Shown piece by piece: positions 1 through 64,000 of a DNA stretch of 64,000 nt. The notes beneath the pieces were generated by a model. The model saw only the letters and a list, made by a program, of their open reading frames with translations. It was not told where the DNA came from and searched no databases. Every line of letters starts with the position of its first letter. Within the stretch, counting starts at the first letter, position 1. A program made the translations under genes and the position numbers. The stretch lies in assembly GCA_044225505.1 (NCBI GenBank), contig JBGAIN010000001.1:19642-83641 (forward strand). Reading direction: 5' to 3'. Source of the DNA: Limisphaerales bacterium. GTDB lineage: Bacteria; Verrucomicrobiota; Verrucomicrobiia; Limisphaerales; SIBE01.

Positions 1-2207
1 ATGCTGTCGGCACCGCTCGAAAGCAAAGTCTGCCCGTCGCTGGAGAACTGGACCTGTTCTGCCGCACCGGCGTGGGGTCCGAAGGCGGCAAGCTCCTCAT
101 GGGTGCGCCAGTCCCAAAGCCGAATGAAACCATCCCCGCCGCAAGTGGCCAGCGTGAGTTCATCCGGCGAGAATACTGCCATGCGAACCAGGCCATGGTG
201 CGAATTAAACTCAGCCAGTTTACGCCAATCCTGCGTGTCCCACACCTCCACCAACCCTGTGCTGCTGAGAGGGCGCGCCAAATACCGGCCGTGCGGTGAA
301 AATCGCGGGCGAAATGCCAGCTCAGTTCTGGGCGGGAATTTAAAGACGATGGTCTGCCGGGCAACGTCCCAGGCGAACATCTCCGCCATGCCCACTTGCC
401 CGAAGAGTTCGCCCGCCGCCGAAACGACCGTTCGGCCGTCAGGATGGGCCGTAACCGCGCAAACCTGTTGGGTGTGGCCGGTGAAGGTCGCGTTTTTTTC
501 AAGGGTCGCCGCATTCAGCATGAGAAAATCAGCCGTCCGCAGAGTCACGTAGAGTCCCTGTCCGTCCGGCGTAAACTCCAGGGAATCAATCACACCGCTG
601 CCAATATCTCGCTCAACAAGGATCTTTCGTTCTTGGGCGTCCCAGACCCGGACGTTTCCTTGACCGCCGGCGCCAACCGCCAGGCGAGATCCGTTTGGCG
701 AACCTGCAACGGCGGTGACATAGCCAGGCTGATCCGGATAGATCGCCTTCTCCAGCGGTTGCGCTTGTCTCCAGAGGTAGCGCCATTCCCACCCACGCAG
801 GTCTTTCTGCCCAGGCGCCGGGATTTGCTGCCCCAGAATCTTGCGGGTACGACTCGCTTGGCCAAGCTCCCAGCTTCTAAAGGCGACCGCCATTTCCGAC
901 GCATAAAGGGAAGTTCGCTGCTCATCTCGCATCTTCTCGGCGGCAACACGGAGACGGGTCGCGCGCAGGGCCTGCCAGGAAGTGGCAATGACTCCGGCAA
1001 TCAAAACCAGGGTCAGGGAAGCTGCACTGGCAAGCACGACTCGATGTTTGCGAGCGAACTTCCGCAATTGATACGTGACCGACGGGGGCGCAGCGCTGAT
1101 CGGTTCCCCGGCAAGGTAGTTGCGCAAATCGGCTCCGAGCGCATTTGCCGTCTGGTAACGACGGTTCCGGTCCTTTTCCAATGCTTTGAGAACAAGCCAA
1201 TCTAGTTCCGACCGAAACGCCCGGTTCAACTGCCCGGGCGGCTCGTTGCGGCGCGCGGCGACTCGGTTTAACTCTTCGTGGCTAAGGGTGCTTAGTTGAG
1301 TGCTCGGCTTGAGCGGGTCCGTATCCCGGATGGCGCTCAGAACTGCTTCGTAACCCGCACGGATCTCTTTCCGAAGATTCAATGGCACGGTGCCGGTCAG
1401 CAGTTCGTAAAGGAGAACGCCCAGGCTATAGATGTCGCTTCGACTGTCGACGTCCAGCCCTCCAAGTCCGGCTTGTTCGGGGCTCATATAGGAGGGCGTA
1501 CCGACGAATTGATTGAAGCGCGTGACCAACCTCTTGTCGGTGAGTCGAGAGTCGGTGGCTTTGGCGATGCCAAAATCCACCACTTTAGGAATTGCTTTAC
1601 CGTCTTGCTCGGTTACCAACAAGTTCGACGGTTTCAGATCCCGATGAATAATCCCTTTTTGATGCGCGTGCTGGACCGCACTGCAAACGTCTATAAACAG
1701 CTCGATACGTTGGCGCGTATTCCATTGGCGCTCATCGCAAAACTCTGTAACTGACACTCCTCGCACCAACTCCATCACGAAGTAAGGACGGCCTGTATCG
1801 GTAGCTCCACCATCGTAGACGCGCGCGATATTCGGGTGGTCCATCAAGGCGAGAGCCTGCCGCTCGGCCTCGAAACGAGCGACAACCTCGTTTGTATCCA
1901 TCCCGAGCTTTAGGATCTTTAAGGCGACGCGTCTTCGGACCGGCTCCTGTTGCTCGGCCATCCAGACAGTCCCAAATCCACCTTGGCCGATCACCTCGAC
2001 CAGTTGGTACCTACCGATTCGAAGCCCGGCTGACTCTTTGAGGGAATAGTTCGCGTCCTCCCCCTCGTCTGAGGCGATGTCCGTTCCTGAAAGGGTAAGT
2101 CCAAGCGACAAGAGGCAGTTAGGGCAGACCTCAGGTCTTGTGCCATCAAGAGGTCTGCCACAATCCGGACAAACCGTCCTATCTTCCGGTGTTGGCGCCG
2201 ATGGCAT
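1..2207 (-). CDS. Ser/Thr protein kinase with N-terminal CxxC-CxxC zinc ribbon, TM helix and C-terminal WD40 repeats (3' end runs off the window)
   Basis: Not in the ORF track because there is no stop in the window. Manual translation from ATG 2207 gives MPSAPTPEDRTVCPDCGRPLDGTRPEVCPNCLL...IGQGGFGTVW...VALKILK...HRDLKPSN...DFGIAK...GTPSYMSPEQ...DIYSLG, then a TM segment and WD40-like blades (FSPD..TLATCGGDGFIRLWDW). Confidence 0.93.
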   Translation of the reverse strand, partial: MPSAPTPEDRTVCPDCGRPLDGTRPEVCPNCLLSLGLTLSGTDIASDEGEDANYSLKESAGLRIGRYQLVEVIGQGGFGTVWMAEQQEPVRRRVALKILKLGMDTNEVVARFEAERQALALMDHPNIARVYDGGATDTGRPYFVMELVRGVSVTEFCDERQWNTRQRIELFIDVCSAVQHAHQKGIIHRDLKPSNLLVTEQDGKAIPKVVDFGIAKATDSRLTDKRLVTRFNQFVGTPSYMSPEQAGLGGLDVDSRSDIYSLGVLLYELLTGTVPLNLRKEIRAGYEAVLSAIRDTDPLKPSTQLSTLSHEELNRVAARRNEPPGQLNRAFRSELDWLVLKALEKDRNRRYQTANALGADLRNYLAGEPISAAPPSVTYQLRKFARKHRVVLASAASLTLVLIAGVIATSWQALRATRLRVAAEKMRDEQRTSLYASEMAVAFRSWELGQASRTRKILGQQIPAPGQKDLRGWEWRYLWRQAQPLEKAIYPDQPGYVTAVAGSPNGSRLAVGAGGQGNVRVWDAQERKILVERDIGSGVIDSLEFTPDGQGLYVTLRTADFLMLNAATLEKNATFTGHTQQVCAVTAHPDGRTVVSAAGELFGQVGMAEMFAWDVARQTIVFKFPPRTELAFRPRFSPHGRYLARPLSSTGLVEVWDTQDWRKLAEFNSHHGLVRMAVFSPDELTLATCGGDGFIRLWDWRTHEELAAFGPHAGAAEQVQFSSDGQTLLSSGADS

Positions 2208-2252
2208 CTGGTCAAACCTGTTTGTTCTTCCCACAAACTGTCCGATTGCCTT

Positions 2253-2279
2253 CCACAGAAAATCCCGGTCAAAGTTACA
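2253..2279 (-). promoter_or_regulatory. Putative ECF promoter TGTAAC-N15-CTGTGG upstream of the kinase
   Basis: Same bipartite motif and 15-nt spacer recur at 8855, 20866 and 21800. Confidence 0.55.
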
Positions 2280-2291
2280 CGAAATCTGACG

Positions 2292-3029
2292 TTAGCTGCT
2301 GATCACGCGCAGCAGGTGGCGTAGCTCTTCCTGTACTTCAGCACGGGAGTCGACGGTTCGCGCAATTTCATCTCGGAGAATCTGCCCATAACGTTGCCGC
2401 ATGCGATGCACGGACACCTTGATGGCGCTTTCGGTGGTGCCGAGCTCCGTCGCAATCTCGCCATACGGCCGGCCGCCGCCATCTCCTTGGAGCAGGGGGA
2501 AGAGGACTGCAAATGTTTTCTCCTTATGGCCGGCGCGAAATTCCTGTTCGATCGCGGTGAGGGCTCGGTTCATCACGAGGTGGGCCCATTCCCGATCGAA
2601 AGAAAGCTCCTCCGAGGAATCGCTTTTCGCTGTAATCCGCTCCTGAACAGCAGTCTCATCCAGGGAGAGCGCTAGCGCTCCGCCGCCCCGCTTCGATGCG
2701 CTCCTTCGTTTCCAGTCATTGATCAGGAAATTCTTCATTGAGGTGAGTAGGAACGAACGGAATCGCCCTCCGTCACGCCGCAGTCCTGCCAGACGTGCTT
2801 TTTCGAGCAGAGTGACGAAGAAATCCTGAGTGATTTCCTCGGCTTCTTCATGGGACAGTCCGCGGCGGCGCACGTATCCATAGAGCGGAGGCCAGTAATC
2901 CCGGTAAAGGGCAGCGAACGCCTTCTCCGAATCCTGCGACGCGTCGCCCGCTTGTAGGATTTCAGTCCAACAAGTCGTTTTAAAAAGGGACCGCGCGTTG
3001 AGGTCGGGATTGTCGTCACCGTCAGCCAT
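2292..3029 (-). CDS. ECF sigma-70 factor (FxTTxW N-terminal type, kinase-associated)
   Basis: FKTTCWTEIL, YWPPLYGYVRRRG, EEAEEITQDFF, RFRSFLL, sigma4 YGEIATELGTTESAIKVSVHRMR; directly upstream of the kinase. Confidence 0.92.
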   Translation of the reverse strand: MADGDDNPDLNARSLFKTTCWTEILQAGDASQDSEKAFAALYRDYWPPLYGYVRRRGLSHEEAEEITQDFFVTLLEKARLAGLRRDGGRFRSFLLTSMKNFLINDWKRRSASKRGGGALALSLDETAVQERITAKSDSSEELSFDREWAHLVMNRALTAIEQEFRAGHKEKTFAVLFPLLQGDGGGRPYGEIATELGTTESAIKVSVHRMRQRYGQILRDEIARTVDSRAEVQEELRHLLRVISS

Positions 3030-3804
3030 GGATTTATACGTATCATCACTCCGATGGATCTTTAACGAAAAAATCCAAGTCCGGAGCAGGGACAGAGTGG
3101 TAATGGGCGTCTCTCTGTTGGCAACAATGTCAGTGTCTCCCGTTTCCGCGAAGAAGGCTTTAGCCGGCGTCGCGACAACCGTCGGCGAAAGAGATGAAGG
3201 TCGAGGCTACGGATACGAGATCTGTCGCGGACGGTCGATGGGCGAGTGTGTGGCGTTCATCGGAACGACCTTTTACCGTGCTGGCGATGCTGGAATGGCA
3301 AGGGCTGGCGACCTTATGCGTTCGACCTCCCGGTGGCCGCTCCGGACCCGCGTATCGCGAGAGAGGCCGCGGTTTCCACCTCTTGCGCAATGCGACGTAA
3401 CCATGTAATCCAAAGCCACCTGTTCGCCGTGCGGCCTGAGCAAGAAACGCACAGGGTGCGACAAGATCGGAGCTAATCCAAAAACGGTTTCTGCCGATAT
3501 TATCTAGTAGAGCTATCGGTCACGTCGCTAGGTTTGACCTGGCGTCCGCTGTCGCGGGAATTCGCGACTTTGTCCGGATTAACTTCGGCGCGATCAAATC
3601 GAGACAAGACCGAGGTGATCCAGGACATTCGACGCTCAGGAGAATGTGCAGTCGGTCCAAGTCCGCAGCTACGAGGTCCGCCTGTATGGCCGAGAGTCCG
3701 ATTGAGTCCTCCGCGGTTGCCAAGATGTTTGAAGGCATGCCTGGTCGAAACGGTCCAGACATTTCTACTATCGCGGAAAATCGGAAAAGCTAAAGACCTT
3801 CGAT

Positions 3805-6800
3805 GTGCGTACCACAGGTCAGACCAATCATTCGAGGCCGGACGGCGAGATAGAGAATCATAGCCAATCGGGCGCACGACTCGTCTTTTTCGACTTGGCG
3901 TGCGCTTGGCTCGTCTTTGGTTTGAGTGTTCTGGCGCTCTGGAGTTGGGGCGCGGGGATTAACTTCCTGCTGGTTTCTGACAACGTTCCCATTCCTCCTG
4001 CGCCGAGTGCCGCCCTTTGTCTCTTTCTTTTGAGCGCCGCGTTATTGCTCCGCCGATCGTCCTGGACAGCGCCAACCTGCGCCCGAATCCAAAACACGTT
4101 GGCAGCAATCGTGGTGGCGGTCGGCGGATTGGTCTGTCTGCGGGCTTGGATGGGTTGGGCCTCGCCACTGGAGGCCTGGTTCGCGCAGGGCGGCGATCAT
4201 GTAGGCGGTTCGAGAATCGGCATTATGTCTCCGTTGACAGGCGGCCTTTGTATGGCCGCAGGTTTGGCGCACGGGCTGGCAGCGCGGACTAGTAATCGGT
4301 TTTCTTGGGGAGGCCGGTCCGCCCGGATTCTCGGTCTGTTGGTAGGTCTCGGGAGTGGTCTCACCTTCCTTGTTTATGTGCTGATCGGCCCGTCATTCTA
4401 TGGCGCAGCTATTACGCCAATTTCACCATGGACCTCACTGACCTTTCTTTTCGTTGGTGGAGCATTAACTGCGGAAGCGGCTCGTCTCGACGCGCGAGAA
4501 ATTCAAATTCAGCCGCCACCCAGAGATTCGTCTCTCTCGGTGCGGCATCTCCGCCTGTTCCTAACCGTGTTAGGCATACTGGCGCTCGGTGCCTTCACCG
4601 CGCTTTATTTGCGCCACGCCCGGCAGCAAGATCAGGACGAGTCGTTTCGTTGGCTAGAGACAATTGCCGACTCAAAACTGGCCCAACTTGTCGAGTGGAG
4701 ACAGGAACGGCTCCGAGATGCGACATTTTTTGCGACGGCGGAGTTCTTTTCACACGACACGTTGCGATTCTTAAATGAGCCAACTTCCGCTGAGGCTCGC
4801 CGCCGCCTCGTGCGGACGCTGGAATTGGTGATTGCAGATAACAAATATGCCAGTGTTGCCCTGTATGACACGAACGCCAACCAGCGTTTGGCGGTGGGGC
4901 AGCAGGCAGGCACACCCAGGCCTAGGGCGATTTCTCCCGCTCTATTCGCCGAAGTGCTTCTCTCGCAGCGCGCGACAATGTCAGACCTCTTTCGAAGCGT
5001 CGATGACGATCGGATTTACCTGGATGTGGCATTCCCAATCCTCGCGCCGGTAATTGATCGTCAGGAACCCGCCGAGCCAATGAAGCCGCACGCGATCGGA
5101 GTGGGCTTGTTTCGGTTGGACCCGCACGGGTTTCTGTTTCCGCTTCTTCAACGCTGGCCAACTGCGAGCGCCAGCGCGGAAACAATCCTGTTTCGAAGTG
5201 ACGGCAAAGAGGCGCTCTTTCTGAATGAACTGCGACACGCGACGAACACGGCCCTTCGATTGCGCCTTCCCTCGGTTCGAGGACTTCTGAGGGAACGCGG
5301 TCGAATGGAAGGACGCGACTATCGCGGCACGGTCGTTTTAGCGGACATCAATCCGGTGCCGGACTCAAAATGGTTCCTTCTGTGCAAGATAGATCGCAAA
5401 GAGGTTTACGGCCCGCTTCGTGTTCACGCCTGGTTGACTTTGGCAGTGACTTTGGCCTTCGCTCTGGCCGCAGGATTGTTGGTCGGATTTGTCGTCAAGC
5501 GCGGAGAAGCAGAGTCCGCGTTGAAAGACCTCGTGAACGAGCGTCGCCACCTTTCGATGACACAACGCGTACGCCATTTGATGAAGAATGCAGCCGACGC
5601 AATTCTGATATCGGACGCCCAGGATCAGATCCTCGACGCCAACGACCGCGCAGAGGAATTATACGGCCGATCCTTGGCTGAGTTGCGCACCCTCAAGCTA
5701 CCGGACCTCCGTTCGCCGGAAGCGCGACTTCTTTATGCGAGACAAGCGGCCAGACTAGCCGCGGACGGACACGCCATCTTCGAAACCCAGCATCAGCATA
5801 AAGATGGCTCTGTTTTCCCAGTCGAGATTAGCATTCGAGTTATCGAGATCGATGGTGTCGCTTACAAACTGGCATTCATCAGAGATATCACCCAACGGAA
5901 GGCCCATGAACATGAAATTCTTCGGCTACAACGGTTTTATGCGACGCTGAGCCAAGTCAACCGAACGATTGTCCGCCTCCGCCGTCGCAACGAGTTATTT
6001 AGCGAGGTCAGCCGGATTGCGGTCGAATCCGGCGGCTTTAAGGCAGCCTGGATAGGCACTCTGGATTCAACAAATGCGAACATTGAACTGATAGCGACTG
6101 CTGGGGAGGGTTGTCAGAGTCTCGTGAGCGCCAACCCGAAAGACGAAGATGCATCCATTGCCTTTGGTCCGATTCGCGCCTGTTTGCGAGAAGGCAAGAC
6201 CTGCGTTTGGAATGACCCGATGAACGACGAACGGACGATATCGTGGCGCGGGGAGGCTGGTGTTCGACAATGGCTCGCGGTCGCGGCCGTTCCCATTCGC
6301 GTTGAACGTGAAGTATGTGCCGCGTTGACTGTTTGCGCGAACGAGCCCGGGGTTTTCCAAGATAGGGAAATAGCGCTCCTGGAGGAAATGGCGTTGGATT
6401 TGTCCTTTGCCTTGGAACGTTTTCAACAAGAAGAGGCGCGCCTCCGCGCTGAGGAGGCGTTGCATGGCAGCGAAGCTCAACTGCGCACTCTGGTAGACAA
6501 CATCCCGCAAAAGATATTCATCAAGGATCGTTCGTCACGCTATGAGTTTATCAACCTGAACTATGCGCAGGATTTGGGCATTCGACCGGAAGAGGCCACC
6601 GGGAAATCCGACTACGACTTTTTCCCAAAGGATTTGGCTGAGCAGTACCGTGCGGACGACAAACGTGTCATGGATACCGGTCAGATCGAGACCTTGGAGG
6701 AGAAATACCTTCAGAACGGCAAGGATATTTGGATTCAAACGCTCAAAGCGCCATTGAGAGACCAGCAAGGCCACGTGGTCGGACTGTGCGGCATCTTCCA

Positions 6801-8376
6801 CGACATCACGGAACGTAAACGTGTCGAACAGGCTTTGTGGCAACGGTTGGACATCCAGGCGCAGCTCGAGCAAGTGGCGGCTACTGTCCCAGGAATGATT
6901 TATTCCTTCAGGATGAGCGCCGAGGGTGCTTTTTCGATGCCGTACGCGAGCGCTGCCATTTTCGAAACGTACGGATTGCGCCCCGAGCAAGTGCGAGACG
7001 ATGCCAGTGCGGCATTTGCTTTGATCAACGGCGAAGATCTCGATGGCGTTAAGAAATCAATTCAGGAGTCCGCGCGAAACATGACTCCGTGGCGGATGGA
7101 CTTTCGGATTCAGCACTGCACCAAAGGGATGATTTGGGTTGAGGGGCACTCAGTTCCGGAAGCCGAACCAGGAGGCTCGATTCTCTGGCGAGGATTTCTC
7201 CAGGATATTACCGAGCGTAGAGGATTAGAAGCCCGTTTACGTCAATCACAGAAGATGGAGGCCATTGGCCAGTTGGCAGGCGGGGTAGCGCATGATTTCA
7301 ATAATATCTTGGCTTCCATGATGATCCAAGCGGACCTGAGCTTGATGGCTGGGCACTTGCCCGCCGACGCTCGCGAGGGCTTAATCCAAATTCGAGCGGA
7401 TGCCGACCGGGCTGCGAATTTAACGCGCCAGTTGCTTCTGTTTAGCCGCAAACAGGTCATGCAGCAGCGTGACTTGGACTTGAATGATGTCGTCACCAGC
7501 CTGGCCAAAATGCTCCAACGCATCATTGGGGAAGATATCCGGCTCCAGTTGAATTTGCATCCTCGACCCCTGATAACCCATGCCGATGCCGCCATGCTGG
7601 ATCAGGTGTTGATGAATCTCGTGGTCAACGCCCGGGATGCCATGCCGAATGGGGGCAAACTGATTATTGAAACGAGCCTAAACGTTTTGACTGACTCGGA
7701 TACGGCGAACATTCCTGAGACGAAGCCGGGATCTTACGTCGGCTTTCTCGTTAGCGATACCGGTTGCGGTATTCCGACCGAAAACCTGTCTCGAATCTTC
7801 GAACCGTTCTTCACGACCAAGGAACCGGGCAGGGGAACAGGATTGGGGTTAGCTACCGTATTCGGCATTGTGCAACAGCACGGCGGAGCGATCCAGGTGG
7901 AAAGCGAAGTGGGTCGTGGCACTCAATTCCGCATCTTGCTTCCGGCAGCCGAATCGCCCGACGCATCGTCGGTCGAGAAGGTGACACCGCTTTTTGCTTT
8001 GGCGGGCACGGAGACTGTTCTCTTGGTGGAAGATGAACCTGTTCTGAGAAGAGTTACCCGCACGCTTCTGGAGAAGGCAGGGTATAAAGTTTGCGAAGCG
8101 GCCGACGGCGCAGAAGCGCTTCGGAAATGGGATGAGCATGGACAGAAAATACAGATCTTGCTGACTGATATCGTCATGCCGGAAGGCATCAGTGGACGTG
8201 ACCTCGCTGCTCGCTTACGCGAGAAGAATCCCAAACTGCCGGTTGTTTTCACAAGCGGCTATAGTTCAGAGATCGCTGGACGTGATCTCAACTTACAGGA
8301 AGGCGAGAACTTCATTCAAAAACCGGCTTCTCCAGAAAGGCTGTTAGCGGTCATACGGCGCGCTCTGAACGGTTGA
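3805..8376 (+). CDS. Membrane-bound hybrid sensor histidine kinase (TM helices, Cache-like region, PAS, GAF, PAS, PAS, HisKA, HATPase, receiver)
   Basis: [23 protein letters not shown]-box, [11 protein letters not shown]-box, [19 protein letters not shown]; C-terminal LLVEDE...LLTDIVMP...FIQKP receiver; DITER/DITQR PAC ends. Exact start uncertain. Confidence 0.95.
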
Positions 8377-8854
8377 GATTTCACTCGCACTCCTGCCCCG
8401 GGGCAATCTGGTCCGTAAGGTTGGGGAGACGCAGCGTGTCACACAGCCCGGGCCTCAAGCCTCGAAGTGTCGGCGGATGGACTCTCCGAAATTGACGGGC
8501 AGTGCGGCCGGAGTATCAGCTCCAAAACATCGCTCCCCAAGTTTGGATTGCGCGATTGGATGCCTCAGTTGGATAGCCAGCGTGAGCTTGATATCTGCAC
8601 ACTGCACCGGGGTGAGGCAAGCGGCGTTTGTCGCACTATCAGCGACGTTTGTGACCTATCCAGCCTTAACAAACGGTTCATCGCGAGCGGTGGTCATCGG
8701 CTGGGCGAGCGCGGTAATCTCGATCGCCGTGCTGCGAGCTCCGACGAGCAACAAGCCGCGCGTCGTCCCCACCCAACTCGGCTACGCACAGCTCAGTTGA
8801 AACGGGCCAGACCGGTTTTTCCTGGGAATGACTCTTAGGCTGGTGCAATATCGT

Positions 8855-8881
8855 GGTAACCTTTGCACCGAACGGCCGTTG
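8855..8881 (+). promoter_or_regulatory. Putative ECF promoter GGTAAC-N15-CCGTTG
   Basis: Both boxes identical to those at 20866-20892; about 160 nt upstream of the CDS at 9042. Confidence 0.55.
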
Positions 8882-9041
8882 AACCTGACGCCAGCTCAAA
8901 CCTTGCACAACAAAACTGGAGTCAATTCGGCCGGTGAGAAGGCACGCTTGGTAGGCCCATGGCAACAACAAGAGCCGTTCCGCTCAATGGCCGTTGCGGA
9001 CTTCAAGTGTCGGCTTTTGACTCCGGCTTGATCGTTCAGAC

Positions 9042-12000
9042 ATGACCAGTCAGAGAACGGCATTTGGGGTGAGTCTATTCGCCACGCGCGAATTGCAATC
9101 AGTATTGTGTTATGCGATCGCGCTGGTGACAATGGCAGGGATTTCCTTGGCACTAGCCGTCCCGACGGGCGATGCGTCCGGCCCTACGGTGCATCTGCAG
9201 GAAGTTGTTGGCACGGTGGAAATCCATCCGCCCGACGCGGCCGACTGGAATGGTGTGAACCCCCGCTTTGCCAACCTCCCTTTGGCTCCCGGAAGTGGCG
9301 TGCGGACTCGCGAAAGGAGCCGAGCCGCGTTACGTGTGAACGTGACCGCGTATTATCTGAGGCAGAACAGCACGTTACGCCTGGAGTCCAAGCTGAACGC
9401 GGCCGGGCGGCCGGTGGTCTTTCTTGAAACCGGCAGCTTCTTTCTTGCAAATCGGGAACGCGTCAGCGAATTGGAAATTCATACGGCCGCGGTGGAGATT
9501 CGTCCCCGCGGCACTGAACTTGCAATTGATATCTCTGCCGACGGCACAACCACCGTCTCGGTTCTCGAAGGCGAAGCGGATCTGGTCACAAGCCAAACCC
9601 CAGGCGGCTTTTTGATCAAAGCTGGCCAACAAGGCCAAGTCCGGCCTGGCCAGGCACCCATCAAGACTCCCATAGTCGCTAGCTATGCCCAAGTGCAATG
9701 GATTCTGCATTACGCGGCAATCCTGGATCTTCGGGAACTCCCGCTTCCAGTGGAGGCCGTCATCGCCCTCGACAGATCGTTGGCGCATTTTCGAGAGGGC
9801 GCATTGCTCGACGCCTGGACCGAATATCCGCCAGACCGGTTGCCTAATTCCCCGGCGGAAGCGGTCTATTACTCCGGGCTGCTGTTCGCGTTCGGTGAAA
9901 TTAAGGAGGCCGAGGCGAGACTTCGGTCCGTCGTCATGTCGAAGGACACTCCGACCATGGTCCAGCACCTGGCGCGGGCTCACCTTCAACTCATGGCCGC
10001 GGTGACTCGCCAACCATTCGCCTTAGCGGAAACGCCAGACACCGCGACCCAGTGGCTCGCGCGGTCCTACGAAGCTCAATCCCAGCTTGATCTGGCTCGA
10101 GCGCTCGCGGCGGCCCGTCGGGCGGTGGAAATCTCGCCGGACTTCGGATTTGGTCTTGCGCGCGTCGCCGAATTGGAATTGGGCCGTGGCGACGTCGCTG
10201 CCACCCGCGTCGCTATTGACCGAAGCCTGGCCGTCTCTCCGCGCAATCCGCCAGCGCTCACCGTGCGCGGCTTCTTGTTGGCGGCAAATAACCTGACCAA
10301 AGATGCGCTCGCATCTTTCAATCAAGCCCTGGAAATCGATCCTCGACTCGGCGATGCCTGGCTCGGTCTCGGCCTTTGTCATTGGCGCCAGGGTGATTTG
10401 GCTCTAGCCCGGCAGAGCTTCGTCGCCGCTGCAACTTCTGAGCCGCAGCGTGCCTTGCTGCGCAGCTATCTAGGGAAGGCATTTTACGAGCTCGGCGATG
10501 ATCGGCGGGCGCTCAAAGAATTTAGGCTCGCTAAGGAAATGGATGCGAACGATCCCACAGCCTGGCTCTACAGCGCGTTGACGTTGCGACAAGACAATCG
10601 CATCAACGAGGCCATTCAGGATCTCGAACTCTCGGTCGAGCTGAACAAAAATCGCGGTATTTACCGCTCGCAGCTCATGCTGGATGGGGACCGGGCGGTG
10701 CGGGGCGCGAATCTCGCTCGCATTTATGAGGATAACGGGATGTTGAATCGCAGCGTTCAGGAAGCGGCGAGAGCTGTGGCCGCCGATCCTGCCAACGCGT
10801 CCGCGCATTTGTTTCTTGCGAACAGCTACAACGCGCTGCGCGATCTCCGACAGATCAATTTGCGTTACGAGACCCCATGGCTCAGTGAGTATCTGCTCGC
10901 GAACCTGCTTGCCCCGGTTGGTGTCGGCCTGCTTTCTCAACAGGTCTCTCAGCAGGAATACTCGCGCCTCTTCGATCGGGACCGGCTCGGACTGAGTTCG
11001 AGCACGGAGTATTTCAGTGCTGGGGATTGGAGGCAGGAAGCGACCCATTTCGGCGTCTTTGGTGGGACGAGCTACGCCATTGAATCGTCCTACCGATCAC
11101 ACAGCGGCCGACGGCCGAATGAAGACTTTGATCAGCTCACCGTCAGCGCCATGGCTAAGCAGCAACTCACACTGCAGGATTCGATTTATCTTCAAGGGGT
11201 GTACTATGACGCCCATTCGGGTGACGTAGCCCAGTATTTTGATCCGGCATCGGCGCACTTGCAGCTGCGCACCCATGAGTCGCAAGAGCCGATACTGATC
11301 GCAGGCTATCACCGCGAATGGCAGCCGGGCGTCCACACACTCGTGCTCGCCAGCCGTTTCCAGGACACGCTGAGGCTGACCGACCCTGAGCACGCGATAT
11401 TGGTTCGTGGCCGCACGCGTGAGGGCGTCCTCAGCCATATTCAGCAGTCGGAGCTGGATCCGAATATAGCGCCGCCGGTGGCACCGCTCGATTACCAGAC
11501 TGAGCTCGAAGGTTACTCGATTGAGCTCCAGCAACTCTGGCAGCGCGATCTTAACAGCATCACTCTTGGAGGACGTCTCCAATCTGGAACATTCGACACT
11601 TCGAGCCGCCTGGGTGCGTCAACCCCGACGCTCCTTGCGAATGCGTCCTCGGTCTCCGGCGGTGCCGTCCATACAGCTCCGATCGTCCAGGACATCGGCA
11701 ATGATTTCAATCGAGCCAGCTTCTACGCCTATGATCATTGGCGGCCATTTCAGCCGCTTGTCTTGGTGGGAGGCGTCAGTTATGAGACACTCACTCAGCC
11801 AAACAATTTCCGTTTTACTCCACTGACGTCCGGCGAGTTCAGCAACGACCGCGTCTCACCTAAGCTCGGCGCCATTTGGTCGCCGTGGCTTGGCAGTTCG
11901 CTGCGGGCAGCTTACTCGCGGGGGCTCGGGGGCGTCAGTTTTGATCAGAGTTTTCGTCTTGAACCGGTGCAGATTGCCGGCTTCACGCAAACGTTTCGTA

Positions 12001-12650
12001 ATCTGGCCCCTGAATCAGCCGTCGGGTCGGTCTCTGGTGCGGAGTTTGAGAGCTGGGGGCTCGGTTGGGATCAGAAGGTCGGCGCTAGCACCTATTTTGG
12101 CGTCTCATGGGAGGAGCTTCGTTCCGAGGCCCAGCGCAGGCTCGGAACAATCGACTTTGCGGCGAATCAATCTGTGTCGAGCACGCTGCAACAGCTTGAC
12201 TACCATGAGCGCAATTTTGTCGCTTACGCGAACCAACTCATCGGCGATCGACTCTCGACGGGGGCACGTTATCGGCTGACAGACTCGGAACTCACGCTCG
12301 GCCTGCCTGAAATCCCTGCCTCGGTGTTGGTGAAGAACCCGCGATCTCAATCGGCACTCCTGCATGAATTGACACTCTTCACCGTTTTTCAGGATGCGTC
12401 CGGATTCTTCGCCGAGGCAAATGCAACTTGGCGTGCACAGTCCAACGACGGCTACTCGCCAGCTTTGAACGGCGATGATTTTTGGCAATTCAACGTTTTT
12501 GCGGGCTACCGGTCTAATCGGCGGCGGGCAGAATTGAGAATCGGGCTCATAAATGTGACCGATCAGGATTACCAGCTCAACCCGCTCACGCCTTACCCCG
12601 AGGCCTATCGCGACCGGACGCTTGTCCTTAGTTTCAAGTTCAACCTGTGA
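9042..12650 (+). CDS. FecR-like domain + TPR repeats + TonB-dependent-receptor-like outer membrane beta-barrel protein
   Basis: N-terminal hydrophobic segment, FecR-like VRTRERSRA...RGTE...VSVLEGEA, TPR-like helices (ALEIDPRLGDAWLGLG), amphipathic beta strands and a terminal LVLSFKFNL barrel-type end. Confidence 0.8.
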   Translation: MTSQRTAFGVSLFATRELQSVLCYAIALVTMAGISLALAVPTGDASGPTVHLQEVVGTVEIHPPDAADWNGVNPRFANLPLAPGSGVRTRERSRAALRVNVTAYYLRQNSTLRLESKLNAAGRPVVFLETGSFFLANRERVSELEIHTAAVEIRPRGTELAIDISADGTTTVSVLEGEADLVTSQTPGGFLIKAGQQGQVRPGQAPIKTPIVASYAQVQWILHYAAILDLRELPLPVEAVIALDRSLAHFREGALLDAWTEYPPDRLPNSPAEAVYYSGLLFAFGEIKEAEARLRSVVMSKDTPTMVQHLARAHLQLMAAVTRQPFALAETPDTATQWLARSYEAQSQLDLARALAAARRAVEISPDFGFGLARVAELELGRGDVAATRVAIDRSLAVSPRNPPALTVRGFLLAANNLTKDALASFNQALEIDPRLGDAWLGLGLCHWRQGDLALARQSFVAAATSEPQRALLRSYLGKAFYELGDDRRALKEFRLAKEMDANDPTAWLYSALTLRQDNRINEAIQDLELSVELNKNRGIYRSQLMLDGDRAVRGANLARIYEDNGMLNRSVQEAARAVAADPANASAHLFLANSYNALRDLRQINLRYETPWLSEYLLANLLAPVGVGLLSQQVSQQEYSRLFDRDRLGLSSSTEYFSAGDWRQEATHFGVFGGTSYAIESSYRSHSGRRPNEDFDQLTVSAMAKQQLTLQDSIYLQGVYYDAHSGDVAQYFDPASAHLQLRTHESQEPILIAGYHREWQPGVHTLVLASRFQDTLRLTDPEHAILVRGRTREGVLSHIQQSELDPNIAPPVAPLDYQTELEGYSIELQQLWQRDLNSITLGGRLQSGTFDTSSRLGASTPTLLANASSVSGGAVHTAPIVQDIGNDFNRASFYAYDHWRPFQPLVLVGGVSYETLTQPNNFRFTPLTSGEFSNDRVSPKLGAIWSPWLGSSLRAAYSRGLGGVSFDQSFRLEPVQIAGFTQTFRNLAPESAVGSVSGAEFESWGLGWDQKVGASTYFGVSWEELRSEAQRRLGTIDFAANQSVSSTLQQLDYHERNFVAYANQLIGDRLSTGARYRLTDSELTLGLPEIPASVLVKNPRSQSALLHELTLFTVFQDASGFFAEANATWRAQSNDGYSPALNGDDFWQFNVFAGYRSNRRRAELRIGLINVTDQDYQLNPLTPYPEAYRDRTLVLSFKFNL

Positions 12651-12695
12651 ACATTCTTTGCTGTTTTCAGAAAGCCCTTCTGACCAATCATAAAT

Positions 12696-15600
12696 CTATT
12701 TCTTTAGCGTCCGGTAGAACCGAAGGGGCCGGCCGGTTGCGGCCTCGGTCTCAAGATACTCCAAATCGCCGGTCGTGATGTTCGTCACCGAGATCACGCC
12801 CCAGTCCAAAAAGTTTTCCGTGGCTTCAATCTGATACCGACCTGCTGGCACGCGGCGACGGAATGAAAATCGCCCGTCTTTCAGCGCTGGAATCGTCGGT
12901 CCCGCGGCCGGATCGACCGCCGGCTCCAATCTCCAATTGATCTTAATGATGCCCGTGGCGCCGCGGACGCCATCGGCTTTCACTAGGTATTGCTGGCCTT
13001 TAAGCACCGGAATCTTCAACTGGCTGCGCACGCCATCAGGCGCCTCGTTGTCGTCGCAGCCCAGCACCGCTCCGAAGTCGTCGTCCGCGATTACAATCAG
13101 CAGGGTGTCAATGGCGCTGCCAATCGTGTCCACCACTAGAAACCCATCGTCCTGAGGACGAATGTCCATCCACTGGGAAGCGCCCCCAAGCACACACCGA
13201 ATTGGTTCCTTGGGTTCTGTGGTGGAACCGTAGTTGTTCAACACCTGCGTCCCTGGCAAACCGGCCACCGGCGAGACAAAGCTATTCGGCTCACGCTGCC
13301 GGTGTGATTGCAGGCCCAAGCCGCCCGGGCGCGCCGGATCAAGACGCAAGTCGCGCAGCTTGTCGGTAGCATGCGCCCGTGGATCCAGACCCAGTTGCAA
13401 CGATGCGGACCAACTATCCACGCTCTGACCTTGGACATTGCTCACGCGCGCAAAATATAATCCGGTCTGTTCGTCTTGCGCGTTCGGAACTCGCAACGTA
13501 GCGGCCGTGGCTCCAGTCAGCGCCTGTCCATTGAAGAACCACTGGTAAGTCAAGCCTGCGCCTTCCACCGTCACGCTGAAGATGGCGTCGCTGCCCGGTG
13601 CGACCGTCAGGCTCTGCGGTTGCCGGTCTCTGGTGATCACGGGCAGGACTTGCGGCGTAACTTCTAAATCCCAGCTCAAGGCCACATCCCCGTTGGCGCC
13701 AAAGTAGCCATCGACGGCAATCTGATAGTCGGTTCCCGCCACTGCGTTGAATCGCACCAGGCTCGTCAGAAACCCACCCCGATCTTCATCGCTGGCTACT
13801 TCGGTAAGCTTGTTGACGGCATCTCCGGTGTAAACGGCCAGCAACGTGTCAAAACTGCTGCCTGCGGTGGTGAAAGTGACGATGCCGCTGGCCGGGGCCT
13901 TCCAGGTAAGCCAGACCGATTTGCTTCCCGGCTTACCGCCGTGCGGCGGCTCTCCGGCTTCGGCCACCGCTTCGGCATTGTTTCCTTTGCCAGCCCCGCT
14001 CGTTCCCGCGATGCTGCCGCGCAGGGCAAACTGGTCGTTGAACGGCAGTGGGGACAGGAGCATGGTGAGTTGCGCTGGTTCGCTCTCTACGATTCCAGCG
14101 TCGTTTGACACGACAACCGTGTAACTGCCGCCGTCGCTCAAGCGTGCAGCGGGAATGGTGTAGGTTGCGTTGGAAGCCCCTTCCAGATTTACTCCGTTTT
14201 TGCGCCACTGATAAGCCAAGGGCAGGGCGCCTGTGGCTTCCACGTCGAGAGTCACCTGGCTTCCAGGGAGGGCCGATCGATCCGCAGGCTGTCGTTTGAT
14301 CCGAACCGGGAGGTTGGTGGCGTTTCCTGTCGCCTCAAGGCGCAGTTCCGTCGCTGATAAATTAACCTGCAACGTTACCTCTGGGCTTGAGGGCAAGCCG
14401 TTCAGGGTGGTAAAATTGCCGCCTCGGCTGCCGAACTTCATGACTGTGTAGACATCACCCGGATAAGGTTGGAATGACTGGGTCCACCCGACTGCCAGGG
14501 CGCCGTTCAATGTCGCTTTTCCTGTAACCACAAACTGGTCAAAATCCACGCCGGGATTAAGGCCGCCGATATCCACCAGCAAGCTTCCAGAACTGGATTG
14601 TTCGTAATTACCGCGGATGGTGAGGCTCCCAAGCGGATCGCCGGGCATTAGAGCCCCTGCGCTTATCAAAGTGCCAGCGTCAAGGTCGAGCGTCCCAGAG
14701 CCGCCCAGGATTCCATTGGAGCGATTCTCCAAAGACCCTCCGGAAAGCGACACCGTGCCGCCGTCCGTGAAGAATCGTCCCGAGTTGATAAATTTGCCCG
14801 AAAGCTGGCGGCCGCCGCCACTGCCGGCGTTGATCTGGAGGGTGCCCTGGTTGAAGAGTGTGTTCCCACTGCTGACTGATAGGTTGGCGTTCCAGGTGCC
14901 TTCAATGGATTCCAGTTTGATCGTCCCTTGGTTGGTCGCGTTGCCCTGAATCGTCACGCTGGCGTTTCTCCCGTCGTTTTGTCCACGCACCCATAGCGTT
15001 TGCGCCGGAGCCAGAATTCCCGCTCAAGGTTGTGGGGATGCTGGTAGCAGGCCAGGTTATCGCCACGAAGTTCGCGGCCCCGGTTGACCCTGGGCCAACG
15101 TTCAATGTCGCTGAGGCCAGAATGACAGCGCCGTTCACCGTCCCACCATTGAAATTGAAGGTGCCGCCTTGCATTTCGAAAGCGCTGTCAGAGGGCACAT
15201 CGATGACACCGGCGGTCTGCGCCAAGGCGACGTTATTCAAAATAGTGCGCTGGCCGTTCCCCAACGCGATCCGCCCCGTGTTGGTAATGCGCCCGTCGAT
15301 CTGGCGGCCGCCGCCGCTGCCAGCGTTGATCTGGAGGGTGCCCTGGTTGACGAGTGTGTTCCCACTGCTGACCGATAGGTTGGCGTTCCAGGTGCCTTCA
15401 ATGGATTCCAGTTTGATCGTCCCTTGGTTGGTCGCGTTGCCCTGAATCGTCACGCCGGCGCTTCTCCCGTCGTTTTGTCCACGCACCCATAGCGTTTGCG
15501 CCGGAGCCAGAATCCCGCTCAAGGTTGTGGGGATGCTGGTAGCAGGCCAGGTTATCGCCACGAAGTTCGCGGCCCCGGTTGACCCTGGGCCAACGTTCAA

Positions 15601-16496
15601 TGTCGCTGAGGCCAGAATGACAGCGCCGTTCACCGTCCCACCATTGAAATTGAAGGTGCCGCCTTGCATTTCGAAAGCGCTGTCAGAGGGCACATCGATG
15701 ACACCGGCGGTCTGCGCCAAGGCGACGTTATTCAAAATAGTGCGCTGGCCGTTCCCCAACGCGATCCGCCCCGTGTTGGTAATGCGCCCGTCGATCTGGC
15801 GGCCGCCGCCGCTGCCAGCGTTGATCTGGAGGGTGCCCTGGTTGACGAGTGTGTTCCCACTGCTGACCGATAGGTTGGCGTTCCAGGTGCCTTCAATGGA
15901 TTCCAGTTTGATCGTCCCCTGGTTGGTCGCGTTGCCCTGAATCGTCACGCTGGCGTTTCTCCCGTCGTTTTGTCCACGCACCCATAGCGTTTGCGCCGGA
16001 GCCAGAATCCCGCTCAAGGTTGTGGGGATGCTGGTAGCAAACAGGTTATCGCCACGAAGTTCGCGGCCCCGGTTGACCCTGGGCCAATGTTCAATGTCGC
16101 TGGCCAGAATGACAGCGCCGTTCACCGTCCCACCATTGAAATTGAAGGTGCCGCCAAACATTGTGAAATCTTCAACTGTATCAAGTATCCCTCCCGACAG
16201 ATTCACGCGCCCGTTGCTTTGCGACGTCTTTAGACGCACGCTGCCTCCTCAAGGTTAACGTGGCATCATTTCTCAGACTTCGGAGGATAAACGCACCTGC
16301 AGCGACTCGAATGGTTCGATTCGCCGCGGAGACTATGGTCACATCGTCGTCTGCCGTCGGGACTTTTTTAGCATCCCAGTTTGCGGCATCACCAAAGGAG
16401 CTACCGTCGCCGACGCCAGTCCAGAAACGACGCCCCAGGCGACTGAAGCCCACTCATGAGGTAGATGAACAGAATCAAGCCCAACGGGTATCTCAT
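12696..16496 (-). pseudogene. Large secreted surface protein (autotransporter-passenger-like beta-helical repeats, Ig-like domains, PPC-like domains, C-terminal FYR tail) broken by several indels; real pseudogene or sequencing error
   Basis: Signal peptide MRYPLGLILFIYLMSGLQSPGA from ATG 16496; coding continues across frame changes near 16425, 16250, 16040/16100 (compensating) and 15017 into ORFs 16181-16453, 14902-16239 and 12696-14990. Ig motifs YQWRKNG...DGGSYTVVVSN and YQWFFNG. Confidence 0.8.
14805..16155. repeat. Intragenic tandem repeat, 495-bp (165-aa) unit, about 2.7 near-identical copies
   Basis: Same sequence recurs at 15032, 15527 and 16022; shadow ORFs 15032 and 15527 are identical. 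Confidence 0.95.
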
Positions 16497-16607
16497 AGAT
16501 TTGGAGCGACCGTGAATGGTTGGTGGATTCTGAGGAAGAAATCAAATCGAAGATGAAGTTCGGCTTTTATTGTTGATTAAAACAGCAAACTCCCGCTCGG
16601 ACCAAAG

Positions 16608-19600
16608 CTACCTCTCTTTCTCGCTGCGGATTTCGAGAAGAGCCGCTCGGGCGTCGGGTTGTGTCGGTTCGATGAGAACGGCACGCTGCAGCAAAACTTC
16701 GATCTCGGCGCGCGGCGGTGTTGACTCGTCTGCGCCTGACGAGAGCCAAAGGCGGGCGAGGCGGGCGATCACCCTGGAGTTGGTTGGCGCGAGTCCAGCG
16801 GCTTCGCGCAGACTTGTCACCGACGCATCGTCGGAAAGGCTCGCGATGTAGCCCGAGATCGTCAGGTCCGCGCCAGGGCTGATCGGGCGATTGCCCCGGT
16901 CAGCGAAGAACCAATGCGCCCAATTTGAGTAGAGGTCACTCCCCCGATGATTTTCGAAATGCGTACGCAGTTGCAGGAGCTTGAGTTCGTTCGTCGAGGC
17001 AAATTGATTGCCCCCCAGAGCGACGGCTCCTGCAACGGCTTCGGCCAGGGCAGGGAGCCATGCAGGAACGACGTTGGTCGGCCTCACCAGTGGCCAGATG
17101 CGAGGCACGGCTTCCATGCACGTTGTGACGAGCCAGCGACCGTCCGGGCTGAGCCGCGCGGTTTGGACAAACTCCTCCTGCCGAAGCGCGTCCACGAGGA
17201 CTTCATGGGTCTCGGCATCCCAGATCCGAATCACGTTTTCGCCTTGTCCTTCAAGATCGCCGATGCCTGTGACAATCCAGCGGCCGGACGAATCGAACTC
17301 GGCAAAACGCACTAGAGCCCGATGACTGAGCGGCGGCCGTAATTCAAGGCCTGAACGCGCTTCCCAAATGCGGACTTTGCCATCGTCGCTGCCGGTCAAA
17401 ACGCGATCACCGTTCGGACTCCACCGAGCTGTGGTGAGGGTCGCATCGAGTCGCATGGGACGGTTGAAGCGCACTTTCTGTGAGAGACGGTCGCGCAACT
17501 CAACCGCCGTCCCGTTCGTCTGCGCATGGAGCCGCCAGCGGCCATCGGGTGAGTCTTCGCTAGAACCGATCCATCCGTTGGTATTAACGGACGACAGCAC
17601 GACTTCCATGGCAGCGTGAGGATTCCAAGCCTTGACCACCCCATCATCCGATTCCGTCAAAACGCGTTCTCCATCCCCAGTGAACCACGCCGAGATCGCG
17701 TTAGTCCCGGCTGCTCGTAACGCAACGCTTCGAGCCGCGCCGAGACGGACGTCCCAGACGCGAGCGGCTCGGTCTGCGCAGGACGTGACGAGAAACTGGC
17801 CATCCGAGGTGAAGCGTGCCGATAGTACTCCGGCTGGATGAGCCATCCGTTCAGTCAAAGCGACGCCGGACGCAGCGTCCCAAAGGCGCGCCGAACCATC
17901 CTCGGATCCGGTCGCAAACGCGAGACCGTCAGGACTAAACACGACTGAATTGATTGACCCACCGAGAACCGAGACTTCTCTCAGTAGCTTTCCCAACCTG
18001 GTATCCCAAATCCGTAACATCGAATCCTCCGCCACGGTGATGACCCGCTCACCGCCCGGGCTGATGGCTTGAGCAGCGATGCGCCGGGGGTGCGAAAGGC
18101 GTTGGGACCGGTTCGTTTCTCGGGCACCGTCGAGACGGTGCACCCAGGCAAAGCTGCCGTTGCCTACCGCAAGCATCACCCGATGATGCGGATCCAAGAA
18201 GACCCCCCCTAAGGGCTCGCCGAATTGATCTTCCAGAAAAGCGTTTGTTCCCTCGGCTGTGAATAATCGCGCGCCGCCATCCAGGCACGCCGTCGCAAAG
18301 ACCGCTTCTCGGCCGACGGCGACCGCGAGTGCTTGGCGGGAGCCGAGCGCTTGAGGATGCGTCATACTGCGCAATAGTTGACCGGTGCGGCTCCAGACGC
18401 AGGCCAGCTTGTCGCCACTCACCGTGATAAACTCTAGGTCATCCGCAGCGAACTCGGCTGCAGTCACCTCATCGCCGTGGCGCATTCGCAGCGGTTCCCT
18501 GTTTCCGGAAAGATCCATCCAAACGGCGGAATGGTCTGAGGAAGCCGAAACGATGGACTGACCATCGCGACTAAAGCGCAATGATCGTACGGCTGCTTGA
18601 TGGCGAAACCCGGGCTGCGTTTCGCCTGTGCGCCAATGCCAGATACGAACACGCCCGTCGCTTTCACCAATGGCGATCCCATCGTCACGCGGACTCACGT
18701 CCAGAGCGGTGATGGCATTGGCACACGCCATCGGCGTGGCGGCAGGAAGGGCAAAATTGCCATGAGTCAGCGTTGACAAGAGTCGCTGAGCGCTGGCCAG
18801 GTTTTTCGGATGTTCGCGAAGCTCCAGCGCGAGCCATGCCAGGGCCTGGCCCGTCTCGCCTCTGCCGAATGCTTGCTCCGCTGCTCCGGCGGGACGTCGC
18901 GCTGCCTGCTCGGCGCTCCGCCAGTTCTTCCACGCCAGTGCAACCGCCACCACGCTGACCGCAACTACTCCGGTGCTGGCGAAGACGGAGGGGTAGCGGC
19001 GGCACTTGCGCCACACCCTCTGCGCAGCCGTGTCCGGCCGTGCTTCGATTGCTTCGCCGTTTTGGAATCGACGCAAATCCTCAGAAAGGGTGCGGGCCGA
19101 GCTGTAGCGCGCCGAGGGGGACTTTTGCAAACACTTGAGGCAAATCGTTTCCAGGTCCCGAGGCACCTTGGGATTTAGCCGGCGGGGGGCAGGAGGATCG
19201 CAGTCACCGATCTGCCGGAGCGTTTCAGGAACGGTACTTCCCAAGAAGGGTGGCCGACCGGTAAGCAGATGATACAAGATCGCGCCGATGGAAAAAATAT
19301 CACTGGCAGGTCCGATGCCTTCGCGGCGTGCCTCGGCTTGCTCGGGAGGCATATAGTTGGGTGAGCCGAGTGCCTGACCACTCAGCGTGAGATCGGCGGT
19401 GTCGTCGATCCGTTTAGCCAGCCCGAAGTCTGTCACCCGAGGGCGGTCGAAAGCGTCGAGCAAAATATTGGAAGGCTTCAGGTCCCGGTGGAGCACGCCC
19501 CGGGAGTGCGCGTAGTGAATCGCGTCGGCGATGGCTTCGACATACCGCGCAGCCACCCGTGGAGCAACGGCGCCTCGCCGCACAAGAGCGGCGAGATCCT

Positions 19601-20066
19601 TGCCTTCGACCAGTTCCATGGAGAAGAAATGCTGCCCATCCTCCTCCGCCACCTCATGGATTGCGACGATGCCAGGATGCTGAAGTGTCGAGGCCGCGCG
19701 TGCTTCGATTTGAAATCGCTCGATCGATTCGCCATGCGCAAACGCTCCGGCCACCATCAGCTTCACCGCCACCATCCGGTCGAGGCCAACCTGCCGTGCC
19801 CGGAAGACCACGCCCATGCCGCCGCGTGCGATTTCCTCGATCAACTCGTAATCACCGATGCGGCGCGGGCCTTTGCGGAGTGGGGGAGCGGCAGAATCGG
19901 CGTCAGCGGCTGTCGTCTTGCCTGCGGCGTCCAAACGTCCCGTGCTGGTCTTCTCAGGTGCGAATAGCCCAGCGCCGAGCTTGACCAGGCAGCGCGTGCA
20001 TAGTCCCCGTGTGGCGTGGCTCGATAATATTGCACCACATTGGGGACATCGACTTTCGGAGTCCAT
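16608..20066 (-). CDS. Ser/Thr protein kinase with N-terminal zinc ribbon, TM helix and WD40 repeats
   Basis: CPQC...CTRC; IARGGMGVVF, HRDLKPSN, DFGLAK, GSPNYMPPEQ; many WD40 blades (FSPDGLAFATGSEDGSARLWD). Confidence 0.95.
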   Translation of the reverse strand: MDSESRCPQCGAILSSHATRGLCTRCLVKLGAGLFAPEKTSTGRLDAAGKTTAADADSAAPPLRKGPRRIGDYELIEEIARGGMGVVFRARQVGLDRMVAVKLMVAGAFAHGESIERFQIEARAASTLQHPGIVAIHEVAEEDGQHFFSMELVEGKDLAALVRRGAVAPRVAARYVEAIADAIHYAHSRGVLHRDLKPSNILLDAFDRPRVTDFGLAKRIDDTADLTLSGQALGSPNYMPPEQAEARREGIGPASDIFSIGAILYHLLTGRPPFLGSTVPETLRQIGDCDPPAPRRLNPKVPRDLETICLKCLQKSPSARYSSARTLSEDLRRFQNGEAIEARPDTAAQRVWRKCRRYPSVFASTGVVAVSVVAVALAWKNWRSAEQAARRPAGAAEQAFGRGETGQALAWLALELREHPKNLASAQRLLSTLTHGNFALPAATPMACANAITALDVSPRDDGIAIGESDGRVRIWHWRTGETQPGFRHQAAVRSLRFSRDGQSIVSASSDHSAVWMDLSGNREPLRMRHGDEVTAAEFAADDLEFITVSGDKLACVWSRTGQLLRSMTHPQALGSRQALAVAVGREAVFATACLDGGARLFTAEGTNAFLEDQFGEPLGGVFLDPHHRVMLAVGNGSFAWVHRLDGARETNRSQRLSHPRRIAAQAISPGGERVITVAEDSMLRIWDTRLGKLLREVSVLGGSINSVVFSPDGLAFATGSEDGSARLWDAASGVALTERMAHPAGVLSARFTSDGQFLVTSCADRAARVWDVRLGAARSVALRAAGTNAISAWFTGDGERVLTESDDGVVKAWNPHAAMEVVLSSVNTNGWIGSSEDSPDGRWRLHAQTNGTAVELRDRLSQKVRFNRPMRLDATLTTARWSPNGDRVLTGSDDGKVRIWEARSGLELRPPLSHRALVRFAEFDSSGRWIVTGIGDLEGQGENVIRIWDAETHEVLVDALRQEEFVQTARLSPDGRWLVTTCMEAVPRIWPLVRPTNVVPAWLPALAEAVAGAVALGGNQFASTNELKLLQLRTHFENHRGSDLYSNWAHWFFADRGNRPISPGADLTISGYIASLSDDASVTSLREAAGLAPTNSRVIARLARLWLSSGADESTPPRAEIEVLLQRAVLIEPTQPDARAALLEIRSEKER

Positions 20067-20313
20067 GAATAGACGGAATTGAGAGGTCTGGTATTGCCGC
20101 GCCGAACCATATCAAGTGCGCGCCGTTTGGAAACATTTTATTGCCTCAACACGGCCGTCTCGACGGATGCAACATCGTTCGAACGATTCTGGAGGGGACA
20201 ACCGTGGCCAAATCGACGCTTCGCTCGCTGTGCGGGACCGCATCCCAAAAAAGCAAAATGGCGCGGACCGGACGATCCGCGCCTGCTTGCATTTGTCCGC
20301 TTGGCGGCATTGT

Positions 20314-20784
20314 TTAGCGCGCTCCTATTGGAACACTTCGCGAAAAGTCGTATGGCCACGTGCTCGTGTGCACATAGGCTCGCACCTCGCGCCACCCTGA
20401 GCTGACCGGACAGGCGACCACTTCCGAAAATGGCAGCCACACATTCTGGAACCCACCCGTCCAGGCGGATGGGATGGAATCCGGCGCGATGTATCCCCAG
20501 TAAGCGAATTCCCCACCCGGGCTTGGAAAAAACGTGACCCGGAGAGGTTCGCCTCGCGATACCCGATCGGTGTAGTAACAGCGCTGGACCGGATCAAATT
20601 GAATCCGGCCCCCGGTATTGCTTCCGGGCCGGATGTCAATCCAGCCGGCGGCCGAGTATGCGGCGACCTTGCATTCCATCTTGATAGTCGCCGCATGCGT
20701 GACATGGGAGAGAATGGCCATTCCGAGCGCGGCAACGACGAGCGGTTTGCGAACGTTCCGGACGATGAGGTTAAGAAGATTCAT
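20314..20784 (-). CDS. Small secreted hypothetical protein
   Basis: Signal-peptide-like MNLLNLIVRNVRKPLVVAALGMAILSHVTHA; co-oriented between ECF and kinase; preceded by the ECF promoter-like motif. Confidence 0.65.
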   Translation of the reverse strand: MNLLNLIVRNVRKPLVVAALGMAILSHVTHAATIKMECKVAAYSAAGWIDIRPGSNTGGRIQFDPVQRCYYTDRVSRGEPLRVTFFPSPGGEFAYWGYIAPDSIPSAWTGGFQNVWLPFSEVVACPVSSGWREVRAYVHTSTWPYDFSRSVPIGAR

Positions 20785-20865
20785 TGGATGTTTGTGCTGG
20801 TATTTTGTTCTTGTTTCACGCGATTCCCTCGGCGTCTTTGCCGAATTCATCGCGTCTACCGAGAA

Positions 20866-20892
20866 CAACGGAGGCCGCGGCGGAAAGTTACC
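20866..20892 (-). promoter_or_regulatory. Putative ECF promoter GGTAAC-N15-CCGTTG
   Basis: Lies just after the ECF stop codon, same position as the 2253-2279 motif relative to its ECF. Confidence 0.6.
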
Positions 20893-20911
20893 CGAATGGT
20901 ATGGAAGAAGT

Positions 20912-21688
20912 TCAGGCCTCGAGCACGCTCAGAAGATAGCGCACTTCGTCGTCAAATTCGTCAGGACTCGACAAGGTCTCGGCGACTTGGGCTCGGAAAG
21001 TCCGTTCGAAGTCCAACCGTAGCCGCCGGACAATCTGCTTTATTGCGCCTTCGCTCTTGCCGAGGCGCTGCCCGATCTCCTCGTACCCCGCGTCATTGGT
21101 TTTCAAGACGCACGGCAGGAAAAGCGTGAATGCTTCCGCCGTCGGAACGGTGAACTCCTGTTCCTTTCGCGCAGAAACAAATTCGCGCTCCATTTGCTGG
21201 AAAACGAGCTCGATGGTCGCGGTGACAAACTCGCGTTCAAAGGCTTTCGCGGCGTCGCGCTGGTCAGCCGGATCAAGTCCAGGGCCGCCGTCGTCACTTT
21301 CCGCATCCAGGGAGAGTGCTGTTTGGCCGCCGCCGCGTTTCCTGGCATTTCGCTTGTCCAGGTAATCCAGCAAAACATGCTGCGCTGACTTCAGCAGCCA
21401 GGAACGGAACTTCCCTCCCTCTCGGCGGATGTTCGTCAAAAAGTCGCGCTGCAGCATCGTCTCGAAGAAAATCGCGGTCAGATCTTCCGCATCATGGGAA
21501 TTGCGCAAAGCGCGCTCGAAATAGCTTCTGATTGGGTTCCAGTAGATGCGGCACAGCTGGTTTAACGCCTCCTGGGCCTTTTCCGGCGAGTTGCTGGCAG
21601 CCGTCAGCACCATCGTCCACATCGTCGTGACAAAGATCCTCGGTTCAGACGCAGAACCCGCCTCCCGCTCTGGATCATGCTCGCCCAT
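20912..21688 (-). CDS. ECF sigma-70 factor (FxTTxW type), paralog of 2292-3029
   Basis: FVTTMWTMV, YWNPIRSY, HDAEDLT, GGKFRSWLL, YEEIGQRLGKSEGAIKQIVRRLR; start placed at MGEHDP. Confidence 0.92.
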   Translation of the reverse strand: MGEHDPEREAGSASEPRIFVTTMWTMVLTAASNSPEKAQEALNQLCRIYWNPIRSYFERALRNSHDAEDLTAIFFETMLQRDFLTNIRREGGKFRSWLLKSAQHVLLDYLDKRNARKRGGGQTALSLDAESDDGGPGLDPADQRDAAKAFEREFVTATIELVFQQMEREFVSARKEQEFTVPTAEAFTLFLPCVLKTNDAGYEEIGQRLGKSEGAIKQIVRRLRLDFERTFRAQVAETLSSPDEFDDEVRYLLSVLEA

Positions 21689-21799
21689 TTCGGCCGGAGA
21701 ATAATCTTTCGAATCTGCCCAGCAAGCAGAGACTGCAATCCAGGGGAGGGGGGAGTCTAAATCCACCACCGTTCTTCTACCGTATTCTTCAGATGGCTC

Positions 21800-21826
21800 G
21801 GTAACCTTTCTGTTTGGCCTCCGTGG
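21800..21826 (+). promoter_or_regulatory. Putative ECF promoter GGTAAC-N15-CCGTGG
   Basis: Divergent from the ECF gene, about 140 nt upstream of the delta-60 repeat gene. Confidence 0.6.
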
Positions 21827-21966
21827 AAGACGGTATGAGCCCGGCTCGATCAAAGAACTCGCTGGTTGGTGTGACACCTCGGTCCTATGGCCGAGGCACC
21901 GCTTGCACGGTGCAACCCCTTGCACCGCCTGAGTCAAATCAAAAGAGTCCAGCTCAACCTCCTTCT

Positions 21967-23364
21967 ATGAAAACCCTAACGTCCACTCTGCTCGGTGTCG
22001 CCGTCGCGGCGGTCAATATCTCCCACGCCCAAACCATCCTGACCAACTCTTTGGACACGGCCTTTCAGCCGCCTGCCCAGGCTTTCACATCCATGGTGGC
22101 GCTGCCGGATGGCAAGTACTTGGTTGCCGGTGACTTCCAATTCCTTGGCGGCACTTCCTTGAATCGCGTCGCTCGATTAAATGCCGACGGTTCGGTCGAT
22201 CAATCCTTCGATTCCGGCGAGGCCAATGGCTCAGTCAAAGTCAAAGCTTTAGCCGTCCAGTGGGACAGGAGACTGCTCGTGTGTGGGGATTTTAAGGAAT
22301 TTCGTGGTGCCACACGGCATCGGATCGTTCGCTTGATGCCTAACGGCGCGCTCGACGAGAGTTTTGTTCCACCCATGGATCCAACGGATTACCTCGGGTC
22401 TGGGATTGATGCGGTGGCCGTCGATCACGAGCAGCACACCGTTTACATCGGCGGCAATTTTAATACTTCAGGGACGACCTACCGAAGGTTTATGGTTGTG
22501 CGGCTCAAGGCCGACGGGTCGCTGGACGAAAACTTTCAGCCTCATCCAACCTCCGAACTTCCGGGACGAGTCACCGCGCTGGCCGTCGACGATCAGGGGC
22601 GGGTGTTGGTGGGCGGCCAGTTCGTGCGCGACTTCACGACTCTTCCAGGAGTGCGCCGCTTTCTACCGGACGGTTCCTTGGACGGCTCGTTCAAACGAGT
22701 TGTCATGGACCAGGAAGTGACCCGAATTGTACTCCAACCCGACGGAAAGATCGATGTGGGCGGTGCGTTCACCCAGGTCAATCAGCAGCCTCGAACAGCG
22801 GTTGCTCGGCTTCACCCGGATGGTTCGTTGGACTACAGCTTTAAGACCACCTCCGATCTTGGCAACCAGGGACATCGGCCGATAGTCAAGGATCTGGCCT
22901 TGCAGAGTGATGGGTGCTTGATCGTTGGCGGATACGTCGCCGCTCCTGGAACTTGGGATCCATTACTACTGCGCTTGCGTGCGGACGGCTCGCGCGATCC
23001 GGAATTTATCGACCCGCTCATGGCGGACACCCGCTCTGAGGACTTGGTGGAAGCGCTGGCTCTGGATGGCAATGGAAGCCTCGCTTTCGGCGGACGCTTC
23101 AAGCTTTCAGGCCAGACCACGGCGGGCGGCTGTAGCCGCGTCTTCGCTGCATCGGCGCCCGCAGCGCCGCTGATCAAAGTGAGCGCCGATCAAGTTCAAG
23201 TTCGTCTCCAGGTGCATCCGGGATCCAGGCTGACCTTGGAAACGACATCGGACCTGGCGCTGGCCTGGCGTGCCGTCACCAGCACCAACCCGGTGGCCAG
23301 CGGTGTTTGGACCGTTCGCCAGCCAGCAGACTCCGCGGCGACGGGCTTCTATCGAGTTCGTTAA
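21967..23364 (+). CDS. Secreted delta-60 repeat beta-propeller protein with C-terminal FYR tail
   Basis: Signal peptide MKTLTSTLLGVAVAAVNISHA; repeated ARLNADGSVDQSF / LQPDGKIDVGGAF units; ends GFYRVR. Confidence 0.88.
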   Translation: MKTLTSTLLGVAVAAVNISHAQTILTNSLDTAFQPPAQAFTSMVALPDGKYLVAGDFQFLGGTSLNRVARLNADGSVDQSFDSGEANGSVKVKALAVQWDRRLLVCGDFKEFRGATRHRIVRLMPNGALDESFVPPMDPTDYLGSGIDAVAVDHEQHTVYIGGNFNTSGTTYRRFMVVRLKADGSLDENFQPHPTSELPGRVTALAVDDQGRVLVGGQFVRDFTTLPGVRRFLPDGSLDGSFKRVVMDQEVTRIVLQPDGKIDVGGAFTQVNQQPRTAVARLHPDGSLDYSFKTTSDLGNQGHRPIVKDLALQSDGCLIVGGYVAAPGTWDPLLLRLRADGSRDPEFIDPLMADTRSEDLVEALALDGNGSLAFGGRFKLSGQTTAGGCSRVFAASAPAAPLIKVSADQVQVRLQVHPGSRLTLETTSDLALAWRAVTSTNPVASGVWTVRQPADSAATGFYRVR

Positions 23365-23553
23365 AAAAGGAAAATGGTTTACCGCTGGTGGATGCATCGG
23401 GAGTGATTTTGCACAAACCTCCGGTCCGCTTCGCCTCACTAACTGACCTGGTTTCGTCGCGTGACTCATGGGCATCTCCAGCGATTTCCGGTGTCGTTCG
23501 TCCATGAGTCAACGATCCCTTCTGCCGCTTTTGGAATTCTCCGCTCCGATATT

Positions 23554-23756
23554 GCCCACGTCCTGCTCGCATGGGACATCCAACGCGGGACGGCCCTTTT
23601 GACGACACCGAAGACTCCCGGTCGCATCGTGACTTTGACATCTCCACTCTTCCCGAGGATGCATTGCGGGAGATCTATGAAGGCGTCAAATCGCGGGTGA
23701 GGTTCAATGCCGTCGTGGAGACCGGCGTTCCCGGGTTTATTCCGAGAGGAAAGTGA
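23554..23756 (+). pseudogene. C-terminal fragment of an aldo/keto reductase
   Basis: AHVLLAWDIQRGTALLTTPKTPGRI then a frame change to FDISTLPEDALREI...VVETGVPGFIPRGK; no N-terminal part. Confidence 0.65.
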
Positions 23757-23808
23757 AGTGCAGCAATTCGGAGTAACGCCCCGGCGGCCCACGTAGTGTG
23801 AAATCAAA

Positions 23809-24245
23809 TCACGAGGTTGTGAATCGCTTGGCCGTGAGGGAAAGCAAACGCAAGGTGGTGAAGCCCGGCGGAATTTGGAGGCTGCTTAATCCGCTACCGT
23901 CCAGGTAGAGTTCGGCAAGGTGCGGCGACTGCCCGCGGGCCCTGACAAGGGTCACTGGATTGCCTGCGAGCAGGAGGATCGTCAAGTTGGTCAAGCCGCC
24001 TGGGAATCGGACGTCGGATAGCAAATTATTCGAAACGTCCGCATCGGTGACACTGGGGACCGCACCCAGAAAATCGAGGTCCGTCAGTTCCAGGTAGCCA
24101 AGATTATGTGCCGCACTCAATCCATCGCGGCGGCTCACACGCGATCCGACAAGGTGCGTCAGGTTGAGTATGTCTGCCGATAGCAGTGCCCCATCGGGCT
24201 TCCTTAATGCTTCGCGGAATGCTGTCTCCGAATTCGGGTCGCCTC
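23809..24245 (-). pseudogene. Leucine-rich-repeat (internalin-like) protein remnant
   Basis: FREALRKPDGALLSADILNLTHL, DVSNNLLS, LTNLTILLLAGNPV, LAELYLDGSGL; no credible start or C-terminus. Confidence 0.55.
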
Positions 24246-24320
24246 CTCTACAGACCGCGTGCTTCACAGGATCAGGCGCCCCGAAGCAGCTCCAACCGTT
24301 GGAGCGGCCCCAGCTGTCCT

Positions 24321-24348
24321 TTGACATACAGTAGTGTTTTGCTACCCT
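24321..24348 (+). promoter_or_regulatory. Sigma70-like promoter TTGACA-N16-TACCCT, probably leaderless
   Basis: Perfect -35; -10-like box ends 6 nt before ATG 24355. Confidence 0.5.
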
Positions 24349-24354
24349 CTGGAC

Positions 24355-24728
24355 ATGAGTCAACCGGTGAAAGTCTCCGACGCGCTGGTCCTGGATGCCC
24401 GCCTCATGGGCGAAGCCACCCAACGTTCCATTGCCGGTCAAATTGAGTTTTGGGCCAGGATCGGACGAGCGATCGAACCGGTCTGCGAAGCGACCAGCTC
24501 CTGGCACCCTCCAAGGCGGCAAAGGTGAAACCTCTTTCAGCTTGCCTCCAGTCCGCTGATTCGCCAGAGGGTCGCCAGCGTGTGGTCGAACACCTCAATT
24601 CTTTGCCTTACCCGCACTACGAGCCAGCCCCTAATGAGTTGTTGGTGAGGATCGAGGCCAACGGTAAACGAACAACCGGACGGTTCGTCAATCGCAAGTT
24701 CGAAGCAGTTCGAGCAGCGAAAGAGTGA
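24355..24728 (+). pseudogene. ParD-like antitoxin (ribbon-helix-helix) with a frameshift near 24481; no toxin follows
   Basis: MSQPVKVSDALVLDARLMGEATQRSIAGQIEFWARIGRAIEP, continuing in another frame as LRSDQLLA...PYPHYEPAP...GRFVNRKF. Confidence 0.7.
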
Positions 24729-24781
24729 AACTTTCCGCCAAGAGTAAGAGCCCCCCTTGGTGAGGCAACACCCCTGGCAGC

Positions 24782-25030
24782 ATGGAGCCATATACTGGAT
24801 CAGCGACCGATCCTGGTTGCCGTGGCTGCATGACCTTTGAAGAAGGCGTCGCCGCGTGGACCGGCCAAGTCAGCCACGGCGAGATGGTCCGGGACGGGAA
24901 CGACGAGCGCATGATTCTCGATCCGAACAACCTCATGTTCCGCTATCAGGGAATCTCCAATGCAGATAACCGCGGCGACTACGGCAGGCTGGCCTACAAA
25001 CTGGGTCTGCTGCGCGCGGTCAAGGATTGA
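24782..25030 (+). pseudogene. C-terminal fragment of a GH62-like alpha-L-arabinofuranosidase
   Basis: WTGQVSHGEMVRDGNDERMILDPNNLMFRYQG...YKLGLL resembles the GH62 SHG-E end; N-terminus absent. Confidence 0.65.
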
Positions 25031-25052
25031 TAGAACCAACCAACCAGACCCC

Positions 25053-26237
25053 ATGAAGCCCCGTGATTTCCTTACCGGTTTGTGCCTGCTGATCCCGCTG
25101 CTCGCCCGATCGCAGCAGGCCAACGTGAACCTCGACTACAACCCGCAGAAGAACACGCATAACCTTGTTCCGTTTAGCGCACCGCTCAATTCACCCGACG
25201 TGCGGGATGACCGGACGGTCGTATTCCGCTTGCGCGCGCCTTCGGCAAATTCGGTGCGCCTGGTCAGCGGCGCCATGCAGACAGCGCTCGGCACCAACGG
25301 CCAGTCCTTGAACTTCAGCAAGGGCGATGATGGAGTTTGGACTCTCACCATCGGCCCGCTGCGGGCGGACATGTATGCCTACCATTTGAATGTGGACGGC
25401 GTGCAAATGGCTGACCCCAATAACACCTGCGCGGCCTTCACGGCCATGCCGCCCTACAGTGAACTCATCGTTCACGGCGACGGCCCGGCCTACTACGACG
25501 CCCGCAACGTCCCACACGGCACAGTGACGCGCCATGTGTATCACTCCGAAGTGACCCAGGGCGAACGCGAGCTTTACGTTTACACTCCACCCGGTTACGA
25601 CCGCACCAAGACTTATCCCGTGCTTTACCTCGTCGGGGGCAGCGGCGAACTGCCTTCGAACTGGATTTACGATGGCCGCGCCAATTTCATCATGGACAAT
25701 CTCCTCGCGGAGAAGAAAGCCGAGCCCATGGTGATCGTTATTTTCAACAATCAGGTCCTTCACCGGAACCACCCGAAACATGCGGACCTGACCTTCAAGA
25801 TATTTGAGGACGAAATGCGACGGTCGGTGATTCCGTTGGCGGAAAAGGAATACTCAGTGCGCCGCGACCCGAAAGGGCGCGCGCTTTCGGGTTTATCCAT
25901 GGGAGGCAGGCACACGATGTTCGTCGGCTTCAACTCGCTCGATTTGTTCGCCTCGTTCGGAGTGCTCAGTGCGGGCGATGTGGACGCCGAGAAGAGCTTG
26001 TCCGATTTTCTCAACGATCCGGACGTGAACAAGAAAGTGGATTACATCTTCCTCGGGCAAGGCCCGGCCGAGGCGGGCGGGCGAATGGGCGAACGCTGCA
26101 TCGCGCTCCACAAGGCCCTGACGAAGCACAACATCAAGCATGAGTATTACGTCGGTGGCGAGAGCGCCCATGATTGGTCCACCTGGCGACATCTGTTGTA
26201 TTACCGCTTCCTGCCAAAGCTCTGGCGGCAGAACTGA
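25053..26237 (+). CDS. Secreted CBM48-like domain + CE1/Fes-family esterase
   Basis: Signal peptide, VVFRLRAPSA...GVWTLTIGPL...DPNN, VYTPPGY, YPVLYL, GLSMGG nucleophile, HDWSTWR. Confidence 0.9.
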   Translation: MKPRDFLTGLCLLIPLLARSQQANVNLDYNPQKNTHNLVPFSAPLNSPDVRDDRTVVFRLRAPSANSVRLVSGAMQTALGTNGQSLNFSKGDDGVWTLTIGPLRADMYAYHLNVDGVQMADPNNTCAAFTAMPPYSELIVHGDGPAYYDARNVPHGTVTRHVYHSEVTQGERELYVYTPPGYDRTKTYPVLYLVGGSGELPSNWIYDGRANFIMDNLLAEKKAEPMVIVIFNNQVLHRNHPKHADLTFKIFEDEMRRSVIPLAEKEYSVRRDPKGRALSGLSMGGRHTMFVGFNSLDLFASFGVLSAGDVDAEKSLSDFLNDPDVNKKVDYIFLGQGPAEAGGRMGERCIALHKALTKHNIKHEYYVGGESAHDWSTWRHLLYYRFLPKLWRQN

Positions 26238-26554
26238 GCCGCTCGCCCGACCGCAAAGCAAAAGCATTAAGGCTGCCACCGATCAAACTATGCGTGAAAT
26301 GGCGGTTAATAATGGCTGCGACCGGCCTTACGAAACTCTCGACGCATTAGGAGCCAAGTGAGCGTTCAAGACCTCAGAAATGCTGGTTCGCAAGCCCAAT
26401 GAGGTCGGTTCATGCGGGACACTGTTCAACTGGCTCTCTGGAAGGCCGTCCCGTGCCGCGATTGGTGTGCTTAAGATTTTAAGCGGCCGTCTTCCATTTC
26501 GTAAATTTTATCAAAGACGTCCAAGGAGCGTTGGTCGTGTGTTGCGACTAGAAC

Positions 26555-26661
26555 CGCCGCGCCGCGCGGCTGCGAGTCTTTCAAATCCGAATATCGTCCA
26601 CCTCGACGAAATCGGTGAGCATAAAGGGCAGCACTATTTCAGTATGGGCGTTCCGGTCTGA
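26555..26661 (+). pseudogene. Short Ser/Thr kinase fragment
   Basis: RAAASLSNPNIVHLDEIGEHKGQHYFSM parallels RAASTLQHPGIVAIHEVAEEDGQHFFSM in the 16608 kinase. Confidence 0.6.
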
Positions 26662-26665
26662 TTAA

Positions 26666-27784
26666 TCAAGGAGAATTGAGGACTGCTCTGGCTAAATGAT
26701 CCGCGAATGCGCCGATGTCGGTGGCATTGGTGTTGCCAAGAATGACAATTGTGATTCCGTCTGCGAGAATCCGGTAGACAACTCCGTTGGCACCCAGGAT
26801 ACCCCCAAATCGCACCGCCGCCCGAAACGTTCCGCCTTCGCGTTTCTGCTGCCAAATCCAAAGGCCATAACCGTATTCACCAAGTCCCGGAGTCAGCATT
26901 TCGTCCAGGGTTGCTGCCGGGTTCAAGAGGCGACCACTATACAGAGCATCCGCAAAACGTGCCAAGTCTTCCACTGTCGAAAACATCGCCCCGGCCGCAT
27001 ACCAGTTCTCGATGAGCACCGGAATATCGTGAATGAACTGCTGCCCGGAACTCTGTCGAAGATAGGTGGGTGCCAGTCGGTCCACGATGTCGCGCTGACG
27101 AAGCACGCCGCTGTTGTGGAGGGCGAGCGGCGACAGGATCCGTTTTTGCAGAGTGTGTTCAAACGATTCATGCGTCACGGCTTCAATGACTTTTCCAAGA
27201 ACGACGTAGTCTGCGTTGTTGTAGTCGAAGTGAGCGCCAGGTTTGTGCTGCACAGGACCGCTGGCGTAATTCTGGAGTAGTTCATTACTCGTATGCGGGA
27301 GCTGATAAAGCGGAATTCCTTCTTTGGTTGCGCGATCAAACGTGAGTTCCACGTCCGGATTAGCGAGTCCCGAGGTATGATTGAGAAGCGAACGAACATT
27401 AAGGTCAGCCCCGGCGCGATAACTGTGCAGGTAATTTGTGACCGGTGCGTTGATATCGATCCGGCCTTCCTCGACAAGTTGGAGAATTAAAGTGGCTGTA
27501 AACAACTTTGTGATGGAAGCGATTCGATACCGGGTATCCACCGCCGCCGGAATCTTGAACTCGCGATTTGCCAGGCCGAAAGCTTCACAAACCAGGACGT
27601 CAGCTCGACGTTGCACAAGCACGGTGCCATTAAAATCGTGATTCGTGGCGTAGGAACGGACCGACTCTTTAAGAGCGGCCGGGTCCGCTGGGGCTGCGCT
27701 CCCGCCTACGGCCATGGCGCAGAAGCCCAAGAGAATGGCGTTCTGCAATGGAAATCGAGCTCCTTCGATGCATTCGATACTCAT
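26666..27784 (-). CDS. Serine hydrolase, beta-lactamase class C / AmpC-like family
   Basis: IASITKLF (SxxK), LLNHTSG, FDYNNADY (YxN), AAGAMFSTVEDLARF. Confidence 0.9.
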   Translation of the reverse strand: MSIECIEGARFPLQNAILLGFCAMAVGGSAAPADPAALKESVRSYATNHDFNGTVLVQRRADVLVCEAFGLANREFKIPAAVDTRYRIASITKLFTATLILQLVEEGRIDINAPVTNYLHSYRAGADLNVRSLLNHTSGLANPDVELTFDRATKEGIPLYQLPHTSNELLQNYASGPVQHKPGAHFDYNNADYVVLGKVIEAVTHESFEHTLQKRILSPLALHNSGVLRQRDIVDRLAPTYLRQSSGQQFIHDIPVLIENWYAAGAMFSTVEDLARFADALYSGRLLNPAATLDEMLTPGLGEYGYGLWIWQQKREGGTFRAAVRFGGILGANGVVYRILADGITIVILGNTNATDIGAFADHLARAVLNSP

Positions 27785-28086
27785 GGCGTTACGGTTCGAT
27801 GGGTCACAACCCAATAAGCGATTGATGGGCCACTTGCTATATCTATAAACGGCATTGCGGATGAAAACACGAGATCTCCCTTCAATGTTACAGGTGGTTT
27901 TTCCCTAAGATCCAACTGCGCTCCAAATTTTCAGGTTAACGAGCACGCTTGAGTCGCAGACTTGTCGGGGGCGTGACCCGCGGAAAATGCCAGAGCTGAT
28001 TGGATGATATCAGCTCGAAGCGAGCCAGCTCCGACGAGCTGCTCCTCCAACGTTGCTTGGGATTTGCCGACCGACCGACGACGCCA

Positions 28087-28467
28087 CTATGTCGAGCACA
28101 AGCAGTCACTTCCAGTTGATGTGCAAGCGTCCTGGAGGACGGCCGACATCAATCCGCGAAAAGGGTAGACGCGCTTTGCCGACTGGCTGGAACTCAGCAT
28201 CGCTCTCGGACGAACCGCACAAACTCGTGAAGCACCTGGCTGGGGTTGTTCCGTGCCCAGGCGAATTTGTATTGATATTTGGGGAGGCGCCCCTTCAAAG
28301 GTAAGAATCGGACGCCTGTAGCTGGCCAGGTGCAGCTTGCCCGAGCAGCGACAGCCATTGGCTCGCTCGATTTCCGCCAAATCGAGATCGATTTGCTCAA
28401 GGAATGGATATAGTTTGGGGTTCGCCAGATGGTTCTGGCACCAGGTTTCTCCGATTCTAGTTTTCAC
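28087..28467 (-). pseudogene. Degraded Cys-rich hypothetical gene of a type recalled from transposase neighbourhoods
   Basis: LYPFLEQIDLDLAEIERANGCRCSGKLHLASYRRP then loss of frame; family assignment from memory only. Confidence 0.35.
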
Positions 28468-28483
28468 ACCTTAAATCGGAGAG

Positions 28484-28515
28484 AAAAACCCTCGCAGGGC
28501 AAGTCCTCTGCGAGG
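28484..28515 (-). terminator. Possible intrinsic terminator hairpin
   Basis: CCTCGCAG-N10-CTGCGAGG with an A5 tract on the left (U tract on the minus strand). Confidence 0.4.
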
Positions 28516-28659
28516 CTCCATCTACCGGCCGGGGATGTTCATGGAACGTGAGTGACTCCGCCCCAGCTCTAATCACCATCTATGCAAAAACGGCACCACT
28601 CTGAAGTCGATTTCCCTGCGCGCGCTCACAGGTCCAATAACGCCTAATCAAATACCGAA

Positions 28660-29298
28660 ATGAGAGCGTTGATCATCGGCGCCACGGGGGCGACCGGAAA
28701 AAATCTGGTGAATGTCTTGTTACAGGATGCGGATTACACCGAAGTTGTGGCGTTTGTTCGTCGCCCTAGCGGACGGACCCATCCCAAGTTTTCAGAAGTT
28801 GTCACCAACTTCGAGAATCTTGAAGATGTGGCCCGTTCAATCAAAGGCGATGTCTGGTTCTCGTGTTTTGGCACCATCCGGAGCGCCGCTGGTTCCAAGG
28901 AAAAGCAGTGGCACATTGACTACGATATTCCAGCTACCTTTGCCGAGATTGCCCGGCGAAATGGAGTTGCCAAGGTCGTATTGGTATCTGCCTACGGCGC
29001 TTCGGCCACAAGCAAAGTGTTTTACTCCCGCTTGAAAGGAACGCTCGACGAACGCATCGCCAGCCTGAATTTCGATCAGTGCATCATTTTCCGGCCGGGG
29101 TTTTTAATCCGAGAGAACAGCGACCGTTTGATGGAGCGTGTCACGGCGTTTGGATTGAAATGTTTGGATGTTTTGGGTTTGCTAAAACGATTCCGGCCCT
29201 TGCCTACGGAAACGCTTGCTCAGAAGCTGGCTAAAGCCCCCAAGATGTTCAAATCGCGAAAGCAGATCATCGAACTGGATGAGATATTTTCACTTTGA
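28660..29298 (+). CDS. NAD(P)H-binding protein, TIP30/YraR-like atypical SDR
   Basis: IIGATGATG, FSCFGT, IDYD, VSAYGASATSKVFYSRLKG, IFRPG. Confidence 0.9.
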   Translation: MRALIIGATGATGKNLVNVLLQDADYTEVVAFVRRPSGRTHPKFSEVVTNFENLEDVARSIKGDVWFSCFGTIRSAAGSKEKQWHIDYDIPATFAEIARRNGVAKVVLVSAYGASATSKVFYSRLKGTLDERIASLNFDQCIIFRPGFLIRENSDRLMERVTAFGLKCLDVLGLLKRFRPLPTETLAQKLAKAPKMFKSRKQIIELDEIFSL

Positions 29299-29454
29299 TC
29301 GTTCGAATGAACTGGGTTTCGGCCGGGCCTAAGGACCTATGCGGTGCAAAACAATGCATCGTGTCCGACTTTCCATTGGAGCGCGGGTTTCAACCCGCAG
29401 AGAGCTCCGAGGAGGCAGTTCACTAGTAAGCGCTCGAAGCATATCCGCCGCAGG

Positions 29455-29515
29455 CGTTTCAGCGGTTCGACAGGCTCACCGCCGGCGTCTCAGCGTTTCA
29501 GCGTTTCAGCTTTTC
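29455..29515 (+). repeat. Short tandem GCGTTTCA-type octamers around a GGTTCGACAGGCTCACC REP-like core
   Basis: gcgtttcagcggttcgacaggctcaccgccggcgtctcagcgtttcagcgtttcagcttttc between convergent genes. Confidence 0.55.
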
Positions 29516-29527
29516 TTCGAGCTCTCG

Positions 29528-32179
29528 TCATTTCGGCGAGATTCGCAGGGCCACAACGGCTCCACGACCGAGTTCCAGGGGCAGGCCATTCTGAAGTAGA
29601 GCGCCATACTCTTTCTTCTGTTCCCCGGTCACGAGGTTGGAGACGGTATACTGCTTGTTCGTCTCGGTCGTGAACCACTCCGGGAACTGATTGATGCGCG
29701 GATAGTCCAAAGGTAGATGCATCCGCGTTTTATGCCGTGGCTCATCGAATAGAATCCGCCCTGTCCACGGTTCCGATGTCGCGACATGGATGATGAGATT
29801 GTTACCGTCGCGCACTGCGCCGATGCACACGTCGTCCCGCCAGGGCTCAACGTGTGTGCCCTGCGTCTTCCAGAGTACATACATGAGGGTGGTTCGGGCG
29901 AAATTACCATCCCCATGCCAGCCTTCGATGACGCCATCAGCTTTTTGAAGCGTCCACAAGCGCCGGGTTTGACTGTCGACCCAATCGGCGGCGTCGGAGA
30001 TAGGCTCGCGATTGAACAGATTGATAGCGCCTTCGATGGAGTCGGCGTAGCCATCCGCGCTCCTATCGGCCCAGGGCGATCCGACGTATTTCCCTTTCAA
30101 GTGGCTGAGCGCCATGCGCACGGCATCTCGGTACGCTCCGGTGCCGTCCAATAAGAACATCGTGTAGAAGGCATCGTAGTCGTATCCCCAAGTATCGCAA
30201 AGTCCCTGGCCGTGACTGTTGGTTTGCGGGAAGATGGCGGTGTAAAACAGGCCATCCTCGTTCCGGCCCAGTTCCAGCACCTTATCGAGGAGTTCGTGAA
30301 AAGGTTTCTGGTAGGCGGCGCGCTTTTCGGGATGCGCCTTGCTGAGAGCGACCGATAGCTCCGACAGACCATTGATGACCTCACACCCGTGATCCATGAG
30401 CCGCAACTCCTTCATATCGCGCGTTGGATGGTTGGTGCTGAGCAGATAGAAATCGCCTAGTCGCGTGGCCCAATCTAGGTATTTGCGGTCGCCCGTGAAC
30501 CAAAAGAGTCGCGAGCAAGACTGCAACAAGTCACCGTTCACTTCAAAGTTGAGTGTCGGGATATTCCCGAAAGGCGTTGAGATTGGCGCATTCTTCCAAA
30601 TGTCGTCGATAATCCCCAAAGCCCGTTCTGACCACGGACAGGGTCCGAGCCATTCCGTGACGTAGAGAAGCCCATCCTTTACGTATTCGGCGCCGTCAAA
30701 AATGATTTCATCCAGATTTGCTTTTTCCCGGCGCCAGCCCTTCTTGGAGAAAGAATAATCGTCCGGCAGTCGGTCAATACGGCTGGTGAGGCGTGCCTCT
30801 GTCCGAAGCATCTCTGTCAGCCGACCTTCTAAAAGCGCCTGGTCGGTAAAGGCGGCCGTCAGAACCATGAATGGATAGTTGTCAGCGCCACAATCCCGGC
30901 CGTTCCAGAAATCACGGCTTTCTCGAAAGTTACGCGGGAAAAGGCCTGTCTCTGGATCACAATGCGCGAGCCAGCCATCAACGTAGCGCCGGCAACGAAA
31001 GAGACCTTCCGCGGCGAGTCGACCGTTCTGTTCCGCTTCCGCGAGCCGTTGGCGAGTCTGTGGGGGAAGGTTTGCCAGGGCATCGGCATCGTGCGTTCGA
31101 TCCCAGAGCATGCGCATGTGCGGGAATGCTTCGACGGTATCATTGATTGTCTTGGCAGCCTCAATGGGCAGGGGAGTGCCGTTGAACTGTGCCGCCAGCG
31201 CCGGGTAGAAATCACGACCATCGAAGACATGCCCAGCGGGATGAAAAGTCAGCGTGAAACGCGAGTCCACGGCTAAGGTCCGGTAGGCTGCACGGATCTC
31301 CTGCGCGGCTTGCTCGCCGGTCTCGATCGGGAATCCGCCAGGAGCCCGTTCCAGCGCTCCCAATTCGCAAACCAATCGCCGCGGCGCAACGCAGGCGAAG
31401 ATGTCCGCGAAATCGAAATTCTCTTCGAGACCGGCGAAGTTAAAGCATGGGCAGTGTCCGTTTTTCATATTCGCAACGGTCGTTAGCCAGCCACTGCTGC
31501 AAACGATGCTGAGCCGCTCGTCCAAGGCCGCCACATACATGGTGGTTTCGCCTCCCAACGACAATCCGGCGACGGCCAGTCGGTTCGTGTCGACCTCGGG
31601 GAGCGTAGTGAGGTAATCCAGGCTGCGGATGGCGTCCCAGGTCCGCTCGCCCATCAGGGACCAGTTCGTGTGTTGCAGTTCGTGCTGTCCCACGTCCGGA
31701 GCGATGACGACGTAACCCATTTCGGCCAAAACACGGCCGTAGCCATACAAACTTTGGCCTCGCACGACGTTTTCTCCCGACCCGCCATGGCCGTGAATGG
31801 CCAGGACCGCTCCGACTTTGCCGCTCGGTTGGGCAGGGCGGGCCACCCAAGCGTGGGCGCGACGGTCCGGCAAGCTCTGCAGCGTCAGCTCTTCAAGAAC
31901 ATAACGGGCTCCTGGTACGGATTCGCGGCGGACGACCGTGGGGGCCAAGCCGACGCGTTGAGGTTGAGCACCTCCCATCATGAGCTCGAAGAGTTTTTGC
32001 CGGACTTGGCGTTGCCAAGGGGCTGTTTCGGCGGGTGTGTTGCTGGTAAACCGCAGGTTCCGGTCGGCGGCCGCGAGAGGACCCGCTGAAACCAAGGTGG
32101 AGATGCCTAGCATCCAAGTGACGAAATGAGAATGGAACGAGAAGTAGAAACGAATACCGCAGTCCGAGCGGGTGTTCAT
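29528..32179 (-). CDS. Fusion of an alpha/beta hydrolase (dienelactone/acetylxylan-esterase-like) and a probable (alpha/alpha)6 glycosidase-like domain
   Basis: IHGHGG, GLSLGG, FHPAGHVFD in the N half; aromatic/Asp-rich helical C half with LFWFTGDRKYLDWATRLGD. Confidence 0.75.
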   Translation of the reverse strand: MNTRSDCGIRFYFSFHSHFVTWMLGISTLVSAGPLAAADRNLRFTSNTPAETAPWQRQVRQKLFELMMGGAQPQRVGLAPTVVRRESVPGARYVLEELTLQSLPDRRAHAWVARPAQPSGKVGAVLAIHGHGGSGENVVRGQSLYGYGRVLAEMGYVVIAPDVGQHELQHTNWSLMGERTWDAIRSLDYLTTLPEVDTNRLAVAGLSLGGETTMYVAALDERLSIVCSSGWLTTVANMKNGHCPCFNFAGLEENFDFADIFACVAPRRLVCELGALERAPGGFPIETGEQAAQEIRAAYRTLAVDSRFTLTFHPAGHVFDGRDFYPALAAQFNGTPLPIEAAKTINDTVEAFPHMRMLWDRTHDADALANLPPQTRQRLAEAEQNGRLAAEGLFRCRRYVDGWLAHCDPETGLFPRNFRESRDFWNGRDCGADNYPFMVLTAAFTDQALLEGRLTEMLRTEARLTSRIDRLPDDYSFSKKGWRREKANLDEIIFDGAEYVKDGLLYVTEWLGPCPWSERALGIIDDIWKNAPISTPFGNIPTLNFEVNGDLLQSCSRLFWFTGDRKYLDWATRLGDFYLLSTNHPTRDMKELRLMDHGCEVINGLSELSVALSKAHPEKRAAYQKPFHELLDKVLELGRNEDGLFYTAIFPQTNSHGQGLCDTWGYDYDAFYTMFLLDGTGAYRDAVRMALSHLKGKYVGSPWADRSADGYADSIEGAINLFNREPISDAADWVDSQTRRLWTLQKADGVIEGWHGDGNFARTTLMYVLWKTQGTHVEPWRDDVCIGAVRDGNNLIIHVATSEPWTGRILFDEPRHKTRMHLPLDYPRINQFPEWFTTETNKQYTVSNLVTGEQKKEYGALLQNGLPLELGRGAVVALRISPK

Positions 32180-32371
32180 AGATCGTGGTCTAGCCTGTTC
32201 GGAAGTCGAACGCAAAGGATTTCAGATACGGGCCGTCCCTGGAGGAAAGGCACCGGTCGTGGGCGAAGCGCTGAGGGCAAGCCGCTCTTTCCCCACGCAT
32301 CGCCTGGGTTCGATCAAATGCTCGAGAGAGACGGTCACCGGCTGTGCGAATCAGGAAATCTCTGTGATAAG

Positions 32372-33409
32372 TCAGGGCTTGCTTGCAGAATCGCGATTGG
32401 AGCGCAGATTCTCCACCATTTCCCGCACCGCTTGAACCACCAACTCCGGCTCGGCCATGGGAAAGCCGTGATCACTCGATTTCGCGAGGATCGACTTGGT
32501 TTTGTTGGAGATGGTCAGCAATCCCTTTTGCCCGCGTAGCCACCACTGCTGTCCCAACCCGTTGTCGGTCGCCTCAATTCGGCGGGAGATGACTGTGACT
32601 GGCATATCGCCCAAGTGCTTCATTGCGGCACGGACGCTCAACCAGTTCGACTCAGCTTCGAGTTCGTCGCAGATTGTCTCCACGCTTTTCGTGCGCGAGA
32701 GCATATCGAGCTGAATATCGTAGTTTGGCATTGTGGGGTGCATCCCGAGCACAATTGGCAACGCGAGCCTTGCTGTCCCAAGTCCTGTGCCGCTGGCCAA
32801 AATTCGATGGAAGATGCTAATCCGACCAAAAGGAAAATTGTCCTTGGCAGTGTCGTAATTCACTGAATCGACCAGGATCAATCCGGCAACTTCCTCAGGG
32901 TGCAAGCTGGCGTAAAGACGCATCGTCGATCCTCCCCACGAATACCCAAGAAGCACGAAAGGCGGCTTCACTCCTGTCTTCTGGAGCAGGATTCGGAGCT
33001 CCGTCTGGATTTGCTGGGCAGTGCGGGGTCGAAATCCTTGATCGCTCCAGCCGAAGCCTGCACGATCGTAGGTGAAGACTTCCGCAAACTTAGCGATTTC
33101 AGTCGATATGGGCGGCCAATTATAAGATGCACCCGCCATCCCGGCTTCCATAACGACCGTCGGGCTGCCGTTTCCTTGTCGCTGACAATGAAGACGGTGC
33201 CCGCCTACATCGATCAACTTCCCGGGCATGGTGTATTTTCTTTCAGTCTCGCGCGTGTGCTTCCATTGCCAAAGTGCACCCACAATAGCCAACAAGATCA
33301 GGAGCGATACCCCTGAGATAAGAATCCGGAGCGTCCATTTGACAAGCGAGTTAGCCATAAGCCAGGGAGTGATTCGCCATTCTCTGGCAGGTTCCGATGG
33401 CTTCTTCAA
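32372..33409 (-). CDS. Membrane-anchored alpha/beta hydrolase
   Basis: TM helix, PGKLIDVGGHRLH, YDRAGFGWSD, GYSWGG, SDHGFPMAEPELV. Confidence 0.9.
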   Translation of the reverse strand: MKKPSEPAREWRITPWLMANSLVKWTLRILISGVSLLILLAIVGALWQWKHTRETERKYTMPGKLIDVGGHRLHCQRQGNGSPTVVMEAGMAGASYNWPPISTEIAKFAEVFTYDRAGFGWSDQGFRPRTAQQIQTELRILLQKTGVKPPFVLLGYSWGGSTMRLYASLHPEEVAGLILVDSVNYDTAKDNFPFGRISIFHRILASGTGLGTARLALPIVLGMHPTMPNYDIQLDMLSRTKSVETICDELEAESNWLSVRAAMKHLGDMPVTVISRRIEATDNGLGQQWWLRGQKGLLTISNKTKSILAKSSDHGFPMAEPELVVQAVREMVENLRSNRDSASKP

Positions 33410-33449
33410 TCATTTTGATGACTAACGGTTCCCGACCTTTTGCTCAGCG

Positions 33450-33610
33450 CAAGCATTTCAGCTTCTTCCAAAGAATGGCGTGCCACTCCTTCTTAGCTCC
33501 CAAAATCAACCCGCCCTGCGGGCGGCACATCAATTTCAGCGTCTCGGCTTTTCAGTATTTCAGTGTTTTTGGAAAGGTCCTTGGTCCACGCGCAAGCGTG
33601 TCAGCTTTTT
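33450..33610 (+). repeat. Degenerate TTTCAGC-type short repeats
   Basis: gcatttcagc, tttcagcgtctcggcttttcagtatttcagtg, gcgtgtcagcttttt. Confidence 0.45.
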
Positions 33611-34665
33611 GAACCGCCCCGTTCCGACACCGCAGCGTAGATCTCTTGAAAAATCGTGTCCAAGGACGTTTCGATGTTCCATTGCGGGAAATGCGACCGC
33701 ATCTTGCTCAAGTCGCTGATGTAGCAGATGTGATCCCCTTCCCGCGCTTTATCAACGTATTCAAAGTCCATCTTTTGCCCGCTTAGCTGTGCGGCGCGAT
33801 CGAAAGCTTCCAGGATGGAACAACTGTTCCCCCGTCCTCCGCCAATATTATAGACCTCCCCGCAGCGCGGGTTTGTGGCAAAAGCTTGAATAAACCTGGC
33901 CACGTCCCGGGAATGGATGTTGTCTCGCACCTGCTTCCCTTTGTAACCAAAGACCTTGTAACGTCGACCTTCGACGTTGCATCGGATCAAGTAGCTGAGA
34001 AACCCATGGAGTTCCACCCCACTATGGTTGGGGCCGGTGAGACAGCCGCCTCGGAGACAGCAGGTCTTCATGCCGAAGTATCGTCCGTACTCCTGGACCA
34101 TGATATCCGCGGCAACCTTCGACGCGCCAAAAAGACTGTGTTTGCTCTGATCGATTGAGAAAGTCTCAGAGATTCCGTTAGCATACGCCTCGTCGGCGTA
34201 ATCCCAGCGCGTGGCGAGCTCATTAAGCGCAATTGTATTGGGTCGATCGCCGTAGACCTTGTTTGTGCTCATGTGGACGAACACGGCGTCCGGACGGTGC
34301 TGCCGGGTGGCTTCCAATAGATTGAGTGTCCCGCCGGCGTTGACGTCAAAGTCGTCGAACGGACGGGAAGCGGCGAGGTCATGGCTCGGTTGCGCTGCGG
34401 TATGGACGATGAGAGCAGGACGCAGACTCTTCAACAAGTCCTCGACATCCTTGCGGTTGCGAATATCCAGTTCGTGATGACTGAAATTCTGGTGCAAGGC
34501 GAGCAAGCGACGCTGGTTCCAGCGCGTATCGCCGCCAGGCCCGAAGAAACTGGCGCGCATATTATTGTCGATGCCATGAACTTTTCGGCCGTCCCGGCAA
34601 AAAAAATCCACGACTTCAGACCCGATCAGTCCGGACGAGCCAGTCACTAGTATATTGTCGGTCAT
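33601..34665 (-). CDS. NAD-dependent epimerase/dehydratase (CDP-paratose 2-epimerase-like)
   Basis: [45 protein letters not shown]. Confidence 0.92.
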
Positions 34666-34952
34666 AGGACGCTAAAACATCGAGTAGGTCTCCATGTGGA
34701 AACCTGCCATTAACACATAGTACTTGGCAACGACTCTGGCCACGCCAGTGCTTCACGAAGGGTTTCATGGCCTTTCCAGGATCGCTTCTGCCATCTGGGG
34801 GCAGGCTAACGATTTAGCAACTCCGATAAAAGCGGAAACAGAGTGCCCCCTCGTTTCGTGCTGACCAGCGGTAAGAAGCAGTCAAAGCCTGTCAGCATCC
34901 GAGTGCGTCATCGCATTGGATTGATGGCGCGACTTCTTGCGTGACGAAGGAG

Positions 34953-35300
34953 TCAACAAACCAGTGGAAATCCTCCCTCTCGTTTCGGCACGGCGGTCAA
35001 AAGGCCCCAGACCGGAAGCCCCTCTACTCGGCCCCGGACAGCGGTCGGTTTGTTATCCTTATCGTAAACTTGGCACGCGATGGAACCGCCCTTCGCCCAG
35101 GCTGTGCCTTCTGTCCAGGCGACGAGGGTTTCACCGTCCGCGTTGCTCGCAGTCATCGGATGCTTGCGCTAGGCTTCCGGCCCCGGAGATGCAGGCTTCG
35201 AAAGCTCCAGAGTGGATCGATCGACTTTGGCGAGAAAGATGTCGATCCCTGTCTTCCAAGCCAACCATGCTCCAGACGGCGTCCGCTGTGACAGAGCCGT
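34953..35300 (-). pseudogene. C-terminal remnant of a conserved hypothetical protein
   Basis: ETLVAWTEGTAWAKGGSIACQVYD...GLPVWGL looks protein-like, but upstream frames are broken. Confidence 0.4.
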
Positions 35301-35658
35301 CCCGGCTCTGGTTCCCACGCTGCTTAACAGAAGGCAGCAAAGGCAATGAAGCGCGACATCCTCTTCGTTGCCTTGCTTATCTTCTGTAAAAAGCTGACAG
35401 CTAAGGCGGGTTGCGGGATCATTGACTAGAGACCAAAGACAAAAGTTCTTTTCCGGAAACGCTGAGAAACGGAGACGCTGAGATGCGACTGCGGCTGGTG
35501 CTGGATACACAGCCGCGCGCCGTGAAATGCACAACTGGCCGTCGACGGTGCGCTACACATCATTTATCAACGGGCGTCGTAGCTTGGGTCGATGTCGGGC
35601 AAGCGCCGGTATCGTTGGCCACAGTGTGCCCAGGGATCGGCGGATGTTCGGCGGGTTT

Positions 35659-38600
35659 TTATAATCCGGTTTGAGTGCGTTCCTGCTCCGCCTTTTCCCA
35701 CTGCACAAACTGACGGCTCAGTTGTGCCCAGGGCTTGCGCGGCGGACGCGGTCCTGGAACCCATTCGACTTGTCGACCACGCCAGAGGGAGTAGATCGCT
35801 GGCACAATCTCCAGCGTCAAAATTGTGCTGGTAATGAGTCCGCCGATCATCGGAGCGGCGATGCGCTGAATCGCTTCGGCGCCTGCGCCGTGGGCCCAAA
35901 GGGCCGGCACCAGCCCCATCGTGACCATGGCCACGGTCATCAGTTTGGGCCGGACGCGCTGCACTGCCCCGTAGGTGATGGCTTCAAACAGGTCATGCTG
36001 CGTTTTCATTCGGCCAGCCCGTTGGTAAGCGTGGAACGCTTCATCCAGGTAAATAATCATCACGGTGCCGGTTTGAGCTGCGAGTCCGGCCAGTGCGATA
36101 ATGCCGACCCAGACCGCAATGCTCATATTGTAGTCCAGAAGCCAAAGCAGCCAGATACTGCCCGTCATTGCGAACGGGATAGAGAGAAGGATAATGAAAG
36201 TCTCCGCGATGCTCTTGAAGTTGAGGTAGAGCAGCACAAAAATCAGGGTGAGCGTGACGGGAACAACGAGCTTGAGTCGCTCTTTAACACGTAGCATATG
36301 CTCGTATTGGCCGGACCACTCCAGCCGGTAACCGGACGGGAGAAGACCGCGCTTCTCGATCTGATCTTCGACCGCTTTCTTGGCTTCCTCCACATAACCG
36401 CCGATGTCGCGACCGGACATGTCGACGTAAACCCAACCGGTCAGGGCGCCATCTTCATTACGGATGACGGGTGGGCCGGTGGTCGTCCGCATATCGACGA
36501 GTTGCCCAATCGGAATCTGGCGAACGTTCTTGGCTGTATTCGGCGGAGTGGTGGACATACCGCTCGCGTCATCATCTGGGCCGGAAGATTCGCCCATCCC
36601 GGGAATCATGGGGACGAGCACGCGCTGTAGTTTTTCAACGTCATCGCGTAGTTCACGACTGTATCGGACGTTGATCGAATAGCGCTCCCGGCCCTCGATG
36701 GTACGCTCGAAAGACATGCCGCCAATGGCAGTCTCCACGAGCACCAGGACATCTTCTACGTTTAGGCCGTAGCGAGCGATCGCTTCGCGCTTTGGGATGA
36801 TGTCCAAGTAGTACCCGCCCGTGGTCCGTTCCGCATAAACGCTGCGGGTCCCACGAATGTTGCGGATCACCGATTCCAGATGTTCGCCCAGTTTATTGAT
36901 CTCGGAAAGTTCCGGGCCGAAGATTTTGACTCCGATGGGAGTGCGAATGCCGGTGGTCAACATGTCGATTCGCCCCTTAATCGGCATGGTCCAGGCGTTG
37001 ACTTGTCCTGGAATCTGGAGCGCTTCGTCCATCTCGGCGATCAACTCTTCCCACGTGATCTGGCGTTGGTCAGGCCAGACCTTGCGCAGACCCGTTTGGA
37101 ACCACGCCGGCGTCCAACTCGAATACCAGCGTGGATGCGCAATCTTGCGCCACTCTTTCTCCGGTTTTAGCGCCACAACGCTTTCGAACATCTCGAGCGG
37201 AGCGGGATCGGTGGCGGTTTCAGAGCGGCCCGCTTTGCCGTGCACCGTGAGCACTTCCGGGAATTGTTTGATCACGCGATCCTGGATTTGCATGAGCCGA
37301 GTCGCTTCCGAGACGGAAATGGTAGGCAGGGTAGTCGGCATGTACAAGATGGTCCCTTCATTCAGCGGCGGCATGAATTCAGAGCCGATCCGTTTGTAGA
37401 TCGGAACCGCGGACGCCACCGCCACGATGGCTATGGCAATGGAGAGAAAGCGTCGTGTCATGAGCAAACTCACCCAGGGATAGTAAAGCCGGTGGAGGAT
37501 CCGACTGATGGGATGCTTATGTTCAGGAACTACTTTGGCTCCGGTCATCAGCACGATCAGCGCCGGGCCGATGGTGATGGAGAGGAAAGCGGCCCAAGCC
37601 ATGGTAAAGGTCTTGGTGAAGGCGAGCGGCTTGAACATGCGGCCTTCCTGCGACTCGAGCGTGAACACTGGCATAAAGCTCACCGTGATCACGAGCAGAG
37701 CGAAGAAGAGCGGTTTGCCTAGTTGTTTGCAGGCTTTGATGATGACTTCCTGCTTTTCTTTGCGCGTCAGCCCGGGCGGAGCATGTTCCAGATGCTTGTG
37801 GACATTCTCCACCATAACCACGGCTTCGTCACAGATGGCGCCGATGGCGATCGCAATGCCAGCCAGCGACATGATATTGGCCGTCAGGCCCATCCAGTAC
37901 ATCGGGATAAAGGCCAACGAAACAGCGATGGGCAAAGTGATAATGGCGCGCAGGGCTCCACCGACATCGAGGAGGAAGACAATGACGATGATGGAGACGA
38001 TGATTGATTCTTCGATGATCGTCCGGGTCAATGTCTGGATCGACCGGTTGATGAGATCTGATCGGTCGTAGGTGGTCACAATTTCAATCCCAGGGGGCAG
38101 GGAAGGTTTGACCTCGTCGATCTTGGCTTTGATCCGATCGATCACTTGCAAGACATTTTGACCGAAACGAACGACGACAATCCCTCCAACCGTTTCGCCT
38201 TCGCCGTTGAATTCGCCGGCGCCTCGGCGCATTTCCGGACCGAGCGCGATATTTCGGGCGACATCGCGCAAAAGGATCGGCGTGCCTTTGGCGTCTGCGC
38301 CAACCACGACCAAGCGCAGTTCTTCCAACGACTTGATGTAACCCTGGCCGCGCACTAGGTAGGTAGTCCCGTTCCGGTCCAGTTCACGTCCACCGACGTC
38401 ATTGTTGGCCGCGCGAATAGAGGAGACTACCTTGGTGATCGGCACGTTGTAGGCGAGGAGCTTGTTGGGATCGATTTCGACTTGGTATTGCTTCTGGAAG
38501 CCGCCGTAAGTGGCAACCTCCGCAACACCGTCCACGCTCTGGATCCAATAGCGCAGATTCCAATCTTGGAACGAGCGAAGGTCCGCCAGGTCATGACGTC

Positions 38601-39093
38601 CACTGCGATCGACGAGGGCATATTGAAATCCCCAGCCGACCCCTGTGGCATCAGGGCCTAGCACAGGTGTGACGCCGGGCGGTAGGTTACCGGTTAGGCC
38701 CTGCATGTATTCCAGCACCCGCGACCTGGCCCAGTAGATATCGGTGCCATCGTCGAACACGGCATAGACGAAGGAATAGCCGAAGAACGAATAACCCCGG
38801 ACGACCTTGACCTTGGGTGCGGAAATGAGCTTGGTGACGATGGGATAAGTGATTTGATCCTCGACCAGGTTTGGACTGCGACCTTCCCATTGGGTAAAGA
38901 CAATCACTTGAGCGTCTGACAAATCGGGAATTGCGTCCAAAGGGGTCTGGCGCATCGAATAGAGGCCGGCCAAGGTCAGAGCGCCGACCATCATGAAGAC
39001 CATGAATTTGTTGCGCGCGCTCCACTCGATGATGCGCTCGATAATCGCTTCCTTGGGTGGGAGCGGACAAGGAGCCTGAGCGGTTCCAGACAT
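35659..39093 (-). CDS. cusA: CusA/SilA-type heavy-metal efflux RND permease
   Basis: PLDAIPDLSDAQVIV, VEDQITYP, YWARSRVLEY, LGPDATGVGW, GSEFMPPLNEG..LYMP, DPAPLEMFE (CusA Met residues), RVRPKLMT. Confidence 0.95.
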   Translation of the reverse strand: MSGTAQAPCPLPPKEAIIERIIEWSARNKFMVFMMVGALTLAGLYSMRQTPLDAIPDLSDAQVIVFTQWEGRSPNLVEDQITYPIVTKLISAPKVKVVRGYSFFGYSFVYAVFDDGTDIYWARSRVLEYMQGLTGNLPPGVTPVLGPDATGVGWGFQYALVDRSGRHDLADLRSFQDWNLRYWIQSVDGVAEVATYGGFQKQYQVEIDPNKLLAYNVPITKVVSSIRAANNDVGGRELDRNGTTYLVRGQGYIKSLEELRLVVVGADAKGTPILLRDVARNIALGPEMRRGAGEFNGEGETVGGIVVVRFGQNVLQVIDRIKAKIDEVKPSLPPGIEIVTTYDRSDLINRSIQTLTRTIIEESIIVSIIVIVFLLDVGGALRAIITLPIAVSLAFIPMYWMGLTANIMSLAGIAIAIGAICDEAVVMVENVHKHLEHAPPGLTRKEKQEVIIKACKQLGKPLFFALLVITVSFMPVFTLESQEGRMFKPLAFTKTFTMAWAAFLSITIGPALIVLMTGAKVVPEHKHPISRILHRLYYPWVSLLMTRRFLSIAIAIVAVASAVPIYKRIGSEFMPPLNEGTILYMPTTLPTISVSEATRLMQIQDRVIKQFPEVLTVHGKAGRSETATDPAPLEMFESVVALKPEKEWRKIAHPRWYSSWTPAWFQTGLRKVWPDQRQITWEELIAEMDEALQIPGQVNAWTMPIKGRIDMLTTGIRTPIGVKIFGPELSEINKLGEHLESVIRNIRGTRSVYAERTTGGYYLDIIPKREAIARYGLNVEDVLVLVETAIGGMSFERTIEGRERYSINVRYSRELRDDVEKLQRVLVPMIPGMGESSGPDDDASGMSTTPPNTAKNVRQIPIGQLVDMRTTTGPPVIRNEDGALTGWVYVDMSGRDIGGYVEEAKKAVEDQIEKRGLLPSGYRLEWSGQYEHMLRVKERLKLVVPVTLTLIFVLLYLNFKSIAETFIILLSIPFAMTGSIWLLWLLDYNMSIAVWVGIIALAGLAAQTGTVMIIYLDEAFHAYQRAGRMKTQHDLFEAITYGAVQRVRPKLMTVAMVTMGLVPALWAHGAGAEAIQRIAAPMIGGLITSTILTLEIVPAIYSLWRGRQVEWVPGPRPPRKPWAQLSRQFVQWEKAEQERTQTGL

Positions 39094-39114
39094 AATCAGG
39101 CGACAAATCGAGGT

Positions 39115-40554
39115 TTAGTGTTGGTGGGTTTCCGATGAGCCCATCCCCGCAATGGCCGCTTTTAGTTGGCTTTCCGAATCCACCAGAAACAGAGCGCGCG
39201 AAACCACCTTCTCACCGTCTTTGAGCCCCGAGAGCACTTCGTAGTAGTCGTCTGTCTTGATGCCAACTTTGATCTCGCGCGGTTCCAGATGTTTGTCTGG
39301 GCTATCTACGAACGCCACATACCGCAACCCCGTATCGATTAGGGAACTTGAGGGGACGGTCAAACGTTCGCCCGCGTTGACCTCGATCTCAACGTTGGCC
39401 CACATGTCCGGACGGAGGTGGTGATGATGGTTCTCGAGTTCCAGTCGAACTTCCCCTCGGCGCGTCTGCGCCTCGATATGGGGATAGATGAAAGTCAGTT
39501 TGGCCGGAAACGACTCGTTGTTGAGGTAAGGAAAGTTGACGATGGCATCCTGGCCCACCTGGATTAGGGAGAGCTCGTATTCAAAAACCGAGGCGCGCAA
39601 CCAAACGCTGGAGAGGTCCGACATTTCGTAGAGGGATTCGCCAGCCATGAAGGCTTTCCCTTCCACCGCGTTCTTTACAAGTACGTGTCCTGAGAACGGC
39701 GCGCGGAAGAGCAATTCGGCACTCGGCTTGCCCCGCTCCTCCAAAGCTTTGATTTCTTCCTCGTCGATTTCAAACAGGGCGAGGCGAAGGCGCGCCGATT
39801 CCAAGAGGGCATTCGCGGATTCCCGTGCGCTGGCATGAGCGTCCGCTTTCACAGACCGGGCGGCCCGCCAGGCGACCAGGTATTCGTTCTCAGTGGAGAA
39901 GAGTTCAGGACTATAAACAGAGAATAATGGGTCGCCCTTTGCAACTGGAGCGCCGGTAAAGTTACCGTTGAGCTTGCGCACCCAACCAGCGAAACGCGGG
40001 GCAATCTTGGTGTAGCGGGTTTCATCGTGTTGCACCACGGCAGCAGTGCGAACGGTCCGGGTCAGTTTCCTCGTCTTTACCGACGAGAGGGTCAAACCGA
40101 TCAGCTGCCGCTTGTCTGGAGAGAGGCTAATGCGAATGCGTCCGGGGACCGACGGAGCGGCTGCGGCTTCCTCTTGGCCAACGAGAGTGGCCGGTCCGGC
40201 CGCTTTCTCGATCAGCGTCATGCCGCACTTGGGGCATTTCCCTGGCCCGTCCTGCACCGCTTCGGCGCCCATTGGACAATAAAACTGGCCCAGTTTAACG
40301 CGGGCGATCCGCTCCTCGGCTTGCGATCGAACGGGCGGCGGAGCGGCTTTTTCTTCGTTAATCGGGACGAGCCGCATACCGCAGATCGGGCAATCGCCCG
40401 GCTTGTCGCTCACGTAAGTGGGATGCATCGGGCAGTGATAACGATGCCCGGACTTGACGGTTCCTGGAGAATGCGATCTGTCGCAGCCGACGACCAGCGA
40501 ACTGATAAGTAGTGTGACTGCAAAGCGAAGGAGTGTCGTCAGCGTGGCACGCAT
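39115..40554 (-). CDS. cusB: CusB-like RND membrane fusion protein with two heavy-metal-binding domains
   Basis: YHCPMHP...PGDCPICGMRLVP, FYCPM...CPKCGMTL, YSPEL, LRPDMWA, FLVDSESQL. Confidence 0.92.
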   Translation of the reverse strand: MRATLTTLLRFAVTLLISSLVVGCDRSHSPGTVKSGHRYHCPMHPTYVSDKPGDCPICGMRLVPINEEKAAPPPVRSQAEERIARVKLGQFYCPMGAEAVQDGPGKCPKCGMTLIEKAAGPATLVGQEEAAAAPSVPGRIRISLSPDKRQLIGLTLSSVKTRKLTRTVRTAAVVQHDETRYTKIAPRFAGWVRKLNGNFTGAPVAKGDPLFSVYSPELFSTENEYLVAWRAARSVKADAHASARESANALLESARLRLALFEIDEEEIKALEERGKPSAELLFRAPFSGHVLVKNAVEGKAFMAGESLYEMSDLSSVWLRASVFEYELSLIQVGQDAIVNFPYLNNESFPAKLTFIYPHIEAQTRRGEVRLELENHHHHLRPDMWANVEIEVNAGERLTVPSSSLIDTGLRYVAFVDSPDKHLEPREIKVGIKTDDYYEVLSGLKDGEKVVSRALFLVDSESQLKAAIAGMGSSETHQH

Positions 40555-40556
40555 GG

Positions 40557-41975
40557 CTATTTCTGGTTTTCAAACGGAGCGACCGCTTGAGGGAGGGGAT
40601 CGACGGCCGGGCTGAGTATCGGCGCGGTGGGAGGTTGAATTCCCACGATAAGAAGAGAAAGCTCGGCCAAGGCGAGTTCACGCTTTGTGCGCGCTTCGAC
40701 TTCCGCAAGCTGAAATTCAAGCAACGACCGTTCGGCATCGAGCAAATTGATGAAATCGGTTCGACCGGAGCTGTATCCGGAAAGTGCGACTTCGAGCGAT
40801 TGGTGGGCTTTGGGAAGCAGCGAGTCGACGAGCAGGCTCAGATTCCGCGTCGCTTCTCGATACATGAAGGATCTATCCGCGAACTCTACGGCCAGCTGTA
40901 TTTGTTCTCCGGATAACCGGGCCTGGGCCGCGTGGCGTTTCGCCTGGGCACCGGCAATCTCCGCGGCGATTTTGTCGCGCCAGATGGGCAGCGTCATTCC
41001 GACGGTGGGCCGCCAGATTACCGGACTGGCTTTGACATCGGCCTCCACACTCACATTAAAATCGGGTAACCGGCTTTGATGGGCCAAGCGAATCCCTACC
41101 TCGGCCCTGCGAACCTCGCTCTCCATCTGTTTGAGTCGTGGATTTCGGGCAAGAGCGGTAGCGAATAAATGGTCGGACGTTAGATCTAGCGGAGTCGATT
41201 CAAACTTCCCGGGAAAGGGAGGGGTGGGCTCACTCGGGTGCATTCCCAGAGCGGCTTTGAATTGGGCCAGCATCGGGTTCCGAGAATCCTCCATATTCAC
41301 GATCTCGGTCTTGAGTCGTTCCTGTTCAATCTGAGCACGCAACGCGTCTTGTAATGTCGCCTTGCCTGAGGCCGATTGGGCGCGAGCGATTTCTTCGAGG
41401 CGGCCAATCAGACCGAGGGTTTCCTGGGCAATTCGGATCCGCTCGTTCAGAAAATGAAGTTGATAGAACGGCCGTTTGACATCATAGGCCGCGCGCAATA
41501 CGGCCGATTCGAAGGCGAAATACTTGGCTTGGCTTTCTGCGGAGGCGACGTCGGCCTGTATGCGCAATCGTTTCATCGAGGGGACGTCGGCCATAAGCCC
41601 GGGCATCACGACGGTTACGACGTCTTGAAGGTCGAGTTCCAGAGTCAGCCGCGGATCGGGAAGGGATCGGTCGACGGTGATTCGTTCGACGGCAGCCGCA
41701 TATTCGTAATAAGCTGCTTCAACCTGAGGTTGGTTGAGCAGGGCGTAGGTTAGGAAAGTTCCTAAAGGGATATTCGTATTAAGAACAGGCAAGTTGGCTT
41801 TCTGATGGCCCGGGGAATAGGCCGCGGTGACGGCGCTCAGGTCGCGGCGTGCTCCTGTTTCGTTGGAAGTGGGTATTCCTTTGCAGCCTGCCAACAGCAC
41901 CATGGCAACGGTTGTGGAGACGGCGGCCATGATCCAGCTTGATCCTGGGTGAGCCCCTGGGAGTTTTTGACTCAT
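40557..41975 (-). CDS. TolC-family outer membrane efflux lipoprotein
   Basis: Lipobox LLAGC, LPDP, YSSGRTDFINLLDAER; first gene of the CBA block. Confidence 0.9.
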   Translation of the reverse strand: MSQKLPGAHPGSSWIMAAVSTTVAMVLLAGCKGIPTSNETGARRDLSAVTAAYSPGHQKANLPVLNTNIPLGTFLTYALLNQPQVEAAYYEYAAAVERITVDRSLPDPRLTLELDLQDVVTVVMPGLMADVPSMKRLRIQADVASAESQAKYFAFESAVLRAAYDVKRPFYQLHFLNERIRIAQETLGLIGRLEEIARAQSASGKATLQDALRAQIEQERLKTEIVNMEDSRNPMLAQFKAALGMHPSEPTPPFPGKFESTPLDLTSDHLFATALARNPRLKQMESEVRRAEVGIRLAHQSRLPDFNVSVEADVKASPVIWRPTVGMTLPIWRDKIAAEIAGAQAKRHAAQARLSGEQIQLAVEFADRSFMYREATRNLSLLVDSLLPKAHQSLEVALSGYSSGRTDFINLLDAERSLLEFQLAEVEARTKRELALAELSLLIVGIQPPTAPILSPAVDPLPQAVAPFENQK

Positions 41976-42092
41976 GTCGGTGCGCGTTGCGTCTGGCTCT
42001 GGATCCTCGATCGTGTCTTGCGGTCGAGCGAAGGCGCTCTGGGTGTCGGTAGAGACCTTAGCAACCCGCTGATTGGCTTCCGTCCTATTGCT

Positions 42093-42118
42093 TACGCGCC
42101 CGGCAGTGAAAGCCCTCA
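42093..42118 (-). promoter_or_regulatory. Putative ECF promoter TGAGGG-N16-CGTA upstream of the efflux operon
   Basis: Same boxes and spacer at 44232-44257. Confidence 0.6.
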
Positions 42119-42203
42119 GACTATTTCCGGGGAAGATGCTTTCGGGGGCTCTTCATCGGGGTTCGGCTTCATCGCCAGGTTCTGCTGGGGGAGTCTGTGA
42201 CCA

Positions 42204-42797
42204 TTAGGCCTCGAGAAGGTGTGCCAGCGTATCTTTCAACTGCTTCCGCGCTCGGTAGATGCGCATTTCCACGGCTTTCGCGGTGCAACCGAGGATCGCT
42301 GCAATCTCGTCGTGGGATTGATGCTCGTATTCCGCGAACACAAGCGGGAGGCGCAATTCTTCAGGGAGGCTGGCGATCGCTCGACGCACGATCTCGCCGC
42401 GCTCATCAGCGATCAACTGTGCTCCCGGATCGGCCCGGGGTTCAGGAATGGTTGTGCCCAAGCCTTGGCCGGTGACTGGATTCTCAGCCTCCAGAGACAC
42501 TTCTGGCCGTCGCGCGCGCCAACGCCAGCGATCTCGAATCAGGTTGGTGGCAATAGTATAAAGCCAGGTGGAAAACTTTTGCTTGGAATCGAACTTCTGG
42601 CGATTTTGATAAACCCGGACAAACGTCTCTTGAGCCAAATCCGCGGCGTCGGATTCGTCCTGGGTCAACCGGATGAGGTAATGAAAAAGCCGCTCGGCGT
42701 GACGTTCCATCAGCTCGTCGAGACTGGCGTCGTGCCCTGCCGCAAGTCGCACCATCGACTGACGATCGTCGTCTTCAGTGGTGGGCGTGGGCATCAT
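42204..42797 (-). CDS. ECF sigma factor (CnrH-like position)
   Basis: DAADLAQETFVRVY, KFSTWLYTIATN, SHDEIAAILGCTAKAVEMRIYRAR. Confidence 0.92.
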   Translation of the reverse strand: MMPTPTTEDDDRQSMVRLAAGHDASLDELMERHAERLFHYLIRLTQDESDAADLAQETFVRVYQNRQKFDSKQKFSTWLYTIATNLIRDRWRWRARRPEVSLEAENPVTGQGLGTTIPEPRADPGAQLIADERGEIVRRAIASLPEELRLPLVFAEYEHQSHDEIAAILGCTAKAVEMRIYRARKQLKDTLAHLLEA

Positions 42798-43272
42798 GAG
42801 GGCCGGGGCCAACGCGGGGGACCATCGACTCGTGGCTTGGCACAATCGTGATTGATTGCATCCAGCTCAAATAACGGCGGCCCTGTTCGGCAGGCATGGC
42901 TTGGCTAACCTGCAGGAAGTGTCTAATCATTTCTCCAGAACATTCTGCCCTGAGTTGGGCAGCGTCTGAAAGGACCTTTCGCAGTTGGGGAGTCACATTG
43001 GTGGCTTCCATCATTAGCCTAGCCATTTCCCGGTTTTTCTCATCGATCTTTCGACAAAACTCCGCGCAAACCGGCTTGTAAGCCTCATGCAACGTGCGGA
43101 TGCGCTCAAATTCAGTGTCGCTCAGCTGAAAATCCTTTCGCAGCCAAGCGAGCTCAGGCCCGCACTTTCGTTCTAATTCCCGATCCCTTGCGGTCCGACC
43201 CAGGTAAAGGGCGCCGTAGCCGACTAGCGCTAGGCCCAGCCCAAGACAAGCAATGATCGAGGGCCGCTTCAC
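42775..43272 (-). CDS. Periplasmic heavy-metal sensor (CnrX-like), Cys/His/Met-rich
   Basis: N-terminal TM, ELAWLRKDFQLS, LHEAYKPVCAEFC, ECSGEMIRH, His-rich tail. Confidence 0.75.
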   Translation of the reverse strand: MKRPSIIACLGLGLALVGYGALYLGRTARDRELERKCGPELAWLRKDFQLSDTEFERIRTLHEAYKPVCAEFCRKIDEKNREMARLMMEATNVTPQLRKVLSDAAQLRAECSGEMIRHFLQVSQAMPAEQGRRYLSWMQSITIVPSHESMVPRVGPGPHDAHAHH

Positions 43273-43622
43273 TTAGCAAAGCCTGCGGCGTTGGGGTTCA
43301 CCGATTGGACGTAAGCCGTTCGCCAAGCTCGTTCGGCTCGTGACGTATAGTTCTCGGATTGCCAGTAACCCAGTCCGACCCCGACGACCAAGAGTGCGCA
43401 CAGATAAGCGGCCGTGCCCGCTGGCTGGATGATGAATCCTCGCCAGCGAGTCAACCAGTCCATCCCGAACCGGCTCGCAAACGGTGTCGAGGGCGTTTCT
43501 TGATGCGCGATCTTCCGCCAGACGCGGTCTTGAAAGCCTGGCGGGAGTGACGCCGAAACCTTCCAGGCTTGAAGAGCGTCATGCAACGGATCCCCGCCTC
43601 TTTTGGTCGATTCTGGTTTCAT
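43269..43622 (-). CDS. Putative anti-sigma factor (CnrY-like single-pass protein)
   Basis: LQAWKV..LPPGFQDRVWRKI, one TM helix, YVQSVNP; 4-nt overlap with the sensor gene. Confidence 0.7.
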   Translation of the reverse strand: MKPESTKRGGDPLHDALQAWKVSASLPPGFQDRVWRKIAHQETPSTPFASRFGMDWLTRWRGFIIQPAGTAAYLCALLVVGVGLGYWQSENYTSRAERAWRTAYVQSVNPNAAGFAK

Positions 43623-43703
43623 CGGAACGACATCTTCCAGATGGCGGAACCTATCTTAGCCTGAGTCGCTTCACAACTCTCGGGACTTCTGCAGTCGGCC
43701 GTC

Positions 43704-44048
43704 CTAATGGGAGTGCGCGTTGTGGTCAGGGCTGCCGCTGGCTGGTTTAGCCGGGGCTGCTTTCTTTTCCGCAGTTTCCAGCTTCTTGATAAACTTTACG
43801 GGGTCTTTATCGAAGTCCTTTTGGCAGCCCTTGCAGCAGAACTTGATCTCACGACCCTTATACTTGTGGAGGACGGGGTCGCCCATGGCGCCTAGCTCTT
43901 CGTCCGACACGACGCAGGTTTTCAAGGTATAGGGTTTGAGCTTAGCGGACGTCGGAGCTGGAGGGGCAGTCTTCTCCGCAGCAAAGAGGGCTGTGGAGAG
44001 CGACAGGGTGAGTGCCAGGGAGGCGGTAACTTTTTGCAGTGTGGTCAT
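43704..44048 (-). CDS. Small periplasmic YHS/TRASH-like metal-binding protein
   Basis: Signal peptide, CVVSDEELGAMG...YKGREIKFCCKGC..DFDKDP, His tail. Confidence 0.8.
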   Translation of the reverse strand: MTTLQKVTASLALTLSLSTALFAAEKTAPPAPTSAKLKPYTLKTCVVSDEELGAMGDPVLHKYKGREIKFCCKGCQKDFDKDPVKFIKKLETAEKKAAPAKPASGSPDHNAHSH

Positions 44049-44231
44049 AATGCTTGCTATGAGTTCAGGGCGACGGAGCCTGAGACCGTGGCAACACCTC
44101 TCCCTCCGACAAGCGGTAGACGCAACTTGCCAAGGTGACGAGGGCATCGGCGCTCAGACCATTACGTTTCATGTCGTTTACTTCAAAACCGACGGCGGGA
44201 TTTCACCGCCCAGATTCTTCCTCTTGTGTAA

Positions 44232-44257
44232 TACGCCAGAGATGAACAGATCCCTCA
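44232..44257 (-). promoter_or_regulatory. Putative ECF promoter TGAGGG-N16-CGTA at the head of the metal cluster
   Basis: Matches 42093-42118. Confidence 0.6.
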
Positions 44258-44466
44258 GAAAGAGTTTCATCTGAGGGGCTGCACTCCAAGAATCCGTGGA
44301 AGGAGCAGGGCATAGGCCCTTTAATTTGCTAATGTCCAAGCGGTTAAAGTGAAATCAACGGGTCGAGTTTATCCCTTTAGACGCGTGAACAGCGCCATCG
44401 ATGAAGCTCGGTCATTTCGGCTGAAGACGTTGATTTAGGCTTGCGACGTGGGCTGACCGGATAGTC

Positions 44467-45540
44467 CTAAGCCGCCTGCGGTGTCATGAACCAATGTCGA
44501 GTGCGATTGCACGCACTGCAGACGGATAGCATGATGGGAACTTCCACCAAAACTCCGACGACGGTGGCCAGGGCGGCGCCAGAATTGGCTCCGAAGAGAG
44601 TGATGGCGACCGCGACGGCCAGTTCGAAGAAGTTGCTGGCGCCGATTAAGGCTCCCGGTGAGGCCACGCTATGTTCCACCTGCAAGAGGCGCATCAGTCC
44701 GTAGGCAATACCTGAATTCAAATAGACCTGGATCGTGATGGGTACGGCGATCAGCAACACAGCGATCCAACGTTGCGTAAGGTTGTCCGATTGAAACGCG
44801 AAAATCAGAACGAGAGTCAGAAGAAGCGCTCCAATCATGACCGGGTGGAACTTCGGCAAGAAACTCGTTTCAAACCAAACCTTTCCCTTGGCTCGGAGCA
44901 GGCCCGTACGCGTCGTCCAGCCGGCGGCGAGTGGAATGACAATGAAAACCGCGACCGACGTGATCAGAACTTTCGGAGGAACCACAACATTGGCAACCCC
45001 GCAAAGAAACATCACAATAGGAGCAAAGGCGACCAGCATAATGAGGTCGTTTACCGCCACCTGCACGAGCGTGTATGCGGGATCCCCGTCGGTGAGGTAG
45101 GACCAGACAAACACCATCGCCGTACAGGGAGCAGCAGCCAGGATGATGAGTCCCGCGGTGTACTGGCGCGCCATTTCGGTGCTTATCCAGGCCGAAAAAA
45201 TGTGATGCATGAACAGCCAAGCCAGAAACGCCATGCTGAACGGCTTTACGAGCCAATTCACGAACAACGTTACCAAGAGCCCTTTGGGCTTGCGGGCGAC
45301 GTTCCCGATCGCGCTAAAGTCAACCTTGAGCATCATCGGGTAGATCATCAACCAGAGCAGAATGCCGATAGGCACATTCACTTGCGAGCCGTGACTGAAC
45401 TCCAGTTTGCTCAGCCCAGCTGTAAGCTCGGGAAACAACTTTCCAAACCCGACCCCGACGACCATACAGAGCAACACCCACACCGTGAGGTAACGCTCAA
45501 AGAACGCGAGGCGCTTCAATTGAGATGTTGCCATACTCAT
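44467..45540 (-). CDS. acr3: ACR3-family arsenite efflux transporter
   Basis: FFERYLTVWV, MIYPMM, NWLVKPFSM, AAAPCTAMVFVWS, GASNFFELAVA, VGVLVEVP; ATGA overlap with arsM. Confidence 0.96.
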   Translation of the reverse strand: MSMATSQLKRLAFFERYLTVWVLLCMVVGVGFGKLFPELTAGLSKLEFSHGSQVNVPIGILLWLMIYPMMLKVDFSAIGNVARKPKGLLVTLFVNWLVKPFSMAFLAWLFMHHIFSAWISTEMARQYTAGLIILAAAPCTAMVFVWSYLTDGDPAYTLVQVAVNDLIMLVAFAPIVMFLCGVANVVVPPKVLITSVAVFIVIPLAAGWTTRTGLLRAKGKVWFETSFLPKFHPVMIGALLLTLVLIFAFQSDNLTQRWIAVLLIAVPITIQVYLNSGIAYGLMRLLQVEHSVASPGALIGASNFFELAVAVAITLFGANSGAALATVVGVLVEVPIMLSVCSACNRTRHWFMTPQAA

Positions 45541-46421
45541 GCGGAACAGCATTCTGTCCCACAACATTCTCCTTTTGCCTTCTGTGCCTGGACTTCCAAA
45601 CTGGTGATGAAATCGCCAGGTCTGGTTCCTGCGGGCAGGTGCTCGACCAGCTTCCGATAGAGCGGATCTTCAAAACTCGTCATCGCTTCCACATATCCCG
45701 GTTTCGACTTGAGGACGATATCGGTCAACCCGGCGTCCTGAACCATTCGCCCGGTTTCGCTCACAAGCGCCGCGCCGGCGACACAACCGACGAGTGCTTC
45801 AGCCATTTTCAAGACTTCTAGCGGTAGCGGCTTCATGAGGGCCATGTCTGATATCGCCACCCGGCCACCAGGTTTCAAAACGCGCGCGATCTCCCGCCAG
45901 ACTTGCCCCTTGTTCGGCGAAAGATTAATGACGCAGTTGGAAATGATCACGTCCACACTGGCATCGGCGATAGGCAAGTGCTCAATCTCTCCGAGCCGGA
46001 ATTCGACATTGTCTAAACCGGTCTGCTCGCGGTACTTCACCATGTTCTTTCGGGCCTGCGCGAGCATGTCGGCGGTCATGTCGACTCCGATGGCGCGGCC
46101 TGTTGAACCTACTTTGCGTCCCGCGATGAACACGTCAAATCCTCCACCGCTCCCCAAATCCACAACGACTTCACCCGGTTTCAAAGCGGCGAGTGCCGCT
46201 GGGTTTCCGCATGAAAGTCCCATGTTGGCGCCGTCGGGCAATGCTTTCAGCTCCTCTACCGTGTAGCCAAGCTCGCGGGCCAGCTTCTCGGCGTCCGCGG
46301 GAGCCGATCCACAGCAGGAGACCCCCGGTGAACAACGCCCTTGAGCGGTGTCTTGAGCGATTTTGGCGTAACCTTCGCGTACGATTTGGCGCACGCTTTC
46401 CTCAGTTCCAGTTTGATTCAT
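45537..46421 (-). CDS. arsM: Arsenite S-adenosylmethionine methyltransferase
   Basis: CCGS, GLSCGNP, DLGSGGGFD, ISNCVINLSP, GCVAGA, C-terminal CC pairs. Confidence 0.95.
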   Translation of the reverse strand: MNQTGTEESVRQIVREGYAKIAQDTAQGRCSPGVSCCGSAPADAEKLARELGYTVEELKALPDGANMGLSCGNPAALAALKPGEVVVDLGSGGGFDVFIAGRKVGSTGRAIGVDMTADMLAQARKNMVKYREQTGLDNVEFRLGEIEHLPIADASVDVIISNCVINLSPNKGQVWREIARVLKPGGRVAISDMALMKPLPLEVLKMAEALVGCVAGAALVSETGRMVQDAGLTDIVLKSKPGYVEAMTSFEDPLYRKLVEHLPAGTRPGDFITSLEVQAQKAKGECCGTECCSA

Positions 46422-46428
46422 AATTCAC

Positions 46429-46872
46429 CTAGGTAATAACTGCTTTGGCTTGGTCGTGACGCCCGTCGGCATAAGCTCGAAATACCAATCTGATCTGGTC
46501 GCGCACGCGGCGAAACGCGGCCAACTTTTCCTCGTCCGTCCCGGTGGCATGGGCGGGATCGTCAAAACCCCAGTGATGGCGGTTCAGTTGGCCGGGGAAG
46601 ATCGGGCAAACCTGGTCTGCATTGCCACAGACGGTAATGACCGTTTCCACCTCTTGTCCTAAGAATTCGTTCATGTGTTTGGAGCGGTGCGCGGAAATAT
46701 CAATGCCAATTTCATTCATCACTTGAATGGCCAAGGGATGGACGTATCCCGCGGGTTTCGATCCGGCGCTTCGAATGTCGAGGATTTCGCCGGCAAAAGA
46801 GCGGAGTAACCCTTCGGCTAGATGACTACGGCAGGAGTTGCCGGTGCAGAGGATCAATACGGTAGGTTTCAT
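46429..46872 (-). CDS. arsC: Arsenate reductase, LMW-PTP family
   Basis: CTGNSCRS, ITVCGNADQVCP, HWGFDDP, FRRVRDQI. Confidence 0.95.
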   Translation of the reverse strand: MKPTVLILCTGNSCRSHLAEGLLRSFAGEILDIRSAGSKPAGYVHPLAIQVMNEIGIDISAHRSKHMNEFLGQEVETVITVCGNADQVCPIFPGQLNRHHWGFDDPAHATGTDEEKLAAFRRVRDQIRLVFRAYADGRHDQAKAVIT

Positions 46873-46977
46873 TTGCCGAGTGGGCTTTAGAGGAGGTGGA
46901 GCAACGCGGGGCGGGGATGGAGATCAGCCAGTGGGGTGAGAACGTGCCGAGTTGTGAGCCTGGGCCAAGATGAAGCG

Positions 46978-46999
46978 TATTTCGCCATTCAACGAAATA
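46978..46999. promoter_or_regulatory. Inverted repeat TATTTCG-N8-CGAAATA, probable ArsR-type operator
   Basis: Perfect 7-bp arms immediately downstream of a minus-strand TTGACG...TACCTT promoter-like pair, upstream of arsC. Confidence 0.6.
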
Positions 47000-47339
47000 T
47001 AAGGTAGTCATCCTCTCCCTGCCGTCAAGCTGCTTCGCGTTCGAAAGCCGCCTGAGAAAAGATGTTCTGCCGCAGACGGCAGAAAAGGAAACGGGCAGAG
47101 CCGGAGTTAGAGTCTAGCCCCCTTTACCCTTTGATTGAGCGATTGAGCATTCGGACATACCTGCCCTTGACCCTGTGCCCGTGACCTGTCACACTTCGCC
47201 ATCACCGGATTTTGACTCCAGGCGTCGGCATCGTGGCTTGCACGGAACAAGCGCGATGGTCGATCACGAAAGGACGGACCGACTTTCGGAATATGTTCCT
47301 GTTCCGAAGCGCGCCGGGGCATGACCGATGTCAATGTCC

Positions 47340-48164
47340 ATGAAATCAAAGCTTTCCATTGGTAACCGACGCTCTGGCTTCACCCTGATCGAATTACTCG
47401 TCGTCATTGCTATCATAGCCATCCTGGCAGGGATGCTCTTGCCGGCGCTGGCCAAGGCAAAATCGAAAGCTCACCAGATCAAGTGTCTGGTCAATACCAA
47501 GACCTTGTCGCTGGCGAGTTTCATGTATCTCTCGGACTTCAATAAACCGGTGCCCTATAATGGACAAGCCACGGCCACCATGGATAACGCATTGTGGGTA
47601 ACGGTCTTGGCTACGAATTATGGTGGCATTAACGCCGCGCGCATCTGTCCATCCGCGCCCTCAGCATCGTCCAAGTCAAAACGTCGGCATCCCTCGAGCG
47701 GATCGGTGAATCAGACTTGGCTGTGGACCGGTTCCAAAGGTTTCGACTATGAGGGAAGCTATGTTTTCAATGGGTGGTTTTACGGCGACGACGACCCATT
47801 TTTCAGCACGCCTGACCAAAAACCGAAGAAGTATCGAAGTGAATCGGACTGTCCCAAACCCTCGTCAACCCCGGTTATCGCGGACGGCAATTAGATCGAT
47901 ACTTGGCCTCAGCCGACCGACCCGCCCGCCAAGAATCTCTTCACTGGCGATGATTTCAACGGGGCGATGGTGCGGTTAACTCTGCCTCGCCATGCGGGAC
48001 CGACCTGGCCTAAGAATCGAACATTCAATCCCAAAGATGACTTGCCGGGAGCTATCAATATCGGTTTCGTGGACGGTCATTCTGAGACGGTCAAGTTGGA
48101 GAGGCTTTGGAACCTTGACTGGCACAAGAATTGGATCCCACCTGTTAAGAGACCGGGGAAATAG
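47340..48164 (+). pseudogene. Prepilin-type N-terminal cleavage/methylation protein with H-X9-DG motif, interrupted by one in-frame TAG (47892-47894)
   Basis: GFTLIELLVVIAIIAILAGMLLPAL; the frame continues ADGN*IDTWP...PRHAG...INIGFVDGH to the stop at 48164. Confidence 0.85.
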
Positions 48165-48829
48165 CGCGAGACGTGTTTCAAAGGACGCCTGCGGTTGTCC
48201 TGCAGTTCAATTACGTTTCACCGCGGGCTTGCTGCCCAAAGTAGCGTGCCCTAGGAACCGCCACTTTAGTGGCTGCGTCTCGAGCTGAGCTTCTCCCCAA
48301 AGAAATCATTGGCGTGCGAACTGAGCAGACTGGACCTCAGTGCCAAGGATCAAACGACGACTTTGGAAGAGGCCCATTGAGTCATTCGCACTCCCTTCGA
48401 CTAAGCTAGCGGAGACGTTTGGACTGCCGCGAATTTCAATTCGCTAGCGTTAGCGGGTTGACCCCATCGGTTTGCACTTCGCCGATAGCGGTTGTTCAAT
48501 AGCTCCGTTTTCAAATCTCCGAACGAACCGCGACAAACGTCGGTACGGTAATTCCATCAGCGGGCTTCGAAGACTTTCGAGATTCTTGAGGCGTCTTGCA
48601 CCCTTCTGGACTTTGTCTCCGCTCTCAATCCGGATTCGTAGGAGTATGAAGCTTGATCCAGATCGAGCCATTCCTGGTCGCAGGTTTCGGATGCATGGAA
48701 TCCGGTCATTCTTGCTAAGGCAAAAATATTCAGAACTCACATGCATCCGAACGCCCCGGCCGGACGTAGAAAGGTGTAGGCATCAGTGCCTGGAGGAAAT
48801 AAATCACCGATAACCAACCAAGAATTATT

Positions 48830-49744
48830 ATGTCTATTGGAAATACCGCTTCGAACCTGTCGAATCATCGCACAAACCGCCGTACGGTCTTAAAGAATCT
48901 CGGATTTGGCGCCTTGGGCTTGGCTTCCATGGGCGGCTTGGCTCCGACGGCCCGGGCGCAGAGTGGTCCTGGCCTGGACGCGAACGTTCTCAATTTTGCT
49001 CTCAACTTGGAATATCTCGAAGCCGAGTATTATATCTACGCGACGACCGGGAAAGGTATCGATCAGCAAGGTGTCGGCGTCGATGGCAGTGGCTCTGCCG
49101 GAGTAGTGACGATCAAAGAAAATCCCAAGGTCCCCTTTTCCTCAGATCCCATTCGTCAATACGCCGAAGAAATCGCCGCTGACGAGCTGGCACACGTGAA
49201 GTTCCTTCGTAGCGCTCTCACGGCGGCCGGTGTTCAACCGGTGGCCCGTCCCGCGATTGACCTTCAAAACAGCTTTACCGCAGCCGCGCGTGCGGGCGGG
49301 ATTATCGGCGCGACGGATATTTTCGATCCCTTTGCGAGTGATCTGACTTTCTTATTGGGCGCTTTCATCTTTGAGGATGTGGGCGTGACTGCTTACAAGG
49401 GCGGTGCGCGGCTGATCACGAACAAGGATTACTTGGAGGCTGCGGCCGGAATTCTAGGTGTGGAAGCTTACCATGCCGGAATTATTCGAACCGTCCTTTA
49501 TAGCATGGGTTCGGCTGCTCAAGAGACGGCTCAAAAGATTTCTGATTTGAGAGATGCAGTGGACAACAATCGCGACGACGACCAAGGGCTCGTGATAGAT
49601 GGCAAGGCCAATCTCGTGCCGACGGACGCCAACGGAATCGCTTTTAGCCGAAACACGCGAGAAGTCCTCGATATTGTCTACTTAGGCGCCAACGCCGTCA
49701 GTGGTGGGTTTTACCCCAACGGGCTGAATGGCAATATTCGATAA
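48830..49744 (+). CDS. Tat-exported ferritin-like (desiccation-related PCC13-62/Rds1-like) protein
   Basis: NRRTVLK twin-arginine signal; [37 protein letters not shown]. Confidence 0.9.
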
Positions 49745-49790
49745 TCGGATCATTCCGAGAGTAGGCTTTTTGCCCGGAAAGGAATGAACC

Positions 49791-51407
49791 ATGAGAAAAG
49801 TTTTTCGCTATGCGCCCATTATTGGGTTGTCCATTTTGCTTGGAACTGCAAGCTCGGCTCACGCCGCTGCCAACGAGCATAAGCTATATGGCATTAGCTT
49901 CTTTAAGAACGAATTGATCCGGATAGATCCAGCGACCGGAGCCGGCGTCCAGGTGGCTCAACTTCCGAATGTCTCAGGTTATGGACTGGCATCCTACCAA
50001 GGCCAGCTTTACACCTTCGATCCAAACACTCAACGGATTGAGCAGATCGATGCTGCTTCTGGAGAAATAGTACGAAGTATCGACATTGGAGTAGAAGGTC
50101 TCCAAGGCGAAGGAGATCTGGTTATCCGGAACGACGGCACGGGGTTATTAGCTTCGGCATTGGACAAGAACGCGAATGTGGTAAATGACCTCTATTCGTT
50201 CGATCTAAAGAGTCGAACGTCGACGCGGCTCAGGAGTATTTCTGAGGTCGTTATTGATGGGATGGCCGTTGATTCAGATGGCACGGTCTATGTTTTGGGC
50301 CAGGGGGAGAGCAATCTCTATAAGCTCAATTCCACAAACGGCTTGGATAAAGTCGGAAGCCTCGGACTGGTGCTCAATAGTCCCTTTGCCGCTCTCACCT
50401 TTGGGCCAGAAGGAACACTCTACGCCAGTATTGACGATCGGCTTTACAGCATAAGCAAAGAATCAGGCGTGGCCAGTGTGGTAAATACAAACGTTCTCGA
50501 TTTTAGCTTCAGCAGTGTGGCGGGTCTGGCGTATGCGCCTGCAATTCTAAACAGCGGCGATCAGCTTTTCGGGCTCACCTTCTTTGGGAATGAGCTGATT
50601 TCAGTGAATCTCACGAACGGCCTGGGCATAGGTGTTAGTACGATTGGGGATATGACAATGCCTTTTGGATTAGCCAATCGCTTTGGCAAGCTCTACACGT
50701 TCAGTGCGGAAACGGACGATATCCTCGAAATCGATGCCGGCACTGGGGCAACGCTCTCCCGCGTCAATGTTGGACTGCCGAATTTGCAGGGCGAAGGTGA
50801 TATGGCTTTTCGAAGCGATGGGGTAGGCTTTGTGGCCTCCGCTCTCGATGCCAACGGCAATCCCAACGGCGGGCTTTATATGTTCGACTTGCTTGCCAAG
50901 ACGAGCAGTAGACTTGGAACCACAACTGTCGCAATTGATGCCTTAGCCTTTGACGAGAATGATGTTCTTTATGCTTTGGGACAAGGAGAGGGCATGCTGT
51001 ATACCGTCAACCTGCAAAATGGTATGATGTCCCCGATTGGCGGTTTGGGCGTTGCCCAAAACAGTCCGTTTGCGGCGCTAACGTTTGGGCCGGGTGGAGT
51101 GCTCTACGCCGCAATTGACGATCGGCTTTATTCGGTGGACAAGAGCACTGGCAGAGCTGCTTTCGTGGACCCGTCGGTGCTGGATCTGAATTTCAGCAGC
51201 GTGGCCGGATTGGCTTTTGGTTCGACACCCGGGCGATTGAGCGTAACAAGATCCGGAAATCAATTGATCTTTTCCTGGATGGGATCTGGTTTCACCCTGG
51301 AGACGGCAGAGTCAGTCACAGGACCATACACGCCTGCCACAAGCCAGCAAAATCCGCAATCAGTGGCAATCACTGATCAAAATCGTTTTTTTCGGCTTCG
51401 CAAATAA
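49791..51407 (+). CDS. Secreted protein with two homologous beta-propeller-like halves and C-terminal FFR tail
   Basis: Signal peptide; duplicated LYGISFFKNELI/LFGLTFFGNELI, LQGEGD, NSPFAALTFGP, IDDRLYS, SSVAGLA; ends NRFFRLRK. Confidence 0.85.
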   Translation: MRKVFRYAPIIGLSILLGTASSAHAAANEHKLYGISFFKNELIRIDPATGAGVQVAQLPNVSGYGLASYQGQLYTFDPNTQRIEQIDAASGEIVRSIDIGVEGLQGEGDLVIRNDGTGLLASALDKNANVVNDLYSFDLKSRTSTRLRSISEVVIDGMAVDSDGTVYVLGQGESNLYKLNSTNGLDKVGSLGLVLNSPFAALTFGPEGTLYASIDDRLYSISKESGVASVVNTNVLDFSFSSVAGLAYAPAILNSGDQLFGLTFFGNELISVNLTNGLGIGVSTIGDMTMPFGLANRFGKLYTFSAETDDILEIDAGTGATLSRVNVGLPNLQGEGDMAFRSDGVGFVASALDANGNPNGGLYMFDLLAKTSSRLGTTTVAIDALAFDENDVLYALGQGEGMLYTVNLQNGMMSPIGGLGVAQNSPFAALTFGPGGVLYAAIDDRLYSVDKSTGRAAFVDPSVLDLNFSSVAGLAFGSTPGRLSVTRSGNQLIFSWMGSGFTLETAESVTGPYTPATSQQNPQSVAITDQNRFFRLRK

Positions 51408-51429
51408 GTGCATCGCGAGCTCTGTTTGC

Positions 51430-51467
51430 CGGGCTGGACCCACAAGATGGTCCAGCCCGTTTGCTTT
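51430..51467 (+). terminator. Intrinsic terminator
   Basis: CGGGCTGGACC-N8-GGTCCAGCCCG followed by TTTGCTTT. Confidence 0.75.
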
Positions 51468-51593
51468 GGGCTGCTTTCAGAACCTTGCCGTGTGCAGAGG
51501 CCGCCGGAACGAGCGTCTGATACTTTTCCCGAAAATTCGCTTTTGCACAATGTCTAGGCGGCTTGTGTAAGGGGCTTGAGGAGGGGCGTCGGA

Positions 51594-52547
51594 TTAAGGT
51601 GAAGCGTCGAGAAAAGTGATGAGCGCCGGGATCACCTGGTTGGGCGCCTCTTCAATGAGCCAATGGCCGGAGCCAGCGACGATTTGTCCTTGTACATTCC
51701 GCGCCACAAGCCTGGTTTGTTCAATAAGAAAGGCGCCGCTGGCTTTTTCTCCAGTTTGCACGAGGACGGGCATGGACAAAGGCGACCGGCTCAACTCTGC
51801 AAAGTCTTTCGCGTCTTGCTCAAAATTGCGAAAGTATTCGAACCCGGCTCGCATTCCACCAGGCTTGGCATATTCTTCTGCATAGACTCGGCGGTCGGCT
51901 TCGGAGACGGAATGATTGCGGTCGGCGGCGAAATCATTCCAAAAATGCTCGAAGTAGGTCCGCTCGCGTCCGTTGACCAAGGCGAGGGGCACTTCGCCAT
52001 AGAAGTGGAAGTGCCACAGGTCGCGCATGAGCCACACACTTTTCCAGTCGCCCACACCGGGCAGAAATGCATCCATGAGCACCAAGCGCTCCGTTTCTTG
52101 TGGAAACTGCGCCGCGAAAGCGTAGGCCACCATCAAACCAATGTCGTGGCCGACGACACGGACGCGATGGAATCCTAACTGGGAGGTAAGTTCGTGAATA
52201 TCCAAAGCCATAGTCTTTTTGTCATAGCCTGATTCCGGCTTCGAAGAACCTCCTGCGCCACGCAGATCGGGTGCGACGACCGTGTGACGTTCGGCGAGTT
52301 GAGGCATAAGGGGAGTCCACATCCGGCTTGTCTCCGCGTAACCGTGCAACAGGACTACTGGACTACCCTTGCCGCCGATCGAGTAATGGATGCGGACTCC
52401 GTTGACCTCAGCGGAATGTTCAGTGAATCCTGCCGGAAGTCTCACAGGCTGTGCTGACAGAGCGGAAGAAATCGACAGGAGTAAGATGCCGCCGACAGCA
52501 AGGCGGCTTTTTGGGTTCCTTCCGGATGATGTTTGATGAGTGTTCAT
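51594..52547 (-). CDS. Secreted alpha/beta hydrolase (epoxide hydrolase-like)
   Basis: LLHGY, PDLRGAGGS, GHDIGLMVAY, GSGHWLIEE; signal-like N-terminus from MNTHQ. Confidence 0.9.
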   Translation of the reverse strand: MNTHQTSSGRNPKSRLAVGGILLLSISSALSAQPVRLPAGFTEHSAEVNGVRIHYSIGGKGSPVVLLHGYAETSRMWTPLMPQLAERHTVVAPDLRGAGGSSKPESGYDKKTMALDIHELTSQLGFHRVRVVGHDIGLMVAYAFAAQFPQETERLVLMDAFLPGVGDWKSVWLMRDLWHFHFYGEVPLALVNGRERTYFEHFWNDFAADRNHSVSEADRRVYAEEYAKPGGMRAGFEYFRNFEQDAKDFAELSRSPLSMPVLVQTGEKASGAFLIEQTRLVARNVQGQIVAGSGHWLIEEAPNQVIPALITFLDASP

Positions 52548-52669
52548 TGGATGCGCTTGGCGATGAATTGTTTTTCTATCCGATGTCAACTTCGGTCCGA
52601 CTTGTGGCTTCTGCGCGGATTGCAGCACGTGGTTGTTACCCGCTGTTCAGCCGTGTCTTTCCGCTTAGA

Positions 52670-52699
52670 AGAAGCGAGATCTATCTCCAGAAAGGGCAA
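52670..52699 (-). promoter_or_regulatory. Putative ECF promoter TTGCCC-N13-ATCTCGCTTCT
   Basis: Matches 56668-56697 with identical spacing and an identical 11-mer. Confidence 0.6.
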
Positions 52700-52828
52700 C
52701 CGTGAGTGAGGAAAAACTGATCAATCTTCACGTGCATTGTCGCCAATGAGCCGGATCCGCGAATTCGGTCCGTTAGCAGTGAGGGAAAAACACCAGAGAC
52801 CCGCTGGAAGGCGGCTCTTGGCTTGCCT

Positions 52829-53383
52829 TTATTGGTATCGAATGGCGTCAAACAACCATGCGCGAGCGAAATTCCAATAGTTCTTTACTGTAGAGACGGA
52901 GAGGTTGAGGACTTGTGCAGTTTCTTCGTTAGTCATCCCGCCGAAATACCGGAGCTTTGTGACTTGAGCCTGCACGGGATGCTCATGCGAAAGTCGTTCG
53001 AGAGCTTCATCCACCGCGAGCAACTGGTCATCTTCGCCGGGGGCTGCCAGACCGGCTTCCTGCAATTCGACATGCTCGTACTGACCTCCGTGGCGCAGCG
53101 TTTGTCGGCGTCGCGCTCGGTCAATGAGAATCCGGCGCATGGCTTCGGCCGCCACTGCAAAGAAGTGCGCGCGATTTTCGAACTTTCGATTTCCCGTCCC
53201 AACCAGCTTCAACCAGGCTTCATGAACCAACGCGGTGGGTTGGAGCGTCTGCCCGGGGCATTCTCGAGCCATTTTATAAGCTGCCAGGCGCCGTAATTCT
53301 TCGTAAGCCAGCTCAAGCAACTGATCGGCAGCCTTAAAGTCGCCCTGTTCCACGTCGGTCCGCAATGCGCTGGCCTCACTCAT
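52829..53383 (-). CDS. ECF sigma factor, TIGR02999/ECF43-like
   Basis: YEELRRLAA...GQTLQPTALVHEAWLKL, RAHFFAVAAEAMRRILIDRAR, LRYFGG, WNFARAWL. Confidence 0.93.
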   Translation of the reverse strand: MSEASALRTDVEQGDFKAADQLLELAYEELRRLAAYKMARECPGQTLQPTALVHEAWLKLVGTGNRKFENRAHFFAVAAEAMRRILIDRARRRQTLRHGGQYEHVELQEAGLAAPGEDDQLLAVDEALERLSHEHPVQAQVTKLRYFGGMTNEETAQVLNLSVSTVKNYWNFARAWLFDAIRYQ

Positions 53384-53434
53384 ATTCGCCTCACGAGCAT
53401 GGCACGGCGGATGCCAGGGGCAACGACATTCGCG

Positions 53435-56400
53435 TTACGGCTTCTTTGTGTCACTTTGGTGAGGTGGGCGCTGGGCAACGGCGGTGGCCTCATCGAGAGC
53501 GATGCGGGCAATGAGCCAGGCTACCCAGGAGCCGCCAAACTTTTCGACGCCGCGCTCAGGAGTGATTTTCGGTGCCAATGCTTCACCTTTTGCTAGCACG
53601 GTGTGTGCGTCGGCCTCACGGCCGAGTCGCCAATTGGTCATCGATAGGACTGCGCAGGCATAAGCGCTCGCGTAGGCTTGAGGACTTTCGAGAACTTTTT
53701 GACCCCAGGTCAAGGCTTCCTCGTAATGGCCTAATCGATAGCTTGCCATTGCCTTGCACCCCTGGAAATACGGCATGCTGTCTTTTTCGGTGCTGCCTCG
53801 ACTTACGGCAATGTCGGCCAACGCGTCTACGGTTCGCAAATCAACGCCTGAGTCTGGGAGAAGCAAACAGTCGGTCGCCATTCGCTGAGCCCAGTAAGGA
53901 TTGGTCGTGTTGCTGAAAGTCGCGAGGATCTTTCTGCACAATTGCTCATATGCCCGACGGTTTTGGGTTACCACCAGGAGCGGTGCGAGGATATGGTAGT
54001 GGTAGTGCTCGGCCGGTTGATGCTCGATAGACCGGGCCGCATCGGCTGCAGCTTCTTCCCACCGACCCTGGCGACCCATGAAGTCGGCCCGTTGAAAGAG
54101 TAGCTTGACGCTTACGGGCTCCCTCAAGAGAGTTGGAGTTAGCGCGTGTGCGAGGACCCGCTCCGCTTCGTCGAACTTCCTCTGCTCCCACAAGGCTCGG
54201 GCGAGTCCTTCGACCTCCAAAACGGTCTGGGGATCGTCATTTCCAAATTGCTTGCGTTTTAGTTCCAGAGTTTGTTGTCGAACCGTTTCCGCTTCCACCC
54301 AATTTCCTTCTTTTTCCAACGTGGAACCAAGGCCGGTCAGAGTGGCGAGGACATCTGGATGCTCGTCGCCCAGCAGCTTGCGTTGGATAGAAAGGGCGGC
54401 GTTCAAGACCGTGTGCGATTCCGTAAGGTTACCGTTTTGCCGCATGCGGTCGCCTAGCAGGTAAATAGATCTAGCCACGTCAGGATGTTCATCGCCCAAC
54501 TGCTTTCGTTGGATGTCAAACGCTTGAGTTTCCAGGGTCTCGACCTCTCCCGAATGGCTCCCCAAGACCCAGGCCAAATCGGCCAGCGCTGCCGCCACGA
54601 GGGGATGATCGTTGCCAAGCAACCGGCGGCGCATGGCGAGCATCTCCCGCGCGACACTTTCAGCTTCCTTATGCTGGCCACGATCGCCAAGAACGATGCA
54701 AAGATTACGAAGAGATTCGGCCACATCCAAATGCTCGTCTCCGAAAAGCCTTCTCCGCATTTCCAAGCTATCGCGCGTGAACTTCTCGGAGTCGGCGAGT
54801 CGCTTCTGGCGGCGATACACGGCGCCCAGATTGTTAAGTGTTGCTGCCACATCCGCATGCTCGTTTCCGAACAGTCTCCGCCGAATAGCCAGGGCTTCCT
54901 GATAGGCCGCCTCGGCTTCGGTTAGCTTGCGTTGTTTCCAAAGTGCCATTCCGAGGTCATTGAGCGAAGAGGCTGCGTCTGCGCTCTCCCTTCCCGTGTT
55001 CTTCCGGTTCAGCATTAAGGCTGAACGGGCCATCGCTTCAGCCCCTTCGTAGTTTCCTATTTCCAGATAGAGCCGGCCGATTAAGCCTCGCATTTCCGCC
55101 TCTACTCCAGGCTGATCGCCAACTTGCTGACCGATTTGCTGCGCGGTCTTGTCCAGAATCTCCCGCAGCATCTCGGTATTGCGCCCACGAGCCACGGATG
55201 GCCCGACACCTTCTAACATGTTTTTCAGGAATTGGGTCGCCTGTCGGCTCCGCACTTCCTCAGTCTCGGCTTTTAGGCGCGCACGTCGTTCGTTGGTAAG
55301 AGCGCCTGTCACCACCGCCAGACTGGTCACAATGAGTGCGACGACGATCCCGATTCCAGCCGAGAGCAATTTGTTCCGCTGCACTGCCTTTTTGAATTTG
55401 TAGAACTTGCTGCACGGACGTGCGGAGACAGTTTCGTTGGCCAGGTAGCGTTTCACGTCCAGCGCGAGACCGTTGGCTGTTTCGTAACGGCGAGTCCGAT
55501 CCTTCTCAAGCGCCTTCATCACGATCCAATCTAAATCGCCGCGGACCGTTCGAATTAAGTTGGGAGCTTCCGATCGATGGTGTTGCGCCACAGTCGTCAG
55601 ATCTGTCACCACCATTGTGCTCAGCCGCGTCGATGGTCGGACCGGCTCTACTTCTCGAATGACACGGCGGATTTCGTCGAGACCTGCTTTCAAGAGAGCA
55701 CCGCCATCAAAGGGCGTCGAACCGGTTACTAGTTCGTATAGCAACACGCCGAGGCTGTAGATGTCTGTGCGCGTGTCTACGTCGGCGCTGGAGAGCGCCG
55801 CCTGCTCGGGGCTCATGTAGGCCGGGGTCCCAATGAGCATTTCGAAGGCGGTGAAGAGCGTCTTGTCTGTCAACCGTTGATTGGTAGTCGCCTTGGCGAT
55901 GCCGAAATCAATCACCATTGGCAATGGCTCGCCTTCCATCGTCCCTGTCACAAGGATGTTGGAAGGTTTGAGATCACGGTGAATGATGCCCTTCTGGTGC
56001 GCGTGCTGCACGGCCTGACACACTTGCTGGAACAGTCCGAGCCGTTCCTTCGTCGGCAGCGAATTTTGGTCGCAATATTCCGTGATCTTAACGCCGCGGA
56101 TGAGTTCCATGACGAAGAACGGCCGACCGGATGCCGTCGCTCCTGCATCGAACACCTTGGCGATGTTAGGATGATTCATGAGCGCAAGGGCTTGCCGCTC
56201 GGCTTCGAAGCGCGCGATCACGCTCTTCGTGTCCATCCCAGGCTTGATAATCTTCAATGCCACGCGACGGCGCACCGGCTCTTCCTGTTCTGCCATGAAC
56301 ACCACCCCGGCACCTCCCTCGCCGATTTGCTGCAACAGTCTGTAGCGACCGATGCGGTCGTCAGGCTTTTCGCCGACGGCATGCGTTCTTCTCGTTCCGG

Positions 56401-56584
56401 CGGGGCCGGGCGGCCGCTCCATGAAATGGCCGGCCTCGGAATGTGCGCGCAGCAGCACTTCAACGCGTGCTCTCAGCGCGTGGTCATCGCCACATTCTCG
56501 CGCTAAATACTCTGCGCGTTCCCGGACCGGGAGTTCCGACGCCGCGGCAAAGACCGCCACGTCTCTGCTCGGTTTTTCATCCAT
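53435..56584 (-). CDS. Ser/Thr protein kinase with TM helix and TPR repeats
   Basis: ERAEYLARECGDD..LRARVEVLL N-terminus, IGEGGAGVVF, HRDLKPSN, DFGIAK, GTPAYMSPEQ, repeated LFGNEHADVAATLNNLG-type TPRs; start placed at MDEKPS. Confidence 0.95.
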   Translation of the reverse strand: MDEKPSRDVAVFAAASELPVRERAEYLARECGDDHALRARVEVLLRAHSEAGHFMERPPGPAGTRRTHAVGEKPDDRIGRYRLLQQIGEGGAGVVFMAEQEEPVRRRVALKIIKPGMDTKSVIARFEAERQALALMNHPNIAKVFDAGATASGRPFFVMELIRGVKITEYCDQNSLPTKERLGLFQQVCQAVQHAHQKGIIHRDLKPSNILVTGTMEGEPLPMVIDFGIAKATTNQRLTDKTLFTAFEMLIGTPAYMSPEQAALSSADVDTRTDIYSLGVLLYELVTGSTPFDGGALLKAGLDEIRRVIREVEPVRPSTRLSTMVVTDLTTVAQHHRSEAPNLIRTVRGDLDWIVMKALEKDRTRRYETANGLALDVKRYLANETVSARPCSKFYKFKKAVQRNKLLSAGIGIVVALIVTSLAVVTGALTNERRARLKAETEEVRSRQATQFLKNMLEGVGPSVARGRNTEMLREILDKTAQQIGQQVGDQPGVEAEMRGLIGRLYLEIGNYEGAEAMARSALMLNRKNTGRESADAASSLNDLGMALWKQRKLTEAEAAYQEALAIRRRLFGNEHADVAATLNNLGAVYRRQKRLADSEKFTRDSLEMRRRLFGDEHLDVAESLRNLCIVLGDRGQHKEAESVAREMLAMRRRLLGNDHPLVAAALADLAWVLGSHSGEVETLETQAFDIQRKQLGDEHPDVARSIYLLGDRMRQNGNLTESHTVLNAALSIQRKLLGDEHPDVLATLTGLGSTLEKEGNWVEAETVRQQTLELKRKQFGNDDPQTVLEVEGLARALWEQRKFDEAERVLAHALTPTLLREPVSVKLLFQRADFMGRQGRWEEAAADAARSIEHQPAEHYHYHILAPLLVVTQNRRAYEQLCRKILATFSNTTNPYWAQRMATDCLLLPDSGVDLRTVDALADIAVSRGSTEKDSMPYFQGCKAMASYRLGHYEEALTWGQKVLESPQAYASAYACAVLSMTNWRLGREADAHTVLAKGEALAPKITPERGVEKFGGSWVAWLIARIALDEATAVAQRPPHQSDTKKP

Positions 56585-56667
56585 GTTCTTCTGCCTCCGA
56601 CAAACGCGAACGTTTCGGTCTGGTGATCGGCATTTGGCCGACGAGCCGCTACAAGCTCTGTTAGTGT

Positions 56668-56697
56668 AGAAGCGAGATTTCGGTCCGAATAGGACAA
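56668..56697 (-). promoter_or_regulatory. Putative ECF promoter TTGTCC-N13-ATCTCGCTTCT
   Basis: About 85 nt upstream of the kinase start; matches 52670-52699. Confidence 0.6.
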
Positions 56698-57093
56698 ATG
56701 CGTGATCCGTTAAAGTTTTCCCACGATTCGACGGTCGATCTCGGAGGCCCAAAGCCATGCTTGGAGGATAATTCGAGCAACTCGCACGCCTTATTGTTAA
56801 AGACCTCAGATCCAAACTCGACTACATCTTGAATGATCCCACCTTGAAGATCCTGCAAGGAGCCGGTTCTCGCCCGTCCAGGGGTTCTGGACCGTTGTTT
56901 TTTGGGTTACTTCTGCGTTCCCGTGGGAGCTAGCCAAGCGCCTGCTCCTGGTCGCACGGACTCTGAACATGAACCGGTGCGCGCCTTGGCACGGAAATGC
57001 ACGCAAAAATTCTGGACAAGGTTTCTGATTCCGTTCACGTCACTTTCGACGCGGCCAAGGACGGTCAGCCACTAGGTTGAGCAGTCGTTCCAG

Positions 57094-58515
57094 TTACTGC
57101 GAAGCTCGCTTTGCCTGTCCCTTGTGACGAAAATAAGGTATTCCGAGCTTGCGGCGCCTCTGCTGCACGGATGACACGTGCCGATGCAATCGCCCGGCAA
57201 TGTCGCTATCGCTCGCTGTCCCTAAAAGCGCATCCTCCTTGATCGTAAACAATCGCCATCCGGGCTTGAAAGGCGGGACACTCAATCTGAAGCGCCGGTT
57301 TTCAACTGCGCTGACAGTACGGCAGAGTTTCCTGGCCACGTCTCGATCACTCATGGTTCCGAGGTGCTTCTCCTCCTCAGTATTCCAAGGACGATGGCGC
57401 GCCGGCGTTTTCCCTAATTTGACACGTCGATCCCGCACGCTGCTGACCGTTCTGCCGAGTTCTCGAGCGACCTCGAGGTCGGTCTTCTTGCCCAATAATG
57501 CGTCCTCGACCGCGGTCCACCCCTTGGGCCGGGAGGCGTTCGACTCTTTCAGGATTCCCAGTCGCGAACGCCGCTGCTTGACGGCGTGCTCACTCGTCCT
57601 TAAGAGCATAGCGACTTGCTTGTCCGGTCGTGTGCCCAAGATCTTGTCGTCTTCAGGGCTCCAACAATGCCTCGTATCACCAAATGCGCGAATACCTTTA
57701 TCAACTCGCCGTGCGCGGACCGACTGAATACTCCGGTTCAATTTCTTGGCGAGCTTCTGGTCCGGCATCGTCCCCAACAACCGGTCTTCTGCATCCACCC
57801 AGCGGATGATTGGACGTACAAATCCGGGGATGCCAAGCAGTTTGCGCCGGCGCCGGACAAGCGACCGTGGTCGCCCCAGCTTCAAGGCGAGCTCTCGATC
57901 TGGAATTGTCCCTAAGAGCAGCTCTTCCTTCCCCTCCCAGGGCTGGTAACCGGGGCGCGGCGGCAAGGCTAATTTGCGTTTCCGCCGGCGGGTCCGCACT
58001 GCCGCGACGCTATGCCCTGTGCGTGAAGCCACTTTCTCATCCGGGAGCTTTCCCAGAAGGGCATCCTCGCCTTGAGTCCACGAATGAGACTTTAAACCAA
58101 ACATCCGTATTCCGAGTCTGATGCGCTTCTGACGGACGGAATCTTCTGTCCGAAGCAACTGCTGCGCGAGTTGGGCATCAGACATAGTCCCAAGGAGCGC
58201 TATGCCATCAGAGTTCCAGCCGATGTGTCTCGGTTCGAAAACGGGAATGCCAATCATGTTTCGCCGTCGACGAACTGCCGCCACAGAGCGCCCCAGGAGA
58301 GCGGCGAGCTTCTCGTCGCGCATCCTACCGAGGAGTTCAATTTCACTGAGCGTCCAGTCGGGCGCGCGCTGCCGGCCCGAGTCCGTTCGGGCGCGGCGAA
58401 GGCGTCGCCTTGGCGGGTGCGTCTGCCGCAGCAAGCGTGCCGCTTCGTGATCGGATTTATTGGCTAGGAGCGAGCGCCGGCGATTTTCGGGTTCACGTTG
58501 GAAATGGCCGACCAT
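57094..58515 (-). CDS. Hypothetical protein made of nine tandem ~46-aa Myb/SANT-like HTH repeats
   Basis: Consensus WTxxEDxLLGTxPDxxLAxxLGRSxxAVxxRRxxLGI repeated nine times plus one degenerate N-terminal unit; very Arg/Lys-rich; no signal peptide or TM helix. Confidence 0.85.
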   Translation of the reverse strand: MVGHFQREPENRRRSLLANKSDHEAARLLRQTHPPRRRLRRARTDSGRQRAPDWTLSEIELLGRMRDEKLAALLGRSVAAVRRRRNMIGIPVFEPRHIGWNSDGIALLGTMSDAQLAQQLLRTEDSVRQKRIRLGIRMFGLKSHSWTQGEDALLGKLPDEKVASRTGHSVAAVRTRRRKRKLALPPRPGYQPWEGKEELLLGTIPDRELALKLGRPRSLVRRRRKLLGIPGFVRPIIRWVDAEDRLLGTMPDQKLAKKLNRSIQSVRARRVDKGIRAFGDTRHCWSPEDDKILGTRPDKQVAMLLRTSEHAVKQRRSRLGILKESNASRPKGWTAVEDALLGKKTDLEVARELGRTVSSVRDRRVKLGKTPARHRPWNTEEEKHLGTMSDRDVARKLCRTVSAVENRRFRLSVPPFKPGWRLFTIKEDALLGTASDSDIAGRLHRHVSSVQQRRRKLGIPYFRHKGQAKRASQ

Positions 58516-58603
58516 AACCGAGGGGAGTTAGCTTATAAACTTGATGGGGCACTGACTGTGCAAAGAGCGGCCCACAAGACGTCGAACCTACCCTACGCGT
58601 TAG

Positions 58604-60031
58604 TCAGAATCCCCGACTGACCGTCTGCCCATCGGATTTTCCGGCCAGTTGCTCCACTACCGATTTGGTCCGCGCCACCACGAAGGGTATGATTGGCTTC
58701 ACCTCAAGAGGACCTGCAAATCCGGGGCCCATAGAGATTGTTACCTTCTCCCCAATCGTGGCCTTGTTCAGAGCAGCGAGCTGCTCTGAAGACTCCTCCT
58801 CTAATGGACCACGGAGGACGTTGGCCAACTCGTCCACCTGCCGTTGAATGCGCGCAGGTTCGAAAAGTGTTCCGCTGAACTCCTGCAATTTCGCCAGGTA
58901 AGCCTTCTTGAACGAGTCTACTTTAAAAACGCGCTCGAGAAAGCGATTCTCGCCTGTCCAGGGCTTTTGGATGGTCAAATTCTCTCGCTGCTCTTGGGTT
59001 CCGCGGGGGAACTGGCCGAAGGGTTGGTCCTGGTCCCAGGGAATGAATGTGAACCGGTGCGTGCTCGGATGGAGATAGACGTAAAAGTTCTGACCAGGGC
59101 CCAGAATGCCGTCGAGGTCCGTTGACCAGGCGGTGATGGCCATGTAACGCGCAAAGTTGTCGATCTCCAGGTAGGTGGGCAATTTGGCAGCGAATTCGTT
59201 ATCCTTGGCTTTGGTGGCGAACTGACAAAACTGAATGATCCGCTGTTTGTCCTCGTTCGAGAGACCACCTTTGGGATCGTAAGTCTGATTGTAGTTTTTC
59301 CAATCGTCACCGAGGTCGTTGAACAGGTTCGGAGTCACCGGTTTGAGCAGCGCTCCCTTGGAACTCCCAAATCGCTCTTTGGCGAACTCTTTGGAGATGT
59401 CTTCAACCAGGTCGTAGAGTCCGAAATACTTTTGTTCGTATTTGCCGGAAACGGTGACGTAGACCTTGGCGTATGCCGTGCGCGGCGCGGGAACCCCGCC
59501 ATCGCGGAAGAGACGGTAAGCGACGGCTTCATTCATGGAGCTGGGGTCGCGCACCGAGTTGTGAAGGTTCAGTTGAGACATTTCAGCAAGCTTCTGGCCC
59601 TTTTGAAACTGATCCAGATCGATCTTGAACGATCGTTTGATGCTCTGCTGTGAACTGAAGAAAGTGCCGTTCCCTTTGTAACGGACGCCCACATCCTTAA
59701 ATTTATTTGTACCGAACTCCAAATCGGCATGGACATAGTCGAAGACGAACCCGAAAGCAGACGCGATCCCGTTCCTGCTCCCCTCCGGACCCTGGAGAAA
59801 GCTTCTGGGTCGACCTGGACCTCCAGGTGATCTTGGCCTTTGTTTCGGCTCCATCGCCTCCCATTGCTCTGGCGTGAAGCTCAGATGCAATGTCCAAACA
59901 TTCGTGAAACCAAAGATCGCCTCAGGAGCAAGGGGCGTCGACCGGCCGCTGATGGGCGCGTCGGCCGCTGGTGACGAACTCTCCCGGAGACACAGCAGGG
60001 CCGTTGCGAGTAGTAAAGTGGTTCGAATCAT
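58604..60031 (-). CDS. Secreted CotH-family kinase
   Basis: Signal peptide, VGVRYKGNGT, KRSFKID, GVPAPRTAYA, GLYDLVE, NFYVY, FIPWDQD. Confidence 0.88.
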   Translation of the reverse strand: MIRTTLLLATALLCLRESSSPAADAPISGRSTPLAPEAIFGFTNVWTLHLSFTPEQWEAMEPKQRPRSPGGPGRPRSFLQGPEGSRNGIASAFGFVFDYVHADLEFGTNKFKDVGVRYKGNGTFFSSQQSIKRSFKIDLDQFQKGQKLAEMSQLNLHNSVRDPSSMNEAVAYRLFRDGGVPAPRTAYAKVYVTVSGKYEQKYFGLYDLVEDISKEFAKERFGSSKGALLKPVTPNLFNDLGDDWKNYNQTYDPKGGLSNEDKQRIIQFCQFATKAKDNEFAAKLPTYLEIDNFARYMAITAWSTDLDGILGPGQNFYVYLHPSTHRFTFIPWDQDQPFGQFPRGTQEQRENLTIQKPWTGENRFLERVFKVDSFKKAYLAKLQEFSGTLFEPARIQRQVDELANVLRGPLEEESSEQLAALNKATIGEKVTISMGPGFAGPLEVKPIIPFVVARTKSVVEQLAGKSDGQTVSRGF

Positions 60032-60106
60032 AGAATTGAAGCTGGACCCTGCGCGGATTAAAGGGCGTGCAAACCCGGCAGGGTCACCCGTGAATGTAAG
60101 GAGGTG

Positions 60107-61825
60107 CTACTTGGCCTTCACGTCGTAACAGAATAACGTGTCCTGGTCCCGGATGTAGAGCTTACCATTCGCAATCACGGGATGTGCCCAGGCCGGTTTG
60201 TCCGTGCGGTCGGGCTGATCAAACCGGCCACGTTCGATGTATTCTTTACGATTGGGCTCAATCAGAACGACCGGGCCTTCCTCGGTGCGGTAATAGATCC
60301 GGCCGTCTGCGAACGCGACTGAGCCTTTGGTGACCCGACGCTTCTCCCGATCCGCTTCGTTCCACAGGACCTCGCCAGTCTTATAATCAAGACACGCCAA
60401 ATAGCCGCCGCCATTACCGCCGTTTGCGCCGAATAAAGCGCCATCGTGAAGGATTACTCCGCCGTGATGGTTTTCCATCGACTTCGAAAACCAGACTTCC
60501 TCGGCGGCGAACTCGCCGGTTGCTTTCTTAGTCAACCGCACTGATCCACCTCCAGCCCCATAGGCCGAAGCAGCGAACACTTGGCCGTCCTGATAGATCG
60601 GCGTGGAAATGTTGAGCCGCATTCCGTTGGCAGGCTTGTCATACCGCCAAAGCAGCTTGCCGTCGTCTGCGGAAACTCCAGCTACGGTCATGGCCAGGAA
60701 TTGCACGTATTGGTGCTGGCCGCCAAAGTCGATGGCGATCGGTGATGAGTAACCGGCGCCGGTGTTTTGCGGGCCCATGAATTTCATGCCGACTTCGTCC
60801 TCAATAAGTTTGCCGTCGTGATTTGCGTCCAGCTTTTGCAGCGCCGCCACCGCGTTCTTAATCTCCGCATCATCAATCACGCCATTTTCGTCGGCATCCA
60901 GGGCAGCAAGCGCTTTCATCATCCGCATGATGCCCGGGCCTCGACGGGGACGTGGTCGATTATTTTGGCCGTCGCGCCCTCCCATCTGGGGAGTGATTTC
61001 ATCCTCAGAAAGTTTGCCATCCTGATTCTTGTCCATTTTGAGGAGAGCAGCCGGCGCCGCGGCCAGTTCATCCGCTGAGATTTCCTTGTTGTGATCCTGG
61101 TCGAGAGTGGAGAGCGTGGGATCTGTCTCAATGGCACTGGGCCGATTCCCACCAGGGCCGCGGTTTTGCGTTCCGCCGCCAGACACGCGGTCCGGCACAT
61201 AGCTCTTCCAGATCGTCTCGCCGTTAGCCTTGTTCAGCGCGACCATCGTCGTTTCGTCTCCACCGGGTGTGCAGATCACTTTCTCGCCGTCAATGAGAGG
61301 CGATTCTCGAAAATTCCACATTGGGCTTTTTCCTCCGAAGTCTGCCTTCAGATTCCGTCGCCAGACCACCTTCCCGTCAGCCGCTTGGAGGCATTCCACA
61401 TTGCCCGCAAGTCCCATCACATAGAGTCGATCCCCATCCACGGTCGGAGTGGCGCTCGGACCTTCTTTTGATTGCGGCCAGTTCTGGGCAAGCGCGGGCG
61501 CCAGCCGGACCGCCCAGATTTCTTTGCCATCTTTCTCCGAAAGAGCCCAGACGACTTCGTCGCCGCCGCGATGGGCCATTCCGTAGATCCGACCGGCGAC
61601 CACGGACGGGGCGCCGTCGCCACCGCCGAGTCCCTTGACTTTCCAGGCGAGCGGCGGCCCACCCTTGGGCCATTGGTTGAGGAGGCCTGTTTCTTTGGAA
61701 TGGGCTGTGCGGTCTGGGCCTTGCCATTGCGGCCAATCGTTGGCGTACGCATAAGACATCAGCAGGCCCGAGGCAAACATGCCTAGGACGGGTTTGGCAA
61801 ATCGTTTAGGTCGTTTGGTGTTCAT
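60107..61825 (-). CDS. Secreted PQQ-like/BamB-like beta-propeller protein with an inserted four-EF-hand module
   Basis: [34 protein letters not shown]; loops [48 protein letters not shown]. Confidence 0.88.
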
Positions 61826-61876
61826 GAGGTGTTTAGAAGAGCTAGAAACGAGTGGTTCGCGTTAGATGCTTCGCCT

Positions 61877-64000
61877 TCATTCTTTCGGCCGGTTAAGTCC
61901 CTGTGGTGGGGCGTTGGCGTGGGTCGGGTCACGTGTCCCATCCAGCAGCCTTAGACCACTGGCCGTTTTCGCCACGAGCCACTGGCCGTCAGCAGAGAAT
62001 AGAATGTCTCTAATTGGATCAACCAAGCGTTGGATGGAAAGCAGTTCCTGCTGAGTTTGAACATTCCAAAAACGAAGAGTGCTGTCGTCACTGACGGAGG
62101 CGAGAGTTTCTCCGTCGGGAGCCAGCGCCAGCCACCGTATTCCCTGCGTATGCCCTTGGCAAATGCCCAGGAATTTCCCCGTTCGGGTGTTCCATAACCG
62201 AACCGCATTTTCGCTTTCCTTCATAGGATTGGATCCAATCGCGAGGATGCTGCCGTCATCGGAAAGAGCCAGTTGAGTGGCGAAGCCGAAGTCCGCCTCG
62301 ACTGGGAATTCCGCTTTGAGCGAGCGCGCCTTCGGGTCCCATCGCTTGATACTCCCGTCGTGGAGCGTCACCAGGGCCATGCCATTTCGAGCGAACAGAG
62401 CGCCCTTGCAATCCAATGGGATTGGCGGGTCGGCAAGGGATCGCAAATTCCACCAGAATGCGGAACTTCCGTCTCCCGCCAGGAGTGTCGCGCCGTCCGG
62501 GGCGATCGCTGCCCAGGAAAAGTGCCGGTCACGGTTGCCGAGCTCGACCGACCGCCGGTTATGCAGGTCCCATAGACGAAGTCCGCCTTCCCACATCGGT
62601 TCTGCCAGGGTGCGCAAGTCATCGCTGATGGCACCGGTCCAACGAGGCGTTTTGGCTAATTGAAGCTGGTCTTCGGGTTCGCCTGTCTCGAGGTTCAGCA
62701 GGACGAACTTGGAACCAGCGTTAATGGCCGCAAGCATCCGCCCATCTTTGGAGAATCTGATGGGTGTCCATGTTCCTTCGTAAAGTTTCTCTTTGGCGCC
62801 GGCGTTGGCTGGCCAAAACAGAACCCGACCGTCTTTGGCACCGCTGATGATGCCCCGACCGTCTGCGGCAAAAGCCGTAGCCCAGACCTCCGAAGGATTT
62901 CCGTGCAAAGTTTGCACGACTTGGCCGGCCCCGAAATCCCATAGCCGGAGTGAGTGATCCCAACTCGCTGAGGCGAGAAGTTTTCCGTCGGGAGCAAAGG
63001 CAAGGCCCGAGATCGTCCCGGAATGGGAGGCTGCATTAGGATGCGGAGGAATGCTTGCCAGTTTTCTTCCCGTCGCTGTATCCCAGACGTCGATCACAAA
63101 AATGCTGGCATCCCGAAGACTATTGCGGGCGGCAATAACGGAATTGCCATCAGGAGAAAACAATAAGACGTTTTTGTCCCTCATCATCCCGCCTGGCTCG
63201 ACAAACATGCCTTGCGAATTCTCTAGGACCAGTAACGGCTTAGCCGCAGCTACGTCCCAAAGCACGATGCCCTTGCTGCTGTCGATCGCCAGCACGGGTC
63301 CACGCGGCGCGAACGCAAACGGCGGTAGGCTGTTCGGAATTTCTGACACGAGCTTCCCGTCGGCACTGTTAAAGACGTGCGCCCCTGTAAAGGAATGCGC
63401 AGCCAGGAACTTTCCATCCGGCGAGAACGCGAGGGGAGAGCCGTGATCGGTGATAGAGTAGACCTCTGCCCAGTCGGAAATTCGCCAGACCCGGACCGTG
63501 CTTTTGCCGGCCGTGGCAAGGAGACCCGCGGTTGACAGCGCGAGCGAAGAACCTGGCTTAGCCAGGCTTTTTACCAAATCACCGGATTTCGAGTCGTAGA
63601 TTTTGACGGCATCGCGCAATCCGACGACCAGCCACTCCGGGGAGTTGGCCAGGGACAAGACGCTGGAGGGTTCCTGGGCCAGTAGCGTATGCTCGTCGCC
63701 TTGGGCGGCTCGCCACAAATATCGCCATTCGAATCGATCAGAACCAGCAGTGCGGTGCTTGGCCAGCAGGTTGGTTGCTCGGGCCAAGTTGCCCGCGAGA
63801 ATGGTATGGTGGGCAAGATTGACGTCGGCTACATACTCGTTGAGCTCTGCCTTTCCCTGACTAGCGAAAGCACGCTCTTTTTCCCGCTCGGCTTTCGAGC
63901 GGAGCAGTTCCTCGTTCTTTCGGCCCAGTTCGGCCGTACGTTCCGCGCGTGTCGCCCGAATAGCCTGCCAAATACTGACGGTGGTGCCAACTGCCACGAC
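61877..64000 (-). CDS. C-terminal WD40 portion of a probable Ser/Thr kinase (5' end off-window)
   Basis: VSIWQAIRATR...FEWRYLWR linker matches the kinase at 1-2207 (TSWQALRATR...WEWRYLWR); multiple WD40 blades. Confidence 0.85.
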   Translation of the reverse strand, partial: VVAVGTTVSIWQAIRATRAERTAELGRKNEELLRSKAEREKERAFASQGKAELNEYVADVNLAHHTILAGNLARATNLLAKHRTAGSDRFEWRYLWRAAQGDEHTLLAQEPSSVLSLANSPEWLVVGLRDAVKIYDSKSGDLVKSLAKPGSSLALSTAGLLATAGKSTVRVWRISDWAEVYSITDHGSPLAFSPDGKFLAAHSFTGAHVFNSADGKLVSEIPNSLPPFAFAPRGPVLAIDSSKGIVLWDVAAAKPLLVLENSQGMFVEPGGMMRDKNVLLFSPDGNSVIAARNSLRDASIFVIDVWDTATGRKLASIPPHPNAASHSGTISGLAFAPDGKLLASASWDHSLRLWDFGAGQVVQTLHGNPSEVWATAFAADGRGIISGAKDGRVLFWPANAGAKEKLYEGTWTPIRFSKDGRMLAAINAGSKFVLLNLETGEPEDQLQLAKTPRWTGAISDDLRTLAEPMWEGGLRLWDLHNRRSVELGNRDRHFSWAAIAPDGATLLAGDGSSAFWWNLRSLADPPIPLDCKGALFARNGMALVTLHDGSIKRWDPKARSLKAEFPVEADFGFATQLALSDDGSILAIGSNPMKESENAVRLWNTRTGKFLGICQGHTQGIRWLALAPDGETLASVSDDSTLRFWNVQTQQELLSIQRLVDPIRDILFSADGQWLVAKTASGLRLLDGTRDPTHANAPPQGLNRPKE

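What the first reader, a model, noticed from the sequence alone, without database searches (positions are those of the whole stretch)
57094..58515. Nine-repeat Myb/SANT-like protein: candidate modular nucleic-acid reader
Seen: nine 44-48 aa units with a fixed scaffold (W/F-xxx-E-D-x-LLG, D, A, R-S/T, V-xx-RR, LGI) and variable residues in the last helix: SVAAVRRRR, TEDSVRQKR, SVAAVRTRR, PRSLVRRRR, SIQSVRARR, SEHAVKQRR, TVSSVRDRR, TVSAVENRR, HVSSVQQRR. The protein is highly basic, appears cytoplasmic and has no recognisable catalytic domain. Known: Myb repeats begin WTxEED and read DNA with a GRTxxxxKN helix, usually in arrays of one to four. Inference: an array of minimal HTH modules that could read a long DNA site with a per-repeat code, as zinc-finger or TALE arrays do, or a non-specific nucleoid/RNA-binding protein. 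The repeats are diverged, so this is not a recent duplication.
Basis: partly seen in the sequence, partly recalled or inferred. Interest (0 to 1): 0.75.

Follow-up and report, generated by a model that had tools for sequence, protein, structure and literature searches.

The report
Nine-module helix-turn-helix DNA-binding array protein
This gene encodes a very basic protein made almost only of nine small three-helix DNA-reading modules; it belongs to a large, unstudied bacterial family whose relatives sit in CRISPR-Cas loci, mobile elements and phage nucleases, so it most likely binds a long stretch of DNA, but nothing has been tested.

Summary
ORF 57094-58515 (-) encodes 473 aa (pI 11.6) with nine 44-48-aa repeats; each scores 44-54 bits against a repeat model built without this protein, against at most 6.1 bits in 500 shuffles. 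AlphaFold models each repeat as three helices (pLDDT 85-92). The closest solved fold is the GcrA DNA-binding domain (Z 5.4), then transposase, Myb and SANT helix-turn-helix domains.

No Pfam, NCBIfam or PDB sequence profile recognises it. It is therefore Myb-like in shape only, not a Myb/SANT member.

The family is large: 3,754 cluster representatives, with arrays of 4-19 repeats. It is patchy, found in 33 of 201 genomes of the order, and named only as PHROG 323. Relatives:
- form the DNA-binding part of a phage GIY-YIG endonuclease;
- lie on Pseudomonas plasmids;
- lie beside integrase, relaxase and restriction genes;
- lie in type I-G and I-E CRISPR-Cas loci, 6 of 50 sampled loci.

The window's copy is a stand-alone chromosomal gene. 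No cas1, cas2 or CRISPR array was found in its genome.

The most likely function is sequence-reading dsDNA binding over a long site. A TALE-like simple code is not supported. Novelty: new variant of a known kind.

The parts
57094..58515 (-). Gene for the 473-aa HTH-array protein (P0001), stop codon included
   Evidence: ORF list and translation. Homologs reach E 1.6e-83. The gene is single copy in its own genome.
58360..58515 (-). N-terminal 52 residues: basic and predicted disordered apart from one helix (residues 22-32)
   Evidence: pLDDT is 42-60 in the AF2 model. The repeat HMM gives only 4.4 bits, which is the level of shuffled sequence.
58222..58359 (-). Repeat 1 (aa 53-98)
   Evidence: Alignment A1; HMM domain 54-93, 52.3 bits; three helices H56-62, H67-74, H78-87.
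58084..58221 (-). Repeat 2 (aa 99-144)
   Evidence: (46.7 bits).
57943..58083 (-). Repeat 3 (aa 145-191). Its closest repeats elsewhere are repeat 8 of the CRISPR-linked subfamily A (65% identity).
   Evidence: (51.3 bits).
57805..57942 (-). Repeat 4 (aa 192-237)
   Evidence: 49.7 bits. Included in the two-repeat model, pLDDT 92.3.
57667..57804 (-). Repeat 5 (aa 238-283). This unit aligned to the GcrA DNA-binding domain (Z 5.4, rmsd 1.6 A, 43 residues).
   Evidence: (56.0 bits).
57523..57666 (-). Repeat 6 (aa 284-331)
   Evidence: (45.8 bits).
57388..57522 (-). Repeat 7 (aa 332-376)
   Evidence: (54.4 bits).
57253..57387 (-). Repeat 8 (aa 377-421)
   Evidence: 51.2 bits.
57115..57252 (-). Repeat 9 (aa 422-467), with F in place of the conserved W
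   Evidence: (54.4 bits).

Best explanation
P0001 is a cytoplasmic double-stranded-DNA-binding protein built from nine tandem three-helix helix-turn-helix (HTH) modules.

In each module a conserved scaffold holds the fold: one Trp, LLG, Asp, Ala, Val, an invariant Arg and the LGIP linker. The last helix is presented to the DNA major groove. Six highly variable positions on one face of that helix would touch bases. A conserved Ser/Thr and a conserved Arg/Lys would touch phosphates. Nine different modules in a row would together read one long site or several neighbouring short sites, tens of base pairs in all.

The most likely role is a regulator or site-marking protein. The family travels with mobile elements and defence loci, and the window's copy is a stand-alone chromosomal member.

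Shown: the repeats, the fold class, the pattern of variation, and the family's fusions and neighbourhoods. Inferred: DNA binding, the groove contacts, sequence specificity and the role.
For: 1. Fold. AF2 gives three helices per repeat, with pLDDT 84.6 for the whole protein and 92.3 for the two-repeat piece. The best solved match is the GcrA DNA-binding domain 5yiu_A (Z 5.4, rmsd 1.6 A, 43 of 49 residues). Next come the Mos1 and Tc3 transposase HTHs, Reb1, c-Myb, SANT and homeodomains at Z 4.0-4.7. The best Foldseek hit for the whole model is the Myb array of SNAPc, 7xur_A (E 1.5e-3, prob 0.97).

2. Variation. Across 1,909 aligned repeats the most variable positions within the last helix are 25, 26, 29, 30, 33 and 34 (3.4-4.0 bits); positions 12 and 15, outside it, are about as variable (3.6 bits). 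These six are i, i+1, i+4, i+5, i+8, i+9 on the last helix. W1, G10, D14, A18, V28 and R32 are 83-100% conserved. In GcrA the bases are contacted by R33, N34, I37, G38, H41 and R42, and phosphates by W3, T32 and K39 among others (PMC5887438, passages read). Using the aligned ranges (model 42-84 = chain -3..45), these map onto positions 25, 26, 29, 30, 33, 34 and onto W1, 24 (S/T) and 31 (R/K). This mapping is my inference from the ranges, not a printed residue alignment.

3. Fusion. A Vibrio phage GIY-YIG homing endonuclease has the nuclease at residues 1-85 and four of these repeats at 98-282, at 20.7-33.7 bits each.

4. Repeat identity.
- In a 54-member orthologous subfamily, positions 23, 27, 29 and 31 differ between repeats but are conserved among orthologs. 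Examples are N in 51 of 54 and W in 51 of 54 in repeat 4, and R in 54 of 54 in repeat 6.
- Every P0001 repeat is closer to a repeat in another protein (58-74% identity) than to any sibling repeat (43-56%).

5. Context. Family members lie in these settings:
- type I-G cas operons, directly upstream of cas4-cas1;
- next to a type I-E array;
- beside an MmeI-like restriction gene, integrases and a TrwC relaxase;
- on plasmids, 88 records of which 66 are Pseudomonas;
- in phages.
Against: - No binding experiment and no DNA-docked model were available.
- Fold Z scores of 4-5.4 are low in absolute terms, as expected for a 40-residue domain; the tool warns that such values can reflect a common arrangement.
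- No sequence profile links the repeat to any DNA-binding domain of known structure. The 146-repeat profile gave nothing better than E 0.1 against the PDB, and GcrA was not listed at E <= 10.
- Within orthologs the variable face is still the fastest-evolving part: 1.57 bits against 0.64 for the other positions. That also fits an unconstrained surface.
- A net charge of +56 would by itself give strong non-specific nucleic-acid binding.
- Whole-model pTM is only 0.47, so the arrangement of the nine modules is not known.
- The window's neighbours give no functional hint. They are CotH, a PQQ/EF-hand protein, a WD40 protein, a Ser/Thr kinase with TPR repeats, and an ECF sigma factor.
Confidence: 0.55

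Rival explanations
1. A non-specific, nucleoid-associated DNA-coating or DNA-compacting protein. Nine weak HTH modules plus a very high positive charge would bind any DNA cooperatively.
For: - pI 11.6, net charge +56, 16% Arg.
- The median pI of 247 relatives is 11.3.
- R32 is 99% conserved and position 31 is R/K in 77% of repeats.
- The exposed face of the last helix is the least conserved part even among orthologs.
Against: - The distribution is patchy: 10 of 41 relatives, 33 of 201 genomes of the order, and 2 of 401 genomes of the phylum sample. The gene was not found in same-genus genome G002, which is 96% complete and keeps the neighbouring genes. A core chromatin protein would be expected to be more constant.
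- Repeat-specific residues are conserved among orthologs.
- Use as the targeting part of a homing endonuclease implies site choice.
- Some relatives are not basic at all: an IncP plasmid protein has pI 6.9.
Confidence: 0.2
2. An orphaned accessory of CRISPR-Cas or another defence system. The protein would once have worked with a cas adaptation module or array and now survives alone, with a changed role or none.
For: - 6 of 50 order-sample loci are CRISPR-Cas linked.
- The best P0001 relative in that sample is L039 (41.6% identity over 440 aa). It ends about 350-415 bp from a 36-repeat type I-E array.
- A same-genus genome, G001, carries a subfamily-A copy next to cas4-cas1.
Against: - The own genome is 95% complete. 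It shows no Cas1, no Cas2, no Cas_GSU0054 and no I-G type repeat, and no array in a k-mer scan.
- The gene is intact, with all nine repeats scoring high, so it is under selection without cas genes.
- 44 of 50 sampled loci have no cas neighbour that I detected. Apart from L039, the 50 loci were screened only with type I-G Cas proteins by BLAST and with an exact-repeat array scan, so other CRISPR types could have been missed.
- P0001 is only 33-40% identical to the CRISPR-linked subfamily, and its repeat order differs.
Confidence: 0.1
3. An RNA-binding or protein-binding helical repeat scaffold. The modules would pack into a solenoid, like PPR or mTERF proteins, and bind single-stranded nucleic acid or a partner protein.
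For: - Whole-model Foldseek also lists designed PPR proteins and helical toroids at E 3e-3 to 3e-2.
- The linker between repeats is confidently modelled, with pLDDT 91 or more in the two-repeat model.
- The protein is Arg-rich.
Against: - Those whole-model matches have TM 0.06-0.11 and rmsd above 20 A.
- The single unit matches dsDNA-binding HTH domains.
- Each unit is a closed three-helix bundle with its own core, not a two-helix hairpin.
- The nuclease fusion partner, GIY-YIG, acts on DNA.
Confidence: 0.07

Closest known systems
GcrA DNA-binding domain (Caulobacter crescentus; PDB 5yiu; PMC5887438)
   Same: The fold is the same small three-helix HTH with an N-terminal Trp. It is the best structural match (Z 5.4, rmsd 1.6 A, 43 of 49 residues). 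By range mapping, GcrA's base-contacting residues fall on the six hypervariable repeat positions and its phosphate contacts fall on conserved ones.
   Different: - There is no detectable sequence relationship: Pfam GcrA was not listed at E <= 10 and 5yiu was not listed for the 146-repeat profile.
- GcrA has one such domain plus a sigma-interacting zinc domain. P0001 has nine domains and nothing else.
- GcrA has about six more residues between helices 1 and 3.
Myb / SANT repeat arrays (c-Myb R2R3, SNAPc SNAPC4, Reb1)
   Same: Both are tandem three-helix units that begin with W-T-x-E-E-D-like motifs, and both read DNA with the third helix. Matches are Z 4.0-4.7 and 7xur_A at E 1.5e-3.
   Different: - P0001 units are 46 aa, against about 52 aa for Myb.
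- They have one conserved Trp, not three.
- The Pfam Myb models score below cut-off (14.3 bits against 22.9; 1 of 9 repeats at E 0.23).
- P0001 has nine units and its family 4-19, against one to about five in Myb proteins.
PHROG 323, 'transcriptional regulator, D5-like' (named after phage T5 protein D5)
   Same: P0001 matches the PHROG profile at E 3.7e-45 in four stretches. T5 D5 is an HTH DNA-binding protein needed for replication and late transcription (record note; PMC13405049 passages).
   Different: T5 D5 itself shows no direct similarity. BLASTP gives E 0.76 and the repeat HMM at most 5.2 bits per stretch, the level of shuffled sequence. D5 has pI 6.3. The label is therefore a transferred name, not a tested relationship.
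Cbp1 / Cbp2, archaeal CRISPR DNA repeat-binding proteins (PDB 2lvs)
   Same: These are also tandem small HTH units on one chain that bind DNA, and they are also linked with CRISPR arrays. The structural match covers both repeats of the model (Z 4.1, 84 aligned residues).
   Different: The rmsd is 8.4 A over the pair. There is no significant sequence match: 2lvs at E 1.0 for the profile and no NCBIfam hit. Cbp proteins have two or three units and are archaeal.
DNA-binding regions of homing endonucleases and the multi-HTH C-terminal region of Tn7 TnsD
   Same: In both, several HTH modules in a row select a long DNA site for an enzyme. A Vibrio phage GIY-YIG endonuclease uses four repeats of this very family. 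TnsD-like proteins are described as having multiple HTH domains for target recognition (PMC10293859 passages).
   Different: P0001 has no enzyme attached, and none was found among the longer relatives scored (2 proteins, both pure arrays). Homology to TnsD was not tested.

Membership tests
Myb/SANT (Pfam PF00249, PF13921) | Match to the family profile above its gathering score | tested here: not met
   PF13921 gives E 0.048 and 14.3 bits against a cut-off of 22.9. PF00249 matches 1 of 9 single repeats, at E 0.23.
Myb/SANT (Pfam PF00249, PF13921) | Three regularly spaced Trp or aromatic residues forming the core of a unit of about 52 aa (the feature is recalled, not taken from a call) | tested here: not met
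   Only position 1 is Trp (100%). The other core positions are L, A, V and L, and the unit is 40 aa plus a linker.
Myb/SANT (Pfam PF00249, PF13921) | Three-helix HTH fold | tested here: met
   Three helices per repeat. Z 4.0-4.3 and rmsd 1.8-3.1 A to c-Myb repeats and R2R3 MYB.
GcrA (Pfam PF07750) | Sequence match to the GcrA profile or to the solved DNA-binding domain | tested here: not met
   GcrA was not listed at E <= 10 for the protein or for any single repeat. 5yiu was not listed for the 146-repeat profile at E <= 10.
GcrA (Pfam PF07750) | C-terminal sigma-70-interacting zinc domain | tested here: not met
   The protein is repeats from residue 53 to 467. It has only two Cys, 0.4% of residues.
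PHROG 323 (transcriptional regulator, D5-like) | Match to the PHROG profile | tested here: met
   E 3.7e-45, 155.8 bits, four stretches.
PHROG 323 (transcriptional regulator, D5-like) | Detectable similarity to the name-giving protein, T5 D5 | tested here: not met
   BLASTP E 0.76. The repeat HMM gives at most 5.2 bits per stretch.
TALE-like modular code arrays | Near-identical repeats that differ at a few specificity residues drawn from a small alphabet | tested here: not met
   Repeats are 24-50% identical. There are 650 distinct signatures at positions 25, 26, 29 and 30 among 687 non-redundant repeats; column shuffles give 674 +/- 3.
CRISPR-linked HTH-array subfamily A (defined here: about 468 aa, in type I-G loci) | Full-length collinear similarity above 50% to subfamily members | tested here: not met
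   Identity is 33-40% over 67-93% of the query. The best-matching repeats are not in the same order.
CRISPR-linked HTH-array subfamily A (defined here: about 468 aa, in type I-G loci) | Position next to cas genes or a CRISPR array | tested here: not met
   The window's neighbours are not cas genes and the window has no array. In the own genome no Cas1, Cas2 or Cas_GSU0054 was found and the k-mer scan found 0 arrays. The assembly is 95% complete, in 342 contigs.
Cbp1/Cbp2 CRISPR repeat-binding proteins | Sequence match to the family | tested here: not met
   NCBIfam lists only FapR, at E 0.0019. 2lvs scores E 1.0 for the repeat profile.

The most novel reading that the evidence does not exclude
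The family would be a natural kit of interchangeable HTH 'letters'. Distinct repeat types are shared between proteins in different orders. Each would read a few base pairs through six variable residues, so that arrays of 4-19 modules specify sites of tens of base pairs. Members embedded directly upstream of cas4-cas1, or beside CRISPR arrays, would mark the leader or repeat for spacer integration or array transcription, a role filled by IHF or Cbp1 elsewhere. P0001 would be a free-standing reader of one long chromosomal site.
Probability: 0.15. Interest if true: 0.85.

Novelty: new variant of a known kind. Interest (0 to 1): 0.55.

Why it matters
Tandem HTH readers are known with two to about five units: Myb, paired domains, Cbp1 and transposase DNA-binding domains. 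Here the same idea is carried to 9 units in this protein and up to 19 in relatives, in a family of thousands of sequence clusters. The family has no Pfam model, and my three literature searches found no study of it.

If the modules read DNA additively, the family would be a new natural scaffold for long-site recognition.

The recurrent placement of relatives inside CRISPR-Cas adaptation modules, beside restriction, integrase and relaxase genes, and in a homing endonuclease suggests a role in the traffic between mobile elements and defence. That role can be tested at the bench.

Tried and rejected
- PDB by sequence: 0 hits for the whole protein at E <= 10. The nine-repeat profile and the 146-repeat profile gave nothing better than E 0.08 and E 0.1.
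- Pfam on single repeats: nothing better than E 0.03.
- PADLOC: only a chance-level 18-bit HTH match, mad1.
- The search for related loci with the 60-sequence alignment failed for lack of a conserved stretch. With P0001 alone on metagenome contigs, 42 pattern matches included no relative.
- Earlier-findings look-ups by place and by sequence returned nothing.
- The first literature search was too broad to be useful.
- A tenth N-terminal repeat was rejected: 4.4 bits against a shuffle maximum of 6.1.
- Mobile-element markers in the window: tblastn with an integrase, a TrwC relaxase, an MmeI-like enzyme and the small upstream ORF from related loci gave no hits. There are no tRNA genes.
- Promoter and terminator scan around the gene: nothing above the shuffle expectation.
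- Fused forms: the 'longer' search gave 2 proteins, both pure arrays. Among 10 relatives with extra non-repeat regions, the only non-HTH domain found was one SAP domain, in P0070.
- The T5 D5 lead from earlier notes was tested and found not directly similar.
- The 1979 D5 paper could not be opened.
- No complex prediction was run, because the tool takes no DNA and I claim no protein partner.
Full report
**The object**

The ORF at 57094-58515 on the minus strand encodes 473 residues. After a basic, poorly ordered N-terminus of 52 residues come nine units. They start at residues 54, 100, 146, 193, 239, 285, 333, 377 and 423.

The units are 24-50% identical in protein (mean 38%) and 47% identical in DNA, so the array is old.

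A repeat HMM built from 246 other proteins, without this one, scores the nine units at 44-54 bits. The best score in 500 shuffles of the protein was 6.1 bits. A putative tenth unit in the N-terminus scores 4.4 bits and is rejected.

The protein has pI 11.6 and net charge +56, and has no membrane segment. No Pfam or NCBIfam family passes its cut-off. Only weak, generic HTH models appear: HTH_23 at E 3e-5, Sigma70_r4_2, and Myb_DNA-bind_6 at E 0.048.

**Fold**

With a 60-sequence alignment, AlphaFold2 gives mean pLDDT 84.6 and three helices in every unit. The pTM is only 0.47, so the relative placement of the units is uncertain. A two-unit piece (residues 192-283) gives pLDDT 92.3 and pTM 0.62.

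An all-against-representatives structural search ranks the Caulobacter GcrA DNA-binding domain first (5yiu_A, Z 5.4, rmsd 1.6 A, 43 of 49 residues). Next, at Z 4.0-4.7, come:
- the Mos1 and Tc3 transposase HTHs and Reb1;
- tandem engrailed homeodomains;
- c-Myb, R2R3 MYB and SANT domains;
- the archaeal CRISPR repeat-binding protein 2lvs.

Foldseek E-values against the PDB are weak. The best is 1.5e-3, for the Myb array of SNAPc with the whole model. All leading hits are DNA-bound tandem HTH domains.

In the viral structure library, 12 proteins match at E <= 1e-3. Most are unnamed. The labels that do occur are AsnC family, transposase, endonuclease, GcrA and Myb-like.

These scores are modest, as expected for a 40-residue domain. 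They show the class of fold, not homology.

Sequence profiles find no solved relative. There were 0 hits for the protein and nothing better than E 0.1 for a 146-repeat profile, with GcrA not listed.

**Pattern of conservation**

From 247 fetched relatives I collected 1,936 repeats; 1,909 of them were aligned for the per-position counts.
- Strongly conserved: W1 (100%), L9, G10 (92%), D14 (93%), A18 (86%), V28 (83%, plus 14% I), R32 (99%), and the L-G-I-P linker.
- Most variable within the last helix: positions 25, 26, 29, 30, 33 and 34 (3.4-4.0 bits). They follow helical periodicity on the last helix. Positions 12 and 15, outside that helix, are about as variable (3.6 bits).

The GcrA paper reports that its helix-turn-helix lies in the major groove. 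Bases are contacted by R33, N34, I37, G38, H41 and R42. Phosphates are contacted by W3, T32 and K39 among others (PMC5887438, passages read).

Using the aligned ranges, those residues fall on the six variable positions and on W1, position 24 (S/T, 68%) and position 31 (R/K, 77%). This mapping is an inference from range ends. No residue-level alignment was printed.

**Is there a code?**

Three results bear on this.
- In a tight orthologous subfamily (54 proteins, mean pairwise identity 69%), the exposed face evolves faster than the rest (1.57 against 0.64 bits). However, positions 23, 27, 29 and 31 are repeat-specific and conserved among orthologs, for example N27 and W30 in repeat 4 and R27 in repeat 6.
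- Every P0001 repeat has a closer partner in another protein (58-74% identity) than within P0001 (43-56%). The partners are not in the same order: r3 resembles subfamily repeat 8, r5 repeat 3, r6 repeat 4 and r7 repeat 1. Repeat types are therefore old and shared, and their order has been shuffled.
- There is no small alphabet. Among 687 non-redundant repeats there are 650 distinct signatures at positions 25, 26, 29 and 30; column shuffles give 674 +/- 3.

The picture resembles zinc-finger or homeodomain diversity, not TALE repeats.

**The family**

A full HMMER scan of 1.84 billion representatives finds 3,754 proteins at E <= 1e-3, 1,458 at E <= 1e-10 and 180 at E <= 1e-30. Among the 247 fetched proteins, arrays hold 4-19 units and most proteins are nothing but repeats. 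Where sources give a name, it is 'hypothetical protein', apart from two records labelled 'DNA-binding CsgD family transcriptional regulator' (P0073, P0089). The nearest Atlas clusters are hypothetical proteins from Verrucomicrobiota and Pseudomonadota.

The gene is single copy in its own genome. Its distribution is patchy:
- 10 of 41 close relatives, own genome included;
- 33 of 201 genomes of the order at E <= 1e-8;
- 2 of 401 genomes of the phylum sample at E <= 1e-10, where only four candidates per genome were scored.

A same-genus genome, G002 (96% complete), keeps the WD40-PQQ-CotH block at 68-78% protein identity for the WD40 and CotH proteins; the PQQ-like protein matches at only 25-34%. 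No HTH gene follows CotH there.

PHROG 323, 'transcriptional regulator, D5-like', matches at E 3.7e-45. Phage T5 D5 itself shows no direct similarity.

**Contexts of relatives**

- Phages. A Vibrio phage GIY-YIG homing endonuclease carries four repeats after the nuclease domain.
- Plasmids. There are 88 records, 66 of them Pseudomonas. pQBR103 has eight matching places, and one of its 305-aa proteins is six canonical repeats. There is also an IncP plasmid gene next to a methyltransferase and a restriction-modification pair.
- CRISPR type I-G. In 5 of 10 loci found with a subfamily-A profile, the gene lies between a Cas_GSU0054 gene and a Cas4-Cas1 fusion, followed by Cas2. In one locus its stop overlaps the cas4-cas1 start by 4 bp. 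Arrays of 36-nt repeats follow. Two further subfamily-A loci, and a third in the order sample, have no cas gene in the fetched flank (L018, L019, L058).
- Order sample (50 loci). Six are CRISPR-Cas linked: five are type I-G and one is type I-E. In the type I-E locus, L039, the 520-aa, ten-repeat protein ends about 350-415 bp from a 36-repeat array. The array is followed by Cas1, Cas5, Cas7, Cas6e and Cse1. L039 is the best P0001 relative in the sample. Three of the fetched loci duplicate loci and are counted once.
- Cas1 occurs in 113 of 201 genomes of the order. By my rough estimate, random adjacency would be well under one locus in 50. The type I-G cases are orthologs, however, and may reflect one event.
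- Other neighbours are an MmeI-like restriction-modification enzyme (adjacent, L043), tyrosine integrases (5 loci), a TrwC relaxase (L038), and ordinary metabolic genes.
- 44 of 50 loci show no cas gene that I detected. Apart from L039, cas detection across the 50 loci used only type I-G queries and the exact-repeat array scan; cas1 positions from the order-wide search were listed only in part.

**The window's copy**

Its neighbours are a CotH kinase-like gene, a PQQ/EF-hand protein, a WD40 protein, a Ser/Thr kinase with TPR repeats and an ECF sigma factor, all on the minus strand. The window contains no CRISPR array, no tRNA gene, and no integrase, relaxase or MmeI homolog.

The assembly is 9.04 Mb in 342 contigs and 95% complete. 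It shows no Cas1, Cas2 or Cas_GSU0054; the control for the last family rang nowhere, so that negative result is weak. No I-G type repeat was found beyond chance, and the k-mer scan found no array.

P0001 is therefore a free-standing member of the family.

**Reading**

The best-supported mechanism is dsDNA binding by nine different HTH modules, each presenting a diversified recognition helix. Together they would read a long or composite site. The role would be that of a regulator or site marker. I put this at 0.55.

The rivals are non-specific DNA coating (0.2), an orphaned defence accessory (0.1), and RNA or protein binding (0.07).

No experiment or DNA-docked model was available. The fold scores are modest, and the residue mapping to GcrA is inferred.

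**Literature**

Three full-text searches for tandem HTH arrays, for type I-G accessory genes and for related terms found no study of this family. These searches cover open-access papers and bioRxiv only, and supplements were closed.

Earlier notes of this scan describe the same family in other genomes with similar conclusions. They are AI notes, not independent evidence. I tested their T5 D5 lead and found no direct similarity.

**Verdict**

Noticed in passing
L015-L017, L020, L022 (search for related loci); L027, L064 (order sample): A conserved HTH-array gene of about 468 aa and 9-10 repeats (52-87% identical among 54 proteins) sits inside type I-G CRISPR-Cas operons. It lies directly upstream of the cas4-cas1 fusion, and arrays of 36-nt repeats lie downstream. 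In L017 I saw only the adaptation genes and the array beside it.
   Followed up: partly
L039:9343-10905 and L039:11255-13442: A ten-repeat HTH-array gene, the best relative of the window protein in the order sample, ends about 350-415 bp from a 36-repeat CRISPR array with a 29-nt repeat. The array belongs to a type I-E cas operon.
   Followed up: partly
L022:5968-6669 / L031 (G001, same genus as the window): Next to an intact cas4-cas1, the subfamily-A gene appears cut short. The open frame is 233 aa with 4 repeats, and a stop codon was reported inside the match. It is possibly a decaying copy.
   Followed up: no
L017:5528-6004, L018:5402-6004, L051:8494-9054: A small ORF of 158-200 aa with no Pfam or PADLOC match lies directly upstream of the HTH-array gene in three loci, overlapping its start in two of them.
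   Followed up: partly
window 14805-16155: A 495-bp tandem repeat, 2.7 copies at 98% identity. It probably encodes repeated domains of a large protein.
   Followed up: no
window 52829-56815 (-): An ECF sigma factor (PF07638) lies next to a 1,126-aa Ser/Thr kinase with TPR repeats. The listed TTG start of the kinase ORF is probably too far upstream.
   Followed up: no
window 58604-63997 (-) and L082: The WD40, PQQ/EF-hand and CotH gene block keeps its order in a same-genus genome, with 68-78% protein identity for the WD40 and CotH proteins and 25-34% for the PQQ-like one. There the WD40 protein is fused to a kinase domain, and no HTH-array gene follows CotH.
   Followed up: partly
L014 (plasmid pQBR103, NC_009444.1): This 425-kb Pseudomonas plasmid has eight places matching the repeat family, all annotated as hypothetical. 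One 305-aa protein is six canonical repeats.
   Followed up: partly
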